This document shows positions 1-62,942 of a stretch of 62,942 nucleotides of DNA, piece after piece. This stretch comes from Halanaerobiales bacterium. Lineage in GTDB: Bacteria; Bacillota; Halanaerobiia; B1SED10-174. Made by a program: the position numbers and the translations under genes. Each line of letters opens with the position of its first letter. Position 1 is the first letter of the stretch. Under the pieces are notes generated by a model. That model was not told the origin of the DNA. It searched no databases and saw nothing but the letters and a program-made list of their open reading frames with translations. Location: the NCBI GenBank assembly GCA_003551905.1, contig PUNT01000277.1:1-62942 (forward strand), in the 5' to 3' direction.

Positions 1-708
1 ATAGGATTACCCAGAGAGTTTTTTGGTGAGGGCGTTGATGCTTCTATTTGTGAGAGTGTTAATTATGCAGCAGCACTTCTAGAGAAAGAAGGAGCCCTCA
101 TTGAAGAAATATCAATGCCAATGTGTGATTATGCTTTGTCTGCCTACTATATTCTGGCCCCTGCTGAAGCCAGTTCTAACCTATCCCGCTTTCATGGTGT
201 CCATTATGGTTACCGGGCCCAAGGCATTAAGGACTGGCAGGAGATGTTCTTTAAGAGCAGAGGACAGGGATTTGGAAAGGAAGTTAAGCGAAGAATAATG
301 CTGGGCACATATTTACTTACAGCAGAATGTTATGATCACTACTACCTTAAAGCAATGAAAATTAAAGCTATTATATCCCGGGAAATGAGGCAGGCTTTTG
401 AGAGCTATCATGCTCTAATAACACCGGCAACACCAACAACGGCCTTTAAAAAGGGAGCAAGGGTGGATCCTGTAGAAATGTATAGGTCTGATATTCTATC
501 TGTGCCTGTGAGTCTGGCTGGATTACCTGCCCTTTCTATACCCTGTGGTAGGGATGAAAAGGGATTGCCTGTTGGGATGCAGATTATTACCTCAGCATTT
601 AACGAGGAAATGCTATTGCAGGTGGCAGGAGCATTGGAGAGAATATTGGGGTGGAATAACAATCCTGTTGAATTGAAAGGAGGGAATCCGGGTGAAGAGG
701 GAATATGA
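1..708 (+). CDS. gatA: Glu-tRNA(Gln)/Asp-tRNA(Asn) amidotransferase subunit A, C-terminal part (5' end lies outside the window)
   Basis: Frame 1 is open from base 1. The translation contains the GatA-like segment YYILAPAEASSNLSRFHGVHYGYR. The stop overlaps the start of gatB. Confidence 0.9.
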   Translation: MGLPREFFGEGVDASICESVNYAAALLEKEGALIEEISMPMCDYALSAYYILAPAEASSNLSRFHGVHYGYRAQGIKDWQEMFFKSRGQGFGKEVKRRIMLGTYLLTAECYDHYYLKAMKIKAIISREMRQAFESYHALITPATPTTAFKKGARVDPVEMYRSDILSVPVSLAGLPALSIPCGRDEKGLPVGMQIITSAFNEEMLLQVAGALERILGWNNNPVELKGGNPGEEGI

Positions 709-2125
709 AAGTGTAATAGGACTTGAAGTTCATGTTCAGCTCAAAACCACGTCAAAGATGTTCTGTTCCTGTTCAACAGATTTTAATGCCCCCCCTAATA
801 GCAACACATGCCCTGTTTGTCTGGGACTGCCAGGAGCACTACCTGTTTTAAATGAAGGTGTGCTGAAAGGCGCTATCCGGGTTGGCCTGGCTTTGAACTG
901 CAGCATAAACCTCTACAGCACATTTGACAGAAAGAATTATTTCTACCCGGATTTGCCAAGGGGATATCAGATCTCCCAGTATGGCCAGCCTCTGTGCATC
1001 TCAGGCTGCCTTGAGATTTCCCCTGATTGTAGAGTGGGTATAAGGCGTATTCACCTGGAAGATGATGCCGGGAGGCTCGTTCATGGGGCGGGGGATGAGT
1101 TATTCATTGATTACAATCGGGCCGGTATGCCGTTAATTGAGATTGTTACTGAGCCTCATATTTCAACTCCACAAGAGGCCAGATTGTTCTTAGAGGAGTT
1201 GAAGGCAATACTGGAATATCTCCAAGTATCTGATTGCAACATGGAAGAAGGCTCCCTTCGATGTGATGCTAATATCTCCCTCCGTTTATCAAAGACAGAG
1301 GCATTGGGAGAAAAAGTGGAGCTAAAGAATATGAATTCATTCCGGGCCATAGAGAGGGCGTTGGAGTTCGAGATTAATAGACAGGCTGAATTATTGAAAG
1401 AAGGGAAGGTTATATATCAGGAAACCAGGTCATGGGATGAGGATCTCAAGAGAACAAAACTCATGCGGCGTAAAGAAGAGGCCCAGGATTACCGGTATTT
1501 TCCTGAGCCGGATTTGCCCCCATTAAAGATGACTCAGGAACTGGTAGATGACTTAAAAAAAAGCTTGCCAGAATTGCCCCGGGAGCGCAGGGAAAGATTT
1601 ATTAAGGAATTTAAACTGCCGGATTATGATGTGAGTATTCTCACCGGGGACAGGGACCTGGCAGACTTTTTTGAAGAAGCTGCTCAAAGAACAAGTCCTA
1701 AGGAAGTTAGCAACTGGCTTATGGGAGAGTTGCTGCGCTATTTAAATGAAGAGAATATTACCATGAAGGATATTCCATTAAAGCCTGGTCAGCTTGTAGA
1801 ACTAATTGAACTCACAGAAAGAGGAGAACTCAGCAGCAGTATGGCCAAGGATGTTTTTAAGGAAATGTGTAAGGAAGGGAAATGTCCGGGAGATGTGATG
1901 GAAGAAAAAGGTTTGAAGCAAATTAGTGATCGGGAGCATTTAGAGAATATTGTACTGGAGATACTGGAAAAAAACCCTGGCCCTGTAGAGGATTACAAGG
2001 AGGGAAAGAAAAAAGCCCTGGGCTTTCTCATTGGACAGGTAATGAAGAGGACCCAAGGCAAAGCTAACCCTCAGATTGTCAATGAGCTTATGATAGAGAG
2101 GCTGGGACGTGAAATTGATAACTGA
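692..2125 (+). CDS. gatB: Glu-tRNA(Gln)/Asp-tRNA(Asn) amidotransferase subunit B
   Basis: 477 aa with a GTG start. The N-terminus YESVIGLEVHVQL, the Cys cluster CSCS...CPVCLGLPGALP and the C-terminal GatB/YqeY-like tail are typical of GatB. It follows gatA directly. Confidence 0.95.
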   Translation: MKREYESVIGLEVHVQLKTTSKMFCSCSTDFNAPPNSNTCPVCLGLPGALPVLNEGVLKGAIRVGLALNCSINLYSTFDRKNYFYPDLPRGYQISQYGQPLCISGCLEISPDCRVGIRRIHLEDDAGRLVHGAGDELFIDYNRAGMPLIEIVTEPHISTPQEARLFLEELKAILEYLQVSDCNMEEGSLRCDANISLRLSKTEALGEKVELKNMNSFRAIERALEFEINRQAELLKEGKVIYQETRSWDEDLKRTKLMRRKEEAQDYRYFPEPDLPPLKMTQELVDDLKKSLPELPRERRERFIKEFKLPDYDVSILTGDRDLADFFEEAAQRTSPKEVSNWLMGELLRYLNEENITMKDIPLKPGQLVELIELTERGELSSSMAKDVFKEMCKEGKCPGDVMEEKGLKQISDREHLENIVLEILEKNPGPVEDYKEGKKKALGFLIGQVMKRTQGKANPQIVNELMIERLGREIDN

Positions 2126-3383
2126 AGATAAAGGGGCTCATGGAGATATATTGACCATAGAGGATTTGAGTCATGATGGCCGGGGTGTGGGACGTATAGA
2201 GGGCTATACTGTTTTTGTTCCCGGAGGCCTGCCTGAAGAGGAAGTAAGTGTTAGGATAGTAAAGAAAAAGCCCAGGTATGGTGAAGCTCAACTTTTGGAA
2301 ATTATCAAGGAGTCTCCGGACCGGCAAAAGCCTCCCTGCCCGGTTTTTTATTATTGTGGAGGCTGTGATTTGCTGCACCTGAAATATGGAGCTCAGGTAA
2401 AATTTAAAGAAAAGCGCTTGAAAAATGCCATAAAAAGAATTGGTGGAGCTCCTTATTTTCCTGAGCCATCACTCTTTCCTGCTCAAGAGGCCTGGAGGTA
2501 CAGGAATAAAGGGGTTTACCACACCGGCTCCGGGATATCAGGATTTTATGCCAGGGGAAGCCATAAAGTTGTGGGACATGAGGACTGTTTGCTGCAAAAA
2601 CAAAAAACTAACAAATTGAAGAGAAAAGTGGATGAAGCCAGGAAGAAGGGGATTCTAGAATTTCAGGGTAGCTTTACTATCCGCATGGGATCCAGGGATG
2701 ATAAAGTTTTAATATTGCCGGAAACCAGGTTGAAGGTGGATTCATGGAAAGAAATAGCCTCTTTTTTGAAAGTTAAAGGCATATGTAGTGGGGATGAGCT
2801 TCTCTGGGGAAGCCATATTCTCCAGGAGGAAATGGGAGGTTTGTCCTATGAAGTGCCGGCCCATATATTTTTTCAGGTTAATTCGCAGCAGAGGGAGGTT
2901 CTTTTTCGGATAGTCAGGAGTTTCTTAAGCCCGGATTACAGGGATGTGCTACTTGATGTTTTTGCTGGCACAGGTTCACTGAGCTTACCCCTTGCTCCGG
3001 AACTGGAGAGAATAATCGCTGTAGAGATTTCCCCCGGAGCTGTGAGATGTGGAGAGAAGACAGCAGCTAAAATGGGCTACAATAACGTTGCCTTCTATAC
3101 AGGGAAGGCTGAGAATATGGTGCCTGAAATTGAAAAAGAATTTCCATCCCTTATTCTCTTGGATCCACCTCGACAAGGTTGTCATCCTGATTTATTGGAG
3201 ACTCTGTTGAGGTGGAAGGCGAAGAAGGTGGTTTATGTTTCTTGCAATCCTGCAACCCTTGCCAGGGACATGGAAATACTACTTTCAGGTGGGTTTTCCA
3301 TTTTAGAGGTAAATCTTTTGGATATGTTCCCCAATACTTATCATGTGGAGACGGTAGTATTGATGTCAAGAGCTGATAAATAA
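2109..3383 (+). CDS. rlmD: 23S rRNA (uracil-C5)-methyltransferase, RlmD/RumA family (TRAM domain plus SAM methyltransferase)
   Basis: 424 aa. Contains a TRAM-like N-terminus, the Fe-S Cys motif CPVFYYCGGCDLLHL, and the methyltransferase motifs LDVFAGTGSLSL, DPPRQGC and VYVSCNPATLARD. The GTG start overlaps the end of gatB. Confidence 0.85.
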   Translation: MKLITEDKGAHGDILTIEDLSHDGRGVGRIEGYTVFVPGGLPEEEVSVRIVKKKPRYGEAQLLEIIKESPDRQKPPCPVFYYCGGCDLLHLKYGAQVKFKEKRLKNAIKRIGGAPYFPEPSLFPAQEAWRYRNKGVYHTGSGISGFYARGSHKVVGHEDCLLQKQKTNKLKRKVDEARKKGILEFQGSFTIRMGSRDDKVLILPETRLKVDSWKEIASFLKVKGICSGDELLWGSHILQEEMGGLSYEVPAHIFFQVNSQQREVLFRIVRSFLSPDYRDVLLDVFAGTGSLSLPLAPELERIIAVEISPGAVRCGEKTAAKMGYNNVAFYTGKAENMVPEIEKEFPSLILLDPPRQGCHPDLLETLLRWKAKKVVYVSCNPATLARDMEILLSGGFSILEVNLLDMFPNTYHVETVVLMSRADK

Positions 3384-3384
3384 A

Positions 3385-3519
3385 TGAAATAAAAGAATTA
3401 ATAAGAGCATAATATCTCGCATAACTGCAAAAAATGAAATAAAAGAAAGAGAAATCTATTTATATTTCTACTTAATTGACAAAGTGAAATAAGAGTGGTA
3501 TTCTTAAGCTATTATTTCA
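3385..3519. repeat. Three direct copies of TGAAATAA(A/G)AG at an exact 50-bp register, plus one inverted copy, upstream of fic
   Basis: TGAAATAAAAG at 3385 and 3435, and TGAAATAAGAG at 3485. The inverted TTATTTCA lies at 3512..3519. An additional inverted repeat AGAAAT-N8-ATTTCT lies at 3450..3469. Confidence 0.6.
3476..3504 (+). promoter_or_regulatory. Putative sigma-A-type promoter of the fic gene
   Basis: TTGACA (3476..3481), a 17-nt spacer, then TATTCT (3499..3504). The third TGAAATAA repeat sits inside the spacer. Confidence 0.4.
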
Positions 3520-3536
3520 TAATGGAGATGTGAGAG

Positions 3537-4679
3537 ATGAAAAACAGAGCAGGAGAATATCGAAGGAATTTAACAGATGAGCTTCAGTATAAATCTTTTT
3601 TTCCCAGGCCATTACCTCCAAAACCACCAATTGAAATCGATGAGGAGGCGGTAACTTTACTGGCAAAAGCCAATCGAATCATTGGTGTTTTAGAGGGGCT
3701 TTCACGAAATGTTCCAAATATTGAACTATTTGTATCGATGTATGTTAGAAAAGAAGCCCTCTTATCTTCTCAGATTGAGGGAACGCAGGCGACATTGGAT
3801 GATATTTTAGATCCTAAAATAGAAGAAAATACAAATCGTCATGTAACAGATGTGGTAAATTATATTAAAGCGTCTCAGTATGCGGTTACCAGGCTAAAAG
3901 AACTGCCCATTTGTAATCGTCTTATGAAAGAGACTCAAGCTATACTGCTAGAAGATGTTCGTGGAGAAGAAAGAAATCCCGGAGAATTTAGGCGTAGTCA
4001 AAACTGGATCGGCCCGGCGGGAAGCACACTAAATAATGCCCTTTATATTCCTCCAAATGTAGAGGATATGGAAGTGGCCATGTCTGACTTGGAAAAGTTC
4101 ATTAATGAAGAAGATGAGCTTGATCCACTGATTAAAATAGCCCTTATCCATTATCAGTTTGAAACCATTCACCCATTTTTAGATGGCAACGGCCGGATTG
4201 GGCGTCTGCTTATCAATCTTTTCCTGATGGAAAAGGGGTTATTAAGCTATGAAACCCTTTATATATCATATTTTCTTAAACGTAACAGGATTGAGTATTA
4301 TGACCGCCTTATGGAAGTTCGAATTAAGGGAAATTTTGAACAATGGGTGAAATTCTTTTTAAGGGCAACGAAAGAGTCAGCAGAGGATTCCATTCAGACC
4401 ATTGAAAAACTAGTAAAACTCCACGATAAAAACTGGAAGATCATATCGAACACCGGAAGAGCTGCAAAAACCATCAAGAAGGTATTTTCTTATTTGGAAG
4501 GTAGTCCTATTATTGATATAAAAATAACCAGCAAACAATTAGGTCTTTCTTATAATGCCACTGCCAATGCAGTAAACAAGCTAATGGATTTAGGGGTTTT
4601 AATACAGACAGAGAATGTTCAAAGAAACCGAGTGTTTGCCTACGAAGAGTATTTAAAGATATTGAGACAAGACACATAG
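3537..4679 (+). CDS. Fic family protein (class II, with an N-terminal inhibitory helix motif and a C-terminal winged-helix-like domain)
   Basis: 380 aa. Fic active-site motif HPFLDGNGRIGR. The upstream motif SSQIEG matches the [ST]xxxE[GN] inhibitory-helix motif. An SD-like GGAGATG lies before the ATG. Confidence 0.9.
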   Translation: MKNRAGEYRRNLTDELQYKSFFPRPLPPKPPIEIDEEAVTLLAKANRIIGVLEGLSRNVPNIELFVSMYVRKEALLSSQIEGTQATLDDILDPKIEENTNRHVTDVVNYIKASQYAVTRLKELPICNRLMKETQAILLEDVRGEERNPGEFRRSQNWIGPAGSTLNNALYIPPNVEDMEVAMSDLEKFINEEDELDPLIKIALIHYQFETIHPFLDGNGRIGRLLINLFLMEKGLLSYETLYISYFLKRNRIEYYDRLMEVRIKGNFEQWVKFFLRATKESAEDSIQTIEKLVKLHDKNWKIISNTGRAAKTIKKVFSYLEGSPIIDIKITSKQLGLSYNATANAVNKLMDLGVLIQTENVQRNRVFAYEEYLKILRQDT

Positions 4680-4699
4680 AAAAAAATAAACATAGATTA

Positions 4700-5311
4700 T
4701 GGAACACCTTCTCAATGATGATGATCCATGAAAATGCCCTATACCCGATTAGCCAGACATAAAAGAGTTCGGTGTTGGATGAGCTGCACTTGAATCGACA
4801 TGTTCCCTCATACTGCTTATTCTGGTTAATATGGCCAGTAATCTTGTCTGATTCGGCCACCTAGTGAAGTGTTTTAAGTTTACCAAGATTCATAAGTATT
4901 GGCAATAGCTATGTACCATTCTCTTGAGAAGACACATGGGGGTTTCTCTTTGCCAGAACTAAAAACCATTTTTTCTCCTTTGAAGAATAGAAAATGCAGG
5001 AATGGTTTTTTCTCCCCAAGGCGGTTTCTTTGAGTGTTTTAAGCAAATCAGATTTATTACCCTCCATACTGGTAAGGGTTTCTTTCAACATTTGACCATT
5101 TAAAACATCTTGTTTAAATTCAGCAATAAGACCAGCCTAGGAAATCTGAGGGTTTTTCTCTTTCATTCCATATTATCTTCAAAAACAAAAAGCCATGAGA
5201 TAAATCTTCCGGGTTAAATTGTTGGTTTGATGCTGCTATCTCTGCCATCTCAAATTCCCTCCTGAGGGTCTTATGAAAAGAAGTTTTCGACAAAACCAGT
5301 TTTTCCTGCAT
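4700..5311 (-). pseudogene. Possible degraded gene: three consecutive short ORF fragments in different frames, family not recognised
   Basis: Minus-strand ORFs at 5311..5120, 5091..4909 and 4860..about 4680 follow each other with short gaps and frame changes. No plus-strand ORF is present. I could recognise no motif. Confidence 0.3.
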
Positions 5312-5391
5312 TATTATCAGAAGTTCCTAGTTTAATAAACTTGTTTTTTTTGACATAGGTGCTAAAATATTGTCAAGGAAGGAGGCATGCT

Positions 5392-5712
5392 ATGACAGGA
5401 GAAATGGGATTGAATGACCTTCTCCATTATGTGAAAAAAATGAAACAAAAAAGAGGTTTTGATTGGACAACAATGGAGCAGGAGTTTGTTCTCTTGAGTG
5501 AGGAGATAGGGGAACTTGCCCACGAAGTGTGGTGTATACGAAAGAATGATGGAATGATAACTGAAGAAAGAAAGGAGGCACTGGCTTTTGAAGTTGTAGA
5601 TTGCCTCATTTTTCTCATTTCAATTGCCGGAATGGCCGGCATAGAGGATATTGAAGAATACCTGAAAAAAAAGGAATGGCTGAATAAACAGAGGTTTGAG
5701 CAGGTAGATTAG
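5392..5712 (+). CDS. MazG-like nucleotide pyrophosphohydrolase domain protein
   Basis: Contains EEIGELAHEV ... EALAFEVVDCLIFLISIAG, the paired acidic helices of the all-alpha NTP-PPase fold. The ATG at 5392 is preceded by GGAAGGAGG. The ORF track starts at a GTG at 5359. Confidence 0.75.
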   Translation: MTGEMGLNDLLHYVKKMKQKRGFDWTTMEQEFVLLSEEIGELAHEVWCIRKNDGMITEERKEALAFEVVDCLIFLISIAGMAGIEDIEEYLKKKEWLNKQRFEQVD

Positions 5713-5725
5713 CAGATTATTTCAA

Positions 5726-5751
5726 CCAGGGCCTTATTGGCCCTTTTTTAT
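5726..5751 (+). terminator. Rho-independent terminator after the MazG-like gene
   Basis: CCAGGGCC-TTAT-TGGCCCT hairpin followed by TTTTTTATTTT. Confidence 0.6.
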
Positions 5752-5841
5752 TTTGCAGTGGTCGGAGTGCTGCATAACCTTATGCAGTTCTTTGGCATAT
5801 ATTATTATAGATAAGAATATGGAAAAGAGGATCAATAATTA

Positions 5842-6600
5842 ATGATAGATTACCGCCATCACTTTTTAAATACACAGGAGGTTTTCAATAGAATTAAGGT
5901 TGCCCTGGAGGAAAAAAAACCCTTTGCCCTCATCCGGGTTGGAGATGGAGAGGCGAGAGTTCTGGCTCATGATATCCTCATTCCTGTAGGTGGATTTCCT
6001 TCTGTTAAGCTTGCTCGCTTGAAATATGCAGGTGTTGAGTTGCCGGCACCAGATTTGAGGAAAAAAATAATTAATTACCTCAAATGTGCTGAGCTGGTTG
6101 GCCTTAGCGATGTTGAAGGGCCAGGGGCATATCCACTTATTAGAGAAATTCTAGAAAGTCCTCTTATACCACTATATCTAAATGATTTTAACTCTATCTG
6201 CAGTGCGTACATTCACTGGTATTTATATCGGGAAGGGCTTTTTAGAGAATTGTGGCAGGGGCGACGAATATTTCTTCTGGGACGCAGATCCGAAGAAGTA
6301 GCAGGGAAAGTTGAATTCACTGGAGGAGAAGTGGTGGGGTGGGCAAAGATAGAGGGCTGGGGTGATGTGGAGAATTGCCTGAAAGAGGTGGAGAGGGCAG
6401 AAGAATTCCATCTGGCTTTAGTATCTGCAGGAGTCCCTGCCCTGATTTTGTGTCCGGAACTGGCCCGTAAGTATAGAGTTGTGGCAATAGATTTTGGGCA
6501 TCTCATGGATTACTTGCTAGAACCTGAAGGTAGTATTTCCAGGGTGCGCATATCTTCTAAAAAGAAATGGGATGAGAGAAAAAGGGAGGGAAAGAAGTGA
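5842..6600 (+). CDS. GT-D (DUF1792)-like putative glycosyltransferase, paralogue 1 (DxE motif retained)
   Basis: 252 aa. PFALIRVGDGEARVL and the C-terminal LALVSAGVPALILCPELARKYRVVAIDFGH resemble, from memory, the GT-D/DUF1792 pattern (RFGDGE ... LGPTA ... DIGH). It is clearly paralogous to the ORFs at 7334 and 7951. Confidence 0.55.
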   Translation: MIDYRHHFLNTQEVFNRIKVALEEKKPFALIRVGDGEARVLAHDILIPVGGFPSVKLARLKYAGVELPAPDLRKKIINYLKCAELVGLSDVEGPGAYPLIREILESPLIPLYLNDFNSICSAYIHWYLYREGLFRELWQGRRIFLLGRRSEEVAGKVEFTGGEVVGWAKIEGWGDVENCLKEVERAEEFHLALVSAGVPALILCPELARKYRVVAIDFGHLMDYLLEPEGSISRVRISSKKKWDERKREGKK

Positions 6601-7337
6601 AAATAAGACTAACTTCAGTAATCGTTCCTGCCTGGAATGCCCTTAAATATACGAAGATGTGCCTTGATTCCTTGAAGAAATATACTCCTGAACCTTATGA
6701 AGTTATTGTAGTGGATAATGGTTCCAGTGATGGTACAAAGGAATATTTACAGAAAAACAAAAATATAAGATGCATTTTTAATAAGAAAAATCTGGGGTTT
6801 GCCGGAGGCATTAATCAAGGGTTGAAGGTGGCCCGGGGAGAGCACCTGTTATTATTGAATAATGATGTTATTTTAACATACAGGTGGCTTAAAAACATGC
6901 AGAAGTGCCTCTTAAGCAGTAAAAGAATTGGGCTCGTAGGGCCTCGTTCCAACCTGGTAGGGGGACAGCAGGGTAAGATGGGTAAGCTCCCTTACAACAA
7001 TCTTCAGGAAATGGATGAATTTGCTCGCAATTTCAACAGAGTATCTAATCCTAAAAAGTGGTTTTCTGTTAAGACTCTATCAGGGTTCTGTTTATTAATG
7101 TGTAGGACTGTAATGGAAAAAATTGGCTTGCTGGATGAGCGATATAATATTGGGACCAGGGAAGACAGGGATTACTGTCTCAGGGCACATAAAAAAGGAT
7201 ATATTTTAATGTGTGCCGGGGATACATTTGTCTACCACTTTGGCCATAGGACTTTTCAAGCCAATAATCTGGATGTCTGGAAGATTCAGAAGGAGAACAT
7301 GAAGCTATTTCAGGAAAAATGGGGGCATAGGGGATGA
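6597..7337 (+). CDS. Family 2 glycosyltransferase (GT-A fold)
   Basis: 246 aa. SVIVPAWNALKYTKMCLDSL ... VIVVDNGSSDGT ... LLLLNNDV is typical of GT2. There are 4-nt start/stop overlaps with both neighbouring genes. Confidence 0.85.
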   Translation: MKIRLTSVIVPAWNALKYTKMCLDSLKKYTPEPYEVIVVDNGSSDGTKEYLQKNKNIRCIFNKKNLGFAGGINQGLKVARGEHLLLLNNDVILTYRWLKNMQKCLLSSKRIGLVGPRSNLVGGQQGKMGKLPYNNLQEMDEFARNFNRVSNPKKWFSVKTLSGFCLLMCRTVMEKIGLLDERYNIGTREDRDYCLRAHKKGYILMCAGDTFVYHFGHRTFQANNLDVWKIQKENMKLFQEKWGHRG

Positions 7338-7942
7338 GCCACAAAAGGAAGCTGCAGCTGGAGGAAGAAGTGGCCGGGGCTGTAAGAATAGCCCTGGAGA
7401 ATCGACAACCTTTCAGCCTTATCCGTCTGGGGGTTATGGAGAATCTGCTTCTCAAAAAAAAACTGGTCAGAGGCCTGGTGAAACCTACTGAAATTCTTAA
7501 GTGGCTAAAAAAGGCTGACATAATCGGTTTGGATCGCAACCGGCTGGGCAACAGTGTTCTGGTCAAAAATGTGGACCGTTTTGGAGTTTCCTGGACTCAT
7601 GTTGATATTAACTGGCGTCTCTATAAACAAGGAAAAGGGCCCCTTGTAAGATGGGTGAAAAAGCATGCTCTTCTCTTTATAGGTCGCAGGAGCAGCCATT
7701 TAAGAGATAGAGCAATAAAGCTGGGGCTCAATGTTGTAGGAGAGTTTGAGCTAGATTCTCCTGGTAAGCTGGAAGAATCTATAAAGTATCTCAAGAGTTG
7801 TTCTGCCTACGAACTGGCATTAATTTCTTCCGATATAGGCACTCAATGCTTACTGGCCCCCTATGTGGCTGTTAAACAGCGTAAGGTAGCATTGGATCTG
7901 GGTCTGGTTCTTGATGATATGCTGGAAAACTGGAATGGTTAA
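7334..7942 (+). CDS. GT-D-like paralogue 2 (degenerate: DxE replaced by VME, and DFGH by DLGL)
   Basis: 202 aa. It shares PFSLIRLG, LLFIGRRS and LALISS...KVALDLG with paralogues 1 and 3. ATGA overlap with the GT2 gene. Confidence 0.5.
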   Translation: MSHKRKLQLEEEVAGAVRIALENRQPFSLIRLGVMENLLLKKKLVRGLVKPTEILKWLKKADIIGLDRNRLGNSVLVKNVDRFGVSWTHVDINWRLYKQGKGPLVRWVKKHALLFIGRRSSHLRDRAIKLGLNVVGEFELDSPGKLEESIKYLKSCSAYELALISSDIGTQCLLAPYVAVKQRKVALDLGLVLDDMLENWNG

Positions 7943-7950
7943 GGGAGGGG

Positions 7951-8688
7951 ATGGAGGTTATGTATAGAGCTTATGGAGTACCCTTCTTGGGAGCTTATGA
8001 GGTTGCTGGTCAGCTACTGGGAGCTCTGAAGAGAGGACAGGGTTTTTCTCTGGTCCGGCTGGGGGGAGGGGAAACCAAAAGCCTTGGTCACGATATTTTC
8101 ATGCCTTCCCGGGAAATTAATCAGAGATATCGCTATGAGTATGCTGGTGTCAGGCTGCCAGATGAGAGGTTGCGCAGGGAATTGTCCTGGGGAGTTAGGA
8201 ATGCTGATGTGGTTGGAGTTCTGCCGTACCGCCGGGCTCCTGAGCTGATCAGAATTTTTGATTACTTGAAAATCAAGCCCACCCGGATCTGTAGTGCATA
8301 TATCAACTGGATTCTTTTCGATGAAGGCAAGGGTCTCATTAATTCCATTATTGGTTCGCAAAGGCTCTTTCTGGTTGGGCGCAGGGCCCAAGAAGCTCTT
8401 ACTCATGTTAAAAAATTGGGCTGGCAGGTTGAAGGCTTTACCACTCTAGAAGGTTTCTATGATTACCGAAGGGCTTTGAATGAAGTTAAAAAACATAAAA
8501 AAGCCCGACTGATCCTGGTATCAGCAGGAATTCCTGCTGTTGTCCTGTGCTCAAAAATAGCCAGGGAGGCTGGACGGGTAGCTCTGGACTTTGGCCATGT
8601 TATTGACCGGATAATAGATATTGATTTTGGATCCCACAATCTCATAGCTAAAAAGGGTGACTGGGAGCGAAAGCAAAGCAAAAGATAG
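7951..8688 (+). CDS. GT-D-like paralogue 3 (GGE in place of DGE; DFGH retained)
   Basis: 245 aa. GFSLVRLGGGETKSLGHD, YAGVRLP, ICSAYINW, LFLVGRR and LILVSAGIPAVVLC...VALDFGH align with paralogue 1. An alternative ATG lies at 7960. Confidence 0.55.
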   Translation: MEVMYRAYGVPFLGAYEVAGQLLGALKRGQGFSLVRLGGGETKSLGHDIFMPSREINQRYRYEYAGVRLPDERLRRELSWGVRNADVVGVLPYRRAPELIRIFDYLKIKPTRICSAYINWILFDEGKGLINSIIGSQRLFLVGRRAQEALTHVKKLGWQVEGFTTLEGFYDYRRALNEVKKHKKARLILVSAGIPAVVLCSKIAREAGRVALDFGHVIDRIIDIDFGSHNLIAKKGDWERKQSKR

Positions 8689-8740
8689 GGAAATTAGTAT
8701 AAATATCTAACAACGGTAGATGATATTATAAGAACAAAAA

Positions 8741-10048
8741 ATGAGAGGGGTGAATACAGTTCTATCAGGTTTGAAGGAAGAGATGGTAGGGAAAATTTTG
8801 GAGAGTTTATCAAAACGCCAGAAAACAAAGGCTCTCAACTTCGTGGATAACTGGGACCTTCTAAAAATTGCTGCTGTTGGGGAGAGGGCTCGAACCGGCC
8901 AACCTCTTAGTGAGCCCTGGGGTTCAACCATGGATTTCCCCTCTTTTCGAGGGCTGGTCTTTTTGCCAGCCCATCTCCAACCTTTTCCTCTTTTGCAGGA
9001 GGAGGAGGTTGACATCAGCACCACCATCGGCCCCAACGCTACTCACCCTCTTACTGTTTCCATGCCAGTTTTCATAACTGGTATGGGCTATGGAGTATCC
9101 CTTTCCCAGGCTGCCCGGATTGCCCTTGCCAGAGGCTCTGCCAGAGGAAGCACAGCTATTAGTTCCGGAGAGGGAGGTTTTGTACCGGTTGAAAGGCAGG
9201 AGAGCAACCGCTATATAGTTCAGTACACCCGGGGGCGATTTTCCAGTAATCCTGCAGATCTGGCAAATGTTGATATGGTAGAGGTAAAGCTTGGTCAGGG
9301 GGCTAGCGCTTCAACCGGCTTCACCGCATCCATTGAGGATTATGAATTTAAAACCCATCTCAGCCTCAGAGAAGAAGAAAGTGATGCGGAAATGCCGGCT
9401 CGCTTTCCGGATATAATGGACTTGCAGGGAATTAAGGCAATGGTTGATGAACTTCGGGAGGTAACCAGCGGTGTACCCATAGGTTTAAAGATAGCAGCTG
9501 GACATATTGAAAAGGACCTGGAACTGGGCCTTGAGGCTGGTTTTGATGTTTTTATACTGGATGGAGCTGAAGGAGGAACCTATGAGAGTCTGGAGATAAC
9601 TATTAATAATTTTGGTATTCCAACCCTGTACGCTGTACCCAGGGCCCACAATTATTTAAATAAGGTGGGGAAAAGGGATCAGGTAAGTCTAATTGCCGCT
9701 GGTGGTATGAGGACCTCCGGTGATTTTCTCAAAGCTTTAGCCTTAGGTGCAGATGCAGTATATGTTGGCTCAGCTGTTTTAATTGCCATGAGTTACAGTC
9801 AATGGAATAAACTACCGGCTGGTGCAACACCAGGGGATCTTTTCTTCTATGGTGGCAAACACACAAATCTTATGGATGTGGAAGAAGGGGCTCAGGGAGT
9901 TGGGAACTTCCTTCTGGCTACCGGAGAGGAGCTAGCAGCTGCTCTCCGGACCATGGGAAAAAGAAGCCTCGGAGAAATAAGTAAAGATGATTTGCAGGCT
10001 CTCGATCCTTTAACTGCAGATATTACCGGAGTGTCTCCAGCATATTGA
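8741..10048 (+). CDS. FMN-binding glutamate synthase family protein (stand-alone GltB domain-2 homologue)
   Basis: 435 aa. TIM-barrel FMN-domain-like segments: PVFITGMGYG, VEVKLGQGA, VFILDGAEGGT and AAGGMRTSGDFLKALALGADAVYVGSA. Confidence 0.8.
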   Translation: MRGVNTVLSGLKEEMVGKILESLSKRQKTKALNFVDNWDLLKIAAVGERARTGQPLSEPWGSTMDFPSFRGLVFLPAHLQPFPLLQEEEVDISTTIGPNATHPLTVSMPVFITGMGYGVSLSQAARIALARGSARGSTAISSGEGGFVPVERQESNRYIVQYTRGRFSSNPADLANVDMVEVKLGQGASASTGFTASIEDYEFKTHLSLREEESDAEMPARFPDIMDLQGIKAMVDELREVTSGVPIGLKIAAGHIEKDLELGLEAGFDVFILDGAEGGTYESLEITINNFGIPTLYAVPRAHNYLNKVGKRDQVSLIAAGGMRTSGDFLKALALGADAVYVGSAVLIAMSYSQWNKLPAGATPGDLFFYGGKHTNLMDVEEGAQGVGNFLLATGEELAAALRTMGKRSLGEISKDDLQALDPLTADITGVSPAY

Positions 10049-10112
10049 AAAATTATCTAAAACATGCTAATATTTCTTTGATCCTTTTAGATCAAAGAAG
10101 GAGGAAGATTAC

Positions 10113-10307
10113 ATGAAGGTAAGAGTTTTAGAAGAAGAGTGTATCAGCTGCGGTCTCTGCATTGATACCTGCCCGGAAGTATTTGAATGGGATGATGATG
10201 AGGATAAAGCCCGGCCCATTCAGGAAGAAGTACCTGAAGGGCAGGAAGACTGTGCCCGGGAAGCTATTGACCTCTGCCCTACAGAAGCTATCGAGGAAAT
10301 AGTGTAG
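10113..10307 (+). CDS. Small 4Fe-4S ferredoxin
   Basis: 64 aa. CISCGLCIDTCP plus a distal CP. Acidic composition. SD GAAGGAGG upstream. Confidence 0.85.
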   Translation: MKVRVLEEECISCGLCIDTCPEVFEWDDDEDKARPIQEEVPEGQEDCAREAIDLCPTEAIEEIV

Positions 10308-10310
10308 ATA

Positions 10311-10341
10311 AAAAACCTCCGGAAATGCCGGAGGTTTTTTG
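10311..10341. terminator. Bidirectional rho-independent terminator between the ferredoxin gene and the convergent ABC exporter gene
   Basis: AAAAA-CCTCCGG-AAATG-CCGGAGG-TTTTTT. Confidence 0.7.
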
Positions 10342-10396
10342 TTGTTAGTTTTACTGGGTTAAGATATGTCAGGGTGCAGGTTTCTGGCCTTTTTGT

Positions 10397-12484
10397 CTAT
10401 TCAGATGCTATACCGTGGCTTTCTGTAAAATCTTCTTTGTATTGTAATAAATAGAGGTTATAATAGAGGCCCTGTTTGGCCAGGAGCTCCTGATGATTAC
10501 CCATCTCGCGAATTTTACCTTTGTGGAGAACGATTATCTGATCAGCTTTTTGAATGGTAGATAGACGGTGTGCCACTACAATACTGGTTCTTCCCGCCAT
10601 GAGTCGGGGCAAAGCGTCCTGAATCAAGAGTTCAGTTTCTGTATCAATATTTGCCGTGGCTTCGTCCAGGACCAAAACGGCTGGATCAAAGGCCAGGGCT
10701 CGCGCGAAAGCGAGAAGTTGCCTCTGTCCTGCTGATAGGGTGGAACCTCTTTCCATCACTTCTTCGTTGTACTGGTTAGGTAGCTTTTCGATGAAAGTAT
10801 GGGCATTTACATAACGAGCAATATCCTTAATCCTGTTATGGTCTATTTCTTTGTTGTTTAAACGGATATTGTCCTCTATTGTCCCTGAGAACAGGAAAAC
10901 ATCCTGCAGAACCAGACCAATGTTGCTGCGTAGATAATCCTTGGGCATTTCTTTAATATCAACGCCATCCAGGAGTATCTGTCCTTTTTGAATATCATAA
11001 AAACGACTGAGGAGATTGATTATGGAGCTTTTACCCGCTCCTGTTGCCCCCACCAGGGCAACAGTGTGCCCCGGTTCTATCTTGAAGTTGATATCCCGGA
11101 GAACCCACTCTTCCTCTTCATAGGCAAACCAAACATTTTTAAATTCTATACGTCCCTTTACCGGTCTTACTAGCTTTGGATTTTCAGCATCCTTGATATC
11201 CGGCTCCCGGTCCATGATAAGGAATATCCTTTCTGCAGAAGCCATTGCTGACTGCAGAATATTATATTTTTCAGTCAAATCATTGATGGGACGGAAGAAC
11301 TGTTCCATGTAATTGACAAAAGCGTAAAGCACGCCAAACTCTATAGCTCCCCGGAGAACATCTCCACCGCCAAACCAGAGAATGAGAGAAAGACCCAGGG
11401 CATATAGCAGTTCCATGGAGGGACGGAAAATGGCAAAAACCCGAAGCTCCCGCATGGATGCTTTATAGTGATCTTCATTTGTATAGTCAAACTCCTCAAA
11501 CTTGCGATTTTCCTGTTTGAATATCTGAATGATTCGCATCCCAGAGATATTCTCAGCAAAGGTGGCATTGATGCGAGCCAGCTTTACTCGTACCTGCCGG
11601 TAGGCTTCCCGGGCTTTTATACGGAATATTGCTGTGACCACGAGAATTAAGGGAAGAACAGCAAAGGATATGAGGGCCAGCCGCAGGTTTAACTGCAGCA
11701 TGACAATTATGATCCCCAGGAGCATGAAGAGATCCCTGAAGAGGTTAACCAGTACAGCAGTATACATCTCATTGAGAGTCTGGGTGTCGTTGGTTACTCG
11801 GGTGACCAACCGACCTACCGGGTTACCATCAAAGAAAGCCAGGGAGAGTTTTTGCATGTGCTCAAAGAGCTGCTGGCGGATATCGTATACTATTTTTTGG
11901 CCGGTTAAATTCAGGAGGTAAACCTGGGCATAGTTCAATACAAAGCCAGCGGTTATGATTGCCAGGAAAATTAGTCCTAGCTTTATGACTGCGTTAATGT
12001 CCCGTTCCCGGAACATGCTCAGGTTGTCACCTTCCAGCCTTATGGCTGCAAATCTTTGCTCATCAGTAGTCACAATGGGAATCTGGTTTTCCACTATGAC
12101 CTCTATCCGGGTGCCGGGGGGGATAAATCCTTCGATAAAATAGTACCTGTTTGCCTCCCGGACCATCTGATATCGGTCTCCAGGTGGAGGTTCTTCAGTA
12201 AACCAATCTTCCCTGTACAGGTGAAGGCCTTGAAATTCTATGCTGTCAGGAGGTGCTTCTTCTGGATCTAGAGCTACAAAAGGAGTGTCAAAGGCATTGA
12301 TATGGTTGTCAATGGCCATTTTGACAATGTAAGGGCGGGCCAGTTCTGTGCCGGTAATTAAAAGCAACATGAATATGGCGAATATGATCATGAATGTGTA
12401 GGGACGGGCATACTTGAGCAGCCTCTTCATGATGCGCGCATCGTATGCCTTGCCTAGAGTTTCTTCTTCATGGAAATACTGCAT
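10397..12484 (-). CDS. ABC exporter fused permease/ATPase subunit, with an enlarged first extracytoplasmic loop
   Basis: 695 aa. Six-TM exporter domain, Walker A GATGAGKSS, signature LSAGQRQ and Walker B LVLDEATA. Confidence 0.9.
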   Translation of the reverse strand: MQYFHEEETLGKAYDARIMKRLLKYARPYTFMIIFAIFMLLLITGTELARPYIVKMAIDNHINAFDTPFVALDPEEAPPDSIEFQGLHLYREDWFTEEPPPGDRYQMVREANRYYFIEGFIPPGTRIEVIVENQIPIVTTDEQRFAAIRLEGDNLSMFRERDINAVIKLGLIFLAIITAGFVLNYAQVYLLNLTGQKIVYDIRQQLFEHMQKLSLAFFDGNPVGRLVTRVTNDTQTLNEMYTAVLVNLFRDLFMLLGIIIVMLQLNLRLALISFAVLPLILVVTAIFRIKAREAYRQVRVKLARINATFAENISGMRIIQIFKQENRKFEEFDYTNEDHYKASMRELRVFAIFRPSMELLYALGLSLILWFGGGDVLRGAIEFGVLYAFVNYMEQFFRPINDLTEKYNILQSAMASAERIFLIMDREPDIKDAENPKLVRPVKGRIEFKNVWFAYEEEEWVLRDINFKIEPGHTVALVGATGAGKSSIINLLSRFYDIQKGQILLDGVDIKEMPKDYLRSNIGLVLQDVFLFSGTIEDNIRLNNKEIDHNRIKDIARYVNAHTFIEKLPNQYNEEVMERGSTLSAGQRQLLAFARALAFDPAVLVLDEATANIDTETELLIQDALPRLMAGRTSIVVAHRLSTIQKADQIIVLHKGKIREMGNHQELLAKQGLYYNLYLLQYKEDFTESHGIASE

Positions 12485-12499
12485 GGTTTGTCACCCCCA

Positions 12500-14251
12500 T
12501 CAGCCGGTGCTCTCAATTTTTTCTTCCAGGAGTTGTTTTTGATAAAGCTCCTGGTAGAAACCTTTTTCCTGGAGCAGCTCTTCATGTGTTCCCTGCTGGG
12601 CTATCCGTCCTTCATCTAAAACGATTATTTCATCAGCAGTTTTCAGGGTAGAAATCCGGTGGGAAATGATAATGGATGTCCGGTTGGCCATCACTTCTTT
12701 CAGGTTGTTCAGGATTGCTTCTTCTGTCTCAGTATCAACTGCTGAAAGGCTGTCATCCAGTATAAGTATTTTAGGTTCTTTGATCAGGGCCCGGGCAATT
12801 GAGATACGCTGTTTTTGCCCACCAGACAGGGTTACACCCCTTTCCCCTACCATGGTTTCGTACTGACGGGGGAATTCAATGATGTTGTCATAGACCTGAG
12901 CCAGACGGGTGTAATTCTCAATTTCTTCCAGGGATCGCCCGGTGGCAGCAAAATCAACATTTTCCTTGATGGTAGCAGAAAAGAGAAAATTATCCTGGGG
13001 CACATAACCTATTTTTTCCCGGAGAACCTTCAGGGGTAAGCGGCGAATATCAATACCGTCAATGAAGACAGTACCCCGGGGAGGTTCATAGAGGCGCAGT
13101 AATATATTCATGAGAGTGGTTTTGCCTGAGCCAGTTCTGCCCAGTAGGCCTACTGTTTTTCCAGCTGGGATGGCATAATTGATATGATGGAGAACAGGCT
13201 CGCTGATGCCAGGATAAGTGAAGGTAAGGTTTTTGAATTCAATGGCTCCTTCCAGATTTTCCACAGGAGCAGGGTCAGGATCATCTTTAACCTTGGGAAT
13301 TTCATCAAATATGGTGTTAATCCTATCCATAGAGGCTCTACCTCTTTGAATAACATTTATAACCCAGCCCAGGGCCAGCATGGGCCAGGTCAGCATTCCC
13401 AAATAGGTGTTGAAGGCTACGAAATCACCTAAGGATATGGTACCATTCATGACCAGGATACCACCATAACCCAAAACTATGATAAAACTCAGGGCTGAGA
13501 GGTACTGCACCAGGGGGAAGAAGATTCCCCAGATTTTTACCAGGTGCATATTCATGTTCACATTGTGCTGATTCACCTGCCGGAAATTCTCTATCTCATC
13601 TTTTTCCTGGGCAAAACCCTTAACCACCCGGATCCCTGAGAAGTTTTCCTGGGTGCGGTCAGTGAACTGAGAAAAAGCTTCCTGAACAGATTTGAAACGG
13701 CGGTGTATTACCCGGCCAAAACGAGTGACTACAGCAGCCATGAAGGGTAGAGGCAGAAGGCCCACAATGGTCAGCCTGAAATCAATGGTTTGGGCCATGA
13801 CGATGATAATTATGGTTGTCAGGAATAGGGCATCAGTAATGAGGACAATCCCAGGGCCCAGGGCCATCCTGATGGCCTGAATATCATTTGTAGCATGAGC
13901 CATGAGGTCGCCAGTTTTATGACGGTTAAAGTACTCTGAAGATAGGGATTGAAGGTGCCGGAAGAGCATGTTGCGTAGCGTATATTCAAGGCGCCGGGCA
14001 TTTCCCATGACATAAATGCGCCACAGGTAACGGAAGAAAGCAATAATTAATGCCAGGAGAATAATAAAGGCAATAAAAAGGAGAATTCCCATCTGGCTTA
14101 CCCGGGCTTCTGCAATGCTATCGGTGAACCAGCCCAGTATTTTGGGAATAATGAGCTGCATGGAGTTGACTATGATAAGGGAAAGAATGCCCAGGATGTA
14201 GTAACGTTTGTTTTCAATGAAGAATTTTCTCAGCCGGAAAAAGCTTTTCAT
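12500..14251 (-). CDS. ABC exporter fused permease/ATPase subunit (partner of the downstream subunit; heterodimeric type)
   Basis: 583 aa. Walker A GRTGSGKTT, signature LSGGQKQR and Walker B LILDDSLSAVD. A 15-nt gap separates it from the second subunit. Confidence 0.9.
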   Translation of the reverse strand: MKSFFRLRKFFIENKRYYILGILSLIIVNSMQLIIPKILGWFTDSIAEARVSQMGILLFIAFIILLALIIAFFRYLWRIYVMGNARRLEYTLRNMLFRHLQSLSSEYFNRHKTGDLMAHATNDIQAIRMALGPGIVLITDALFLTTIIIIVMAQTIDFRLTIVGLLPLPFMAAVVTRFGRVIHRRFKSVQEAFSQFTDRTQENFSGIRVVKGFAQEKDEIENFRQVNQHNVNMNMHLVKIWGIFFPLVQYLSALSFIIVLGYGGILVMNGTISLGDFVAFNTYLGMLTWPMLALGWVINVIQRGRASMDRINTIFDEIPKVKDDPDPAPVENLEGAIEFKNLTFTYPGISEPVLHHINYAIPAGKTVGLLGRTGSGKTTLMNILLRLYEPPRGTVFIDGIDIRRLPLKVLREKIGYVPQDNFLFSATIKENVDFAATGRSLEEIENYTRLAQVYDNIIEFPRQYETMVGERGVTLSGGQKQRISIARALIKEPKILILDDSLSAVDTETEEAILNNLKEVMANRTSIIISHRISTLKTADEIIVLDEGRIAQQGTHEELLQEKGFYQELYQKQLLEEKIESTG

Positions 14252-14369
14252 TACCCCGGTCCTCCTTGCTAATTTCTCATACCTGACTATTATATACTAT
14301 TAATTAAGAGAAATAAAGAGAAATGTTAATTTTATTAATTTTCATTTCAAAGAAAATACAATTAAGTAG

Positions 14370-14744
14370 CTACTTACCCTGGATATTTTCATACGCATCT
14401 AAAAATCTCTTTAATATTTTCTGATTTCTCTCTATCCTCTCAGCCCAGGAATCAAGTAATTCTTTACCTTCTGGTGTTATTTCGTAAGCTCTTCTGGCTG
14501 GTCCGGTGCCCTCAGTTTCCCAGGTGGAGGTCACTTTTTTGCTCTCTTCCAGATTACGCAAGCAGCGGTAGACACTCCCCGGCTCAGGGGTGTCAAAGCC
14601 CAGTTTTGCAATTTTTTCCTGCAGGTCATATCCATATGTTGAATTCTGGGCCAGAAGGAGTAATAGACAGGGTTCAAGAAATTTTTTCATGCGCCCGGAA
14701 GTTTTGCATTCCCTGTGTTTCTCATCTTCTTTCTTTTTACCCAT
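14370..14744 (-). CDS. PadR family transcriptional regulator
   Basis: 124 aa. LEPCLLLLLAQNSTYGYDLQEKI ... GSVYRCLRNLEESKKV ... RRAYEITPEGKE is the PadR winged-helix pattern. It lies upstream of the ABC pair on the same strand. Confidence 0.9.
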   Translation of the reverse strand: MGKKKEDEKHRECKTSGRMKKFLEPCLLLLLAQNSTYGYDLQEKIAKLGFDTPEPGSVYRCLRNLEESKKVTSTWETEGTGPARRAYEITPEGKELLDSWAERIERNQKILKRFLDAYENIQGK

Positions 14745-14776
14745 ATTGGTTTCACCCCTTTATATATGGTAAACAT

Positions 14777-14797
14777 ATATGTGTATATTGCACATAT
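14777..14797. promoter_or_regulatory. Candidate PadR operator (inverted repeat)
   Basis: ATATGTG-N7-CACATAT, 33 bp upstream of the padR start codon. Described PadR operators contain ATGT/ACAT half-sites. Confidence 0.4.
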
Positions 14798-14965
14798 AAG
14801 ACATTTTAATTTTAAGGTTTGCTGGGAAAAAAGTCAACCAGGAAGGAGGAAAATTTTGCCCATGATTTTCTTTGCTAAATGAGTTCTTGACAATCTTTGA
14901 CTTTTAGGATATAAATAGTCAGTAGACACAACAATCATAAAAGCTAATGTTGGAGGGAATCTTCA

Positions 14966-15193
14966 ATGCCTATTTATGAATATCGATGTCCTGTATGCGG
15001 AGTTTTTGAAGCAGTACAACCTATGTCTGCTGATGATTTGCAGGAATGTCCCGAGTGTGGATGCCGGATAAAAAAACTTGTAGGCCGACCTGCTGTTATT
15101 TTCAATGGTAGCGGTTTTTATTCTACTGACTACCGAAAGACCGGTACTTCAGATGATGAAGGAAAGGATAAGAAAGATCAGAAAAAAGATTAA
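14966..15193 (+). CDS. FmdB family zinc-ribbon protein
   Basis: 75 aa. MPIYEYRCPVCG ... CPECG, the CxxC_CxxC_SSSS pattern. Confidence 0.85.
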   Translation: MPIYEYRCPVCGVFEAVQPMSADDLQECPECGCRIKKLVGRPAVIFNGSGFYSTDYRKTGTSDDEGKDKKDQKKD

Positions 15194-15217
15194 AATCCTG
15201 CAGCGGCAGGATTTTTT
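15192..15217. terminator. Bidirectional rho-independent terminator
   Basis: AAAATCCTGC-AGCG-GCAGGATTTTTT between convergent genes. Confidence 0.65.
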
Positions 15218-15234
15218 AATTTATTAGCTCAGAA

Positions 15235-16956
15235 CTACTCCACTACTTTAACTTTGAGTGTTCGCAGGCGGTTTAAGGCAGCTGCTATTTCCAGGGAACG
15301 AGGACGAGCGTAATTTCCTGGTGGTTTTCCAGCATGGGGAGAAATAATTTCCAGCCCCTTTTCATCTAATAGGTTATTCAGTTTCTCTGTTATTTCCGGA
15401 AGGGAACGGCTGCCATCAATTATTTTTTCCCTGAGGGCATAAAAGATCAGATCACCTATAGCTCGGGTCTGGGAATCGTGGACAATCTGTTCTACTCCTT
15501 TAAGATCAATGTTTTCATAACCGAACTGGATTGATTCATCTCCCCGGGCCTTAATTTTAACTTTCTGGCCTTTTCGGGGGTTAAGGCTTGCCGGCAGGGG
15601 AACACGCTGGGTTAGCTTGCCAAAGTGTTCTCCACCTTCAGAAACCCTGTGGGATTTATGTTGCCGGGCGATTCCTTTTGCTTCTCTGGTTACATCTCTG
15701 GGCAGGTATTGGTTCATCATGATTACCTTATCTGCCACATCAAAGTAATCGCCTGACCCTCCAAGTACCAGGATCGTGGAGATGTTCAGGTCATTAAAAA
15801 GCTGACGGACCTTATCGATAAATGGAGTAATTGGTTCCCTGTCCCGGGCTACCAGCTTTTGCATGCGATAATCCCTGATCATGAAGTTGGTAGCTGAGGT
15901 GTCTTCATCTATGAGAAAAGTTTCAGCTCCAGCTTCAATTGCTTCTATTATGTTGGCTGCCTGGGAGGTACTACCGCTGGAATCTTCTGAGGAAAAAGCC
16001 CGGGTATCCTCCTGAAAGGGAAGGTTGCTTATGAAGGGGGCAATGTTTACCTTTTCCACCCTGCGCCCATCTTCAGCTTTAATTTTCATTGCTCTTGCCC
16101 TGGTAACTACCTGTTCCCGGCCATCACCTGGGACATGATTGTATACGCTTCGCTCCAGAGCCCTTAGCAGGGTGGATTTTCCGTGGTACCCACCCCCTAC
16201 TATCAATGTTACACCCTGGGGAATTCCCATCCCCTTTACCGGTCCATAATGAGGTGGGTTTAATTCTATCTCAAGCTCCGGAGGTGACTGGAAAGGAATG
16301 GCCTTTTTTTTATCCATGGGCCGTTCGTCCACGCCACTTTTCCTGGGTAGTATTGCTCCATTAGCTATGAAGGCTATGAGACCTTTTTCTTCCAGTTCCT
16401 GGCGCATGTGTTCTTGGTCCTGGGCTGTTTTTATGTGTTTGATGAGATGATTGGGGTTTAATGCTGAGAAGTAAAGGGTCTTCTTTACAATTTCTGGCAG
16501 TTCTTCCAGGAGCATTTCTGCTGCCTGGCGACCCAAAATTTTTCGCCCTCGGGCTGGTAGACCTACAAATATTCTGGCCTCAATGTAGTCACTGTTAATT
16601 ACAACACTGGTTCTTTCCAGGATTTCCTGCCCGGGTTTATCAACTGTTATTAGACCACTTTTACCGGTGCCCCGATTGCCCCGGGCCACCTGATTGATGA
16701 CCCTGGCCAGAGTTCTGGTAATGTAATCGCACAGGGCTTTTCGCCGAATCTCAGGGTTAAAAGTTGCCGGGGAGAACTGGGCTTTTTCTTGAGGAATTCT
16801 TAAGGCAATCCTTGAAGGACTGGCAAAGGGGTCACCCTGGGCGTAATGAACTATTAGGTCGAAGTCAGCCAGGGAAAAAGATTTTCCCTGCAAATCCTTG
16901 TAGGCTTTGTATCCTTTTCCATCAATTCGACTCAGTATTGATTGCAGTTCTTTCAT
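15235..16956 (-). CDS. ABC-ATPase domain-containing protein (COG3044-type predicted ATPase of the ABC class)
   Basis: 573 aa. The N-terminus LQSILSRIDGKGYKAYKDLQGKSF is typical of the family. P-loop GGGYHGKST. SD AAAGGAGG upstream. Confidence 0.8.
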   Translation of the reverse strand: MKELQSILSRIDGKGYKAYKDLQGKSFSLADFDLIVHYAQGDPFASPSRIALRIPQEKAQFSPATFNPEIRRKALCDYITRTLARVINQVARGNRGTGKSGLITVDKPGQEILERTSVVINSDYIEARIFVGLPARGRKILGRQAAEMLLEELPEIVKKTLYFSALNPNHLIKHIKTAQDQEHMRQELEEKGLIAFIANGAILPRKSGVDERPMDKKKAIPFQSPPELEIELNPPHYGPVKGMGIPQGVTLIVGGGYHGKSTLLRALERSVYNHVPGDGREQVVTRARAMKIKAEDGRRVEKVNIAPFISNLPFQEDTRAFSSEDSSGSTSQAANIIEAIEAGAETFLIDEDTSATNFMIRDYRMQKLVARDREPITPFIDKVRQLFNDLNISTILVLGGSGDYFDVADKVIMMNQYLPRDVTREAKGIARQHKSHRVSEGGEHFGKLTQRVPLPASLNPRKGQKVKIKARGDESIQFGYENIDLKGVEQIVHDSQTRAIGDLIFYALREKIIDGSRSLPEITEKLNNLLDEKGLEIISPHAGKPPGNYARPRSLEIAAALNRLRTLKVKVVE

Positions 16957-17118
16957 ACAATTATACCTCCTTTATTGAGACTTTAATAAAGGATATCCAT
17001 AAAATACTGTTATTTGCCAAAGGTCTGCTGCAGATTTGAATTGTAAACTCAAAACAGAGGAAACCTATCATCTTTGGCGAAAAAATGCTTAGAAGAGTTA
17101 ATTCTAGGAGGTTGAGGA

Positions 17119-17478
17119 ATGTCATCAGAAATTATTTTGTATTGTTTGAGGACTTGAAGGACCTGTCAGAAAACAAAAGCGTGGCTTTTGCAGGAGAAAA
17201 CAGATTTTACCGAAAGAGACCTGGTAAAGGAGCCTCTCCAGGAAGAGGAAGTTCATGCCCTGGCTGAGAAGTTGCAATTGACGGCAAAAGAACTAATTAA
17301 CATCAGGAGCAAAGCATTCAAAAATCTCGGATTGGGACTGGAAGAAATTGATGATGATCATGCTGCCAGGATAATCAGGGAAAATGGCCGTATAATGGTT
17401 CGGCCGGTTCTGGAGAGGGGAGATAGGGCTATAAAGGGTTTTAAAGAAGATATTTATAGAAACTTTCTTTCTTTATAG
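17119..17478 (+). CDS. Spx/ArsC-family thioredoxin-fold protein with an in-frame TGA (probable selenocysteine) at codon 13
   Basis: GGAGG, then 7 nt, then the ATG at 17119. 12 codons (MSSEIILYCLRT), then TGA at 17155, then RTCQKTKAWLLQEKTDFTERDL..., in the same frame as track ORF 17188..17478. It aligns to Spx [17 protein letters not shown] with the TGA on the first Cys of CxxC. Confidence 0.6.
17162..17194 (+). promoter_or_regulatory. SECIS-like stem-loop downstream of the in-frame TGA
   Basis: Lower stem CCTG/CAGG, internal loop, upper stem CAAAAGC/GCTTTTG (7 bp, perfect), apical loop GTG. The upper stem begins 16 nt after the TGA. Confidence 0.45.
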
Positions 17479-17512
17479 GGAGGGCTTTTCTTCAGTTTAA
17501 GGAGGTTTGGGA

Positions 17513-18706
17513 GTGAGTATAGGTCTTTTACACCTGAGTTCACCTTTAGGGGACATGGAGAATATAAGCTCCAGTACTGCCAGCTTTTTGCAGGGAATAG
17601 AAAGGAAGCTGGGAGAAAAACTCAAGGAAATCAGCCTTGGAAATTACCAATCTGTGGACCTACCCATCATACTTGTCAAGACCGGGGGGGTTGAAGGAAA
17701 GTTCAAAAAATTATACGAGCAATTACCTGAACCATATATAATCCTAGCTGGGAACACGCACAATGCCCTGGCTGCCTCCCTGGAAATACTGGCTTTTTTG
17801 CGACAGAGGGGTAAAAAAGCAGAAATTATTCATGGGGACATAGAGTATATTAACATCAGACTGAAGGTTCTGGCCAGAGTATTCCAGGTCAGAAAGAAGT
17901 TAACTGGAATCAGGTTGGGAGTCTTAGGTGAACCTTCGGACTGGTTAATTGCAAGTTCCATGGCGTATGAACTGGTGCGAGAGGTTTATGGTATTGAAGT
18001 TTTAGACATATCAATGGAAGAGCTATTCCAGGCAATAGAAGAGGAGCAAAGCCCACCGGTAGCATTCTTTAAGAGATTTTCCCGTAGGAGCATGGAGACA
18101 GAAACCTTAAAAGAAGCTCTCAGAATATACTGTGGCTTGCGCCGGGTATCTAGGGATTATGATCTGCAGGGATTAACTGTTCGCTGTTTTGACCTGCTTG
18201 GTAAGTACAGGAATACTGGCTGCCTGGGGATTGCCCTGCTGCCTGGGGAAGGGATTATTGCAGGTTGCGAAGGAGATCTATCAGCTCTGATCTCCATGGT
18301 TTTGCTGAATTATCTCACCGATAAACCCGCTTTCATGGCCAACCCTTCCAGCATTGATCTGGATAAAAATCAAGCTATTTTAGCCCACTGCACATTGCCT
18401 CTGGAACTGGCAGATAATTATTATCTGGATACTCACTTTGAATCCGGTGAGGGTGTCGGTGTTCGGGGTATAATACCAACAGGGGAGGGGACTGTTTTCC
18501 GTATGGGGGCTGACTGTAAAGGGTATTTTTTATCCCCTGTCAGTATACTGGAGAATACTGAAGAGAGCAATACCTGCCGGACCCAGGTCAGGGTTGAATT
18601 CCTGGAGGATGTAAAGTACTTCTTAAAGGAACCAGTGGGGAATCATCACATATTATGCCCTGGCAACCACAAGGCTCTGGTTGAAGAATTTTTTTACTGG
18701 TTTTAA
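17513..18706 (+). CDS. L-fucose/L-arabinose isomerase-like family protein
   Basis: About 397 aa. GCEGDLSALISMVLLNYLTDKPAFMANP resembles the sugar-isomerase C-terminal domain. The GTG at 17513 lies 7 nt after AAGGAGG. The ORF track starts at a TTG at 17507. Confidence 0.55.
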   Translation: MSIGLLHLSSPLGDMENISSSTASFLQGIERKLGEKLKEISLGNYQSVDLPIILVKTGGVEGKFKKLYEQLPEPYIILAGNTHNALAASLEILAFLRQRGKKAEIIHGDIEYINIRLKVLARVFQVRKKLTGIRLGVLGEPSDWLIASSMAYELVREVYGIEVLDISMEELFQAIEEEQSPPVAFFKRFSRRSMETETLKEALRIYCGLRRVSRDYDLQGLTVRCFDLLGKYRNTGCLGIALLPGEGIIAGCEGDLSALISMVLLNYLTDKPAFMANPSSIDLDKNQAILAHCTLPLELADNYYLDTHFESGEGVGVRGIIPTGEGTVFRMGADCKGYFLSPVSILENTEESNTCRTQVRVEFLEDVKYFLKEPVGNHHILCPGNHKALVEEFFYWF

Positions 18707-20106
18707 GTTCTTCTACGTTGGAAGATCTCTTTTTTCAAAGTTTGCCAGTCCTCCTGCAGGTGTTTCAATGCAGGAGGTTTTGTTTTTTCCTGTCCGTAGA
18801 ATTCTTGCAGGAAAGCATTGAGAATTCCATCTGTTTGCCGGCGAAATTTGGGAAGGTGTTCATGGATGTGGGGCTGGAAGTTTTGTGGGGTAATATGGGG
18901 TGGTTTTTTTGTTCCCTTTAAAGCCAGAGAAATGAGAAGAGCGTTGTAGATTTCCACCGCTGTTTTGGGGTTATTTAAAAAACGTCTAAGTCTCAAGCCT
19001 GTAAGTCTTCTATCCAGTGTTCCTCGCAGCCCATCCAGCCAGTCACTTCCCCAGTTCTTTAGTGCAGATATGGAAGCATAAGATTCCCGGGTTTCCTCAG
19101 TTATCTCAACTTTTTCATCACGGCTGGCTATGATGATCAGGTACATGATTGTGGCCAGGAATATGATGACACCAGCAATGGTTCCAATAAACATTAAGAA
19201 TTCAAAAATTAAAGGGATTGCTTCCAGAGCTGGCGTTATTTCCGGCACTTCTTCTGGCAGGTGAAGATCCAGATCCTGAAAGGTAACTTCTTCGTGTTCA
19301 AAGAATCGGGAAAAAATCCTGTAAAAAAGGTACATTGCATAACCCAGTATGAATCCAAAAAGCTGTAGCAGGAGCCGAATCAAATTCAGGAGGAAGAAGA
19401 AAGGAACTTGCAGTATTCTGGTCAGGCCAGGAATAAAAAATGCTGTTACAGCTGCTAGCAGAACCAGTAGAGGTGCCCCTATAAAGAACAGAGGCGACCA
19501 GATACTCATGGAGTTGCCTTCTCCCTGTTCAAACCCTCCTGAGTATTCTTTAATCCGTAGAAGGGATGTTGCAGCAATAGCTGCTGCAAACCACAGGATC
19601 ATGAGGGTGGTTAATTGGGGTAGTACTTCGTCCCATATCCCTGTCACATGGGCAGTGATTAGATAAATTGCTGCCCCCATTGTTCCCCATATGAGATGAC
19701 GCTGCATGCTATAATTGCTGGAAGGCTGGCTTCCCAGGCGTACGCCCAGAACCCAGAAGACAAGTCCCAGCAACATACGGTATGGCCATGGGAAAGGCAG
19801 GTAGATGCCAGATAGGCCGGGCAAAAACGTTGCAGCCAGGGGTAGCAGCAGGCTTACCAGGGAAAACAGAACAGTAACCGCATATCTTTTTATCAGAACA
19901 AGTTTATCCAGTAATTTACTGATCCAGGAGGCAATAAGGGAAGCTAAAAGGGCCAGGGCTATCAGGCAGGCGAGAAATGCCAGGACACCTTCTTCCTCAA
20001 CCAGGCTGCTAACCAGAAAAACCCAGGGAGCGAAGATTAGGATAATGCTTAGCCGAGCCAGGACGTCAGTTGCCCAGCTCAGCCAGGGTAATTTGGGGAA
20101 CTTCAT
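18703..20106 (-). CDS. Polytopic membrane protein with a DUF4129-like C-terminal domain (third gene of the MoxR operon)
   Basis: Many TM helices, with a soluble C-terminus. The ATG at 20106 is preceded by AGGAGGGGGG. The ORF track extends to 20199 inside the upstream gene. Confidence 0.55.
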   Translation of the reverse strand: MKFPKLPWLSWATDVLARLSIILIFAPWVFLVSSLVEEEGVLAFLACLIALALLASLIASWISKLLDKLVLIKRYAVTVLFSLVSLLLPLAATFLPGLSGIYLPFPWPYRMLLGLVFWVLGVRLGSQPSSNYSMQRHLIWGTMGAAIYLITAHVTGIWDEVLPQLTTLMILWFAAAIAATSLLRIKEYSGGFEQGEGNSMSIWSPLFFIGAPLLVLLAAVTAFFIPGLTRILQVPFFFLLNLIRLLLQLFGFILGYAMYLFYRIFSRFFEHEEVTFQDLDLHLPEEVPEITPALEAIPLIFEFLMFIGTIAGVIIFLATIMYLIIIASRDEKVEITEETRESYASISALKNWGSDWLDGLRGTLDRRLTGLRLRRFLNNPKTAVEIYNALLISLALKGTKKPPHITPQNFQPHIHEHLPKFRRQTDGILNAFLQEFYGQEKTKPPALKHLQEDWQTLKKEIFQRRRT

Positions 20107-21289
20107 CCCAGCCACCCCCCTCCTGCATGGCATATAAAGGGATAGAAGGGTCAATTTTTTGAGGAAGTTCCTGGCCAGTGTAGATGATGGAAACTGCAAA
20201 CCCCTGTTTTTTCTCTCGCCGGAGCTGTGAGAGAATCTTTTCAGTTATAATTGAGGTGATGAGTACAAGCTTTTTCGTAAAATACTCCTGCCGTCTGGCT
20301 TTTGCAATTATTTCCTCGCACCTGACCGTTGAAAAAGGCACCAGCCGGGCCATAGTTTCCAAACATCTTCGCAAATGGGCTGAGCCGGAGCCCATCTTCA
20401 CCGCTGCAGGATTTCTCATTCCCCTGATATATCCGGCAAAGAAGACAGCATATCGATATTTGCTTTCATTGCAGTGATGTATTATGGAGGCAGCAGTGAC
20501 AAGGTTTTTCTCCAGGAGGCTTCGGTCCAGGCTCCAGGAATGTTTTCCCGTGGAGATGTTGACAATAATTTTCAGGTCACTGACAAAAGAAGCCTCCAGG
20601 ACCCTGGTATGGAGTTTCCCGGTCCTTGCTGTTGCTTTCCATTCGATACGGGAGAAGGGATCGGAAGGGACATATTCCCTGATACCCCGGAAACGGGAAG
20701 GATCTTCAAAGATCCAGCTGAAGGTTCCCTGCTTGCCAAAAGGGGTAACTGCCAGGGGAAGCTTACCCTGAAGTTCCACGAGACGGGGATATACCAGGAG
20801 CCTTTCCTGAACATGGATAGTTTTTTTGCCTTCTGCGAACCCGAAGGGGTCAGCAATTCTGATGATCACAGGCCCGAAGAAGTATTCACCCCGGCCAGTG
20901 CAGATAATGTCAAAACGCTGGGAAATTCTTTCAAACCAGCCTACAGTTATTACCTGCTCATACAGGACATGCTTACCAATATCTTTTATCCCCCGGCCGG
21001 CATATTCAAGTTCTTTTGGACATTTAATTGATACTTTTAACCAGGGTAGAGGAAAAGGTTGATCATTTTCAATTTCCAGGTGCATGGTTACCCGGTCCCA
21101 GGGCTTTGCCCGGTGGGTTTGCAGGTAGATACGGCAGGAAACCCTGTTAAGGAGATGATGAGCCCAGAAAAGAGACACTACACCCAGGAGTACCAAAATA
21201 ATCCCGGGGATGAAAATAATTGGCTGTCCAAAGGGGAGGCCCACCAGGACAAGAAAAATACCCAGAAAGGTAATGCTTTTCGGTCTCAC
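20066..21289 (-). CDS. DUF58 domain-containing protein
   Basis: 407 aa. Two N-terminal TM helices and then a DUF58-like region (FRGIREYVPSDPFSRIEWKATARTGKLHTRV). 4-nt overlap with moxR. Confidence 0.85.
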   Translation of the reverse strand: MRPKSITFLGIFLVLVGLPFGQPIIFIPGIILVLLGVVSLFWAHHLLNRVSCRIYLQTHRAKPWDRVTMHLEIENDQPFPLPWLKVSIKCPKELEYAGRGIKDIGKHVLYEQVITVGWFERISQRFDIICTGRGEYFFGPVIIRIADPFGFAEGKKTIHVQERLLVYPRLVELQGKLPLAVTPFGKQGTFSWIFEDPSRFRGIREYVPSDPFSRIEWKATARTGKLHTRVLEASFVSDLKIIVNISTGKHSWSLDRSLLEKNLVTAASIIHHCNESKYRYAVFFAGYIRGMRNPAAVKMGSGSAHLRRCLETMARLVPFSTVRCEEIIAKARRQEYFTKKLVLITSIITEKILSQLRREKKQGFAVSIIYTGQELPQKIDPSIPLYAMQEGGGWDEVPQITLAELGN

Positions 21290-22290
21290 TGCTTATTTAC
21301 CTCCTGGAAGGGGCCCACCGGTACCGGCGTATCTTCCAGTACTTCTTCAATTAGTGAAGGCGCTGTTATCTCAAATAGAGATGATGCAGTATCTCGAACC
21401 AGGCGGTGAGCAAGCACGGGTAATGCGGCATCCTGAACATCATCTGGCAAAACAAAATCCCTGTTCCTGATGAGAGCCAGGGCCCGGGCTGCTCTAGCCA
21501 GATACAGGGTGCCTCGGGGACTTACCCCAAGCTGAACTCCTTCCAGGGACCTGGTGCTCCGGGTAATTGACAGTATATAATCCAGGACAGGGGTTGAGAG
21601 ATATACTTTCTCAAAAGCATGGTAAAGATTCTTTATAGTTTCTTTGCCAGCTGTCAGGGAACTTGAATCTCTTTCCACAGTGTTTTCACTTAAGAAACGC
21701 CTGATGATGGTCTTTTCTCCTTCTTCTCCTGGATAACCTAAATTCAGGCACATGAAAAATCTGTCCAGCTGTGCTTCGGGAAGGGGAAAGGTTCCTTCCA
21801 TTTCAACAGGATTCTGTGTAGCCAGGACCATGAAGGGCGAAGAGAGCTCATAAGTGGTTCCGTCAATTGTCACAGTATTCTCCTGCATGCATTCCAGAAG
21901 ACTGGCCTGAGTTCTGGGAGTAGCCCGGTTAATTTCGTCAGCCAGGAGAATGTTGGTGAATACCGGCCCAGACATGAATTGAAACTCATTTGTTTTCTGG
22001 TTGAAAACCCTGGTGCCGGTAACATCAGAGGGGAGAAGATCAGGAGTAAATTGAATCCTTTTGAAGTCCAGGTCCAGGAGATGGGCAAACACCCTGGCCA
22101 GCAAGGTTTTTCCCACACCGGGCACATCTTCCAAAAAAATATGCCCCCGACAGATCAGGGCTGCCAGCATGAGTTCTAGAATTCTATCATCCTCAATAAC
22201 AACTACTTCCTTGATGGCAGAACACATTGCTTCTTTAAAAGAAGCGGGGGTGAAGCTATCAGGTTGCAAAAGCTGTACACTCCTTTCCAT
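21286..22290 (-). CDS. MoxR-family AAA+ ATPase
   Basis: 334 aa. Walker A LEDVPGVGKT, Walker B LLADEINRA and the MoxR-like C-terminus GVSPRGTLYLARAARALA. Confidence 0.9.
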   Translation of the reverse strand: MERSVQLLQPDSFTPASFKEAMCSAIKEVVVIEDDRILELMLAALICRGHIFLEDVPGVGKTLLARVFAHLLDLDFKRIQFTPDLLPSDVTGTRVFNQKTNEFQFMSGPVFTNILLADEINRATPRTQASLLECMQENTVTIDGTTYELSSPFMVLATQNPVEMEGTFPLPEAQLDRFFMCLNLGYPGEEGEKTIIRRFLSENTVERDSSSLTAGKETIKNLYHAFEKVYLSTPVLDYILSITRSTRSLEGVQLGVSPRGTLYLARAARALALIRNRDFVLPDDVQDAALPVLAHRLVRDTASSLFEITAPSLIEEVLEDTPVPVGPFQEVNKQ

Positions 22291-22353
22291 TATTTACTAA
22301 AGAATATTATAACTTATTGAGACAGGAAATTCAAAGCTAAAGAAGGGTTTTCC

Positions 22354-22383
22354 TTGACGGTATTCTCCCCCATGTTATATAAT
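22354..22383 (+). promoter_or_regulatory. Putative sigma-A-type promoter for the GNAT gene
   Basis: TTGACG (22354..22359), an 18-nt spacer, then TATAAT (22378..22383). Confidence 0.45.
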
Positions 22384-22402
22384 TTTTCTTGCAGCAAGAT
22401 CA

Positions 22403-23254
22403 ATGCAGGAGGAGGGATCCAGCATGCAAGACCTGATTATAAAGCCTTATAGTGAGGAGGAGGCAGCTGCCCTGGCCCAGCATATCAATGAAAGCAGTCA
22501 TGGATGGCCTGGCAGTGGTTTAACCCATGGTATTGAGATGGATGAAGAGAGAGCCCGGGAATGGTTTGAATCTGTTAATTTTATAGGCTTATACATGGGC
22601 TGGGCCGGTGAACGTTTGCTGGGTTTTTCTTCCCTGACAGGTTCGGATAAGGATAGCAAAGTAGCCTATATACCTCTTCTCAACGTTCATCCTGATTATC
22701 AGGGCAAAGGTGTGGGACGAAAATTATTATGTAAATGTGTTGAAGAAGCTATTGAAAAAAAGTTTCGGCGCCTTGATCTCCATACCTGGGCGGCCAATCT
22801 GAAAGCTGTTCCCCTGTACAAGAAGACTGGTTTTTTCTGGAAGAAGGATACTTCGGTACATATGGTCAATTATTTGCCGCTGATTATGCAGAATTCTCTG
22901 GCCAGAGATTTTTTTGCTGAACATGACTGGTTTAAGTGTTTTGTCAGGGAATTGAAAATTGCCGAAGATGACGAAAAATGGCAGGGTATGCAGGTATATT
23001 CATACCGCTGGGAGGCAGGTGATGATTTTCTGGAGGTTAAAATAGATACAGAAGGAGAGGGTATAACCTCCATTTCCACTCCCCAGCTTTCCATTGATTG
23101 CGCAGTAAAAAATCAAAGATGCCCGGCAGGAGCCCCGAACTCTTTTGTTCTAAAAGTGTCAGCAGATGAAGATGGAGAAATGCTGATGAAAGCACAAGGA
23201 GAGGATGGTTTGGATCTGGTTGTAGAGGAAGGTTTGCACCTTTCTCATAGCTGA
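22403..23254 (+). CDS. GNAT family N-acetyltransferase with a C-terminal beta-rich extension
   Basis: The acetyl-CoA motif LLNVHPDYQGKGVGRKLL is present. The likely start is the ATG at 22424 (GGAGGAGGG 7 nt upstream). It ends at a TGA that is in frame with the next ORF. Confidence 0.8.
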   Translation: MQEEGSSMQDLIIKPYSEEEAAALAQHINESSHGWPGSGLTHGIEMDEERAREWFESVNFIGLYMGWAGERLLGFSSLTGSDKDSKVAYIPLLNVHPDYQGKGVGRKLLCKCVEEAIEKKFRRLDLHTWAANLKAVPLYKKTGFFWKKDTSVHMVNYLPLIMQNSLARDFFAEHDWFKCFVRELKIAEDDEKWQGMQVYSYRWEAGDDFLEVKIDTEGEGITSISTPQLSIDCAVKNQRCPAGAPNSFVLKVSADEDGEMLMKAQGEDGLDLVVEEGLHLSHS

Positions 23255-23287
23255 GAAAAAGAGATAGATTTTGCAGTAGAAGAAAAT

Positions 23288-25534
23288 ATGTCTCTAAAAG
23301 AGAAAGATGAACCAGCCCACAAAATTACCACCCAGATTTTCTGGCAGGGCAAACTTCTCAGTCTGGAAACTGGTGTAAGGGTTACAGAAGTTATTGCTGC
23401 CAGCTGGGGAGATATGATCCCGGATGTGCAGGTAGGGAAAGAGGGAATAGTTCATCTGAACATAGAAAACGCCATGGATAAAGAAATAAAGGCCAGCGTT
23501 CACATCCTTGATGCAGGAGGATTGCTGGCAGTACCTCTGGAAAAAGACGTTAATCTGCCAGCTCGGGGTAAGGGTGGTCTGGATATCAAACTGGAGGGCA
23601 GGAAAAGAGGATTCTATGAACTTAAATTAATGGTCTCATATAATTTTCGCGGTGAAAAACTGCAGGCCCGACCCCAGATCTTGCCTGTTTGTGTCAGGGG
23701 GCCAGGGGAAGTGATGCAAGGGGCAACCCAGGAGGAAGCTTTTCTAATCAATGACCAATTACTCCTCAAAGTGGCCTTAAAAGGAGGAGAAGGAAAGGTT
23801 TTTGAGAAGAATGGAAGAAAGAAAGAGATCCTGGAGATGGAAACGGATCTCATAGGACCTAAATACTACCCGCCGGTAATCTCTGAATTACATCTGAAGC
23901 CGGAGTTTGCCGGTTCTACACTGCTTCTGCATGGAGAACTGCCGGGGAGAGAGCGCTTGTATTTTTGCCGGGAAATTACCCTGGATGGCAACATCATATA
24001 TAATAGCTATACTGTAGCCAATGGTGGTACTACAGAAGAAAAACTGCTTATCCGCCTGGCTGGGACTGTTTCTCCTGAATATATTGACCGGGTGGCCATT
24101 CCCCTGGATGGACGGGTTATTATTGAGGATTTTGATCTGGATACATTCCCCGGTCTGGGTAATTTGCCCCGGGATGAAGAACGTTATACTGAAGATTGGT
24201 ATGCTCTAATGGGGGAAGATCTGGTCCTGGGCTCAGTAATACCTCCTGGTGAGGGCAAATATCAGGTAGGTGAATCGCAACTTTTGACCCGTTCCATACC
24301 ATTAGTGGTGCCTTCATGTACCGAGAAAAAGGTAACGGGGGTAACCTTTTATGCTGGACCGGGGGACTGGAGAACTGTGGCCCGTCTGGCAGCAACTCTG
24401 GGCAGGGTTAAAGGAGAGGAGTTGTGTGAATCAGGTGTCCTTCAGCCGGAATGGCAGGATGATATTCCAGTACTGCCTTATGGGAAGGGAACAGGACACC
24501 TTACCGTGTACTATCCCTGTGCCAAGTCCTTGTCAGGTAGAATAACTGTTGAATACCCCCCTGCTTTCAAGAAGGAGAAGGAAGATTTTAAAACTGTTTT
24601 CCAGGATAAAAAACCGTGGAAAAACCAGCTGGATTTTATAGGACCTGTTGCTGACAAAGGCATATATCCACTGCAAGTAAAGATTGAAGCCGGCAGCAAT
24701 ATCCGGAATCAAGAGCTTCCAGTGATCATTAGCGGGGGGAAAGGAGAAGTAAAAGTTGAGAAGGATGGTTCCCTCTGGAGGCTGGAAAATGGACTTCTTG
24801 AGCTCATGGTGGATGAGGATTTTGCCGGTTCAGGAGTTAGTCTCAAAATTGGGGATCTGGAAGTCCTGGAAAGCCCCTATCCTCAACCCGGCACCTATTA
24901 CTGGATAAATCCCTGGTATGGTGGCATAAATCCAATCCTTATCCCCTTGCCAAGTCGCACCTATCCAGGTTATCTATGGCAGGAAAAATTTGTGGGACAG
25001 GAAGTTTCAAGAACAGGCAGGTCAGGAAAACGCTGGCAGGGCTTGTTGCTGGATGTAGAGCCTCAAAGGCAGGAATTGTCAGGTCTAAAGCTCTCTCTGA
25101 GCTACCTGCTTATAGAGGATAGCCCTTTTTTAGCACTGGTTTATGGGATAAAAAATCATACAGATTACCGGCAAAAACTAAAAATTCAGTGGGGTATTTT
25201 CCTGGAACCGGGTATCTTTACTTCTTATAAAACAATTAAAGGAGATAAAATGATTGAGAGACTGCTGGAGCAGGAGGGAAGCTTTCTCATGGGCAAGGAG
25301 CTTTTCCACCTGCAGGGCAAGACGGATTTTCTGATTGTGACAGGGAAGGAAAATATCCTTTCTCTCGAGGAGAATCCCAATCCCTTCCGGCAGTTCCTGC
25401 AGGCTGGCCCTTTCACCGGGCTAGAGCTTGCTCCTGGAGAAGAAAAAGAGCTGGTTACCTACTTGATTTTACCCCAGCAGGTTAACAGTACCTCCATCTA
25501 TGGATGTTTGAATAATAAAAAGGGATTGTTCTAA
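23288..25534 (+). CDS. Large hypothetical protein (748 aa), no recognised domain
   Basis: A long ORF with normal composition. No clear SD before the ATG at 23288. It is in the same frame as the GNAT ORF, separated only by a TGA plus 11 sense codons. Confidence 0.65.
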   Translation: MSLKEKDEPAHKITTQIFWQGKLLSLETGVRVTEVIAASWGDMIPDVQVGKEGIVHLNIENAMDKEIKASVHILDAGGLLAVPLEKDVNLPARGKGGLDIKLEGRKRGFYELKLMVSYNFRGEKLQARPQILPVCVRGPGEVMQGATQEEAFLINDQLLLKVALKGGEGKVFEKNGRKKEILEMETDLIGPKYYPPVISELHLKPEFAGSTLLLHGELPGRERLYFCREITLDGNIIYNSYTVANGGTTEEKLLIRLAGTVSPEYIDRVAIPLDGRVIIEDFDLDTFPGLGNLPRDEERYTEDWYALMGEDLVLGSVIPPGEGKYQVGESQLLTRSIPLVVPSCTEKKVTGVTFYAGPGDWRTVARLAATLGRVKGEELCESGVLQPEWQDDIPVLPYGKGTGHLTVYYPCAKSLSGRITVEYPPAFKKEKEDFKTVFQDKKPWKNQLDFIGPVADKGIYPLQVKIEAGSNIRNQELPVIISGGKGEVKVEKDGSLWRLENGLLELMVDEDFAGSGVSLKIGDLEVLESPYPQPGTYYWINPWYGGINPILIPLPSRTYPGYLWQEKFVGQEVSRTGRSGKRWQGLLLDVEPQRQELSGLKLSLSYLLIEDSPFLALVYGIKNHTDYRQKLKIQWGIFLEPGIFTSYKTIKGDKMIERLLEQEGSFLMGKELFHLQGKTDFLIVTGKENILSLEENPNPFRQFLQAGPFTGLELAPGEEKELVTYLILPQQVNSTSIYGCLNNKKGLF

Positions 25535-25558
25535 AACTGGATAAAGAGGGGAAATAAA

Positions 25559-25834
25559 GTGACCGGGATATGTACCATGCGATTGCGCCTTTTGCAGGTG
25601 CAGTCTCTAAAAGAGAAGCGGAAAGTAATGCGTAGAATACTGGACCGGATCAGGCATCGCTTCAATGTTTCCGCTGCAGAAGTGGATTCTCTGGATAAAT
25701 GGCAGGAGGCATTGATTGTAGTTGCCCACGTGTCCAACGAAAAAAAGCACGTGGATGGCGTGCTGGAAAAGGTTACCCGCCTGGTGGAGGCAGAGTGTGA
25801 AATAGTGGAAAGGAGAGTGGAGATCCATTATTAG
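25559..25834 (+). CDS. DUF503 domain-containing protein (YlxP-like)
   Basis: 91 aa. LRLLQVQSLKEKRKVMRRILDRIRHRFNVSAAEVD is the DUF503 pattern. Confidence 0.8.
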   Translation: MTGICTMRLRLLQVQSLKEKRKVMRRILDRIRHRFNVSAAEVDSLDKWQEALIVVAHVSNEKKHVDGVLEKVTRLVEAECEIVERRVEIHY

Positions 25835-26061
25835 CCGGCGTCGGATCTAACAGGAAAAATATGCAAAAAGGGGCAAAAGTACTGAGAAGTCAAAGAAAAG
25901 GATTTTGAAGTATTATCCGTTAGAATAGAGATGGGTAGTTTTTGCCCAAATCTCAATTAGAGGGGAGTAAAAAAAAGCAGGTCAAGGATACCAGAAAAAC
26001 CACATTTTCGCACCTGTTTTTTGGGGGTTGACATTCAGAAATATTATTAATGCAACGTTAA

Positions 26062-26649
26062 TCAATGAAAAGGTAGTGTGTTATGGAAAATGTGGACGGC
26101 AATGGCAGCATAAAGACCGGCTTTCCAGTAGACCAGGGATAAGAAAACTCCTGCAAGAAAGAGCTCCAGATTCTCTAGTAAGCCCGGACGGAAATGAACA
26201 AAGGCGAAAATGAAAGAAGATATCCCCATGGCCAGGAAAATAGCCTTTTCTCCATCCATTTTTTTATGCAGGATTGCCGCCAGGTTGTGGAATAGAAAAC
26301 CCCTGAACAGTATTTCCTCCCGAATTGGCCCCAGGGCGGTTATAGAAAAAAAGGAAGGGTCCCAGATATGGTGGGGATTACTAAAAAAAAAGTACAGGTA
26401 AACGCCAGTGATAAAATGCAAAGGATCATCTTTCCCCAGAATGATAGAGGGGTTTTTACCGTAAAGGTTCACCAGGAGAAGAAGAATTATTATGAGAAGC
26501 TGTACTATTAGCCAGAAACCCGGGGGAAAAGGGGCATGCCCTGCGGCCTGAGTGATAAAGAGCAGGAGAAAGAGTCCTCCTGCTGTGGGCCAGGCTTCTC
26601 CCCTGCAGGAAAGGGTAAATAAAGACCTTTTTTTATTGAGCTGTAGCAT
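26062..26649 (-). CDS. CPBP family intramembrane metalloprotease (CAAX protease/Abi family)
   Basis: 195 aa polytopic protein. Motifs EEILFRGFLF and FAFVHF. Confidence 0.85.
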   Translation of the reverse strand: MLQLNKKRSLFTLSCRGEAWPTAGGLFLLLFITQAAGHAPFPPGFWLIVQLLIIILLLLVNLYGKNPSIILGKDDPLHFITGVYLYFFFSNPHHIWDPSFFSITALGPIREEILFRGFLFHNLAAILHKKMDGEKAIFLAMGISSFIFAFVHFRPGLLENLELFLAGVFLSLVYWKAGLYAAIAVHIFHNTLPFH

Positions 26650-26736
26650 GTATACCTCCTGTAGAAATGAGGGGTGGAATTAACAGGAAGCCCTTACCCA
26701 GCCCCGGGAAGAGGGCCTCCTGTTAATTCTCCAGGA

Positions 26737-27141
26737 TTACAGTTGTTCAACCGGCTGATTCTGTGTGAACCAGACCTGGTCTATTATATAATCAGTTGTG
26801 GTGTTTGCCATGTTCCCAGGTCCGTACAGGGACAAGAGTATGTTAAATGCTGCTTGCTGTGCAGCCTGCCTTTCATGGTAGGCTTCAATCCAGCTCTCAA
26901 ATGCTCCCCAGAATGCCTCTGCCGTTTTCTGCAGGGGCTCATCCAGGGGTGATGCTCCCACCAGGTAAGTAATAGCTATTCCAATAAGGATCACCTTCAA
27001 ACCTCCTTCTGGAGCATACCGGGAATAGCAGTTCCTGGTAATATATGTTTGGGAGTGGGTGACGGGAACAGCTCCAGCAGTGGAGGAAAGAAGAAGGATC
27101 AGGATGAGGGGGAGAGCTATAACTTTTTTCACCCTCCCCAA
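26737..27141 (-). CDS. Secreted hypothetical protein
   Basis: 134 aa. N-terminal signal peptide KKVIALPLILILLLSSTAGA. No recognised domain. Confidence 0.55.
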   Translation of the reverse strand: MGRVKKVIALPLILILLLSSTAGAVPVTHSQTYITRNCYSRYAPEGGLKVILIGIAITYLVGASPLDEPLQKTAEAFWGAFESWIEAYHERQAAQQAAFNILLSLYGPGNMANTTTDYIIDQVWFTQNQPVEQL

Positions 27142-27466
27142 TAATTTATGGAAAAATTATACACCAGGTAGAGATGGAGGTCAAGTACCATCTGCAGGAA
27201 CCTGGTATTATGCAGGAGACTGGCTGGATATCTATCCCTCCCAGTCTCCTTCTTAAAAGTAGTAGTTACTGATAGTTAGGGTATGAGGCAAAATATGGTC
27301 ATAAGTATCATTTTTTATGGTATCAGTGTTCAGGATTTGGTAATTTCCCAAAGGGAAATACCACTTCCTTGCAGAAAAAAAAGGAGGCAGATCCTTGTGC
27401 TGATACTCTTTAAATATTGACCCTACTGTGATATCATATATTATTATAGCAAGGGGAGATATTTAA

Positions 27467-28324
27467 TTGACTGAACTTCCTCTGGAATATACAGAAAAAT
27501 TCTTAGGTGCTGAGGATAACTGGCAGAAGTCACAGAATGTTATCCTGGGAGTGCCTCTGGACATCACCACAACCTTTCGTCCCGGAACCCGCTTTGGGCC
27601 AAGGGAAATAAGGTTTCTTTCCCATTCCCTGGAACTGTACAGCCCTTTTCAGAAGCGGAGCCTGGAAAGAATTGATTTTGCCGATGCTGGTGATTTAATG
27701 CTGCCAGCAGGAGATTTACAGGGCAGCCTGAATCGGATTGAAAGGATGGTAGACGTTTTTCTGTCTGATTCCCACCGACCTTTTATTCTGGGAGGAGAGC
27801 ATCTTCTGACCTGGCCGGCAGTAAAGGCCTGTCTAAAATATCACCCTGATCTGGTAATCCTGGTATGGGATGCCCATGGGGACATGCGCAAGGATAAGGA
27901 TGGTTACTCCCTGAATCATGGCACTGTTATGAACCTGATTCGAGAGGCCGTGGGTGGAGAGAGAATGTATCTCATGGGAGTGCGCTCTGAATGCGAGACG
28001 GGTATGGAGCGGGCCAGGGAAACCAATATATTCCTACAGGATGTTTTGGAGCCAATGAAGAGAGTAAGAGAGGAGATTATGGGAAAACCTGTTTACTTTT
28101 CCCTGGATATAGATGTAGTTGATCCAGCATTTGCGCCGGGAACTGGAGCTCCGGAACCGGCCGGCATTACCAGCCGGGAATTGATGTCAGCCCTTGCTTT
28201 GCTTGAGGATCTAAATATAGTAGGAGCTGACCTGGTAGAAGTTGCCCCTGCCTATGATCCCTCTCAGATAACTGCTCTCCTTGCTGCCAGGTCAATGAGG
28301 GAATTGCTTCTCATGCAGGGATGA
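27467..28324 (+). CDS. speB: Agmatinase (arginase/ureohydrolase family)
   Basis: 285 aa with a TTG start. Metal-binding motifs GGEHLLT, WDAHGD and SLDIDVVDPAFAPGTGAPEPAG. Confidence 0.9.
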   Translation: MTELPLEYTEKFLGAEDNWQKSQNVILGVPLDITTTFRPGTRFGPREIRFLSHSLELYSPFQKRSLERIDFADAGDLMLPAGDLQGSLNRIERMVDVFLSDSHRPFILGGEHLLTWPAVKACLKYHPDLVILVWDAHGDMRKDKDGYSLNHGTVMNLIREAVGGERMYLMGVRSECETGMERARETNIFLQDVLEPMKRVREEIMGKPVYFSLDIDVVDPAFAPGTGAPEPAGITSRELMSALALLEDLNIVGADLVEVAPAYDPSQITALLAARSMRELLLMQG

Positions 28325-28343
28325 GAAAAGGAGGTGCTTATCA

Positions 28344-28547
28344 GTGGATTGTGACAATAAGGATAAGAACATGGAGGTATGCAATTGTACCTATCCAGGT
28401 TGTCCCCGCAAGGGGATTTGTTGTGAGTGTGTAGCCCATCACCGCAAGTTAAATCAGCTACCAGCATGTTTTTTCCCTGCCCATATAGAGAAAACATATG
28501 ACCGTTCGTATGCTGCTTTTATTCGGGCTCACAGTAAAGGAGAATAG
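28344..28547 (+). CDS. Small Cys-rich protein (DUF6485-like)
   Basis: 67 aa. CNCTYPGCPRKGICCECVAHH. Family name recalled from memory. Confidence 0.5.
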   Translation: MDCDNKDKNMEVCNCTYPGCPRKGICCECVAHHRKLNQLPACFFPAHIEKTYDRSYAAFIRAHSKGE

Positions 28548-28550
28548 CCA

Positions 28551-29312
28551 GTGGAAAGCTCAACTCTAAAGGATATAAAGGATATTGTTGCTCATTATGG
28601 GGGTACAGCTGCTTCAGCTTTGCTTCCTGAAGAGCTGCAGGAATTCGTCCGGGATAGGGGTGGAGTGGACTTCAAGGGCTTGAAAGGAATTATTTCTTTT
28701 GCCATTCCATTTCCGGGAGCAGTTATAGATCAACTCCAGGAAGGCCCATCTCGGACCTATCTCTATTATTACAATGTTGTAAACGCTATCATTGACTCTC
28801 TAGCCATGAGAATCTCCAGTTCTTTGGAAGAAGAAGGCTGGAATTCATTCCCCATTCCAGCTTCTCAGCGTACAGGTGATAAATTTCAAAGTATTTTCCC
28901 CCACCGCTCAGCAGCTCGTCTGGCAGGTTTAGGGTGGATAGGCCTGAGCTGCCATATTATCGTTCCCGGCAGAGGCCCCCGGGTGAGATTGGGTACAGTT
29001 CTCACCGATGCCCCTCTTCCTGAAGGGAAAATTATGGAGTCAGGTTGTGGTAACTGCCAGGCTTGCGTTCAGGCATGTCCGCCGGGAGCTATAAAGGGTG
29101 TTCCCTTTCTTCCCCAGGTTCCTCTGGAAGAAAGGTTTGATCCTCAAGCCTGCCATAACTATAAGAACAGAGTTAGGGAGTCTTTTGGCAGACGGGTGTG
29201 TGGATTGTGCCTGGCAGTATGTCCGGAAGGGCAGAATCTGGGGTTAACCCGGGGGCGGGATAATGAAATTATGTTTCCATCTCCAGGGTCAGGAGTACTG
29301 GAGGGTTATTGA
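28551..29312 (+). CDS. 4Fe-4S cluster-binding protein related to epoxyqueuosine reductase (short form)
   Basis: 253 aa. CGNCQACVQACPPGAI and CGLCLAVCP ferredoxin-type motifs. GTG start 7 nt after AAGGAG. Confidence 0.6.
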   Translation: MESSTLKDIKDIVAHYGGTAASALLPEELQEFVRDRGGVDFKGLKGIISFAIPFPGAVIDQLQEGPSRTYLYYYNVVNAIIDSLAMRISSSLEEEGWNSFPIPASQRTGDKFQSIFPHRSAARLAGLGWIGLSCHIIVPGRGPRVRLGTVLTDAPLPEGKIMESGCGNCQACVQACPPGAIKGVPFLPQVPLEERFDPQACHNYKNRVRESFGRRVCGLCLAVCPEGQNLGLTRGRDNEIMFPSPGSGVLEGY

Positions 29313-29832
29313 CCTGATTTAAGAACCGGTATTCCAGTACTGTAATCTTTTCCTGGTCAAGGTTGGCCAAATAACCCTCAAGGGCCTCCAATTCTTCCTT
29401 GCCACCAGGATGACCATGGTAGGCCACAATGGTTATAAGGCCGCCGGGCTCGGTAATATTTATAGCACTTTCCACTGCTTTGATAGTGGACTCAGGACGA
29501 GTAATGATATTGTGGTCACCACCGGGTAGATAGCCCAGGTTGAACATTACTGCTTTAACAGGAACAGGAACTAACCGGGATAAGTGGCTGTGATCAGCTT
29601 GAATTAACTCTACCCTGTCCAAGAAACCCTTTGTTTTCAATAAGGCACTTGTCTTTTTGATGGCTTCGGTTTGAATGTCCACACTGTAGACTTTACCAGA
29701 GGATCCTACCAGATGGGCTAAAAGGAGCGTATCCTTTCCATTGCCAGCAGTCGCATCTACAGCTTTATCTCCTGGCTTGAGGAGTGTTGATATGAGTTTG
29801 TGGCTTTTTTCCAGTGCCCCGGCTAGGAGCAT
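29269..29832 (-). CDS. Class I SAM-dependent methyltransferase, YtqB/MnmM-like
   Basis: 187 aa. DATAGNGKDTLLLAHLVGSSGKVYSVDIQ ... FNLGYLPGGDH matches the pattern of the putative rRNA methylase family PF06962. Confidence 0.7.
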   Translation of the reverse strand: MLLAGALEKSHKLISTLLKPGDKAVDATAGNGKDTLLLAHLVGSSGKVYSVDIQTEAIKKTSALLKTKGFLDRVELIQADHSHLSRLVPVPVKAVMFNLGYLPGGDHNIITRPESTIKAVESAINITEPGGLITIVAYHGHPGGKEELEALEGYLANLDQEKITVLEYRFLNQVNNPPVLLTLEMET

Positions 29833-29874
29833 ATTCTTTCCCTCCTAACATAATAGAATAAGGAGTGGATCTTT

Positions 29875-30363
29875 TTGAGAATAGGGGTAATTTCAGATAC
29901 TCATATTCCCCAGCAGGCAGGGCAGCTGCCCGACCTGGTGCTCCGAGAATTGCAAGCAGTTGATCTTATCATTCATGCTGGGGATTATGTAGTGCAGGAA
30001 GTAATTGAGGTTTTGCAAGAACTGGCTCCCTTTCATGGAGTCCGGGGAAATATGGACTCGCCTAAGATACAAAAACTCTTACCGGAGAAAGAAATAATTA
30101 AGGTTGAAGACGTTTGCATAGGGATTATTCATGGTTATGGTATGGGACCCCATGCCTTGCAGAAAGCCCAGATGGAATTTTCCCGGGAGAATGTTGATGC
30201 TGTAGTCTTCGGGCACACCCACAACCCATATAACAGAGTTCATCGGGGAAAACTCTTTTTTAACCCCGGTTCTCCCACTGCAAAAAGGGATCAGGATCAA
30301 TTCACCATGGGGTTTCTGGATATTCATGGTAAGGAGATTCAGGGCGAGATATTAAAGTTTTAG
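29875..30363 (+). CDS. YfcE/MJ0936-family metallophosphoesterase
   Basis: 162 aa. ISDTH, HAGD, GNMD, HGY and GHTH motifs in the canonical order. Confidence 0.85.
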   Translation: MRIGVISDTHIPQQAGQLPDLVLRELQAVDLIIHAGDYVVQEVIEVLQELAPFHGVRGNMDSPKIQKLLPEKEIIKVEDVCIGIIHGYGMGPHALQKAQMEFSRENVDAVVFGHTHNPYNRVHRGKLFFNPGSPTAKRDQDQFTMGFLDIHGKEIQGEILKF

Positions 30364-30375
30364 GAGGTAGTAAAG

Positions 30376-30726
30376 ATGGAGATCTATGACCTGGCCCATA
30401 AGCTGGCCAAAGCTTTAAAAGAATCTGAGGAGTACCAGGAGTTTGATCAGCTTCGGCAAAAAGTTCAATCTGATAGCAGTACAGTGAAAATGATCAAGGA
30501 TTATCAGATGCTGCAGCTGCAGGTTCAAACAGCCCAGTACATGGGACAGGAAGTTGATGAGAAAGACCAGGAGAGGTTGAAAAAGCTGGAAGAGCTTATA
30601 AATCTGAACGCAACAGTGCAGAAATATCTACAGGCTGAAAATCACATGGGGCTGCTCCTTCAGGATATCCAAAGGATAATGACCAGTTCTTTAGACCTGA
30701 CACTCAAAGAAGAGAAGGAGGAGTAG
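30376..30726 (+). CDS. YlbF/YmcA family protein
   Basis: 116 aa helical protein. The N-terminus IYDLAHKLAKALKESEEYQEF is typical of the family. Confidence 0.7.
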   Translation: MEIYDLAHKLAKALKESEEYQEFDQLRQKVQSDSSTVKMIKDYQMLQLQVQTAQYMGQEVDEKDQERLKKLEELINLNATVQKYLQAENHMGLLLQDIQRIMTSSLDLTLKEEKEE

Positions 30727-30732
30727 CAAGCT

Positions 30733-31542
30733 ATGAAACTGGATCTCCTGGCTCTAGATATAGATGGGACCTTGCTTGACCATAAGGGAGAAATCACCCC
30801 CCGGACCAGGGAGGTATTGCAGGAAATAAGGCTTCAGGGGACCAGTATAGTGCTGGCAACAGGACGCCGTTTTTCCTCCACCTTGCCTGTAGTGGAAGAA
30901 TTACAAATTGATACGCCTGTTATAACTCATAACGGAGCCTTAATATTTGAGCCTAACAGTCGGAATATTATCTATGATCAGGCCATAAAAATGGCGGATG
31001 TGTTGCCTTTTATTTCCTTAGATATGGAAGAACTGGATTTTTACCTGCACTGTGCAGATAATATTCTCTTCTACTATCAGCCCAGGCATAGCTGGGGCAT
31101 TAGGTACCTGAAGAGAAATGGTCCATATGTGGAAAATATAAAAGAAGATGGCTTTGATGGACGGCCGGTGCATCGGCTGGTGATTTGTGGTAGAGATGGA
31201 CAGGTATCCTCCTTCCAGGAGAAGGTTTTTGAAGTGAAAGGTGAGATTCGCCAGATATATCTAAAATCAAAGGTTGATGAGGGAATCACTTTACTGGAAA
31301 TACTCCACAGCAATGCCAGCAAGGGTACAGCTCTTCAGCATCTGGCCGGAAAATGGCAAATCCCACCCCAGAATGTACTGGCAGTGGGGGATGAAACAAA
31401 CGATATGGAAATGATAAAGTGGGCAGGAATGGGAGTGGCCATGGGGAATGCGGTCCCAGAATTAAAGGAAACAGCAGACCGGGTGTGCAGAGATAATACC
31501 CAGGAAGGTCTTGCTTTGCTCCTGGAGGAGATATCTGGTTAG
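30733..31542 (+). CDS. Cof-type HAD-IIB family hydrolase
   Basis: 269 aa. LALDIDGTLL, ATGR and VGDETNDMEM motifs. Confidence 0.85.
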   Translation: MKLDLLALDIDGTLLDHKGEITPRTREVLQEIRLQGTSIVLATGRRFSSTLPVVEELQIDTPVITHNGALIFEPNSRNIIYDQAIKMADVLPFISLDMEELDFYLHCADNILFYYQPRHSWGIRYLKRNGPYVENIKEDGFDGRPVHRLVICGRDGQVSSFQEKVFEVKGEIRQIYLKSKVDEGITLLEILHSNASKGTALQHLAGKWQIPPQNVLAVGDETNDMEMIKWAGMGVAMGNAVPELKETADRVCRDNTQEGLALLLEEISG

Positions 31543-31546
31543 TATT

Positions 31547-31568
31547 AAAGGGGGAATCCCCCCCCCTT
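31547..31568. terminator. Short GC-rich hairpin between convergent genes (possible bidirectional terminator)
   Basis: AAGGGGG-AAT-CCCCCCCCTT. Confidence 0.4.
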
Positions 31569-31803
31569 AAATACTATCAACTGATTCTACTCGTTCAACT
31601 TCAGGTATTTCTGCTTTGAGAATTCTTTCAATACCGTTCTTCAAGGTCATGGCTGCCATGGGACAGCCATGGCAGGCACCGGTGAGGCGAACTTTTACCA
31701 CCCCGTTCTCAACCTCAACCAGTTCCACGTCACCGCCATCAGCCTGCAGGTTGGGGCGGATTTTATTAAGGGTTTCTTCTACTTTTTCTATCAAATCTAA
31801 CAC
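31567..31803 (-). CDS. NifU-like (Nfu C-terminal domain) Fe-S cluster assembly protein
   Basis: 78 aa. GGDVELVEVENGVVKVRLTGACHGCPMAAMTLK. Confidence 0.85.
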   Translation of the reverse strand: MLDLIEKVEETLNKIRPNLQADGGDVELVEVENGVVKVRLTGACHGCPMAAMTLKNGIERILKAEIPEVERVESVDSI

Positions 31804-31903
31804 CTCCTGCTTTCCTTGTTATTTTGTTTCGTTACGGGAAATTTATTTCCTTTATTTTTCTATACTAGGACAGTAGGACAGGGGGTGTGGTCAGGAGGGG
31901 CTA

Positions 31904-33211
31904 ATGTTACCCAAGTACCAGAAACTTCTGGAATTTATAGAGTCACTGCCTCAGGGGGAAAGCATATCGGTCCGGAGCCTGGCCGGCCAAAAAAATGTGA
32001 GCCAGGGTACCGCCTATCGGGCCATAAAAGAAGCAGATAAGAGGGGATTGGTGAAAACCATGCCCCGGGTGGGAACGGTACGGGTTGCAGATGCTAACAT
32101 CAGACGCATCCGGGAACTTACTTTCCAGGAAGTAACTCATATAGTAGAAGGAGAGGTCCTTGGGGGACATGCAGGGCTTAATAAAACCCTGAACAGGTTT
32201 CTAATTGCTGCCATGGAACTATCTGCTGCTGCTAAATATATTGCCCAGGGTAATCTGGTAATTGTGGGTAATCGGGAGGATATACAGGAATATGCACTGC
32301 AGAATAATGCTCCAGTATTGATAACAGGTGGATTTAATGCTCCCTCGGAAATCCTCAAGATCGCTGATGCCAATGAGCTGCCGGTAATATCTACTGCCTA
32401 TGATACTTTTTCCACTGCTTCACTTATCAGTAGAGCCATTAACGAGCGGATGGTGGAGAAGAAGATCCTTCTGGTTGAAGATATAATGGTTAGATCTGTT
32501 CACACGCTAGAAGTGTGGGGCCGGGTTGCCCACTGGTACCAAAAACTACGGAAAACCCATCATACTCGTTTTCCTGTTGTAGATGAAGAAGGCATAGTTT
32601 TGGGGATGGTAACAGCTAAGGATGTTGCAGAGGAGGATGAAAACATTCCCCTGAACCGACTCATGACCAGGGATTTACTGAAAGTTTTTCCCAAAACGTC
32701 CTTAGCTTATGCTTCCCACCTCATGGTCTGGGGTGGTGTGCAACTGCTGCCGGTAGTGGACGAAAACCAAAAGCTCATGGGGATAATTACCCGCCAGGAT
32801 GTTATTAATGCTTTGCACTCAATGCAGAAACAGCCTCAGGTAGGAGAGGCTCTAGAAACACGTTTAATGAGTTCTGTCGAGCTCAAAAGAAAAGGAGATA
32901 TAGTTGTGCTCATGGGTAAGGTCAAAGGTTATATGCTGAATGATGTTGGAGTCATGAGCAAGGGGGTAATGAGCCTTTTAATTTCCTACCTGGCATCTGT
33001 AAGCATGCAGGAGTTATACAAGTTCCGGGGCGAACTGGAAAATCTCCAGCTGTATTTTCTCTATCCCCTGATGCTGGGAAACAGCTTTGAAATTACTGCA
33101 GAGGTTACCCAGGTTAGCAAAAAGGAGGCTCTCATTGAGCTCCGGGTAGTAAACGGCCAGGGACAACCGGCAGCTAAAGGTATGGCCTGGGGGAAAATAA
33201 TGGGCGGTTAA
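31904..33211 (+). CDS. YtoI-like protein (wHTH, DRTGG, CBS pair and hotdog-like domains)
   Basis: 435 aa. Size, domain order and position next to ytrI/ytrH/dnaE match B. subtilis ytoI. Confidence 0.75.
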   Translation: MLPKYQKLLEFIESLPQGESISVRSLAGQKNVSQGTAYRAIKEADKRGLVKTMPRVGTVRVADANIRRIRELTFQEVTHIVEGEVLGGHAGLNKTLNRFLIAAMELSAAAKYIAQGNLVIVGNREDIQEYALQNNAPVLITGGFNAPSEILKIADANELPVISTAYDTFSTASLISRAINERMVEKKILLVEDIMVRSVHTLEVWGRVAHWYQKLRKTHHTRFPVVDEEGIVLGMVTAKDVAEEDENIPLNRLMTRDLLKVFPKTSLAYASHLMVWGGVQLLPVVDENQKLMGIITRQDVINALHSMQKQPQVGEALETRLMSSVELKRKGDIVVLMGKVKGYMLNDVGVMSKGVMSLLISYLASVSMQELYKFRGELENLQLYFLYPLMLGNSFEITAEVTQVSKKEALIELRVVNGQGQPAAKGMAWGKIMGG

Positions 33212-33684
33212 GGTGGTGCTTCTTCTGCCTGCAAGTAAAATGATAGAGTTTCTTTGATTATTATCAGCTCAACATCGACGGTTATGTTCTGTTTGTCGAT
33301 AATAAATAGCCTGTCTTCAAAGAGTATAAGGAGACTCAGGGGGTCTAACTCTTTAAGAGGTCTGCCAAAAAAGGGATAAATCATCTCTTTTATTCTCTGT
33401 TCCAGGGTTTGCAGGGTATGTCGGCTAAGGGGGCTTTCAATGAAAACCTCTACACCTTCTACCGGCCTTTGTCGATGGGTAGCCAGGCTTTCTTCCAGCC
33501 TGGTCAGCTTTTGTTCTTTTTCATTGAGCATTGCTATTAATCTTTCCTGTTCCAGAAGTAAATCGTCCATGCGCCGGCTTACCAGTATGGTAATGGTTGA
33601 GCCTCCTAAGATGAAACCCAGGAGGAAAAATACCAGGAGGCGGAATAGGTCATGCCGGTTCAGGGTGAGAAAATTCATGGCCAC
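33208..33684 (-). CDS. ytrI: Sporulation membrane protein YtrI-like
   Basis: 158 aa. One N-terminal TM helix and a coiled region. It lies immediately downstream of ytrH, as in Bacillus. The assignment rests mainly on position. Confidence 0.55.
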   Translation of the reverse strand: MAMNFLTLNRHDLFRLLVFFLLGFILGGSTITILVSRRMDDLLLEQERLIAMLNEKEQKLTRLEESLATHRQRPVEGVEVFIESPLSRHTLQTLEQRIKEMIYPFFGRPLKELDPLSLLILFEDRLFIIDKQNITVDVELIIIKETLSFYLQAEEAPP

Positions 33685-33996
33685 CTAGAGCCCTCCTGCC
33701 AGCACCATTATTATCCAGTACCCCAGCTGTGCACCGAGGAAGGCACTCAAAAGAACCAGAAACTGCTGCAGGATCAGACTCAGGTCTCCCTGGAAAAACA
33801 CTCCTTCCAGGTGTCGCAGGTGGACGAAGGTTCCCCCAATAGCACATATAACAGCATAAAGCTTAAGATCATCAGCAAATCTGATCATTGCTTTAAGGGG
33901 AGAAATGCCACTGATAAGGGAACCCAGGGCTCCTATGAAGGTGCCCCCCAGCACAATCCCCAGGGCCATGAAAAAAACTGGCAGATATTTATCCAT
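33685..33996 (-). CDS. ytrH: Sporulation membrane protein YtrH
   Basis: 103 aa. GIVLGGTFIGALGSL ... LKLYAVICAIGGTF ... EGVFFQGD aligns well with B. subtilis YtrH as I recall it. Confidence 0.8.
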   Translation of the reverse strand: MDKYLPVFFMALGIVLGGTFIGALGSLISGISPLKAMIRFADDLKLYAVICAIGGTFVHLRHLEGVFFQGDLSLILQQFLVLLSAFLGAQLGYWIIMVLAGGL

Positions 33997-34118
33997 TGTT
34001 AAGCCTCCTCATGTAAAAGGGTATGCTCATTTACTTAAAGGTAGAACGCTAGCAATTTTTCTGGGGAGAAGGAATACTACCAGCAGAAAAGAATAACTAA
34101 AGGGAAGGAGGGAGCCAA

Positions 34119-37100
34119 TTGAACAATTTTGTTCATCTGCATCTGCACAGTCAGTACAGTCTTCTGGATGGGGCAGTATCCCTGGAAGAGCTATTCAAGC
34201 AATTGAAGAATAAAGAAATGGACAGTGTAGCTTTAACAGATCACGGTGTTATGTATGGAATTATTCCTTTTTTCCGCATGGCAAAGAAAGCTAAGGTTCA
34301 TCCGGTGCTGGGTTGTGAGTTCTATGTTGCGCCTGGCTCCCATACAGATAAAAAGGGCCGCAATGATGAAAATCCCTATCACCTGGTTCTCCTGGCAGAA
34401 AATAATCAGGGCTATCAGAATCTTCTGGAGCTGGCGAGTATAGCCAATACCACTGGCTTTTATTATAAACCCCGGATTGATAAGGACCTTCTCTACCGTC
34501 ATCGGCAGGGTCTTATTGGTCTTTCTGCCTGTCTTTCGGGAGAGATCCCCCAGTTAATATTACAGGGTCAGCATGATCAGGCCTGGACTGCCCTGAAGGA
34601 TTATCTGCAAATACTGGGCCAGGATAATTTTTTTCTGGAAATTCAGGATCACGATCTTGATGATGAAAAGAAAGTTAACAGTTGCCTGGAGGATATGGCC
34701 AGTAAGGAAGGAATAGGACTGGTAGCCACCAATGATGTCCATTACCTGGATAAAGGTGATGCTGAGATACACGATGTTCTTCTCTGTATACAGACAGGCA
34801 AGACGCTGGAGGAGGAGGACCGTCTCAAGTTCCCCAACGACCTTTTCTACCTCCGGACGCCTCAGGAAATGGAGGAACTTTTCCAGAACAACCTGGAAGC
34901 AGTTAAAAGAACCAAAGATATAGCTGAGCGCTGTCAGGTGGAGATAGACTTTGACAAGTTTTGTCTTCCTGATTATCCCCTGCCCCAGGGGGAAAGGGAT
35001 GAAGAACTGCTAAAAAAACTCTGTCTTGAGGGATTGAATAAGCTGTCTGAGGTTACACCAGAGATTGAGGAGAGGCTGGAATATGAGCTAAAGATAATAA
35101 TTCAGATGGGTTTTGCCTCCTATTTCCTCATTGTTAGAGATTTTATCGTTTTTGCCCGGCAGGAAGGGATTGCTGTTGGGCCTGGTCGGGGGTCAGTTGC
35201 TGGTAGTCTGGTGGCATATCTAATGGGAATTACCGGTGTTAACCCTCTGGAGTATGGGTTGATATTTGAACGATTTCTCAACCCGGAACGGGTAACCATG
35301 CCGGATATTGATATTGATTTTTGTTTTGAACGCAGAGATGAAGTTATTCATTATGTGCAGGAAAAATATGGCAAGGAGCGGGTGGCACAAATTCTAACAT
35401 TTGGGACCATGGCTGCCCGGGGGGCCATAAGAGATGTGGGCAGAGTTCTTGGCCTGCCCTATGGGGACGTGGATAAGATTGCCAAGGAAGTCCCCTCTAG
35501 TCCTGGTATTAGCCTGGAAAATGCTCTGGAAGAAGCACCGGGGTTGAAGAAAATGTATCAGGAGGATCCCTCAGCCCGTCGTTTAATAGAGCTGGCCCGG
35601 CGCCTTGAAGGTGCTCCCAGACACACCTCCACTCACGCAGCAGGTGTTGTAATAACGCCGGAAAAATTAACCCATTATACACCGCTGCAGAAGACCAAGG
35701 AGGAAATCACCACTCAATACGGCATGGAGGAGCTGGAATCCATAGGTCTTTTGAAGTTTGATTTTCTGGCCCTGAGAACTCTCACAGTTATCGATCATGC
35801 CTGCAAGTTGATCAAAGAAAGAACCGGCCGGGATCTGGACATGGCCAAGATCCCCATGGAGGATAAAGAAACCTATGACTTACTGAAAACCGGTCATACC
35901 CTGGGAATATTTCAGATGGAATCAGACCTTTATAAGGGGCTTACCCGGGAGTATCAGCCGGAGACTTTTGAAGATATAATCGCTATTATTGCCCTGGGTC
36001 GGCCCGGGCCCATGGGCAGTGATCGCCTGGGGGATTTTATCCAATGTCGTCATGGACGCAAGAAGGTGGAATATCCCCACCCCATCCTGGAGCCGATTCT
36101 CAAGGAGACCTATGGCATCATATTATATCAGGAACAGGTAATGAAAATTGCCAGTCAGATTGGCGGTTTTAGCATGGGGGAAGCGGATATACTGCGCCGG
36201 GGAATGGGCAAGAAGAAAGGTAGCTTGTTTCAACAGTATGAAGAAAAGTTTCTCCAGGAGGCAGTCAAGAACGGTTTGGAAAAACCAAAAGCTGAAGAAA
36301 TTTTTAACCTTATGGAATTTTTTGGTAGATATGGTTTCAATAAATCACACTCAGCTGCCTATGCTCTTATCTCCTATCAGACTGCTTACCTGAAAGCTCA
36401 TTTTCCCCTGGAGTTCATGGCAGCCCTTTTGAATTCGGTGAAAGGTTTAACAGAAAAAGTTGCCCAGTATATTGATGAGTGCAAGGAAATGGGAATAAAG
36501 GTTTTGCCGCCGGATGTGAATGAGTGTGGGTTTGATTTTACCATTCGGGAGAGTTCCATTCGCTTTGGACTGGCTGCTATAAAGAATGTGGGGCGGGGAG
36601 CAATTGAGACTATTATTTTGGCTCGGGAGGAGAGGCCTTTTGTTTCCCTCCTTGACTTTTGCCAGCGGGTTGATCTGAGTAAGATTAACATCAGGGTGCT
36701 GGAGAGCCTCATCAGAGGGGGAGCCATGGATTCTTTGGGATTGAAGCGAGCCCAGATGATGAGTATCCTGGGCCTAACCTATAAGCGAGCTCAGGAATCC
36801 CGGAAGGCCAGGGCTCAGGGACAGCGTTCACTCCTTGAACTCATGGAGGGGGGAGATGAATTTTATCAGGATGTCAATGTGCCTGAAATAGAGGAATTTG
36901 CCAAGACCCAGCTTTTGAAGATGGAGAGAGAGACCCTGGGGTTTTATATCTCCGGCCATCCTCTGGATAGCTATGGAGAGTCTCTCCGTCTCAAAGGGGC
37001 AATAGATACTGTTCAGTTAAGAGAACTGTCAGATCAGGAACATGCTGTATTTGGCGGTATCATAAATAAGGTTACCACATACCAGACTCGCAAAGGTCAG

Positions 37101-37556
37101 CCAATGGCTTTTGTGACTCTAGAGGACTGGTATGGCCAGGTAGAAACCATTTGTTTCCCGGATGTTTATGAAAAAACCAGGGATATTCTTTTAGATGACG
37201 AAGCTGTGCTGGTTAAAGGTAAAGTTGACAGGCAGGACGAGGAACAGATTAAGGTCATAGTTTCTGAACTTAGTTTGCTATATGAGCCCCTACAACTGGA
37301 GCTTTCCCTGGATCAATTAGAAACTGCTCACCTGACAGAGTTGAAAAAAACTCTCAGTGCTGTTCCCAGCGAAGTTCCTGTTCATATTAGAATTTGCAGG
37401 GGAGAAGAGCATTTAACCCTAGTTCCGGGTAAAGAATACTGGGCACCTAAGGATGAGGAAGCCCAGAAAGAAGTCCTGAAAAGCATGGAACAGCTCTTTC
37501 AGAATTTGAAGGTTGATCAAAGTCAGGAGGAATATGATGAAGGCAAAGGTTATTGA
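34119..37556 (+). CDS. dnaE: DNA polymerase III alpha subunit
   Basis: 1145 aa with a TTG start. PHP domain (FVHLHLHSQYSLLDG), polymerase core (MPDIDIDF, GRPGPM, FNKSHSAAYA) and an OB fold. Confidence 0.95.
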   Translation: MNNFVHLHLHSQYSLLDGAVSLEELFKQLKNKEMDSVALTDHGVMYGIIPFFRMAKKAKVHPVLGCEFYVAPGSHTDKKGRNDENPYHLVLLAENNQGYQNLLELASIANTTGFYYKPRIDKDLLYRHRQGLIGLSACLSGEIPQLILQGQHDQAWTALKDYLQILGQDNFFLEIQDHDLDDEKKVNSCLEDMASKEGIGLVATNDVHYLDKGDAEIHDVLLCIQTGKTLEEEDRLKFPNDLFYLRTPQEMEELFQNNLEAVKRTKDIAERCQVEIDFDKFCLPDYPLPQGERDEELLKKLCLEGLNKLSEVTPEIEERLEYELKIIIQMGFASYFLIVRDFIVFARQEGIAVGPGRGSVAGSLVAYLMGITGVNPLEYGLIFERFLNPERVTMPDIDIDFCFERRDEVIHYVQEKYGKERVAQILTFGTMAARGAIRDVGRVLGLPYGDVDKIAKEVPSSPGISLENALEEAPGLKKMYQEDPSARRLIELARRLEGAPRHTSTHAAGVVITPEKLTHYTPLQKTKEEITTQYGMEELESIGLLKFDFLALRTLTVIDHACKLIKERTGRDLDMAKIPMEDKETYDLLKTGHTLGIFQMESDLYKGLTREYQPETFEDIIAIIALGRPGPMGSDRLGDFIQCRHGRKKVEYPHPILEPILKETYGIILYQEQVMKIASQIGGFSMGEADILRRGMGKKKGSLFQQYEEKFLQEAVKNGLEKPKAEEIFNLMEFFGRYGFNKSHSAAYALISYQTAYLKAHFPLEFMAALLNSVKGLTEKVAQYIDECKEMGIKVLPPDVNECGFDFTIRESSIRFGLAAIKNVGRGAIETIILAREERPFVSLLDFCQRVDLSKINIRVLESLIRGGAMDSLGLKRAQMMSILGLTYKRAQESRKARAQGQRSLLELMEGGDEFYQDVNVPEIEEFAKTQLLKMERETLGFYISGHPLDSYGESLRLKGAIDTVQLRELSDQEHAVFGGIINKVTTYQTRKGQPMAFVTLEDWYGQVETICFPDVYEKTRDILLDDEAVLVKGKVDRQDEEQIKVIVSELSLLYEPLQLELSLDQLETAHLTELKKTLSAVPSEVPVHIRICRGEEHLTLVPGKEYWAPKDEEAQKEVLKSMEQLFQNLKVDQSQEEYDEGKGY

Positions 37557-38067
37557 AATGTTGAATAGAAGGGGAGTAAGCCTGGACGAAATAGCCAGTA
37601 TTGTTCAGAGTCTGCAGAGCCCCTACAATGATGATTTGAAGTTTGCAGAATGTTTGTATAGTGTAGAGAGAGTTTTAGAAAAGAGGGAGGTTCAATATAT
37701 AATTCTCACTGGACTGGCTTTGGACATTGAAGCTGAGGAAGGTAGATTGGAACCGCCCATACAGGGTATTATTGCTGATGATGAGCCTCTTTATGGTGTA
37801 GATGAGACGCTAGCCATGGGCATTGCCACCATCTATGGCACAATAGGTCTCACAAGTTTTGGTTACCTGGACAAGTGCAAAGAAGGCTTACTGGGGAGGC
37901 TCAACAATCATGAGGGGGGAAAGGTTAATACTTTTCTAGACGATATAGTGGCTGGGATCGCTTCAGCAGCTTCAGCCCGGATAGCCCATGCCAGGAGGAC
38001 ACAACTAAGGGATGAGGAAGAGGGTGACGTGGATGAAACAGCGGGTGGAAAGGGATTCACTGGGTGA
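37537..38067 (+). CDS. Phosphatidylglycerophosphatase A family protein (YutG-like)
   Basis: About 176 aa. LYGVDETLAMGIATIYG ... FLDDIVAGIASAA. The ATG at 37537 lies 6 nt after AGGAGG. The ORF track starts at a TTG at 37513. Confidence 0.7.
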   Translation: MKAKVIEMLNRRGVSLDEIASIVQSLQSPYNDDLKFAECLYSVERVLEKREVQYIILTGLALDIEAEEGRLEPPIQGIIADDEPLYGVDETLAMGIATIYGTIGLTSFGYLDKCKEGLLGRLNNHEGGKVNTFLDDIVAGIASAASARIAHARRTQLRDEEEGDVDETAGGKGFTG

Positions 38068-39478
38068 GCGTTTGATTCCCAGCAAAGCCTATTATGGCTG
38101 TCAGACTCTCCGGGCAGCAGATAATTTTCCCATTACCGGGGACAGGGTGCACCCCCAGCTCATTCAGGCTGTGGCCATGGTGAAGAAAGCTGCATTTCTG
38201 GTCAATATGGAGCTGGGGATGCTGGAGGAGAAAAAAGGGAATGCTCTGGTGTCTGCTGCTGAAGAGATAATGGAAGGGCAGCTTCATGACGAATTCATAG
38301 TTGATCCCATACAGGGAGGGGCTGGCACTTCCATCAACATGAATATGAACGAAGTTCTGGCCAACAGGGCACTGGAGATAATAGGTAGTGAAAAAGGAAA
38401 TTATAAATTGATTCATCCCAATAATCATGCCAATATGGGTCAATCCACAAATGATGTTTTACCTACAGCTGTTCGCCTGGGAGCCATAAACCTGCTGGGC
38501 CGGGTAATCAGCCGTTATGGTGAAATGGTCAAGGTCCTGGAGGAAAAAGCCCAGGAGTTTGATGACGTGATAAAAATGGGCAGAACTCATCTGCAGGATG
38601 CAGTTCCCATACGCCTGGGGCAGGAGTTTCAATCCTTTGCTGATGCTGCCAAGCGAGACCTGCAGAGATTTGCTGAAGCTCAAAAAGGTTTGCGAATTGT
38701 GAATTTAGGAGCTACAGCTATTGGAACCGGTCTCAATGCTGACCGAGAATATGTTAGAAAAGTAACGATAAAATTGAGTGAAATAGCCGGGCAGGATTTA
38801 AAGCAGGCAGCAAATCTGGTTGATGCTACCCAAAATCATGACCAATTAGCCGAACTGTCAGGAGCTCTGCGGATTGCATCCCTTAACTTGAACAAAGTTG
38901 CCAGTGACCTGCGCCTTATGGCTTCCGGCCCCCGGACTGGACTTTTTGAGATTACCATACCACCAGCCCAGCCTGGTTCTTCAATAATGCCGGGCAAGGT
39001 CAACCCGGTAATTCCTGAGGTTGTGAGTCAGGTATCATTTCAAATTCAGGGGAATGATTTAGCTATATCAATGGCAGTCCAGTCAGGCCAGCTGGATCTT
39101 AATGCTATGATGCCCATCCTGGTTTTTAACCTGTACCAATCCCTGGATATTATTGCTCAGGCTGCTACAGTTTTTTCCCGAAAATGTTTGCAGGGAATTG
39201 AGGCCAACAAGGAAAGATGCCGGAGGATGGTAGAGGAGAGCCTGGGTATAATAACTGCCATCAATCCTCATGTGGGTTATGAAGCAGCAACTCGCATTGT
39301 TCAGAAAAGCCTGGCAACTGGCAAAACACTGCGAGAAATTGTTCTAGAGGAAGGGCTGCTCACTGCTGAGGAACTGGATATTATACTGAACCCCCAGGAG
39401 ATGACCAGGCCTGGAATTGCTGGCAAGGAATTATTAGAAGGTTATGGTGGGGTATATGAAGGAAAGGGGAAAAAATGA
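38033..39478 (+). CDS. aspA: Aspartate ammonia-lyase (class II fumarase/aspartase family)
   Basis: The GSSIMPGKVNP signature is present, and GQSTNDVLPTA favours aspartase over fumarase. The N-terminus MKQRVERDSLGE from the ATG at 38033 matches family N-termini. An alternative ATG lies at 38012. Confidence 0.8.
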   Translation: MKQRVERDSLGERLIPSKAYYGCQTLRAADNFPITGDRVHPQLIQAVAMVKKAAFLVNMELGMLEEKKGNALVSAAEEIMEGQLHDEFIVDPIQGGAGTSINMNMNEVLANRALEIIGSEKGNYKLIHPNNHANMGQSTNDVLPTAVRLGAINLLGRVISRYGEMVKVLEEKAQEFDDVIKMGRTHLQDAVPIRLGQEFQSFADAAKRDLQRFAEAQKGLRIVNLGATAIGTGLNADREYVRKVTIKLSEIAGQDLKQAANLVDATQNHDQLAELSGALRIASLNLNKVASDLRLMASGPRTGLFEITIPPAQPGSSIMPGKVNPVIPEVVSQVSFQIQGNDLAISMAVQSGQLDLNAMMPILVFNLYQSLDIIAQAATVFSRKCLQGIEANKERCRRMVEESLGIITAINPHVGYEAATRIVQKSLATGKTLREIVLEEGLLTAEELDIILNPQEMTRPGIAGKELLEGYGGVYEGKGKK

Positions 39479-39930
39479 TCCTAGAAGAGCTTTACCGGTA
39501 CCTTGTGGTGTTCATTACTGCAGCACTGCCAGTTGTTGAACTCAGAGGAGCTATACCTCTGGCCCGAACCCTGGGACTGGAACCTCCAATATCTTTTATA
39601 CTGGCTGTTGGTGGTAATATACTGCCGGTTGCCCCATTGCTTTTACTTTTAGAGCCGGTACGCAATTATCTGGAGAAAGAGATTACTTTTTTACAGCGCT
39701 TTTTTGCCTGGTTGGATAATCGGACCCACAAGCGGAGCAGAAATGTAGAAAAATATGGTATGATCGGGCTGGTTTTATTAACCGCTATTCCCCTGCCAAC
39801 TACTGGAGCCTGGACCGCCAGCCTGGTGGCAATTATGTTTAAAATTTCGTTTTGGCCTTCTTTCAGTGCAATTTGTGCCGGTGTTGTCATTGCTGGAGTT
39901 GTTGTAACTACAGTTACCTTCTGGTGGTGA
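39475..39930 (+). CDS. Small multidrug-export-like membrane protein (PF06695/COG2426 type)
   Basis: 151 aa with 4 TM helices. The N-terminus LPVVELRGAIPLA is typical. ATGA overlap with aspA. Confidence 0.7.
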   Translation: MILEELYRYLVVFITAALPVVELRGAIPLARTLGLEPPISFILAVGGNILPVAPLLLLLEPVRNYLEKEITFLQRFFAWLDNRTHKRSRNVEKYGMIGLVLLTAIPLPTTGAWTASLVAIMFKISFWPSFSAICAGVVIAGVVVTTVTFWW

Positions 39931-40004
39931 TCAGTCACGCTAATTGCTATAATTGTTATACAGGGAGGAAGAAGGATAGGAATACTGAGAAAAGGGGTTT
40001 AAAG

Positions 40005-41003
40005 ATGAAGAGAATTGGTGTTTTAACTAGTGGTGGAGATGCTCCCGGCATGAATGCTGCCATAAGAGCTGTTGTCCGTAATGGCATTTATAAAAAACTC
40101 GAGGTAATGGGGATCAGGCATGGATTCCTTGGCACAATTAAGAACACCTATCATAAAATGGTTCGGGGAAGTGTGGCTGATATAATTCACCGGGGCGGCA
40201 CAGTGCTTCAGACAGCCAGGTGTGATGAATTTTTATCTCCTGCTGGCAGAGCACAAGCTGCTGAAAATATAAGGAAAGCAGGTATAGACGGGCTGGTTAT
40301 AATAGGTGGTGATGGTTCCATGCGGGGGGCTCAACTTCTGGAGCAGGAGCAGGATATACCAGTGGCCTGTGTGCCGGCAACAATTGATAATGATGTTGGC
40401 AGGACTGATTTCTGCATTGGGTTTGATACAGCCATGAACACGGTTATTGATGCGGTGAATAAGATAAGGGATACAGCAACTTCCCATGAAAGAATATTTG
40501 TGGTAGAAGTTATGGGTCGACAAAGGGGATTTCTTACCCTTCATGCTGGACTGGCTGCCGGTGCTGAATCCATAGTCATTCCAGAAAGGCCTCTCAGCAT
40601 TGATGATATTTGCAAAAAACTGGAGCACGGTTTCAAGCGGGGCAAAAAACACAGCATTATCATGGTTGCCGAAGGTGTAGGTGGTGATTTCCAGGTTAAC
40701 AGGGACCTGTATCAGAGCAAAGCTTTCAGCCTGGCTGAAGATATAAGCAGACAAGTGGGTCGTGAAACCAGGGTTATAATTCTGGGTCATCTGCAGCGTG
40801 GTGGCAATCCTAGCGCCCGGGACCGAATACTGGCCAGTCGCATGGGTGCCCATGCAGTTGACCTGCTCCTGGCAGGAGAAAAGAGTGTGATGAGTGGGGT
40901 GGTCCATGAACAACTAGTTCATACCTCCATCGAGTTAGCTCTTGCAGAGGAGCCTGCTCTGAATAAAGAGATGCTGGAACTGGCCCACATATTATCCCTA
41001 TAA
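40005..41003 (+). CDS. pfkA: ATP-dependent 6-phosphofructokinase
   Basis: MKRIGVLTSGGDAPGMNAAIRAVV, IGGDGS, PATIDND and MGR motifs. The ORF-track start at 39852 adds a spurious Cys-rich extension that overlaps the upstream gene. Confidence 0.95.
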   Translation: MKRIGVLTSGGDAPGMNAAIRAVVRNGIYKKLEVMGIRHGFLGTIKNTYHKMVRGSVADIIHRGGTVLQTARCDEFLSPAGRAQAAENIRKAGIDGLVIIGGDGSMRGAQLLEQEQDIPVACVPATIDNDVGRTDFCIGFDTAMNTVIDAVNKIRDTATSHERIFVVEVMGRQRGFLTLHAGLAAGAESIVIPERPLSIDDICKKLEHGFKRGKKHSIIMVAEGVGGDFQVNRDLYQSKAFSLAEDISRQVGRETRVIILGHLQRGGNPSARDRILASRMGAHAVDLLLAGEKSVMSGVVHEQLVHTSIELALAEEPALNKEMLELAHILSL

Positions 41004-41077
41004 TAAGATTCCGGGTTGTTAGTTTTGAGATTGAAGGAAAAGTAATAACTAACTGAATTTGTACAATTCTTTTTGGC

Positions 41078-41106
41078 ACCTCCTGCATTGGGAGGTATTT
41101 TCTTAT
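41078..41106 (+). terminator. Rho-independent terminator after pfkA
   Basis: ACCTCC-TGCATTG-GGAGGT followed by ATTTTCTT. Confidence 0.55.
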
Positions 41107-41221
41107 GTTCTGATATCGTATGCAAAAAATTTTTCATTACCCATGCAAGAAATATTGCAATAGATGAAGGATTCTATCTTTATATATCTAATGAGAAATA
41201 TGAGAGGTTGAATAGGAAGAT

Positions 41222-42676
41222 ATGATTGCTGGTGGTGATTTAATGAAAGAAAGTGAAGAGGGTAGACCTCTTATGGATGACAGTAGTCTTTATTCCATTC
41301 TCAATGCCCTTAATGAGGGTATTCACATAGTGGATAAAAAAGGGCGGACTGTTTTTTTTAATGATATGGCAGCCAGAATAGATGGATTAAAAAAAGAAGA
41401 AGTTTTAGGTAAAAATATTTTTGAGGTTTATCCCTCCCTGACACTAGAAAGCAGCACCTTAATGCAGGTTCTCAAAACAGGAAAGGCTATTAGAAACATG
41501 CAGCAGACTTTTATAAATTTTCGGGGGGAGAAGATAACCACCATAAATACCACTGTACCCATCCGATTTGCCAGTGATGAGGTTGGGGCCATGGAGATAT
41601 CCCAGGACATTACTCGCTTCAAAGAGCTGGTGGAAACTCTCAACAGATTTCGCCATCAATTGAATTCTAACCTCACCGATGGGCATACCGAACAACACAG
41701 GGAAAGCAATGATTCCTTTAACAGGATAATTGGTGACAGCAACCAAATGATGACTGCCCTGGAACAGGCCAGGAAAGCTGCTTTAACTACCTCTCCTGTT
41801 CTCATAAGTGGAGAGGTTGGTACTGGCAAAGAGCTATTTGCCCGGAGCATTCACAATAATAGTTCTCGACAGGAAAAACCATTCGTGGTGCAGGACTGTG
41901 GGGCTCTGCCACTGGAGCTTTTGGGTAGCACCCTTTTTGGTGCTGGGGGCAGATCAGGTCTTTTTGAGCAGGCCCGGGGGGGCACCATACTCCTGGAAAG
42001 GGTGGATTCCCTGGACTTCCCTCTACAGGCCAGGGTTCTGGGAGTCCTGCAGGACAGAAAACTCAGAAGGGTTGGTGGTAGCCAGGAAATGAGCATTGAT
42101 GTTCGAATTATTACTACCATCAATAGTGCAGCTGAACAGGCTATGGAGGAAGGAAAGCTCAGGCAGGATCTTTTTTACCGCTTAAGTGTTGTTTATATTA
42201 AGATTCCGGCACTACGCCAGCGACTGGAAGATTTGCCGGTTCTGATAGAATATTTTATTGAAGGTTACAATAAGATGTTTGACCGGTCAGTGAGAGGGTT
42301 TGAAGAGGACTTGCTGGAGATTTTTTCTGCTTATGAATGGCCGGGAAATGTCCGGGAACTGCAGCATGCCCTGGAAAGCGCAGTAAACTCTGTTGACAAT
42401 GATAGCTATATAGGTTTTAAGGATTTGCCGGAGTACCTGCAGGAAAAGTTCAAGAGCAAAGAGAGCAGTTATCATGAGAGACTGGATGTTAATTCTTTGC
42501 TGAAAAAGGGTGATTCTCTCCCCCATGTCATTGAAGAAATGGAAAAGGAAATGGTGGCTGATGCCCTGGATAAGTCTGAAGGCAATATCAGTCAAGCAGC
42601 AAAAATTCTGGGTATTTCCAGGCAATCCCTTCAGTATAAGATGAAGAAGTTTAAGCTCTGGGAGGGTAGAGGATAA
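41222..42676 (+). CDS. PAS-domain transcriptional regulator of the bacterial enhancer-binding-protein (AAA+) type, lacking the GAFTGA loop
   Basis: 484 aa. PAS domain, Walker A GEVGTGKE, WPGNVREL and a Fis-type HTH ISQAAKILGISRQSLQYKMKKF. Between LFG and FEQA there are only 7 residues, so there is no GAFTGA. The Walker B position reads LLER. Confidence 0.8.
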   Translation: MIAGGDLMKESEEGRPLMDDSSLYSILNALNEGIHIVDKKGRTVFFNDMAARIDGLKKEEVLGKNIFEVYPSLTLESSTLMQVLKTGKAIRNMQQTFINFRGEKITTINTTVPIRFASDEVGAMEISQDITRFKELVETLNRFRHQLNSNLTDGHTEQHRESNDSFNRIIGDSNQMMTALEQARKAALTTSPVLISGEVGTGKELFARSIHNNSSRQEKPFVVQDCGALPLELLGSTLFGAGGRSGLFEQARGGTILLERVDSLDFPLQARVLGVLQDRKLRRVGGSQEMSIDVRIITTINSAAEQAMEEGKLRQDLFYRLSVVYIKIPALRQRLEDLPVLIEYFIEGYNKMFDRSVRGFEEDLLEIFSAYEWPGNVRELQHALESAVNSVDNDSYIGFKDLPEYLQEKFKSKESSYHERLDVNSLLKKGDSLPHVIEEMEKEMVADALDKSEGNISQAAKILGISRQSLQYKMKKFKLWEGRG

Positions 42677-43602
42677 TGAATTTATATTTAATCGTTGCTT
42701 TTCTTATCATAGGTTTTTTTGTGGGGTACTGGCAGTTTTTCCCGGCTGTTTTTTATCGCTTAACAGGTTATATTGCCGGTGCTGGATTATTTGTGCTTCT
42801 CCTGGCCATGGGGGCCAGAATTGGTGCTGAAGAAGCTATTATTAGTGAGCTGGACCATATGGGGTTACAGGCCCTGGCCCTGGCCTTGGGCACTATTGTA
42901 GGCAGCACCCTGTTTTTGAAGATTCTATCAATCTATATACCTTTACATTGCCGGGTTGATAAGGATATGGAAGGAGTAAAAGTGAAAGGCAGGAGATGGG
43001 GATTGACCCTGCTTATTGTGTTTGCTCTCATCCTGGGTCTATCAGGTGGTTATTTTTTCCTGGCAGAGGATTTTGTTGCATACCTGGACCTTATAACCAC
43101 CTACGCTTTGGGAATTCTGCTCCTGGGAGTAGGTATTGACCTGGGGAGAAACCGGAAAGTTCTGGTTTTGGCCAGATCTGCAGGTTGGTATCTCTTCTTA
43201 ATTCCTGTTGTTGTTGCTCTTGGGAGCCTTCTGGGAGCAGGGCTGGTGGGTCTTTCTCTGGGACTTTTAAGCAGCGAATCTCTGGCCATTGGAGCTGGTT
43301 TTGGCTGGTACAGTTTGTCCGGAATAATTATTACCAATCTTCACAGCGTGGAACTGGGAACACTTGCTTTTCTCACCAATGTTTTCCGGGAAATTCTGGC
43401 CATACTCATGATTCCCCTGATTGTAAGGTTTTTTGGGAAAGTGGCCAGTATTGCTCCCGGCGGAGCCACCACCATGGATGTTACTCTCCCCATAATCAAA
43501 AATATAGCCGGGGAGGAAGTGGTTATCCCGGCATTCATCAGTGGCGTGGTTCTTTCCTTCCTGGTTCCGCTTTTGGTTCCCCTGTTCATAAACTTTTTAT
43601 GA
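42676..43602 (+). CDS. LysO/YbjE-like (DUF340) membrane transporter
   Basis: 308 aa polytopic protein. Glycine-rich TM helices fit DUF340. Its start overlaps the regulator's stop by 1 nt. Confidence 0.6.
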   Translation: MNLYLIVAFLIIGFFVGYWQFFPAVFYRLTGYIAGAGLFVLLLAMGARIGAEEAIISELDHMGLQALALALGTIVGSTLFLKILSIYIPLHCRVDKDMEGVKVKGRRWGLTLLIVFALILGLSGGYFFLAEDFVAYLDLITTYALGILLLGVGIDLGRNRKVLVLARSAGWYLFLIPVVVALGSLLGAGLVGLSLGLLSSESLAIGAGFGWYSLSGIIITNLHSVELGTLAFLTNVFREILAILMIPLIVRFFGKVASIAPGGATTMDVTLPIIKNIAGEEVVIPAFISGVVLSFLVPLLVPLFINFL

Positions 43603-43618
43603 AATATATGAAAGCAGG

Positions 43619-44707
43619 GTGGCTATGAAGAAAGGACTTATTGGAGATATCTCCAGAGAAAAAGTAAAAAGCGTTGCCATAATTGGCCTGGCCAAAAATG
43701 CTGGCAAAACTGTTACCTTTAACACCATTGTTGAGGAGGCGGCACAAGAGGGCATTAGCCTGGGACTTTTATCCTATGGCCGGGATGGAGAATTGGTAGA
43801 TAGTGTGACACTGCAGGAAAAACCAAAGATATTTATTCCACCTGGTACCCTTTTCGTTACTGCCCAAAGAGCGCTGGAAAAAGGTTCAGTGCCTGCTGAA
43901 AAAGTATTAGAAACCGGTTATTTCTCAGTTATGGGTGAAGTTAACGTGTACCGGGCCCTGGACAGGGGAGGTTATGCAGAACTTGTAGGTATTAATTCTA
44001 CATCACGCCTGCAAAGGATAAAGGACTATCTGCAGGGGCGGGTTGATCTTATGCTGGTGGATGGGGCCCTGGATCGCCGGAGCTCAGCAGTGCCAACATT
44101 GACAGATGGAGTAATTGTGGCCACCGGGGCAGTTTTGGGCAATACAGAGGATTTTGTTATTTTCAGGACCGTTAACGAACTGCAGAAACTCACATTACCT
44201 CAGGTCACAGACTCCAGATTAAAGGAAATGGCCCGGGAGGCTATGGAAGCTGCCAGTATAACAATTATTAAAAGATCTGGAGAACTGGAAAAAGTGAAAG
44301 GACTTTCTACCTTCCAGGCCCAGGAGAAAATATTCAAAAACAGGTATATGTTGAATGATGCCTCAGCAATTATTTTTTCCGGCGCTCTCATTGACAGTTT
44401 TTTGGAGAAAGCGGTTTTTCCTGAGATGGTAAGGGATTGTAAGATTTTGGTCCGGGACGGCACCAGAGTGTTTCTTAACTGGCGTAACATGAATTTACTC
44501 AAAGAATATAATTTGCAGTTACTGGTAATCAATCCTGTGCAAGTTTTAGGTGTCACAGTGAACCCTACCAGTCCTTACAGTGCACCCCTTGACTCGCAAA
44601 AACTGGTACTGGGGCTCAAAAAAGCCCTGGTCAGGTTGCCGGTTTATGATCTCAAGGGGGAAGGATATCAGGCTAAAAGGGGGGCTTTTGTTGGAGGAAA
44701 AAATTAG
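43619..44707 (+). CDS. Hypothetical protein with an N-terminal P-loop-like motif
   Basis: 362 aa. VAIIGLAKNAGKT (GxxxxGKT) near the N-terminus and LMLVDGALDR as a possible Walker B. It lies directly upstream of kamD and overlaps it. Confidence 0.45.
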   Translation: MAMKKGLIGDISREKVKSVAIIGLAKNAGKTVTFNTIVEEAAQEGISLGLLSYGRDGELVDSVTLQEKPKIFIPPGTLFVTAQRALEKGSVPAEKVLETGYFSVMGEVNVYRALDRGGYAELVGINSTSRLQRIKDYLQGRVDLMLVDGALDRRSSAVPTLTDGVIVATGAVLGNTEDFVIFRTVNELQKLTLPQVTDSRLKEMAREAMEAASITIIKRSGELEKVKGLSTFQAQEKIFKNRYMLNDASAIIFSGALIDSFLEKAVFPEMVRDCKILVRDGTRVFLNWRNMNLLKEYNLQLLVINPVQVLGVTVNPTSPYSAPLDSQKLVLGLKKALVRLPVYDLKGEGYQAKRGAFVGGKN

Positions 44708-46256
44708 GATTTCCTGGGATGTGGTGGACAGGTGCCGACAGGCTGCCAGGAGCATAACTGATGACATCATGGTGCACATTCATGAGAATACCACCACTAC
44801 AGTGGAAAGAACGGTACTGCGGCTCATGGGGATAGAAGGAAGCGATGAGCAGGGAATTCCTCTGGCCAATGTAATGGTAGAACAGATTAACAACAGCGGG
44901 TTGCTTGGGGATGGTGTTGCCTTCTGGCTGGGTAATGCTATGCAGGCTACTGATGAAGGACCGCAAAAAATTGCTGAGCAGGTGGGGAGGGGTGAATTTG
45001 CTCTTCCTGATCTGCCCCGGCAGGAGCCTGCTATTGTCCGACAGAAAGTTGCTGAGGTGGCTGAGCGGGGTCTTGAGAGAATTAAAAAGAAACGGGCAGA
45101 GAGGGAGAGCCTGATGAAAGAGTTACCCCCCGGTCCTCAGCCCTGGCTCTATGTAATTGTTGCCACCGGTAATATTTATGAGGATGTAAAGCAGGCTCGG
45201 GCAGCTGTTGAAAAGGGAGCTGATATTATAGCTGTAATCCGCTCAACGGCCCAGAGTCTTTTGGATTATGTGCCCTATGGTCCTACAACAGAGGGTTTTG
45301 GGGGAACCTATGCTACTCAGGAGAATTTTCGTATAATGCGGGAAGCCCTGGATGATGGTGGCCGGGAAGCAGGCCGTTACATTCAGCTGGTTAATTATTC
45401 TTCCGGTTTGTGCATGCCGGAGATAGCTGCCATGGGTGCTGTGGAGAGGCTGGATATGATGTTGAATGACTCCATGTACGGCATATTGTTTCGGGACATC
45501 AATATGAAAAGGACTTTTATTGATCAACATTTTTCACGTATGATCAATGCTGTGGCTGGAATAACCATCAACACCGGTGAAGATAATTATCTAACCACAA
45601 CTGATGCTTTGGATGAGGCTCACACCGTTCTGGCTTCCCAGTTTATCAATGAATCTTTAGGTTTCAAATCCGGTTTAAAAACACAGCAAATGGGATTGGG
45701 ACATGCCTTTGAGATTGATCCAGACCTGGAGGATGGTTTTCTCTTTGAGATTGCCCAGGCCCAGTTGATTCGGCAGATTTTTCCCCACGCTCCTATAAAA
45801 TATATGCCACCTACCAAGTACATTACCGGTGATATTTTTCGGGCCCACCTCATCAATGGTATGTTTAACCTGGCCGGAGTCATGACCGGCCAGGGCATTC
45901 AGCTTCTGGGCATGCTCACAGAAGCGATCCATACGCCTTTTGTTCAGGACCGGGCCCTGAGTATTGAGAATGCCAGGTATATTTTTAATAATGCCCGGGA
46001 CCTGCAGGATGAGATTATGTTCGTGCCCTACGGTCGTATACAGCAGCGAGCTGATGAGGTCCTGTTAAAAGCTGCTTCCATGCTGGAATCTATAACAGAA
46101 AAGGGTCTCATGCAGGCTATCGAAGATGGTATGTTTGCTAATATTTCTCGTCCCCAGGAAGGTGGAAAAGGCCTGGATGGTTTAGTCAAGAAAGGAGAAG
46201 AATATTATAATCCGTTCAGTGATATGTTTAAAGAGGAGCTGAGCATCCATGAATGA
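44691..46256 (+). CDS. kamD: Lysine 5,6-aminomutase alpha subunit
   Basis: HENTTTTVERTVLRLMGIEG and the overall length fit KamD. A TTG at 44688/44691 lies 6 nt after a G-run. The ORF track starts at 44580, inside the upstream gene. Confidence 0.8.
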   Translation: MEEKIRISWDVVDRCRQAARSITDDIMVHIHENTTTTVERTVLRLMGIEGSDEQGIPLANVMVEQINNSGLLGDGVAFWLGNAMQATDEGPQKIAEQVGRGEFALPDLPRQEPAIVRQKVAEVAERGLERIKKKRAERESLMKELPPGPQPWLYVIVATGNIYEDVKQARAAVEKGADIIAVIRSTAQSLLDYVPYGPTTEGFGGTYATQENFRIMREALDDGGREAGRYIQLVNYSSGLCMPEIAAMGAVERLDMMLNDSMYGILFRDINMKRTFIDQHFSRMINAVAGITINTGEDNYLTTTDALDEAHTVLASQFINESLGFKSGLKTQQMGLGHAFEIDPDLEDGFLFEIAQAQLIRQIFPHAPIKYMPPTKYITGDIFRAHLINGMFNLAGVMTGQGIQLLGMLTEAIHTPFVQDRALSIENARYIFNNARDLQDEIMFVPYGRIQQRADEVLLKAASMLESITEKGLMQAIEDGMFANISRPQEGGKGLDGLVKKGEEYYNPFSDMFKEELSIHE

Positions 46257-46986
46257 ACTCAAAGAATTGAGGCCGTACGGAGATAGCTTCAATGATGGGA
46301 AAATCCAGGTTAGTTTTTCCCTGCCCCTTGATGCTGGGCTGGAAGCTCAGGAGGTAGCCAGGCAACTGGCTTACAAGATGGGGTTGGAAGAGGTAAATGT
46401 TGTGGATATGAAGAATATAGGAGAGGGCTTCAGTTTTTTCATTATCTACGGCAAGTTAAAATATGGAGTGGATGCCAGCCAGATCCGGGTAGCTAAAGCT
46501 GTATCCAGGTCCATGAGTTATTATGAGATAAATGATTTTATTAGGGAGCATATAGGTCGGAAAATCCTGGTGGTAGGTGCCTGTACCGGTTCTGATGCCC
46601 ACACAGTAGGACTGGATGCCATAATGAATATGAAGGGGTTTGCTGGGGAATACGGCCTGGAGCGCTACCCGGAAATTAAAACGGTGAACATGGGAAGTCA
46701 GGTAGCAAATGAGGACCTCATAAAGAAGGCCATGGAAGTCAATGCTGATGCTATACTGATTTCACAGGTGGTTACTCAGAAAGAAGCCCATATCAAGAAC
46801 TTAACAGAATTTGTAGATCTCCTGGAAGCTGAGGGATTGCGGGACAGGTTCCTGCTCATTGTTGGCGGGCCCAGGATCAGCCATGAACTGGCATTAGAGC
46901 TGGGATTTGATGCTGGCTTTGGCCAGGGTACCAAGCCTAATGATGTGGCCAGTTATATAGTGCAGAACCTGGTGAAAAAAGTTTGA
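46249..46986 (+). CDS. kamE: Lysine 5,6-aminomutase beta subunit (B12-binding)
   Basis: 245 aa. Cobalamin base-off motif SDAHTVG (DxHxxG) in a Rossmann-like domain. It overlaps the kamD stop. Confidence 0.8.
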   Translation: MNELKELRPYGDSFNDGKIQVSFSLPLDAGLEAQEVARQLAYKMGLEEVNVVDMKNIGEGFSFFIIYGKLKYGVDASQIRVAKAVSRSMSYYEINDFIREHIGRKILVVGACTGSDAHTVGLDAIMNMKGFAGEYGLERYPEIKTVNMGSQVANEDLIKKAMEVNADAILISQVVTQKEAHIKNLTEFVDLLEAEGLRDRFLLIVGGPRISHELALELGFDAGFGQGTKPNDVASYIVQNLVKKV

Positions 46987-47000
46987 GTTAATAATGGGAG

Positions 47001-47666
47001 GTGAAAGTATTGGGAAAAACTGTTGATGCCAGGGAGGCTGCTGGCATGGTAAAAGATGGCATGACAGTGATGATGGGTGGTTTCCTGGGAGTAGGTAGTC
47101 CGGAAAAGGTGATTGACGCTCTACTGGAGACCAGTGTTAAAGAGCTCACAGTTATTGTCAACGATACTGCTTTTCCTGAAAAAGGTGTAGGCAGGCTGGT
47201 GGTGGCTGATAAGCTGGCCCGGGTTCTTACCTCCCACATTGGCACTAATAAATATTCCCGGGAGAAGATGAACAGTGGAGAGTTGAAGGTAGAGCTCATA
47301 CCCCAGGGTACCCTGGCAGAGCAGATCAGGGCCGGGGGAGCCGGCCTGGGAGGAGTTCTTACCCCTACTGGGATAGGTACAGTGGCACAGGAGGGCAAGA
47401 AAATAATCAAGGTTGATGGCAAGGATTATATACTGGCCCTGCCCCTGACTGCCGATGTTGCACTTCTGAAAGCACATAAAGGTGATGAGCTGGGTAACCT
47501 GGTTTACCGGCGCTCTGCACGTAACTTTAACCCCATCATGGCCATGGCAGCCAAAACCGTGATTGCTGAGGTGGAGGAACTGGTAGGGGTGGGAGAGATT
47601 GACCCTGACCAGGTTATTACACCAGGTATATTTGTGGATTATCTGGTGAACGGGAAGGAGGGCTGA
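47001..47666 (+). CDS. 3-oxoacid CoA-transferase subunit A
   Basis: 221 aa. MVKDGMTVMMGGF ... the ELIPQGTLAEQIRAGGAG signature. The start is GTG 47001 or TTG 47010. Confidence 0.9.
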   Translation: MKVLGKTVDAREAAGMVKDGMTVMMGGFLGVGSPEKVIDALLETSVKELTVIVNDTAFPEKGVGRLVVADKLARVLTSHIGTNKYSREKMNSGELKVELIPQGTLAEQIRAGGAGLGGVLTPTGIGTVAQEGKKIIKVDGKDYILALPLTADVALLKAHKGDELGNLVYRRSARNFNPIMAMAAKTVIAEVEELVGVGEIDPDQVITPGIFVDYLVNGKEG

Positions 47667-47668
47667 CA

Positions 47669-48328
47669 ATGGAAAAGGTTGATAAGAGAAACTTAATTGC
47701 CCGACGAATAGCCGGGGAGTTCAAGGAGAATGATGTTGTTAATCTGGGTATAGGTTTGCCAACACTTGTAGCCAATTATATTGAAGAGGGTAAAAATATT
47801 ATCCTGCACTCGGAGAATGGATTTACCGGTGTAGGAATGCCCCCTGCATCAGGAGAAGAAGACCCGGATATTACCAATGCTGGTGGACAGCCAGTCACAA
47901 TAGTTCCCGGTGGAGCCTGTTTTGACAGCGCCATGTCCTTTGCTATCATCAGGGGAGGGCATGTGGATGCAACGGTTCTGGGCGCTTTAGAGGTGGATGC
48001 TGAAGGGAACCTGGCCAACTGGATGATTCCTGGAAAGCTGGTGCCGGGAATGGGTGGGGCAATGGACCTGGTATCCGGCGCAAAAAAAGTTATAATTGCT
48101 ACTGATCATTGCACCAAGGCAGGAGCCCCCAAGATTCTCAAAAGATGTCAGCTCCCCCTAACTGCCGCTAAAGAGGTTGATCTCATAGTAACTGAACTGG
48201 CTGTTATGAAGGTTACAGAAGATGGCCTGGTTTTGCAAGAGATAGCGGAGGATACTACAGTTGAAGAGGTACAGGCCAAGACTGATGCTGAACTTATAAT
48301 TCCTCATGAGATTGGTGTACTCAAATAA
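47669..48328 (+). CDS. 3-oxoacid CoA-transferase subunit B
   Basis: 219 aa. The LHSENG active-site Glu motif and PGMGGAMDLV. Confidence 0.9.
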   Translation: MEKVDKRNLIARRIAGEFKENDVVNLGIGLPTLVANYIEEGKNIILHSENGFTGVGMPPASGEEDPDITNAGGQPVTIVPGGACFDSAMSFAIIRGGHVDATVLGALEVDAEGNLANWMIPGKLVPGMGGAMDLVSGAKKVIIATDHCTKAGAPKILKRCQLPLTAAKEVDLIVTELAVMKVTEDGLVLQEIAEDTTVEEVQAKTDAELIIPHEIGVLK

Positions 48329-48346
48329 AAGAAGGAGGTACTTCCT

Positions 48347-49528
48347 GTGGATAAGGTTGTTATTGTTTCTGCTGTTCGAACAGCAATAGGCACCTATGGA
48401 GGTAGTCTTACTGATTTTCCTGCCTGGAAACTGGGGCAGATGGTCATTGCTGAAGCCATAAAAAGAGCAGGCCTGGAAAAGGATGATATTGATGAAGTAA
48501 TTATGGGCAATATTCTCCAGGCTGGACAGGGCATGCATCCCGCACGGCAGGCCGCTCTTGGGGCTGGCTTGCCGGTAGAAGTGCCAGTCATGACCGTCAA
48601 TAAGGTTTGCGGATCCGGTCTCAAAGCTGTGGTACTGGGTGCTCAGGCAATAAAACTGGGTGATGCAGATGTGGTAGTGGCAGGTGGTATGGAGAGTATG
48701 AGCCAGGCCCCCTATTATCTACTCCAGGCTCGCTGGGGTTACCGCATGGGTCACGGCACCCTTGAGGATGGCATGATCAAGGATGGGCTGTGGTGTTCAC
48801 TGATTGACCAGCATATGGGCAGCACAGCTGAAGCCATAGCAGAAAAATATAATATTTTCAGGGAGGAGCAGGATCGTTTTGCCCTGGAAAGCCAGGAGAG
48901 AGCTCAGAAAGCTATCCAGGAAGAATGGTATAAAGAGGAGATAGTGGCAGTTGAAGTCCCTCAACGTAAAAAGGATCCCTTAATTTTTGCAGTTGATGAG
49001 CATCCCCGGGCTGGATTGTCCCTGGAGAAACTGGGGAAAATGAAGCCAGCCTTCAAAAAAGATGGGACAGTAACTCCCGGTAACGCTTCTGGTATTAATG
49101 ATGGAGCGGCAGCCCTGGTAATAATGAAGGAATCCCGGGCCAGAGAATTGGGCATAACTCCCATGGCAACCCTGGAGGGTTATGCTTCAGCAGGTGTTGA
49201 GCCCAGATATATGGGTATGGGGCCTGTGCCAGCGGTGCAGAAAGTTCTGCAAAAGACTGGCTATCAACTTGCGGATATTGACCTCATTGAAGCCAATGAA
49301 GCATTTGCTGTCCAGAGTCTGGCAGTGATAAAGGAGCTGGGATTGGATCCGGCAGTTACCAACGTAGGAGGAGGAGCCATAGCTTTAGGGCACCCCATTG
49401 GAGCCAGCGGAGCCCGGATTCTCATAACCTTGCTCCATCACCTTAAGAGAACTGATAAGAAGAGAGGTCTGGCAACCCTGTGTATTGGGGGAGGTATGGG
49501 TATTGCTGCCATAGTGAATAGGGAGTAG
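48347..49528 (+). CDS. Acetyl-CoA C-acetyltransferase (thiolase II)
   Basis: 393 aa. [12 protein letters not shown] (active-site Cys), [28 protein letters not shown] and CIGGGMG. Confidence 0.95.
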
Positions 49529-49537
49529 TTTTCCAGG

Positions 49538-49580
49538 CTCCATCTCCTAGTGCAGGAGGTGGGGCCTTTACTTTATTGTA
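49538..49580 (+). terminator. Possible terminator after the thiolase gene
   Basis: GGCTCCATCTCCT-AGTGC-AGGAGGTGGGGCC (13 bp including 2 G-U pairs) followed by TTTACTTTATT. Confidence 0.4.
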
Positions 49581-49638
49581 ATAGCAGAAATTTTCAGTTA
49601 TAATATGAACAGATAAAGGAAGGGAGTTGAGCCAGAAA

Positions 49639-51375
49639 ATGCGTAAGACTAAGATAGTGGCACCTCTGGGACCGGCTTCCTGGGACCTGCCAACTATAGA
49701 AAAATTAACTGAGGTTGGAGTTAATGTTTTTCGTCTCAACCTATCCCATGGGACCCATGAAGATCACTTTCAGGCACTGAAAAATATTGGAAAAGGAAAA
49801 AACTCAGTTGCAGTAATGCTGGATACCATGGGGCCGGAAATCCGGACAGGTTTGATGGAAAAAGAGGTAACGCTGGATAGGGGACAGAAGTTTTTACTTA
49901 CCACAAGAGAAGTCATTGGTGATAAGGACAGAGTCACAGTTTCCCACAGGGAATTGCCTCTGGAGGTTGAGCCTGGGGTTAGGATTCTCCTTTCTGATGG
50001 TTTAATTGAACTGGAGGTCCTGGAGGTTCAGGGTGAAAATATTAAATGCCTGGTACTGAATGGAGGCACACTTAACTCTCGAAAGGGAGTCAATGTGCCT
50101 GGTGTGAAGAGCAATCTCCCTTCTCTCACAGAAAAAGATCGAAAAGATATTGAATTTGGCATTGCTAATGATGTGGATTTTATTGCTGCTTCTTTTATCC
50201 GTAGAGCCCAGGATGTCCTGGCCATTAGAAAGATACTGGAAGAGAATGTTTCAGAAGCTCAAATTATTGCCAAGATTGAAAATCAATCCGGGGTAGAAAA
50301 TATAGACGAAATTCTGGAGGTAGCCGATGGTATTATGGTAGCTCGGGGTGATATGGGAGTTGAGCTGCCGGCAGAGAAGGTGCCCATGATTCAAAAGCAG
50401 ATTATTCAGAAGTGCAACCGGGCGGGCAAGCCGGTGATTACAGCCACCCAGATGCTGGAGTCCATGATTAACAATCCCCGGCCCACCAGGGCAGAGGCCA
50501 GTGATGTGGCCAATGCCATCCTGGATGGTACCGATGCTACCATGCTTTCTGCTGAAACTGCGGCCGGAAAGTATCCTGTGGAGTCGGTGGAAACCATGAG
50601 CCGTATTGCCCGGGAAACAGAAAGCTCTTTACCATACCGCTACAACATACTGGAACGAGATACAGTTGCTGCTAAGAAGAGTGTTACTGATTCCATAAGC
50701 CATGCTACTTATTCAGCAGCCATGAACCTGGGTGCTGCTGCCATCATCAGCTCTACCCGCTCCGGTCACACTGCAAGGATGGTTTCCAAATACAGGCCTG
50801 CTGCTCCCATAATCGGGGCTACTCCCAACAGGAAGGTAGCAAGGCAGCTCATGCTCTCCTGGGGTGTTTACCCTATCTATGTAAAGTCTACAGAGAATAC
50901 TGATGAAATGATTGAAGCATCAGTGCAGGGAGCCCTGGAAGCCGGTTTTATACAATCTGGGGATTTGGTATTGATAACAGCTGGTACGCCGGCAGGGATT
51001 CAAGGGTCAACCAATCTCCTTAAAGTTCATACAGTAGGGGAAATAATTGGCAGGGGAACTGGTATAGGAAAAGAACCTGTTGAGGGCATCATACGTATAG
51101 CCCGGAGTTCAAAAGAAGCCCTGGATAAGGTTGAAGACGGTGATATACTGGTAGCAGAAGAAACTGATAAAGATTTTGTGCCGGCCATGGAAAGAGCAGG
51201 TGCAATAATTACCCGGGAGGGAGGAATAACCTCCCACACTGCAATAGTTGGGTTGAGCCTGGGCATTCCTGTTATTGTAGGTGTAGAGAATGCTCTTATG
51301 CTTCCTGATGGTGAGAAAGCTACAATAGATGCAGTCAGAGGGTTGATCTACAGAGGTAAGGCGAAAGTCCTATAA
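49639..51375 (+). CDS. pyk: Pyruvate kinase with a C-terminal PEP-utilizer mobile domain
   Basis: MRKTKIVAPLGPAS, NLSHG, MVARGDMGVE and the C-terminal GGITSHTAIVG domain, as in Bacillus-type Pyk. The ORF-track TTG at 49627 is an alternative start. Confidence 0.9.
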   Translation: MRKTKIVAPLGPASWDLPTIEKLTEVGVNVFRLNLSHGTHEDHFQALKNIGKGKNSVAVMLDTMGPEIRTGLMEKEVTLDRGQKFLLTTREVIGDKDRVTVSHRELPLEVEPGVRILLSDGLIELEVLEVQGENIKCLVLNGGTLNSRKGVNVPGVKSNLPSLTEKDRKDIEFGIANDVDFIAASFIRRAQDVLAIRKILEENVSEAQIIAKIENQSGVENIDEILEVADGIMVARGDMGVELPAEKVPMIQKQIIQKCNRAGKPVITATQMLESMINNPRPTRAEASDVANAILDGTDATMLSAETAAGKYPVESVETMSRIARETESSLPYRYNILERDTVAAKKSVTDSISHATYSAAMNLGAAAIISSTRSGHTARMVSKYRPAAPIIGATPNRKVARQLMLSWGVYPIYVKSTENTDEMIEASVQGALEAGFIQSGDLVLITAGTPAGIQGSTNLLKVHTVGEIIGRGTGIGKEPVEGIIRIARSSKEALDKVEDGDILVAEETDKDFVPAMERAGAIITREGGITSHTAIVGLSLGIPVIVGVENALMLPDGEKATIDAVRGLIYRGKAKVL

Positions 51376-51389
51376 TAAGGAGAGAAACC

Positions 51390-51776
51390 ATGTTATATAA
51401 GATGATATTGTTGTTCACCCTTTTTCCCCTCATTGAGCTTTATCTTCTCATAGTTTTGGGGACCCGAATCGGGGCCGGTTATACGGTACTTATTGTGGCG
51501 GTGACAGGGGTTCTTGGTGCTGCTCTTACCCGTTCTCAGGGATTGGGAATATTACAGCGGATAAAGCGAGAATCGGAGTATGGCAATATACCTGGTGATG
51601 AAATACTCCAGGGACTCTTGATTCTCATTGGTGGAGCTCTTCTTCTCACGCCAGGTTTAATTTCTGATGTGGCCGGTTTTGTCCTGGTACTGCCAGTAAC
51701 CCGGATTATGCTTGTCAACTGGTTGAAGAACCGGGGGATACAGTACCTGCAGGTTAGAGGGTACTGGGGAAGTTAG
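51390..51776 (+). CDS. fxsA: FxsA family membrane protein
   Basis: 128 aa. LFPLIELYLLIVLGTRIG and LLLTPGLISD are typical FxsA segments. Confidence 0.8.
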   Translation: MLYKMILLFTLFPLIELYLLIVLGTRIGAGYTVLIVAVTGVLGAALTRSQGLGILQRIKRESEYGNIPGDEILQGLLILIGGALLLTPGLISDVAGFVLVLPVTRIMLVNWLKNRGIQYLQVRGYWGS

Positions 51777-51802
51777 AACAAAGTGCTTTGAGGGGTGTAG
51801 TT

Positions 51803-53560
51803 ATGCTTTTACAGGCCAGGGGCATAAATAAGTCATATAACGGGTTGCAAGTTTTGAAAGGGATTTCTTTTGATATTAATAATGGAGAAAAGGTGGCTCT
51901 CATTGGGCCTAATGGTGGAGGAAAAACAACTCTATTGCGCATACTGGTCGGTCGGGACCAGGATTTTCAAGGTAGTCTTTACTACCCCACCAAAACCCCG
52001 GTTTTTTACCTGCCCCAGACTTTCCATTTTCCTGGAGATACCACGGTGAAGGAAGTGCTCCTGCAGGAAAATATGCATATAATGGAATTAAAAAGAAGAA
52101 TGGAAGAGATGGAAAGCAACCTGGATAATCAGGAAAAAATAAGGGTGTACGGGGAGTTAATGACAGAGTTTGAAGCCCGGGGAGGGTACAGCCTGGAAGC
52201 CAGGCTCAAAGAGATATGTCAGCGTTTTTTATGGGGAGATGAAGTTTTGCATCTCCCTTTTGACTCTTTGAGTGGAGGAGAGAAGACCAGGGTTTTTCTA
52301 GCCCAGGGTTTTCTCCAGGAGGCTTCCTTTATGATCCTGGATGAACCCACCAACCACCTGGATATCAAGGCTCTAGAATGGCTTGAGCAGGTGATCAACA
52401 GTTTTCCCGGAACAATACTTTACGTTTCTCATGACCGGGCTTTTATGGATGGAACTGCCCATAAAATACTGGAACTGGATAGGGGAGAAATGAAAGAATA
52501 TCCCGGTGGATACCATAAATATAAAGAGCAGAAAGAGCTGGAATTAGAGACTCAATGGCGTATATATGAAAAAGAGCGTAAGGAAAAGAAAAAACTCAAG
52601 GAACTTGCTGAACAGAAGATGAGCTGGTTCCATATTGCCCACAAAGCTGCCGGCAAAAGTGATTCAGCCAGGCGATTGGCCAAGAAAGTTGCCCGATCTG
52701 CCAAAGCCCACCTTTGTCGTCTGAATAGATTGGAGGAAGGGAGGACAGAGAAACCTTATGTCAAAAAGCCATTGAAAATGGAAATTGACAGCGGGAAAAA
52801 AGGTGTAAGCATTGCATTTTTGCAAAATGTCTCCATATGGAGGGGAAGAAGGTTGATTGTCAAGGATCTCACCCTGCATTTGGAACGAGGAGATAAGCTG
52901 GCAGTTATTGGTCCTAATGGTTCCGGGAAAAGCACCCTTTTAAGACTACTATGTGGAGAAAAGCTCAAGATACAAGGTGAAGTGCACTTGAGTCCTGGTC
53001 TGAAAATTGGTTACCTGCAGCAGGAGTTGGAGAATATTGAAGAAAGCATTTCACCAGTTGAGGATTTGATGCAGGAGGGTGTGGAACAAAAAGAAGCCTG
53101 GACTATACTGGCTTCTCTGGGGCTTCGGGGTGAAGAGAGTATCAAGAAGATGAGATATCTTTCTCCCGGACAGCGATTGCGAGCTGTTATGGCCAGGTTT
53201 GTTGCCAGCCCACCGGATTTTTTAATTCTGGATGAGCCCACCAATTACCTGGATATAGAGACGCGAGAGAGCCTGGAGATGGCCCTATTTGAATACAGGG
53301 GAACCGGTATATATTCCTGTCATGATCGATATTTTCTCCGGGGACTGGCCAGCAAGGTTGTGGATTTACAGAACCCACATAAGCCTGTTGTTTTCCCGGG
53401 AGAATACAGACACTATGAGGAAAATAGAAGTTTTTCAGAAGCAGATCTCATAAAAGATATGCGCTTTGCAGAAATAACTGCTCGACTGGGGCAGGAGAAC
53501 CTTTCTCCTGAAGAAAAGGAGTACTGGGAAGGCAGGTACAGGGATCTCTCAAAGGAGTAA
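51803..53560 (+). CDS. ABC-F family ATPase (two ABC domains, no TM domain)
   Basis: Two Walker A motifs (GPNGGGKTT, GPNGSGKST), LSGGE and LSPGQ signatures, and a charged linker. The ATG at 51803 follows GAGGGGTG. Confidence 0.85.
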   Translation: MLLQARGINKSYNGLQVLKGISFDINNGEKVALIGPNGGGKTTLLRILVGRDQDFQGSLYYPTKTPVFYLPQTFHFPGDTTVKEVLLQENMHIMELKRRMEEMESNLDNQEKIRVYGELMTEFEARGGYSLEARLKEICQRFLWGDEVLHLPFDSLSGGEKTRVFLAQGFLQEASFMILDEPTNHLDIKALEWLEQVINSFPGTILYVSHDRAFMDGTAHKILELDRGEMKEYPGGYHKYKEQKELELETQWRIYEKERKEKKKLKELAEQKMSWFHIAHKAAGKSDSARRLAKKVARSAKAHLCRLNRLEEGRTEKPYVKKPLKMEIDSGKKGVSIAFLQNVSIWRGRRLIVKDLTLHLERGDKLAVIGPNGSGKSTLLRLLCGEKLKIQGEVHLSPGLKIGYLQQELENIEESISPVEDLMQEGVEQKEAWTILASLGLRGEESIKKMRYLSPGQRLRAVMARFVASPPDFLILDEPTNYLDIETRESLEMALFEYRGTGIYSCHDRYFLRGLASKVVDLQNPHKPVVFPGEYRHYEENRSFSEADLIKDMRFAEITARLGQENLSPEEKEYWEGRYRDLSKE

Positions 53561-53589
53561 ATTCAATACAAGGAAGGAGTTGAAAGGAG

Positions 53590-54390
53590 TTGAAAAGAGC
53601 CCTTGTTACGCTTACGGTGAGTGAAAGTAAGAGGTTGATTGCCAGGAGTGTGGTTTCATTGCCAGAGATTCAAAAAGCCCGGGAAAAAGGCTATATTATT
53701 GTTGCCGGAGGTACCACCAACGGGTATGTGGTAGAGGAATTAATTGGAGAGAAGATAGCCAAGGAAAAATATACAGCAGGAATAATCTGTGGAGGGAGAG
53801 CTTGTATTACTCCGGAAGAGACAAGAATTGCCCCTGTAGTTTTAAAGGATGGTAAAATGGTGACAGAAGATTGGACAGAAGCTGTCAACAGGTTTGGCAG
53901 GGATGATGTTTTCATCAAGGGCGCCAGTGCTATTGATTTTGATGGGGTGGCCGGCGTTCTCATGGCCAGCCCGGCTGGAGGAACCATTGGTAAAGCCTTA
54001 CCCATTGTATCTGCCAGAGGATCCCATTTAATTATTCCAGTTGGCCTGGAAAAACTAATACCTTCAGTGCCGGAAGCAGCTAATCTCATGGGTATTGACG
54101 TTCTAGAACAGGGGATTGGCAAAAAGGTAGGACTTATGTGCGTTGATTATGGAGAATTAATAACTGAGATAGAGGCCCTTGAAATCCTGGCCGGCGTGGA
54201 TGTGATTCCTGCTGCAGCCGGTGGCGTTGGTGGAACTGAAGGAGGGCAAACTCTCATCCTTATAGGTGATGATGAGGAGCTAGAAGATGCTCTTGAAATA
54301 GTAAAGGGGATAAAAGGGGAACCACCTTTATTGGATAACAAGACAGCCTGCCCCTGCAGTTCTCCGTGTATGCAGCCCCTGGAAGGGTAG
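53590..54390 (+). CDS. Hypothetical protein (266 aa) with a C-terminal CPCSSPC motif
   Basis: A long ORF with a TTG start after AAGGAG. Gly-rich segments (VAGGTTNG, AAAGGVGGTEGG). No family recognised. Confidence 0.5.
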   Translation: MKRALVTLTVSESKRLIARSVVSLPEIQKAREKGYIIVAGGTTNGYVVEELIGEKIAKEKYTAGIICGGRACITPEETRIAPVVLKDGKMVTEDWTEAVNRFGRDDVFIKGASAIDFDGVAGVLMASPAGGTIGKALPIVSARGSHLIIPVGLEKLIPSVPEAANLMGIDVLEQGIGKKVGLMCVDYGELITEIEALEILAGVDVIPAAAGGVGGTEGGQTLILIGDDEELEDALEIVKGIKGEPPLLDNKTACPCSSPCMQPLEG

Positions 54391-54497
54391 ATAGGTTTAA
54401 CCTGATTATTTTGTAGTAATTATGCCAGTGTGAGCAGCAAAAAAGTATTAAAACCATCATTTCTTTCTGGTTCGTTCTCTATATCTAATAACATCAC

Positions 54498-54526
54498 TTT
54501 ACACAGGCTTTCACTTATATTATAAT
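54498..54526 (+). promoter_or_regulatory. Putative sigma-A-type promoter of tRNA-Leu
   Basis: TTTACA (54498..54503), a 17-nt spacer, then TATAAT (54521..54526), 14 nt before the tRNA 5' end. Confidence 0.5.
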
Positions 54527-54540
54527 GAAAGCGGTAAGGT

Positions 54541-54629
54541 GCCGAAGTGGTGGAATTGGCAGACGCGCCGGACTCAAAATCCGGTGGGGCTTAAACCCCG
54601 TGCGGGTTCGACTCCCGCCTTCGGCACCA
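54541..54629 (+). tRNA. tRNA-Leu (anticodon CAA), class II with a long variable arm and an encoded CCA
   Basis: Acceptor stem GCCGAAG/CTTCGGC. Anticodon stem CCGGA/TCCGG with loop CTCAAAA. Variable arm GGGGC-TTAAA-CCCCG... T arm GCGGG-TTCGACT-CCCGC. Discriminator A followed by CCA. Confidence 0.9.
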
Positions 54630-54666
54630 ATTTTTGATTAAGCCAATATAGGTATAGATTTATAGC

Positions 54667-54691
54667 CAGGAGTTTCAAGCTCCTGTTTTTT
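54667..54691 (+). terminator. Rho-independent terminator after tRNA-Leu
   Basis: CAGGAG-TTTCAAG-CTCCTG followed by TTTTTT. Confidence 0.65.
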
Positions 54692-54761
54692 CTTATCCAA
54701 CTCCCAACCATGCCAATATTATTAATTCTATAGTATAAATTTAAAATATAAAACAAAATAA

Positions 54762-54809
54762 AAGAAGTCCCTGTTCACCTTCTAGAGGTAAACAGGGACT
54801 TCTTTTTTT
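54762..54809. terminator. Long bidirectional hairpin terminator downstream of the 54811..55347 minus-strand gene
   Basis: AAGAAGTCCCTGTT ... AACAGGGACTTCTT (14-bp perfect stem), flanked by an A-rich tract on the left and a T-run on the right. Confidence 0.7.
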
Positions 54810-54810
54810 G

Positions 54811-55347
54811 CTACCAGGAAACTTTATAGGTGCAGCTATCAGCACCCTGTTTCCGGCAGGGTTGTGAGTCATCATGGGCAACTTTGAATTTATGTTTTTC
54901 AGTAAACTTGCCACCCATTGCTGCAATCAATCCTCTGTCAAAGTCACAGGGATAGGGATTGCGGCAGACCATTTTTCCCTGATTTTCCCCTGTCTTTTCA
55001 AATATATAATCTCCTATTTCTCCGTCCTTGTGATTAAACTGATAGGCTTCATTTATGGCATGCAAACCTTTTTCTACAGTATCAATTTCAGGAGGGAATA
55101 CTGCATTTTCTGGGATCTTTTTCCCTATTGCATATAGGGTGGCTGGTCCTAGACTATCAGAAATTTGCTTGAAAGCGTCCAACCATGCCTGCTGTGAGTA
55201 CCACTCTCCAGGTTTAGGTTCTTTTATGCCACATGATTCTAAGATGTGTAATGCTTTTTCCTTATAGAGCCCTAAACCATCAACGATAGCTAACACTGTT
55301 TCTCCATTAACCTTAACCTGTGGTTCAAAGGCTTTAAATACAGTCAT
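54811..55347 (-). CDS. Hypothetical protein (178 aa)
   Basis: An ORF of normal composition. SD-like AAAGGAG upstream. No family recognised. Confidence 0.5.
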   Translation of the reverse strand: MTVFKAFEPQVKVNGETVLAIVDGLGLYKEKALHILESCGIKEPKPGEWYSQQAWLDAFKQISDSLGPATLYAIGKKIPENAVFPPEIDTVEKGLHAINEAYQFNHKDGEIGDYIFEKTGENQGKMVCRNPYPCDFDRGLIAAMGGKFTEKHKFKVAHDDSQPCRKQGADSCTYKVSW

Positions 55348-55637
55348 ATTATGCTCCTTTCTGTTAATTGTTTCCTTTGACTAAAGATTTTGAAATATGA
55401 ACTTATCACCCCCTGCAACAGGAGATTATTAAATTGCTTTTTTAATATATCGGCAAAAATTTTTTATATGATAAATAAACTAGTTCTAGTTTACCAGATA
55501 GGTCCATTATTCCAGGGCTGGGAATTGTTAACGCAATTACTAACTAATACTAGTAAAAAAAAGAACTTGTCTGTATAGGTCTATATATTAAGCTAAAAAA
55601 TATAATGAAAACCAATGAAAGGAGGAGTTTTCCTAAG

Positions 55638-55826
55638 ATGCCTCAGAGAATTAGCCAGATGGAGCTTCAGAACCTACGAGAACTAATTAGTGATCACCAG
55701 ACGGGAGCTACCAAACTTCAGGAGTACGCCCAGCAATGTACAGATCAACAGTTGAAACAGATGCTGCAACAATCTGCCCAGTCTGCCCAACAGACTACAC
55801 AAAAATTGATGTCATTTCTGCAATAA
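55638..55826 (+). CDS. Small Gln-rich helical protein, possibly CotF-related spore coat protein
   Basis: MPQRISQMELQNLRELISDHQTGATKLQEYAQQC.... It lies upstream of a Coat_F-like gene. The ORF track starts at 55605. Confidence 0.5.
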   Translation: MPQRISQMELQNLRELISDHQTGATKLQEYAQQCTDQQLKQMLQQSAQSAQQTTQKLMSFLQ

Positions 55827-55841
55827 CAAGGAGGTGCTGAT

Positions 55842-56093
55842 ATGAAAGACAAAGAAATTGCCAATGACGTGCTCTCAATGGTGAAAAGCAGTTTGACCAC
55901 ATATTCAAAAGCCATTGCTGAGTCTGATAATCAACAACTACGGCAAACACTATCCCAGATTCGAAATTCTGATGAACAATTTCAGTATGAGTTAGCTCAA
56001 CTGTCTTCACAAAAAGGGTACTATCAATCTGCCGGGCAGGCTTCCCAGCAGGATATCCAGCAAACTCGTACTCAGTTGCAGCCCAGAGAGTAG
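55842..56093 (+). CDS. Spore coat protein, CotF (Coat_F) family
   Basis: 83 aa. DKEIANDVLSMVKSSLTTYSKAIAESDNQQLRQTLSQI resembles the Coat_F domain. SD AAGGAGG upstream. Confidence 0.7.
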   Translation: MKDKEIANDVLSMVKSSLTTYSKAIAESDNQQLRQTLSQIRNSDEQFQYELAQLSSQKGYYQSAGQASQQDIQQTRTQLQPRE

Positions 56094-56098
56094 ACTAA

Positions 56099-56141
56099 AC
56101 TCAAGAGCTGGCTTTTCAAGTCTGCTCTTGAGTCTGTTTTT
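56099..56141 (+). terminator. Rho-independent terminator after the cotF-like pair
   Basis: ACTCAAGAGC ... GCTCTTGAGT (10-bp stem) followed by CTGTTTTT. Confidence 0.65.
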
Positions 56142-56213
56142 CTCAGATAATTACATAATTAAGAAAACTGGGGGGGGGGATAGCCTATTAATCCAGTAAA
56201 GAAGTTATGTCTT

Positions 56214-56555
56214 TTGGCTTTAGGAACAATGGCCATTGTCATGGGTAGTGTTGGCATTATGGTCCGGCTATTGCCCACTTCACCTTTTATGATCCTGGCC
56301 CTCTGGTGTTATTCGCAGGCTTCACCTGAACTATATAAGCGGTTAACCGCCACAAAATTGTATGAAAAATACCTCAGTGACGTTTGGGAAAAAAAAGGTT
56401 TATCTCTAAAATCCAAGATAGTGATTCTGGCCTGGGTCTGGTTTGTTTTCATATTGATAGTAATCAATATTTCAAACTCTTTCCTTAAAGTTTTATTGAT
56501 CAGTTTGAGTGTCATCAAGACCTGTTTTTTCATATTTATCATTAAGACTCTGTAG
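56214..56555 (+). CDS. YbaN (DUF454) family membrane protein
   Basis: 113 aa. LLPTSPFMILALWCYSQASPELYKRL is the DUF454 pattern. TTG start, uncertain. Confidence 0.7.
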   Translation: MALGTMAIVMGSVGIMVRLLPTSPFMILALWCYSQASPELYKRLTATKLYEKYLSDVWEKKGLSLKSKIVILAWVWFVFILIVINISNSFLKVLLISLSVIKTCFFIFIIKTL

Positions 56556-56641
56556 GAAATATTTTAATCATTTATTTGTTTAGGAGATTTTTCCCGGGAA
56601 AAACTAAAGAATAGAAGAGGTAATCACTAACAACTGAAGGG

Positions 56642-58759
56642 GTGAGAAGACTGAAAAAACGATATGAAGAGAAAAAGGAAAAGCAGCTTTTAGATTTTAC
56701 TATGAATCATGACAAAGAACAGCTTACCACCAATCAGGGAGTTTCTGTTTCCCACACTGATGATTCACTCAAGGCCGGGGACCGGGGCCCCACACTGATG
56801 GAGGATTTCCATTTTCGGGAGAAATTAACTCACTTCGATCATGAGCGCATTCCTGAACGTGTTGTTCATGCCCGGGGCTTTGGTGCCCATGGTTATTTTC
56901 AGGTCTATGAATCCATGGAAGAATACACCATGGCTAAATTCCTACAGGACCCTGCAGTTAAAACTCCTGTCTTTGTCCGTTTTTCCACCGTGGTAGGTTC
57001 CCGGGGGTCAGCAGATACGGTACGGGATGTTCGTGGTTTTGCAACTAAATTTTATACCCAGGATGGAAACTATGATCTGGTTGCCAATAACATGCCTGTC
57101 TTCTTTATTCAGGATGCCATCAAATTTCCGGATATTGTCCATGCCATAAAACCTGAACCGCAGAACGAAATTCCGCAAGCATCAGCAGCTCACGACACTT
57201 TCTGGGATTTTGTAGTTAATACGCCTGAGATTGCCCACATGGTAATGTGGTTGCTTTCTGACAGGGCTATCCCTCGCAGTTATCGTATGATGGAGGGTTT
57301 TGGCGTTAATACTTTCCGCTTCATCAACAAGGAAGGTAAAGCTTGTTTTGTCAAGTTCCACTGGAAACCTTTATTAGGTGTGCATTCCCTGGTTTGGGAT
57401 GAAGCCCAGAAGCTGGCAGGAAAAGATCCTGACTATAATAGACGGGATCTCTGGGATGCCATAAACATGGGGGATTACCCTGAGTATGAATTTGGTGTGC
57501 AGATTTTAGAAGAGGAGGACGAGTTCAAGTTTGATTTTGATATTCTGGATGCTACCAAGTTCTGGCCGGAAGAAGATATACCGGTGAAAATAATCGGTAA
57601 AATGACCTTGAATCGCAACGTGGATAATTTCTTTGCTGAAACAGAGCAGGTTGCTTTCCATCCCGGCAATATGGTGCCGGGCATTGATTTTACCAATGAC
57701 CCCCTGCTTCAGGGACGGCTTTTTTCCTATCTAGACACCCAGCTCATCAGGTTGGGTGGGCCCAATTTCCATGAGATCCCCATTAACCGACCAGTTATTC
57801 CCATTCACAATAATCAGCGAGATGGCTATCACCGCATGACCATTGACCGGGGTACAGTGAGCTACTCACCCAATTCAATTCAGGACAATGCACCGGAGCC
57901 CTTACCGGAGCAGGGTTATACCCATCATGCTGAAAAGGTGGAAGGCTGGAAGGTGCGGGCACGCAGTGAAAGCTTCAATGATCACTACAGCCAGGCTGCA
58001 CTGTTTTGGAACAGTATGTCCAGTGCAGAAAGACAGCATATTGTAGAGGCTTTCCATTTTGAGGTGGGCAACGTTAAGGACCAGGATATCAGGCAGCGTG
58101 TTGTGGACATGTTTAACAATGTAGATGGAGAACTGGCCATTCAGATAGCTGAGGGGATTGGTGTAGAGCCACCCAAAACATTCGGAGGTAGTGGGGTAAC
58201 AGCATCTTCGCCTGCTGTCAGCCAGGAGAATACCATTATGGTACCACAAACCAGGAAAGTTGCCATTCTGCTGGAGGAAGGGTTTAATTTCAATGAAACA
58301 ATGCAGGTTATGGATGTTTTGAAAAAAGAGCGTGTTCATACGGAGATTGTCAGCAAAAATCTTGGTATGCTCAAGAGTAAAGAAGGTCAGGAGCTGAATG
58401 TGGGAAAAAACTACTTCACAACCGCGTCTATAATGTATGATGCAGTTTACATCCCCGGTGGACTGCAAAATGTGGAAACACTGAAAACCCAGGGCGATGC
58501 TCTGCATTTTGTCAACGAAGCATTTAAACATGCCAAGGCTCTTGGGGCCAGTAATGAAGGTGTGGATCTATTATTGGCTTCAGAAATACAGGGTATTGAA
58601 ATGGCCGGTAAGGATGATGATAGGGTTGTTACAGATTTAGGTGTTGTGACCGTGGAAAATTCCAAGGATTTCAGGGAGTTCAGCAAGAAATTTATTGCTG
58701 CAATAGCCCAGCACCGTCATTGGATGAGACAACCCAAAAAAGAGATGGTACCTGCTTAG
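56642..58759 (+). CDS. katE: Large-subunit (HPII-type) catalase with a C-terminal DJ-1/PfpI-like domain
   Basis: 705 aa. [20 protein letters not shown](V)GSRGSADT, the proximal-Tyr region RLFSYLDTQ and a roughly 150-aa C-terminal extension. The start is uncertain (GTG 56642 or ATG 56702). Confidence 0.9.
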
Positions 58760-58788
58760 AAAAGCCCGGGATGAGGTCCCGGGCTTTT
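58760..58788. terminator. Bidirectional rho-independent terminator between katE and the convergent metal ABC operon
   Basis: AAAAGCCCGGGA-TGAGG-TCCCGGGCTTTT. Confidence 0.7.
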
Positions 58789-59640
58789 CTATACTTTAGA
58801 TCTGTTCCGGAAGAACAGGCCCTGACTGGGTGAGAAAAGAAAGGCCAGGAGGAAAAAGAAGCTGGCTATGAGGACCATTACTGCTCCAGTGGCCAGGTTG
58901 AAATAATAGGATAGGTATAAGCCAGTAATTGCCGAAAGATTACCGAATACCAGGGACAGAACCATCATCTTTTTCAATTCATAGGTGAGGAGAAATCCGG
59001 TGGCCCCGGGGGTAATGAGCATGGCGATAACCATTACAATACCTACTGTTCTCAGTGAGGCCACAATGGTAGCTGTGAGAAGGAGCATCATTAGATAATG
59101 TAAAAAGTTAACTGGCAGTCCGGCTACCTGGGCAGCAGTTGGATCAAAAGTCCAGAAAGTTATGGCCCGAAACAGAAAATATAGTGTGCCAACCACCATT
59201 ATGCCTGTTATTACAGTTAAGAGAAAATCCTCACTGGTAACAGTGAGAATGTTGCCAAAGAGGATATTGTAGAGGTTCACCCGGCCCCGAATGGAAGTGA
59301 TGAGAGCCACACCAAGGGCAAAGGCTCCGGTAAAAACGATACCCATGGCAGAATCTTCTTTAATGCGGCTATTTTTCTGGATGTAGCCCATGGCCAGAGC
59401 TGATAACAGACCTGTGAACAGGGCTCCAGTGAAGTAAGGCAGGCCCAGGATATAGGAAAAAGCTACTCCTGGCAGCACAGAATGAGAGATGGCATCTCCG
59501 AGCAATGCCCAACGTTTCACCACTAAAAAACAGCTCAATAATGAACAGATGCTGCCCACAATTATTCCAGTTATGAGGGCCAGGCGCATGAATTCATAAT
59601 ATATAAATGGTTCGGTCAGGATTCTCAATAGGCCAGGCAT
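58789..59640 (-). CDS. Metal (Mn/Zn-type) ABC transporter permease
   Basis: 283 aa, ABC-3 family pattern (ALLGDAISHSVLPGVA). It overlaps the ATPase gene. Confidence 0.9.
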   Translation of the reverse strand: MPGLLRILTEPFIYYEFMRLALITGIIVGSICSLLSCFLVVKRWALLGDAISHSVLPGVAFSYILGLPYFTGALFTGLLSALAMGYIQKNSRIKEDSAMGIVFTGAFALGVALITSIRGRVNLYNILFGNILTVTSEDFLLTVITGIMVVGTLYFLFRAITFWTFDPTAAQVAGLPVNFLHYLMMLLLTATIVASLRTVGIVMVIAMLITPGATGFLLTYELKKMMVLSLVFGNLSAITGLYLSYYFNLATGAVMVLIASFFFLLAFLFSPSQGLFFRNRSKV

Positions 59641-60389
59641 TTTTCTCCTTTCTCCACTCTTTCTTCAGAATTTTGCTCTAGTTTTTCCCGGTAAGCCTCC
59701 TGGATAAAGCCATTTTTGAAGACCTCCAAGGTTGGTCCAAATGCAATAAGTTCCCGGTTTAAGAGCAGGGTCAGGTCGAAGCTGGAATACACTTCGTTGA
59801 GTTTGTGATGAACAATAATTATGGTTTTGCCCTGTTTTCTTAAAGCCTGGATATATTCCATGATTATTTTCTCTGTGGTTGCATCAACGCCGTTGAAGGG
59901 TTCATCCAGGAGGTAGAGATCTGCCCTCCTGGCCAGTGCTCTGGCTAAAAATACTCGCTGCTTTTGCCCCCCTGAGAGCTGGCCAATAGGTCTATTGGCT
60001 ATTGCAGTGAGGCCCATTTTGGCCAGGGATTCTTCCACTATTTCAACATCATTACTACCCAGGGCTCGCAGGATGTTTCCCGGCTTCAGGCGCCCCATGG
60101 CTACAGCCTCCCAGACCAGAAGGGGATAATGCCAGTCTACCTCTTCCTTCTGTGGCACATAAGCCACATGATTGCGAACCCGGGCAAAGGGCTGGCCCAT
60201 GACTTTGACTATGCCCTTTTGCCTGGGAAGCAGTTCTAGAACAGCTTTTATCAAAGTTGTTTTACCGGAACCATTGGGACCTATGATGGCAGTTACCTGC
60301 TCAAAGGGTATTTCAGCACTTATGTTGGAGATGGCAGGGATCCCACCATAATTGACAGTAAGGTCTTTTATATCCAGTGCTGCTTTCAT
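59625..60389 (-). CDS. Metal ABC transporter ATP-binding protein
   Basis: 254 aa. Walker A GPNGSGKTT, signature LSGGQKQR and Walker B LLDEPFNG. Confidence 0.9.
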   Translation of the reverse strand: MKAALDIKDLTVNYGGIPAISNISAEIPFEQVTAIIGPNGSGKTTLIKAVLELLPRQKGIVKVMGQPFARVRNHVAYVPQKEEVDWHYPLLVWEAVAMGRLKPGNILRALGSNDVEIVEESLAKMGLTAIANRPIGQLSGGQKQRVFLARALARRADLYLLDEPFNGVDATTEKIIMEYIQALRKQGKTIIIVHHKLNEVYSSFDLTLLLNRELIAFGPTLEVFKNGFIQEAYREKLEQNSEERVEKGEKCLAY

Positions 60390-61337
60390 TTAATCAGACT
60401 CCTTTCCAGTCAGAGCCTCAACCATTTGCTCCACATTGCTCCTCATCATCTTGATGTAAGTTTCTCCTCCCTCACCAGGCTGGCTGAGTGAATCAGAATA
60501 GAGGATACCACCAATGGGTATGCCTGTTTCCCTGGAAACCCTTTCCATAGGGCGGTGATCTACCTGATTTTCAACAAACACACTGGGAGCATTAACCTTC
60601 CTTAAAACGTCTATGATGCGTATAATCTGAGCTGGTGTCCCTTCCTCCGGGGCATTTATGGTCCAGATGGCATCGTGGAAAAAACCATATGTTCTAGCAA
60701 AATATTGAAAGCAAAGTTCGCTGGTAATGAGAACACGTTTTGAATGAGGAATCTTTTCCACCTGTTCTTTTATCCAGGAATTTAAGTCATCTAATTCTCT
60801 CACATACTTTTGAGTTCTTGCCTTGAAGTAATCTCTGTTTTCCGGACTGGCATCAGCCAGTATTGAATAGATTTTTTGCACATAGATGATAGCATTTTTT
60901 ACATCCGTCCACACATGAGGATCAGGATCTCCAGCAAAGGGACCTTCTGGCAGTGGGATGGTCTCAATTTCCTCCTGTTCAGCCAGGGCATAAAAATTCT
61001 CCCTGCTGGCAAAATCACTTATTATGCTGGGCAACCAGCGTTCCATGTTGTGCCCGTTGTAGATGAATACTGCTGCATCATTAATGGCCCGGATGTCTGC
61101 AGGTACTGGCTCATAGTCCTCAGGTTCTACACCAACAGGAATCAGGGCTGTTACTTGAATGTGTTCTCCCCCAACCTGGCTGACCATATCTTCAAAGAAT
61201 GAAAGGGTAACAACCACCTGCAGTATTTCTGAATCTGTTCCTGCTTTATCATTTTTACTGCATCCTATTGTCAGGACAAAAAAGGTACAGCAGAAAAAAA
61301 CTAGAATTGCAACAAACTTAGATTTTTGCTTTTTCAT
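60390..61337 (-). CDS. Metal ABC transporter substrate-binding lipoprotein (cluster A-I/TroA-like)
   Basis: 315 aa. Lipobox LTIGC. DPHVW motif. Adjacent to the ATPase and permease genes. Confidence 0.9.
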   Translation of the reverse strand: MKKQKSKFVAILVFFCCTFFVLTIGCSKNDKAGTDSEILQVVVTLSFFEDMVSQVGGEHIQVTALIPVGVEPEDYEPVPADIRAINDAAVFIYNGHNMERWLPSIISDFASRENFYALAEQEEIETIPLPEGPFAGDPDPHVWTDVKNAIIYVQKIYSILADASPENRDYFKARTQKYVRELDDLNSWIKEQVEKIPHSKRVLITSELCFQYFARTYGFFHDAIWTINAPEEGTPAQIIRIIDVLRKVNAPSVFVENQVDHRPMERVSRETGIPIGGILYSDSLSQPGEGGETYIKMMRSNVEQMVEALTGKESD

Positions 61338-61426
61338 TTACTTCACCCCCGGCTATATTACTCATGAGTAGTTTATGCCTTTGCCGGGGTTCATGTTAAT
61401 AGCGGCTAAAAAAATAAGCCCTGTCT

Positions 61427-61909
61427 TTATTCCAGGTTTTTTCTGCAGTATTCCTGGAATGGTTTGAACCAGGCAGGATTTTTTTCAATATACTCAACCA
61501 GCAAGTACAAACATTGTGTGGCTTCCGGGGTGAGATTATGCTCGATTCGTTCTACATTTTTTAAAAGCCCCCTGGAGACACCAATAGCCTGAAAGAATTT
61601 TTCCAGCATGTGGTGTCGCTTGAGGAGGAAACGGCTAATTTTTTCCCCAGCCTCAGTTAGAATGATGACACCATATTTTTCATAACGTATTAGCTGACGT
61701 TCATGGAGCCTTTGAATCATACTGGTCACCGAGGGGGGCTTGACGTTTAGAGCCCTGGCCAGATCGTTGACCCGGGTGAAACCATTTTTTTCTGACAGAC
61801 GGTAGACCATTTCCAGGTAGTCCTCCATGCTGGGAGTTAGGGTTTTTTTCTGCCGGGCATCCAGATCATAACCGCGAAAGGTCCGGAATTCCTCTTTTCC
61901 GATTTTCAT
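61427..61909 (-). CDS. mntR: Manganese-dependent transcriptional regulator, DtxR/MntR family
   Basis: 160 aa. TPSMEDYLEMVYRLSEKNGFTRVNDLARALNVKPPSVTSMIQRL aligns closely with B. subtilis MntR as I recall it. AGGAGG lies 8 nt upstream of the ATG. Confidence 0.85.
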   Translation of the reverse strand: MKIGKEEFRTFRGYDLDARQKKTLTPSMEDYLEMVYRLSEKNGFTRVNDLARALNVKPPSVTSMIQRLHERQLIRYEKYGVIILTEAGEKISRFLLKRHHMLEKFFQAIGVSRGLLKNVERIEHNLTPEATQCLYLLVEYIEKNPAWFKPFQEYCRKNLE

Positions 61910-62120
61910 AATCAGGCCTCCTGAGTTTAATTTTAGTAAATTCTATGCTTATTTCTGCCAGCTTAAGATAATGAGGAGGCCAGGCATGGAGGAAAAAAAA
62001 TTAATTTATTTTGCTAGCAGGTAAAGGGGAATTTTGTTTTGTGTAGAAGAGAACTCTTCAGGTACTGGAAAAAAATTCAAGCCAATTTCAAAATATTCAG
62101 AGAAAGGCAGTGGCATTGAA

Positions 62121-62942
62121 GTGGCAAAAAAAAGTGTTAGTGTAGCCCGGCGAACAGGCTTGCTGGTAGGAAGTTTCCTGGTTTTATTAATGCTTTTGAT
62201 TTGTATTGAGCGTTATAATTTTGCCAGTAACGTGCTTTTGCAGGAGAATATTTCGCAAATGGAAGTAATTGTTCTTGATATGGAAGTTATGGTACTGCAT
62301 TGTTATGCCCGTATTGACATGGAGGGGAAGGACACTCCTCTGAAGGAAGGATTAGCAGTGCTGAAAAACTGCCTGGAACAATTATATAGAGAAGCATCTT
62401 TAAAGACGGAAGGAATCATCCTGGGGTTTTTAATAAGTGGAGGCATGGACAGTGAGAGCATTGTCTGTGGCAACAATTCAAACCCGGGGCCGGACCCAGG
62501 CAAAATCTTTTCTCTTCTATGGGAGAAGAACGAGAACAGCTTTATTAATGACGGTGAAGATGGGGAAATCATTTTTATCAGTAGATTGGTTCGTTTTAGC
62601 GGTGAAGAAGCAGGTCTGGTCTGGGCAACCCTCCCTTTTACCAATTATCAGCAAAAGCTGTGGAATAATCTCATGTATTTTCTGGTGCCTGCTGTGTTCA
62701 TAATTATTATCAGCCTGATTTTCGCCTCCTATATTTCTTTTTGGATCCGCAAGATTGCAGAAAATTTTGGTAAAAAAGTGGATGCTTTCAGTGCCAATCC
62801 TGTTGTTTATGAAGTTCATGGAGATCTATCTAAGGAGGTACCGCAAGAATTTAAGCCCCTTCTACATAAGCATAACAATATGGCTTTATATATACAGGAT
62901 CTATTGAAACAGCTCTCCATTTCTGTTCGAACCCTAGCTCTG
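62121..62942 (+). CDS. Membrane sensor protein, N-terminal part (TM, extracytoplasmic domain, TM, HAMP-like linker); runs off the window
   Basis: The frame is open from the GTG at 62121 to the window end and is not in the ORF track because it has no stop. TM1 is LLVGSFLVLLMLLICI and TM2 is MYFLVPAVFIIIISLIFASYISFW, followed by RKIAENFGKKV. It could be a histidine kinase or a chemoreceptor. Confidence 0.45.
   Translation, partial: MAKKSVSVARRTGLLVGSFLVLLMLLICIERYNFASNVLLQENISQMEVIVLDMEVMVLHCYARIDMEGKDTPLKEGLAVLKNCLEQLYREASLKTEGIILGFLISGGMDSESIVCGNNSNPGPDPGKIFSLLWEKNENSFINDGEDGEIIFISRLVRFSGEEAGLVWATLPFTNYQQKLWNNLMYFLVPAVFIIIISLIFASYISFWIRKIAENFGKKVDAFSANPVVYEVHGDLSKEVPQEFKPLLHKHNNMALYIQDLLKQLSISVRTLAL

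Follow-up and report, generated by a model that had tools for sequence, protein, structure and literature searches.

To our knowledge, GT-D is the least explored of the glycosyltransferase folds, and only the streptococcal DUF1792 enzymes that adopt it have been studied. An active/inactive pair of glycosyltransferases is known from GtfA-GtfB (Gtf1-Gtf2), two proteins of GT-B fold that act in serine-rich-repeat adhesin glycosylation and whose complex is proven. The DUF1792 enzyme dGT1 (GalT1) of Streptococcus parasanguinis (PDB entries 4pfx and 4phr; 5v4a from S. sanguinis) combines two fused domains, DUF1792 (GT-D) at the N-terminus and an SpsA-like GT-A domain at the C-terminus, which add sugars one after the other (PMC5063993). 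The Asp-X-Glu motif of DUF1792 coordinates Mn2+, while TagA/TarA of wall teichoic acid synthesis, classified as GT-E, differ in topology, lack a DxE motif and do not depend on a metal (PMC6493773). A sizeable sister family of DUF1792 is PF22882 (GT-D-like), which comprises 239 clusters at 50% identity and for which a literature search returned neither a characterised member nor a paper mentioning the family, so that glycosyltransferase activity itself is something we infer. PF22882/NF040628 proteins are found in polysaccharide clusters of Bacillota (Paenibacillus, Cohnella, Hydrogenispora) together with CgeB/YkvP-like genes.

In the window analysed here, which is the whole 62,942-nt (62.9 kb) stretch of DNA, four ORFs follow one another on the plus strand at the coordinates given in the original prediction: P1, a canonical GT-D-like protein and putative catalytic transferase (5842..6600, 252 aa); a GT2 glycosyltransferase of GT-A fold (6597..7337, 246 aa); P2, a short, degenerate GT-D-like protein and putative non-catalytic subunit (7334..7942, 202 aa); and P3, a further GT-D-like protein (7960..8688, with the ORF opening at 7951; 242 aa in the NCBI call). 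The nearest named GatB relatives belong to Halanaerobiales and Thermoanaerobacterales, at 55-59% identity. The genes are packed as tightly as had been claimed: at GTGA (6597-6600), which has GGGAGGG upstream, the GTG start of the GT2 gene overlaps the P1 stop codon, and at ATGA (7334-7337) the ATG of P2 overlaps the GT2 stop codon. The 8-nt gap proposed in front of P3 is the exception. The P2 stop codon TAA (7940-7942) is indeed followed by GGGAGGGG and an ATG at 7951, but the Shine-Dalgarno sequence of P3 abuts this ATG, which makes the ATG at 7960 the likelier start; the latter agrees with the NCBI gene call and with the N-termini of the orthologues, and gives a gap of 17 nt rather than 8. 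The G+C content of the cassette (0.43) is unremarkable compared to 0.41-0.47 nearby. No convincing membrane-spanning segment was detected in the cassette proteins, the sole hydrophobic peak representing a buried core strand and helix. The cassette is best explained as a self-contained set of four soluble, cytoplasmic and translationally coupled proteins.

P1, P2 and P3 are mutual paralogues, as anticipated, with similarities much too high to arise by chance (35% identity and E 9e-42 for P1-P3; 29% and E 9e-18 for P1-P2; 28% and E 3e-14 for P3-P2). All three score above the PF22882 cut-off of 27 bits, with 185.5 bits for P1 (E 1e-54), 178.1 bits for P3 (E 1.8e-52) and 75.2 bits for P2 (E 5.8e-21), whose match is split into two stretches. 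The 75-bit cut-off of NF040628 (GT-D_rel) is passed by P1 (147.6 bits) and P3 (142.1 bits), and P2 falls below it with 56.5 bits. The proposed identity with the DUF1792 GT-D domain holds for the fold but not for the family: membership in PF08759 (GT-D/DUF1792, presumably CAZy GT101) was rejected, because P3 alone matches this profile, at a sub-threshold 19.3 bits (E 1.1e-3; cut-off 27 bits), and P1 and P2 do not match at all. When a family profile is compared with 4pfx/4phr (E 0.0039), its SLiRlGdGE and AiDfGH blocks align with SVVRFGDGE and AIDLGH. AlphaFold2 models of P1 and P2 (pLDDT 94.5 and 94.0) have the DUF1792 structures 5v4a, 4phr and 4pfx as their top three PDB matches in Foldseek, with full-length alignments at E 8e-8 to 3e-4 and TM 0.55-0.63 for the two models together and E 8e-8 to 4e-7 and TM 0.55-0.60 for P1, bearing out the structural likeness to dGT1 that had been suggested. 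A GT-D-fold relationship is supported for all three paralogues, by the models for P1 and P2 and by the PF22882 score for P3. The fourth gene is a GT2 glycosyltransferase, as stated originally (PF00535, E 5.8e-28, 98.4 bits against a cut-off of 23.3). Its translation contains VVDNGSSDGT, LLLNNDV and TREDRDYC, which resemble the nucleotide-binding Asp, DxD-type and ED catalytic motifs of GT2 enzymes and are kept in the orthologues of two other lineages (L003 and L009).

The paralogues differ in how much of the PF22882 signature (R-x-G-D-G-E, G64, G147, S/A-A-G and D-F-G-H) they retain. P1 carries RVGDGE, VSAG and DFGH, P3 carries RLGGGE, VSAG and DFGH, and P2 carries RLGVME, SSD replacing SAG, and DLGL; the motif states, including the loss of the C-terminal His in P2, are therefore those read originally, with DxE kept in P1 only and the Glu alone retained in P3 (GGE) and P2 (VME). 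The YAGV.LP, ICSAYI.W and VSAG.P blocks, which had been described as common to all three proteins, are present in P1 and P3 but absent from P2. At the 33 positions conserved at 70% or more in the PF22882 family, P1 matches at 29, P3 at 30 and P2 at 19. Among the signature motif residues P3 is missing D35 alone, while P2 is missing D35, G36, Y62, G64, G197 and H220 (G64 and G197 being 96% and 95% conserved in the family) along with 28 profile positions, which include the YAGV loop, and the C-terminal helix. The Asp of RxGDGE is absent in about 24% of the family domains, around half of which have His in its place, the variants being His, Ser, Asn, Gly and Ile; motif loss is consequently a weak guide to inactivity. 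As P3 matches 30 of the 33 positions and is also the paralogue with the best-conserved orthologues (62% and 52% identity, versus 51% and 43% for P1), calling it degenerate is not justified. The two degenerate partners of the original prediction are accordingly reduced to one: P2 is plausibly a non-catalytic subunit or pseudoenzyme, judging by its residues, and the sole such candidate among the paralogues. Among the family domains and loci compared, neither the GGGE variant nor a degenerate member of the P2 type turned up outside this operon type.

The same four genes occur in L003 and L009, two other uncultured lineages, with identical order, overlaps and motif states, so that the gene order is conserved in relatives, and the operon is known from these three uncultured lineages only. 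Orthologues are 37-66% identical, the GT2 protein reaching 66% with its L003 orthologue, compared to 25-35% between paralogues, and each orthogroup is monophyletic in a rough neighbour-joining tree. GGGE is found in P3 of all three lineages, and the P2 orthologues keep the same losses (GVME/GNAE, SSD and D(L/M)GL), P2 being the fastest-evolving paralogue. The flanks of the cassette are completely different in L003, which indicates that the cassette moves as a unit. A scan for related loci with a narrower alignment yielded one locus from genomes and four from metagenomes. In the wider family, six of ten long members scanned have a GT-D-like domain fused to GT2 in either order, three proteins contain tandem GT-D-like domains of which the first only keeps (D/H)xE, and further fusions involve sulfotransferase, methyltransferase and kinase domains. 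The fusions lend support to a probable functional linkage of GT-D-like proteins with GT2 and of paralogues with each other. GT2 genes also adjoin GT-D-like genes in four loci (L005, L006, L008 and L014). In the first three of these, two to five GT-D-like paralogues with mostly canonical motifs are present, an arrangement equally compatible with independent enzymes and with a complex.

Upstream of the cassette, a terminator-like hairpin on the plus strand (5728..5744; stem AGGGCC...GGCCCT, then a T run) follows the MazG-like gene and delimits the transcription unit at its 5' end. A candidate mother-cell-type promoter on the same strand (5777..5804), situated 38 nt ahead of the start codon of P1, reads AC-17-CATATATTA. 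The corresponding pattern AC-17-CATAnnnTA, which we take to be the sigma-K/sigma-E type consensus of B. subtilis, is short, and it matches five times in the window with 1.26 matches expected. A block TAACC-N15-GGCATATA.T..TATAGATA is kept upstream of the orthologous operon in L003, where the promoter footprint would equally suit a TG-extended -10 site; the spacer upstream of P1 showed no sigma-70-like site. A riboswitch or another kind of RNA leader finds no support, since no Rfam family is found near the operon. Downstream, the plus strand encodes an FMN protein with a glutamate-synthase domain (8741-10048; PF01645) and a small 4Fe-4S ferredoxin (10113-10307; PF13370), followed by a strong terminator (10307-10343). 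The only terminator-like sites between 8688 and 10307 are weak and intragenic, and the two genes (8741..10343) are possibly co-transcribed with the cassette; their membership in it is uncertain, both orthologous contigs ending at P3.

Regarding the target, when the larger ORFs of the window were searched with Pfam and NCBIfam, neither a polysaccharide export gene nor a serine-rich-repeat adhesin gene appeared, in agreement with the original prediction, and no gene for donor-sugar synthesis or for an acceptor was found near the cassette. CgeB/YkvP-like genes lie beside relatives in seven of ten non-operon loci checked (two of the seven, L015 and L016, have the same gene set), and in several of the loci so linked there are, in addition, genes for rhamnose, sugar-nucleotides or other transferases. 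This linkage points to a possible role of GT-D-like proteins in spore-surface glycans, where they would, if confirmed, represent a new enzyme class. Within the window, an HMM derived from six CgeB-like genes that adjoin relatives detected no CgeB-like gene, and the Pfam/NCBIfam sweeps detected no sporulation gene among the ORFs that they covered over the 62.9 kb; a spore-surface target of the cassette hence remains speculative, and the sporeformer of the original prediction a tentative label.

From this gene set we infer enzymatic activity, formation of a heteromer, an order of action and a cell- or spore-surface glycan as target, and propose that the coupled cassette builds or extends a glycan on some acceptor, an account of the four roles to which we assign an even chance of being correct. 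P1, with its RxGDGE...DxGH signature, and GT2 would be the catalytic glycosyltransferases and would probably act in consecutive steps, like the fused GT-D and GT-A domains of dGT1. P3 is a paralogue of ancient origin and under strong constraint, in whose metal motif the change from Asp to Gly has become fixed; it would most likely still bind a nucleotide-sugar or the acceptor and may either carry out a third transfer, using metal in a different way, or serve as a specificity subunit. P2, having kept the fold while most signature residues and the conserved loop were lost, would most likely pair with one of the active proteins and serve it, without catalysis of its own, as a structural or chaperone subunit. 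Because P2 is crippled yet conserved, the four proteins may together form a small machine for adding sugars. The translational coupling and the gene fusions support such a multi-subunit complex indirectly.

The most serious competitor is an assembly line in which all four proteins are active glycosyltransferases that work independently and add one sugar apiece, with no obligate complex, no pseudoenzyme and a tight packing that reflects nothing but co-expression. That loci often hold two to five GT-D-like paralogues, mostly with canonical motifs, that non-Asp variants are frequent in the family and that P3 is nearly fully canonical and highly conserved all make such an arrangement a realistic possibility, but we consider it doubtful, as P2 has lost the Asp, the His, G64, G197 and a conserved segment of 28 positions, and in the tandem fusions one domain bears the motif and the other lacks it. 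P2, P3 or both might also be functionless, decaying duplicates, given that the DxE Asp has disappeared from both and that P2 is shortened and evolves fastest. Conservation speaks so strongly against decay of P2 and P3 that we rejected it as scarcely credible: both ORFs remain intact in three lineages with no more than 37-62% identity, each lineage has the same variant motifs (GGGE in P3; GVME/GNAE with SSD and D(L/M)GL in P2), P3 is the most conserved paralogue, and the P1 and P2 models reach pLDDT values of about 94.

The GT-D-like proteins might not be glycosyltransferases but catalyse some other reaction, on a glycan or a different substrate, or process RNA in the manner of Cas6, for which one could cite the lack of a characterised PF22882 member in the literature search, the marginal sequence similarity to DUF1792 (19.3 bits with PF08759; E 0.0039 with the PDB profile), the family fusions to sulfotransferase, methyltransferase and kinase domains, and matches of P1 and P3 to the PADLOC profile PDLC01719 'typeIV_Cas6' at E 9e-13 to 3e-14. 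We consider this improbable, since the fold and the two signature blocks are shared with DUF1792, and family members occur fused to GT2 or next to it and reside in sugar-nucleotide and glycan clusters. The Type IV-D CRISPR Cas6 assignment in particular was rejected, as the fold is GT-D and not the RRM type expected of Cas6, the window contains no CRISPR array or other repeat, and the Pfam/NCBIfam sweeps found no cas gene. More improbable still is a role as cargo of a defence or mobile island, in which the cassette would modify a molecule of phage or host instead of a surface glycan. A SoFic-type Fic defence protein is encoded about 1.2 kb upstream (E 3.2e-116), a MazG-like NTP pyrophosphohydrolase directly upstream, and the wholly different L003 flanks would suit such cargo. 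Against it, the glycosyltransferase proteins match no defence-system model except the Cas6 profile, which looks mislabelled, the GT-D-like proteins have no PHROG match, the G+C content is inconspicuous, and the relatives are located in polysaccharide clusters, not in defence islands.

In its most far-reaching form, our proposal would make the cassette the first heteromeric glycosyltransferase machine of GT-D fold, in which P2 (a dedicated pseudo-glycosyltransferase fixed long ago), the metal-motif variant P3, the canonical P1 and GT2 assemble, are expressed from a mother-cell-type promoter and decorate the spore or cell surface of a deep-branching member of the Bacillota; as a whole, this is rather unlikely. 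Being a compact system of four small proteins, the cassette could be used to probe whether GT-D-like proteins are glycosyltransferases, whether the DxE Asp is dispensable and whether the GT-D fold can serve as a non-catalytic partner. Compared with the described systems, TagA/TarA are the next-best structural matches through a Rossmann-like core (TM 0.42-0.63); for P1, their Foldseek E-values trail those of DUF1792 by three to five orders of magnitude. The PF22882/NF040628 relatives resemble the cassette in having several paralogues per locus and GT2 neighbours, with P1 and P3 as clear members and P2 as a weaker one, while CgeB/YkvP, rhamnose and sugar-nucleotide genes are absent from the cassette's surroundings within the 62.9 kb. 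In dGT1, the best Foldseek match of P1 and P2, the RxGDGE and DxGH blocks recur and a GT-D-type unit is likewise paired with a GT-A/GT2 unit; dGT1, however, is one polypeptide of family PF08759, whereas the units in the window are separate, translationally coupled genes with GT-D-like members of PF22882, three in number and two of them without the Asp, and with no serine-rich-repeat adhesin or accessory Sec genes nearby. GtfA-GtfB differ from the cassette in that its fold is GT-D-like and its complex a proposed one; what the two systems would have in common is the concept of a catalytically dead paralogue that is kept as an obligate partner.

The four genes on the forward strand at positions 5842-8688 of the window form a conserved and compact GT-D-like/GT2 set with one canonical, one single-site-variant and one strongly degenerate GT-D-like paralogue (P1, P3 and P2, respectively). 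The open reading frames are P1 (5842-6600, 252 aa), the glycosyltransferase gene GT2 (6597-7337, 246 aa), P2 (7334-7942, 202 aa) and P3 (7951-8688), all on the + strand. Their coordinates and overlaps are as the original prediction described them: P1 and GT2 share a GTGA at 6597-6600 with GGGAGGG just 5' of it, and GT2 and P2 share an ATGA at 7334-7337. Of the 8-nt gap claimed between P2 and P3, the ATG at 7951 does exist, preceded by the TAA of P2 and GGGAGGGG. However, since this Shine-Dalgarno sequence directly touches ATG 7951 (7943-7962), the NCBI gene call for P3 is 242 aa long and the N-termini of the P3 orthologues (MYEDYG and VYATYN) agree, ATG 7960 is the most likely start of P3, and the gap widens to 17 nt.

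Directly upstream of the cassette lies a small gene for a MazG/dUTPase-like NTP pyrophosphohydrolase (5359-5712, +), assigned from weak Pfam, NCBIfam and PHROG matches and closed by its own terminator-like hairpin (5728-5744); on a second contig from this organism, too, that gene comes before P1. Some 1.2 kb 5' of the cassette stands a gene for a Fic/DOC protein (Fic_N and Fic domains; 3537-4679, +), which aligns almost end to end with the model for SoFic anti-phage defence (E 3.2e-116). On the 3' side of P3 follow genes for a glutamate-synthase-domain FMN protein, which may start at ATG 8783, where the ribosome-binding site is better than at 8741, and for a 64-aa 4Fe-4S ferredoxin (8741-10343, +). 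A strong terminator (10307-10343) stands after these two genes, and no convincing terminator was found between P3 and 10307.

P1, P2 and P3 are mutual paralogues, as had been proposed, with pairwise identities of 35% for P1-P3 (E 9e-42), 29% for P1-P2 (9e-18) and 28% for P3-P2 (3e-14). Their assignment to PF08759 (DUF1792) did not hold at the level of profile searches: P3 alone matches that family, at a sub-threshold 19.3 bits, and the proteins belong to Pfam PF22882, the GT-D fold-like domain (P1 E 1e-54, P2 5.8e-21, P3 1.8e-52), with P1 and P3 also passing the threshold of NCBIfam NF040628. Kinship with the GT-D fold was nevertheless borne out by AlphaFold models of P1 and P2 built from a 32-sequence alignment (pLDDT 94.5 and 94.0); with either model, the first three places among PDB matches go to DUF1792 structures, 5v4a, 4phr and 4pfx (P1: E 8e-8 to 4e-7, TM 0.55-0.60; P2: E 1e-4 to 3e-4, TM 0.56-0.63), followed by the GT-E enzymes TagA and TarA. 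In addition, the two signature blocks of the family profile align to SVVRFGDGE and AIDLGH of 4pfx/4phr (E 0.0039). In DUF1792, an Asp-X-Glu motif coordinates Mn2+ (PMC6493773). This DxE motif is kept by P1 only (RVGDGE/DFGH), P3 reading RLGGGE/DFGH and P2 RLGVME/DLGL. The fourth gene encodes an ordinary GT2 enzyme, again as predicted (PF00535, E 5.8e-28), with the usual VVDNGS, LLNND and EDRD motifs read in translation. No convincing membrane segment was found in the four proteins; their sole hydrophobic peak corresponds to a strand and a helix buried in the core of the fold. At the C-terminus of P1, P3 and their orthologues stands a helix rich in Lys and Arg with a conserved Trp (KKKWDERK, KGDWERKQ, RERWKTM, KHLWRQN, KRQWREK; 6535-6597 and 8640-8685 in the window), which P2 lacks. 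By comparison with the C-terminal helix of TagA, it might, speculatively, be a membrane-associating or partner-binding tail.

The window corresponds to contig PXBK01000089 in the MAG GCA_003565535.1. The gene order is shared beyond this organism: all four genes occur, in identical order and again overlapping or nearly touching at their junctions, in two further uncultured lineages, L003 (a Logan assembly) and L009 (a JGI metagenome contig). Identities to the L003 and L009 orthologues are 51% and 43% for P1, 46% and 37% for P2 and 62% and 52% for P3, and 66% for GT2 to its L003 orthologue, while paralogues within a genome are just 25-35% identical. The N-terminal, middle and C-terminal motif states are constant within each orthogroup across the three loci: GDGE, SAG and DFGH for P1; GGGE, SAG and DFGH for P3; GVME or GNAE, SSD and D(L/M)GL for P2. 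In a rough neighbour-joining tree each orthogroup forms its own clade, in different regions of the family. Because orthologues exceed paralogues in identity and the orthogroups separate in this way, the triplication predates these lineages, and all three paralogues are under purifying selection; simple decay of the copies is thereby ruled out. The L003 flanks are not conserved relative to the window, and the cassette therefore behaves as a unit.

How degenerate the two non-canonical copies are was judged against the whole family, for which an exhaustive search among 1.84 billion representatives returned only 239 clusters at E <=1e-3. Across 170 aligned domains, Arg32, Gly34, Glu37, Asp217 and Gly219 (family positions) are each present in 93-97%, His220 in 75% and Asp35 in just 76%, His replacing the latter in 19 domains and Gly, Ser, Asn, Ile, Ala or Thr in others. 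Of the 33 positions that are >=70% conserved family-wide, 29 are matched by P1, 30 by P3 and 19 by P2. The original reading of one catalytic and two degenerate copies thus stands for P2 and is unwarranted for P3, the best-conserved orthologue among the paralogues: with 30/33 conserved positions matched, P3 is canonical except for a single Asp-to-Gly change, found in this operon type alone, and it may either be an active protein whose use of metal has changed or serve as a binding subunit. Lost from P2 are Asp35, Gly36, Tyr62, Gly64 (96% conserved in the family), Gly197 (95%) and His220, along with a segment of 28 positions and the helix at the C-terminus. Its model is confident despite these losses, and P2 is a credible pseudoenzyme.

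The main alternative, four independent and active transferases, would agree with the multi-paralogue GT-D-like clusters seen at other loci; the extent of loss in P2 does not fit it, and we consider it rather unlikely. That the GT-D-like proteins have a non-glycosyltransferase activity instead is unlikely. An association of the cassette with defence, which the SoFic-type gene upstream would favour, is likewise unlikely; relatives of the cassette occupy glycan clusters rather than defence islands. The PADLOC profile PDLC01719 ('typeIV_Cas6 / Cas6_8_IVD') picks up P1 (8.8e-13, covering positions 5-233 of the 255 in the model), P3 (2.6e-14) and P2 (7.5e-5). We rejected a Cas6 identity: the window holds no CRISPR array or repeats, Pfam and NCBIfam sweeps of its larger ORFs turned up no cas gene, and the proteins have the fold of GT-D. 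The name 'typeIV_Cas6' is probably misleading; the label may be wrong, or GT-D-like proteins may have gone into building the profile, and false Cas6 calls would then result.

As to the target, sweeps of the window found no sugar-nucleotide, export or adhesin genes, in line with the earlier statement that no polysaccharide export or adhesin gene lies nearby. Beside more distant family members, CgeB/YkvP-like genes (PF13524 with PF12996) occur at 7/10 non-operon loci checked, two of the seven (L015 and L016) sharing one gene set; several of these loci also carry rhamnose-pathway, pyruvyl-transferase, GT4 or fucosyltransferase genes. Together with a YhcN/YlaJ spore lipoprotein gene in one relative's neighbourhood and the named hosts Paenibacillus, Cohnella and Hydrogenispora, this suggests a link of the family to spore-surface glycans. 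Within the window no CgeB-like gene was found, nor any sporulation gene among the ORFs scanned across 62.9 kb. The spacer 5' of P1 contains AC-17-CATATATTA at 5777-5804, a pattern with 5 matches in the window versus 1.26 expected. It falls within the block TAACC-N15-GGCATATA.T..TATAGATA, also conserved 5' of the L003 operon. The block resembles the mother-cell sigma-K/sigma-E consensus of B. subtilis, a short one, and its L003 version is also readable as a TG-extended -10 site. We regard the spore surface as a possible, tentative target of the cassette.

The host itself is a deep-branching Bacillota lineage, as the window's GatB (692-2125) is only 55-59% identical to its nearest named relatives in Halanaerobiales and Thermoanaerobacterales (Halothermothrix, Fuchsiella, Anoxybacter, Caldanaerobacter and Halanaerobiales MAGs). 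Elsewhere, the window carries an apparent lysine-fermentation cluster (41222-49528, +) with a PAS/sigma-54 activator, a LysO-type exporter, KamB reactivase, thiolase and the alpha and B12-binding beta subunits of lysine 5,6-aminomutase. A catalase of the large-subunit type that ends in a DJ-1/PfpI-like domain (56642-58759, +) is encoded in a genome otherwise resembling that of an anaerobe; its gene adjoins an operon for Zn/Mn ABC uptake that includes a DtxR-type repressor (58789-61909). Four ORFs of 177-748 aa gave no Pfam or NCBIfam matches (18703-20199, -; 23288-25534, +; 53590-54390, +; 54811-55347, -), the first of them adjoining a DUF58/MoxR-type AAA_3 pair (20066-22290).

The PF22882-type family is already catalogued, and the mechanism and target of the cassette are what we infer; the cassette offers an easy experimental way into an unstudied, putative glycosyltransferase family. 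A Pfam scan of ten long family members revealed fusions of GT-D-like and GT2 domains, in either order, in six, with P0029 and P0096 keeping the domain order of the window cassette; GT4, sulfotransferase, methyltransferase and kinase domains also occur as fusion partners. Three family proteins, P0025, P0127 (which additionally bears a GT4 domain) and P0163, have tandem GT-D-like domains, the first keeping (D/H)xE and the second without it, and are single-chain equivalents of a canonical copy with its degenerate partner. GT2 genes also adjoin GT-D-like genes at four other loci (L005, L006, L008 and L014). These fusions, tandem domains and adjacencies, together with the architecture of streptococcal dGT1, support the view that P1 and GT2 act one after the other, and make a heteromer of the cassette proteins plausible. 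The dGT1 polypeptide joins a GT-D domain to a GT-A domain of the SpsA-like type, and the two add sugars in successive steps (PMC5063993); whereas GT-D and GT-A there share one chain, P1 and GT2 are encoded in the window by separate genes.

Follow-up and report, generated by a model that had tools for sequence, protein, structure and literature searches.

The DNA at positions 17119-17478 of the window, by which we mean the whole stretch of 62,942 nt that was analysed, is most probably a selenocysteine (Sec)-encoding gene that carries a functional SECIS element, a reading to which we assign a probability of about 0.88. With the same confidence, we regard the locus as one intact gene for a predicted 119-residue selenoprotein of the ArsC/Spx fold, with U13-R-T-C16 as its probable redox centre. 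An earlier note on this DNA had proposed a UxxC selenoprotein of the Spx/ArsC family. This proposal is supported by the column in which the TGA codon falls, by in-frame coding upstream of it, by a hairpin whose bases are frozen among relatives and by the fold of the protein, with the qualification that 'Spx' is to be read as fold and nearest neighbour.

A Sec/Cys pair at a CxxC redox motif is a classic pattern. In the mechanism we propose, the ribosome would start at ATG 17119 and reach the UGA at 17155, where the mRNA hairpin at 17162-17194, acting as a bacterial SECIS, would recruit SelB carrying Sec-tRNA(Sec), and Sec would be inserted. Insertion would place a redox centre, U13-R-T-C16, at the N-terminal end of helix 1, and the protein would most likely serve as a selenol/thiol oxidoreductase that cycles via a U13-C16 selenenylsulfide. 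Because the gene is intact and the putative SECIS is maintained, we infer that the organism carries out SelB-dependent decoding of UGA. Related genomes in which a second selenoprotein, a Sec-peroxiredoxin, is encoded beside the orthologue lend this reading indirect support.

The layout that the earlier note had described (a GGAGG, an ATG at 17119, 12 codons, a TGA at 17155..17157 and an open frame to 17478) matches the sequence in every detail (Table 1). Translation from this ATG gives MSSEIILYCLRT-U-RTCQKTKAWLL..., and after the TGA the frame continues uninterrupted as RTCQKTKAWLLQEK... up to the TAG at 17476-17478; Cys16, the partner of U13, is encoded by the TGT at 17164-17166. SD-like GGAGG or GGGG sequences also lie 5′ of the starts in family members. 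As the earlier note had also claimed, the TTG at 17188 is the only start available to conventional ORF calling, and the resulting 96-aa ORF is an artefact, being the real gene minus its head.

Table 1. Features at and next to the candidate selenoprotein gene (window coordinates).
Feature	Position	Strand	Basis or remark
Shine-Dalgarno (SD) AGGAGG	17106..17111	+	read from sequence; 7 nt 5′ of ATG
Predicted full selenoprotein CDS, 119 codons including Sec13, stop TAG 17476-17478	17119..17478	+	translation and domain matches
N-terminal 12 codons (MSSEIILYCLRT), β-strand 1 including Cys9 (17143-17145)	17119..17154	+	dropped by conventional ORF calling
TGA, predicted U13, first residue of U-R-T-C redox motif	17155..17157	+	same column as Cys in homologues
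96-aa ORF with TTG start, sole conventional ORF at the locus	17188..17478	+	ORF calling
SECIS-type hairpin inside the CDS	17162..17194	+	comparative pairing and frozen codons
Lower stem CCUG/CAGG	17162-65 / 17191-94	+	sequence
Upper stem CAAAAGC/GCUUUUG	17174-80 / 17184-90	+	sequence
Apical loop GUG	17181-83	+	23 nt between TGA and loop
Downstream 399-aa gene	17507..18706	+	ORF; 28-nt gap after selenoprotein gene

A word-indexed protein search found a single database entry for the window gene, P0001, which is the identical shortened product of 96 aa. The contig from which P0001 derives (L001) is ~99.8% identical to the window and represents essentially the same strain, and it is therefore uninformative as to the persistence of the TGA. 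A near-identical contig occurs in the reads of SRR490150. Among genuine stops in the window TGA is the commonest, closing 16 of the 38 long ORFs, which establishes that the genetic code is standard.

More distant relatives were collected by a HMMER search with the segment that follows the TGA, which returned 243 matches. Many of the nearest are 82-102 aa long and begin just past the Sec column ('MTCRRAKSWL', 'MAWLRDHQ...'), a few have CxxC at the motif, and two full-length proteins have W at the Sec column (FFCINT-W-QTCQKAKAWL and FYCFPT-W-RTCRRAKAWL). The DNA of both of these proteins has TGA as the codon at this column, and the W is thus an artefact of short contigs having been translated with a TGA=Trp code. 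Stored proteins with W in this position are P0002, P0003, P0155 and P0157, with the DNA carrying TGA at L002 57-59 and L004 49-51. Most other stored members of the clade are unnamed, N-truncated ORFs of 82-102 aa in public protein sets.

We also scanned a genome collection with the pattern TC[QRT][KR][AT]KAWL, whose position downstream of the Sec column keeps it free of bias as to the residue found there; the counts cover the best 80 of 328 genome matches, all from species-level genomes. The earlier note had proposed a comparison of orthologues for Cys or an in-frame TGA. TGA occupies the identical column, two codons before 'TC', in 70 of these best 80 of 328 loci, and TGT or TGC is found in the other 10; TGA is likewise present in three metagenome contigs (L002-L004). 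In all, 73 distinct Sec-type orthologues share the same gene architecture. The TGA-type relatives have 30-45% protein identity to the window protein, with 45% for the closest orthologue in the genome collection (best 80 of 328).

Among the best 80 of 328 matches, the TGA-type genomes are mostly from Syntrophomonadaceae, Pelotomaculum, Desulfitobacteriia, Peptococcaceae and Desulfotomaculaceae MAGs, with single representatives from Atribacteria, Acidobacteriota, Sumerlaeota, Solirubrobacterales and Desulfovibrionaceae. The Cys-type genomes in the same set are from Listeria, Rossellomorea, Natronobacillus, Alicyclobacillaceae, Collinsella, Bulleidia and one Syntrophomonas. The Syntrophomonas version (TGC; L014 3037-3090) is nested among Sec-type relatives, and its hairpin codons have decayed to GCA AAA GCA TGG TTG GTG, a change that is consistent with relaxed RNA constraint after a switch from Sec to Cys.

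The coding sequence before the TGA is conserved as well. An in-frame segment of the form M-x(3-8)-F-Y-C-x-P/x-T is kept 5′ of the TGA in every gene, and of the 73 distinct Sec-type genes, 70 keep the F at position -6, 65 the Y at -5 and 72 the C at -4. The synonymous codons for these residues (TTT/TTC, TAC/TAT and TGT/TGC) occur at background frequencies. Conservation of the residues together with free synonymous variation indicates that translation runs in one frame through this segment and the part that follows the TGA, the TGA itself being read through. The C of this segment, which lies four residues before Sec and corresponds to Cys9 of the window protein, is thus a third Cys common to nearly all Sec-type genes; in Cys-type homologues the equivalent column varies between C, W, S and G. 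Cys9 may act as a resolving residue.

For the RNA, the earlier note had drawn a hairpin of the form CCTG / CAAAAGC-GTG-GCTTTTG / CAGG at 17162..17194 and attributed bacterial SECIS geometry to it. Both points held on examination: the hairpin is present as drawn, and its GUG loop, 7-bp upper stem, 23-nt spacing and energy of -8.8 kcal/mol fall within the published bSECIS constraints quoted in PMC13188914, while synonymous sites from +6 to +11 are frozen across the family. When the single sequence 17150-17215 is folded, the minimum free energy is -10.1 kcal/mol, with z = 0.17 versus dinucleotide shuffles; an alternative upper pairing in the window is slightly more stable, and the upper stem has a pairing probability of ~0.15. 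Given this z value, the significance of the hairpin comes only from comparative data and not from thermodynamics.

The comparative data consist chiefly of codon usage. Among the 73 distinct Sec-type genes, the sequence GCG AAA GCG TGG CTT TCG fills codons +6 to +11, counted from the TGA, almost without exception. The background, taken from the same genes outside this stretch, has GCG for 18% of Ala, CTT for 17% of Leu and TCG for 8% of Ser. A G-test for each codon gave p values of 7e-34 for Ala +6, 2e-6 for Lys +7, 1e-42 for Ala +8, 7e-47 for Leu +10 and 7e-30 for Ser +11. Flanking codons are at background, including Lys +5, those from +12 onward, those from -8 to -3, and Cys +3, for which TGT is used 38 times and TGC 35 times. 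No such freezing occurs in the ten Cys-type homologues, where a mixture of codons spells out the same K-A-W-L peptide.

The frozen bases fold as a 7-bp hairpin, CGAAAGC-GUG-GCUUUCG. In an ungapped alignment of 71 sequences its seven upper-stem pairs are formed in 90.7% of cells, and this proportion drops to 22-57% when the 3′ partner is slid by one to three columns. At the second pair, A:U takes the place of G:C in the window (CAAAAGC-GUG-GCUUUUG) and in L006 and L009, and L065 carries a G·U intermediate; covariation amounts to one pair in three sequences. In the window, the compensatory double change replaced Ala by Thr and Ser by Leu in the protein, a cost which implies that pairing outranked the peptide. 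The lower stem is formed in many members by ACCUG, from the T-C codons, with a downstream CAGGU, and in the window it is found in a shifted register.

RNAalifold analysis of the 71-sequence alignment did not recover the frozen-codon hairpin and gave a weak alternative structure of -4.1 kcal/mol with no covariation. We set this structure aside, as the pair counts and the frozen codons back the hairpin at 17174-17190. Searches of Rfam at gathering and permissive thresholds found no relevant family for the element. Six Sec-type genes (L011, L013, L019, L050, L054 and L055) carry a different hairpin, (A)GCCAAG-GCN-(C/U)UGGCU, formed from codons for the same A-K-A-W-L, and by its sequence it is a putative second SECIS solution for the same peptide.

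The earlier note had offered as its alternative that an ordinary CxxC ArsC/Spx-family gene recently suffered a TGT- or TGC-to-TGA nonsense mutation and is now a pseudogene. A single base separates TGA from either Cys codon, the 63-kb window holds no selA, selB, selD or tRNA-Sec, and the sole near-identical sequence comes from essentially the same strain. However, the same TGA recurs in 70 species-level genomes of several phyla (best 80 of 328), the ORF is intact on both sides of it, the SD sequence and start codon are kept, and the window has retained its hairpin through a double change that cost two amino acids. The conservation of the TGA, the in-frame upstream segment and the standard code together lead us to exclude reassignment of the code as well as a recent nonsense mutation; the pseudogene alternative is rejected as extremely unlikely.

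It is scarcely credible that the UGA is decoded in another way, through near-cognate read-through as Trp or a reassigned code, with the hairpin as a stimulator of read-through or a by-product of the K-A-W-L peptide. Although public translations of four proteins do show W at the column, and the A-K-A-W-L codons are partly self-complementary, as is also seen in some Cys-type genes, every homologue that lacks TGA has Cys there, inside a CxxC redox motif that Trp would destroy. Cys-type genes, moreover, encode the same peptide with no codon freezing, and TGA is an ordinary stop for the long ORFs of the window. Adjoining peroxiredoxin genes in the same genomes also have TGA at the codon for the peroxidatic Cys, and these belong to an established selenoprotein family (PMC1794560).

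The conceptual protein, with U replaced by C, matches the Pfam ArsC family PF03960 with 53.4 bits (cutoff 24). Its score against TIGR01617, 'Spx/MgsR family' ('arsC_related'), is 70.7, versus a curated cutoff of 75.05, and five typical Sec-type relatives score above this cutoff, at 83.6-99.6. The best NCBIfam score of the window protein is with the Spx model NF002459 (75.7 bits, below the cutoff of 123). Another Spx model, NF009210, gives 62.8 (below 159), and NF041106, 'ArsC family (seleno)protein', gives 30.6 (below 85); those Sec-type relatives that match NF041106 score 30-34 bits, also below cutoff. Within its family, the window protein diverges the most.

The earlier note had aligned the protein to Spx by eye and placed the TGA on the first Cys of CxxC. 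HMMER comparison with PDB sequences agrees, since the alignment of the window protein with B. subtilis Spx is gapless over 113 residues (E 2e-15), and U13 falls on C10 and C16 on C13 of Spx. An AF2 model of the family member P0155 has a pLDDT of 94 and a TM score of 0.90 to Spx 3GFK; its fit to ArsC-family proteins of unknown function is nearly as good, and the TM score to the ArsC fold is about 0.84. The prediction that the window protein adopts an ArsC/Spx thioredoxin-like fold with a helical insert is supported by this model.

Whether the protein might be a true Spx-type regulator, in which a selenenylsulfide switch would control binding to the RNA polymerase α-CTD and σA and thereby an oxidative-stress regulon, deserves consideration, because its nearest neighbours in both sequence and structure are Spx proteins. 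The UxxC lies at the position of C10xxC13 in Spx, the RP(I/L/V) motif is kept, the window protein has equivalents of R60 and K62, and the TIGR01617 model is passed by typical members of the family. The contacts of Spx to the α-CTD and σA are made by G52, R47, T53, D54, Y80, a basic α-6 patch and helix α-7 (PMC8501982). Of these, however, G52 is replaced by T in the window and by T, S, E or K in the family, R47 is variable, T53 is changed to V, I or L, D54 to K or R, and Y80 to A. The α-6 patch is mostly acidic instead of basic, helix α-7 (residues 119-131, the YjbH/ClpXP region) is absent, and scores against Spx models are 75-95 bits, under cutoffs of 123-159. A place in an operon behind a peroxiredoxin is also more in keeping with an enzyme partner than with a global regulator. 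The only Spx features that survive are the UxxC and RP(I/L/V) motifs, both of which are common across the ArsC superfamily. We consider it very unlikely that the protein is such a regulator; judged from its residues, 'Spx' names its fold and nearest sequence neighbour and carries no claim of a regulatory role.

The genes that accompany Sec-type relatives offer a clue to function. At ~22 Sec-type loci an AhpC/TSA peroxiredoxin gene lies directly upstream on the same strand, with TGA as the codon for its peroxidatic Cys (FYPGDFTFV-U-PTEL), and ends about 40-160 nt before the TGA of the ArsC/Spx-like gene. These Sec-peroxiredoxin genes carry an invariant hairpin of their own, UUGGCG-UCAGUUGC-CGCCAG. 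Tandem selenoprotein genes of this kind occur in L008, L010, L016, L020, L023 and L046 (TGA at locus positions 2529, 2541, 467, 2518, 2541 and 2516 respectively) and at ~16 further loci. Other oxidative-stress genes found nearby encode rubrerythrin (L002 and L003), a flavodiiron protein (8 loci) and a Fur-family regulator (6 loci). As these neighbours point to defence against peroxide or oxygen, the Sec-type proteins probably have a role in peroxide or oxidative-stress defence, and plausibly take part in recycling of, or a redox relay with, a peroxiredoxin. A more specific proposal, which we put forward only tentatively and consider rather unlikely to be correct in full, is that the protein serves as the dedicated reductant of Sec-peroxiredoxin via the U13-C16 selenenylsulfide, forming a two-selenoprotein relay in strict anaerobes, and that the window gene has moved away from its peroxiredoxin.

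A scan of the window revealed no peroxiredoxin gene, either beside the gene or elsewhere in the window, and no convincing second TGA-interrupted gene. For the window gene, the functional link is therefore drawn from homology only. Its neighbours are an ABC_ATPase, a PadR gene, a gene of unknown kind and MoxR/DUF58, with the PF09818 ABC-class ATPase gene lying upstream and transcribed divergently. No terminator-like site is present in the 28-nt gap that separates the gene from the downstream 399-aa gene; the two are probably co-transcribed, and we infer that they may belong to the same functional unit. The 399-aa protein has no Pfam match, and its NCBIfam match to sulfoquinovose isomerase is weak (52.8 bits vs a cutoff of 700). 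Downstream, the region 17507-20199 holds the 399-aa (+) and a 498-aa (-) ORF, neither with a Pfam family, and the pairing of the first with the selenoprotein gene is kept in L001.

Elsewhere the window carries gatB, dnaE, pfk, pyk, lysine 5,6-aminomutase (44580-46256) and thiolase (48347-49528), and it looks like the chromosome of a member of the anaerobic Bacillota. Its GatA and GatB share only 55-66% identity with their counterparts at Syntrophomonadaceae MAG loci. Positions 56642-58759 encode a catalase of the large-subunit type whose C-terminal domain is DJ-1/PfpI-like, in a genome that otherwise resembles that of an anaerobic fermenter. At 22403-25534, a GNAT acetyltransferase ORF (22403-23254) that ends in TGA is in frame with a 748-aa ORF (23288-25534) that has no family match, and the gap between them comprises the TGA and 11 stop-free codons. 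No redox motif is found at this TGA, and the shared frame is probably a coincidence.

Several known groups of proteins stand close to the window protein. B. subtilis Spx (PDB 1Z3E, 3GFK and 7F75) shares with it the fold, the position of the redox motif and the RP(I/L/V) motif, but has Cys10 where the window protein is predicted to have Sec, makes α-CTD and σA contacts that are not kept here, and extends by the last ~13-15 residues (helix α-7, the YjbH/ClpXP determinant) that are missing in the family. Glutaredoxin-coupled ArsC, represented by E. coli R773 ArsC and TIGR00014, is alike in fold (TM about 0.84) and in its Pfam ArsC domain, but uses a single catalytic Cys12 context, whereas the window protein has UxxC. 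An arsenate reductase reading was rejected, as the window protein scores 34.4 against TIGR00014 (cutoff 106) and no ars genes lie near the window gene. The Cys homologues of Listeria, Rossellomorea, Natronobacillus, Collinsella and others (FY.YPKC.TCRKAKAWL; TIGR01617) are of the same length class, with ~30-34% identity and the same motif; they differ in their neighbours, in having Cys for Sec and in lacking both the frozen codons and the hairpin downstream of the motif. The Listeria/Rossellomorea-type homologues presumably resemble B. subtilis YusI.

Standard annotation reduces the window gene to a headless 96-residue fragment, and the same error runs throughout its relatives in public protein sets. 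With this clade recognised, the bacterial selenoproteome gains a family that is widespread and occurs chiefly in syntrophic and sulfate-reducing Bacillota. Its unusually sharp SECIS consensus should be useful for training predictors of selenoproteins and SECIS elements. The operon link to Sec-peroxiredoxin provides a testable functional clue for a branch of the ArsC/Spx fold whose Cys homologues have no known function. Cys/Sec pairs are already established for thioredoxin-fold proteins with a UxxC motif, ArsC-like ones among them, and these findings therefore change no concept.

UxxC ArsC/Spx-like selenoproteins have indeed featured in selenoproteome surveys since 2006-2008 (PMC1794560, PMC2398784). 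ArsC-like selenoproteins were predicted in bacterial genomes (PMC1794560), 42 sequences from marine metagenomes were described as 'Arsenate reductase 2, cd03032, UxxC' (PMC2398784), and recent catalogues list an 'Arsenate reductase-like protein, UxxC' that is tied to NCBIfam NF041106 (PMC9312934, PMC13188914). The statement in the earlier note that such proteins had been reported in surveys is therefore correct (PMC1794560, PMC2398784, PMC9312934, PMC13188914). TIGR01617 and cd03032 are both missing from the 2026 selenoprotein catalogue. The catalogued proteins belong to the same superfamily as the window protein, have Sec as the first residue of UxxC and are likewise computational predictions. 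They differ in that they are tied to NF041106, against which the window clade scores 30-34, whereas this clade falls in or next to TIGR01617; their sources are marine or deltaproteobacterial, whereas the window clade is found mainly in anaerobic Bacillota (Syntrophomonadaceae, Pelotomaculum and Desulfitobacteriia). By sequence comparison, the kind of selenoprotein is known, and the window clade seems to form a branch of it that is not yet catalogued, with the window gene as a divergent member.
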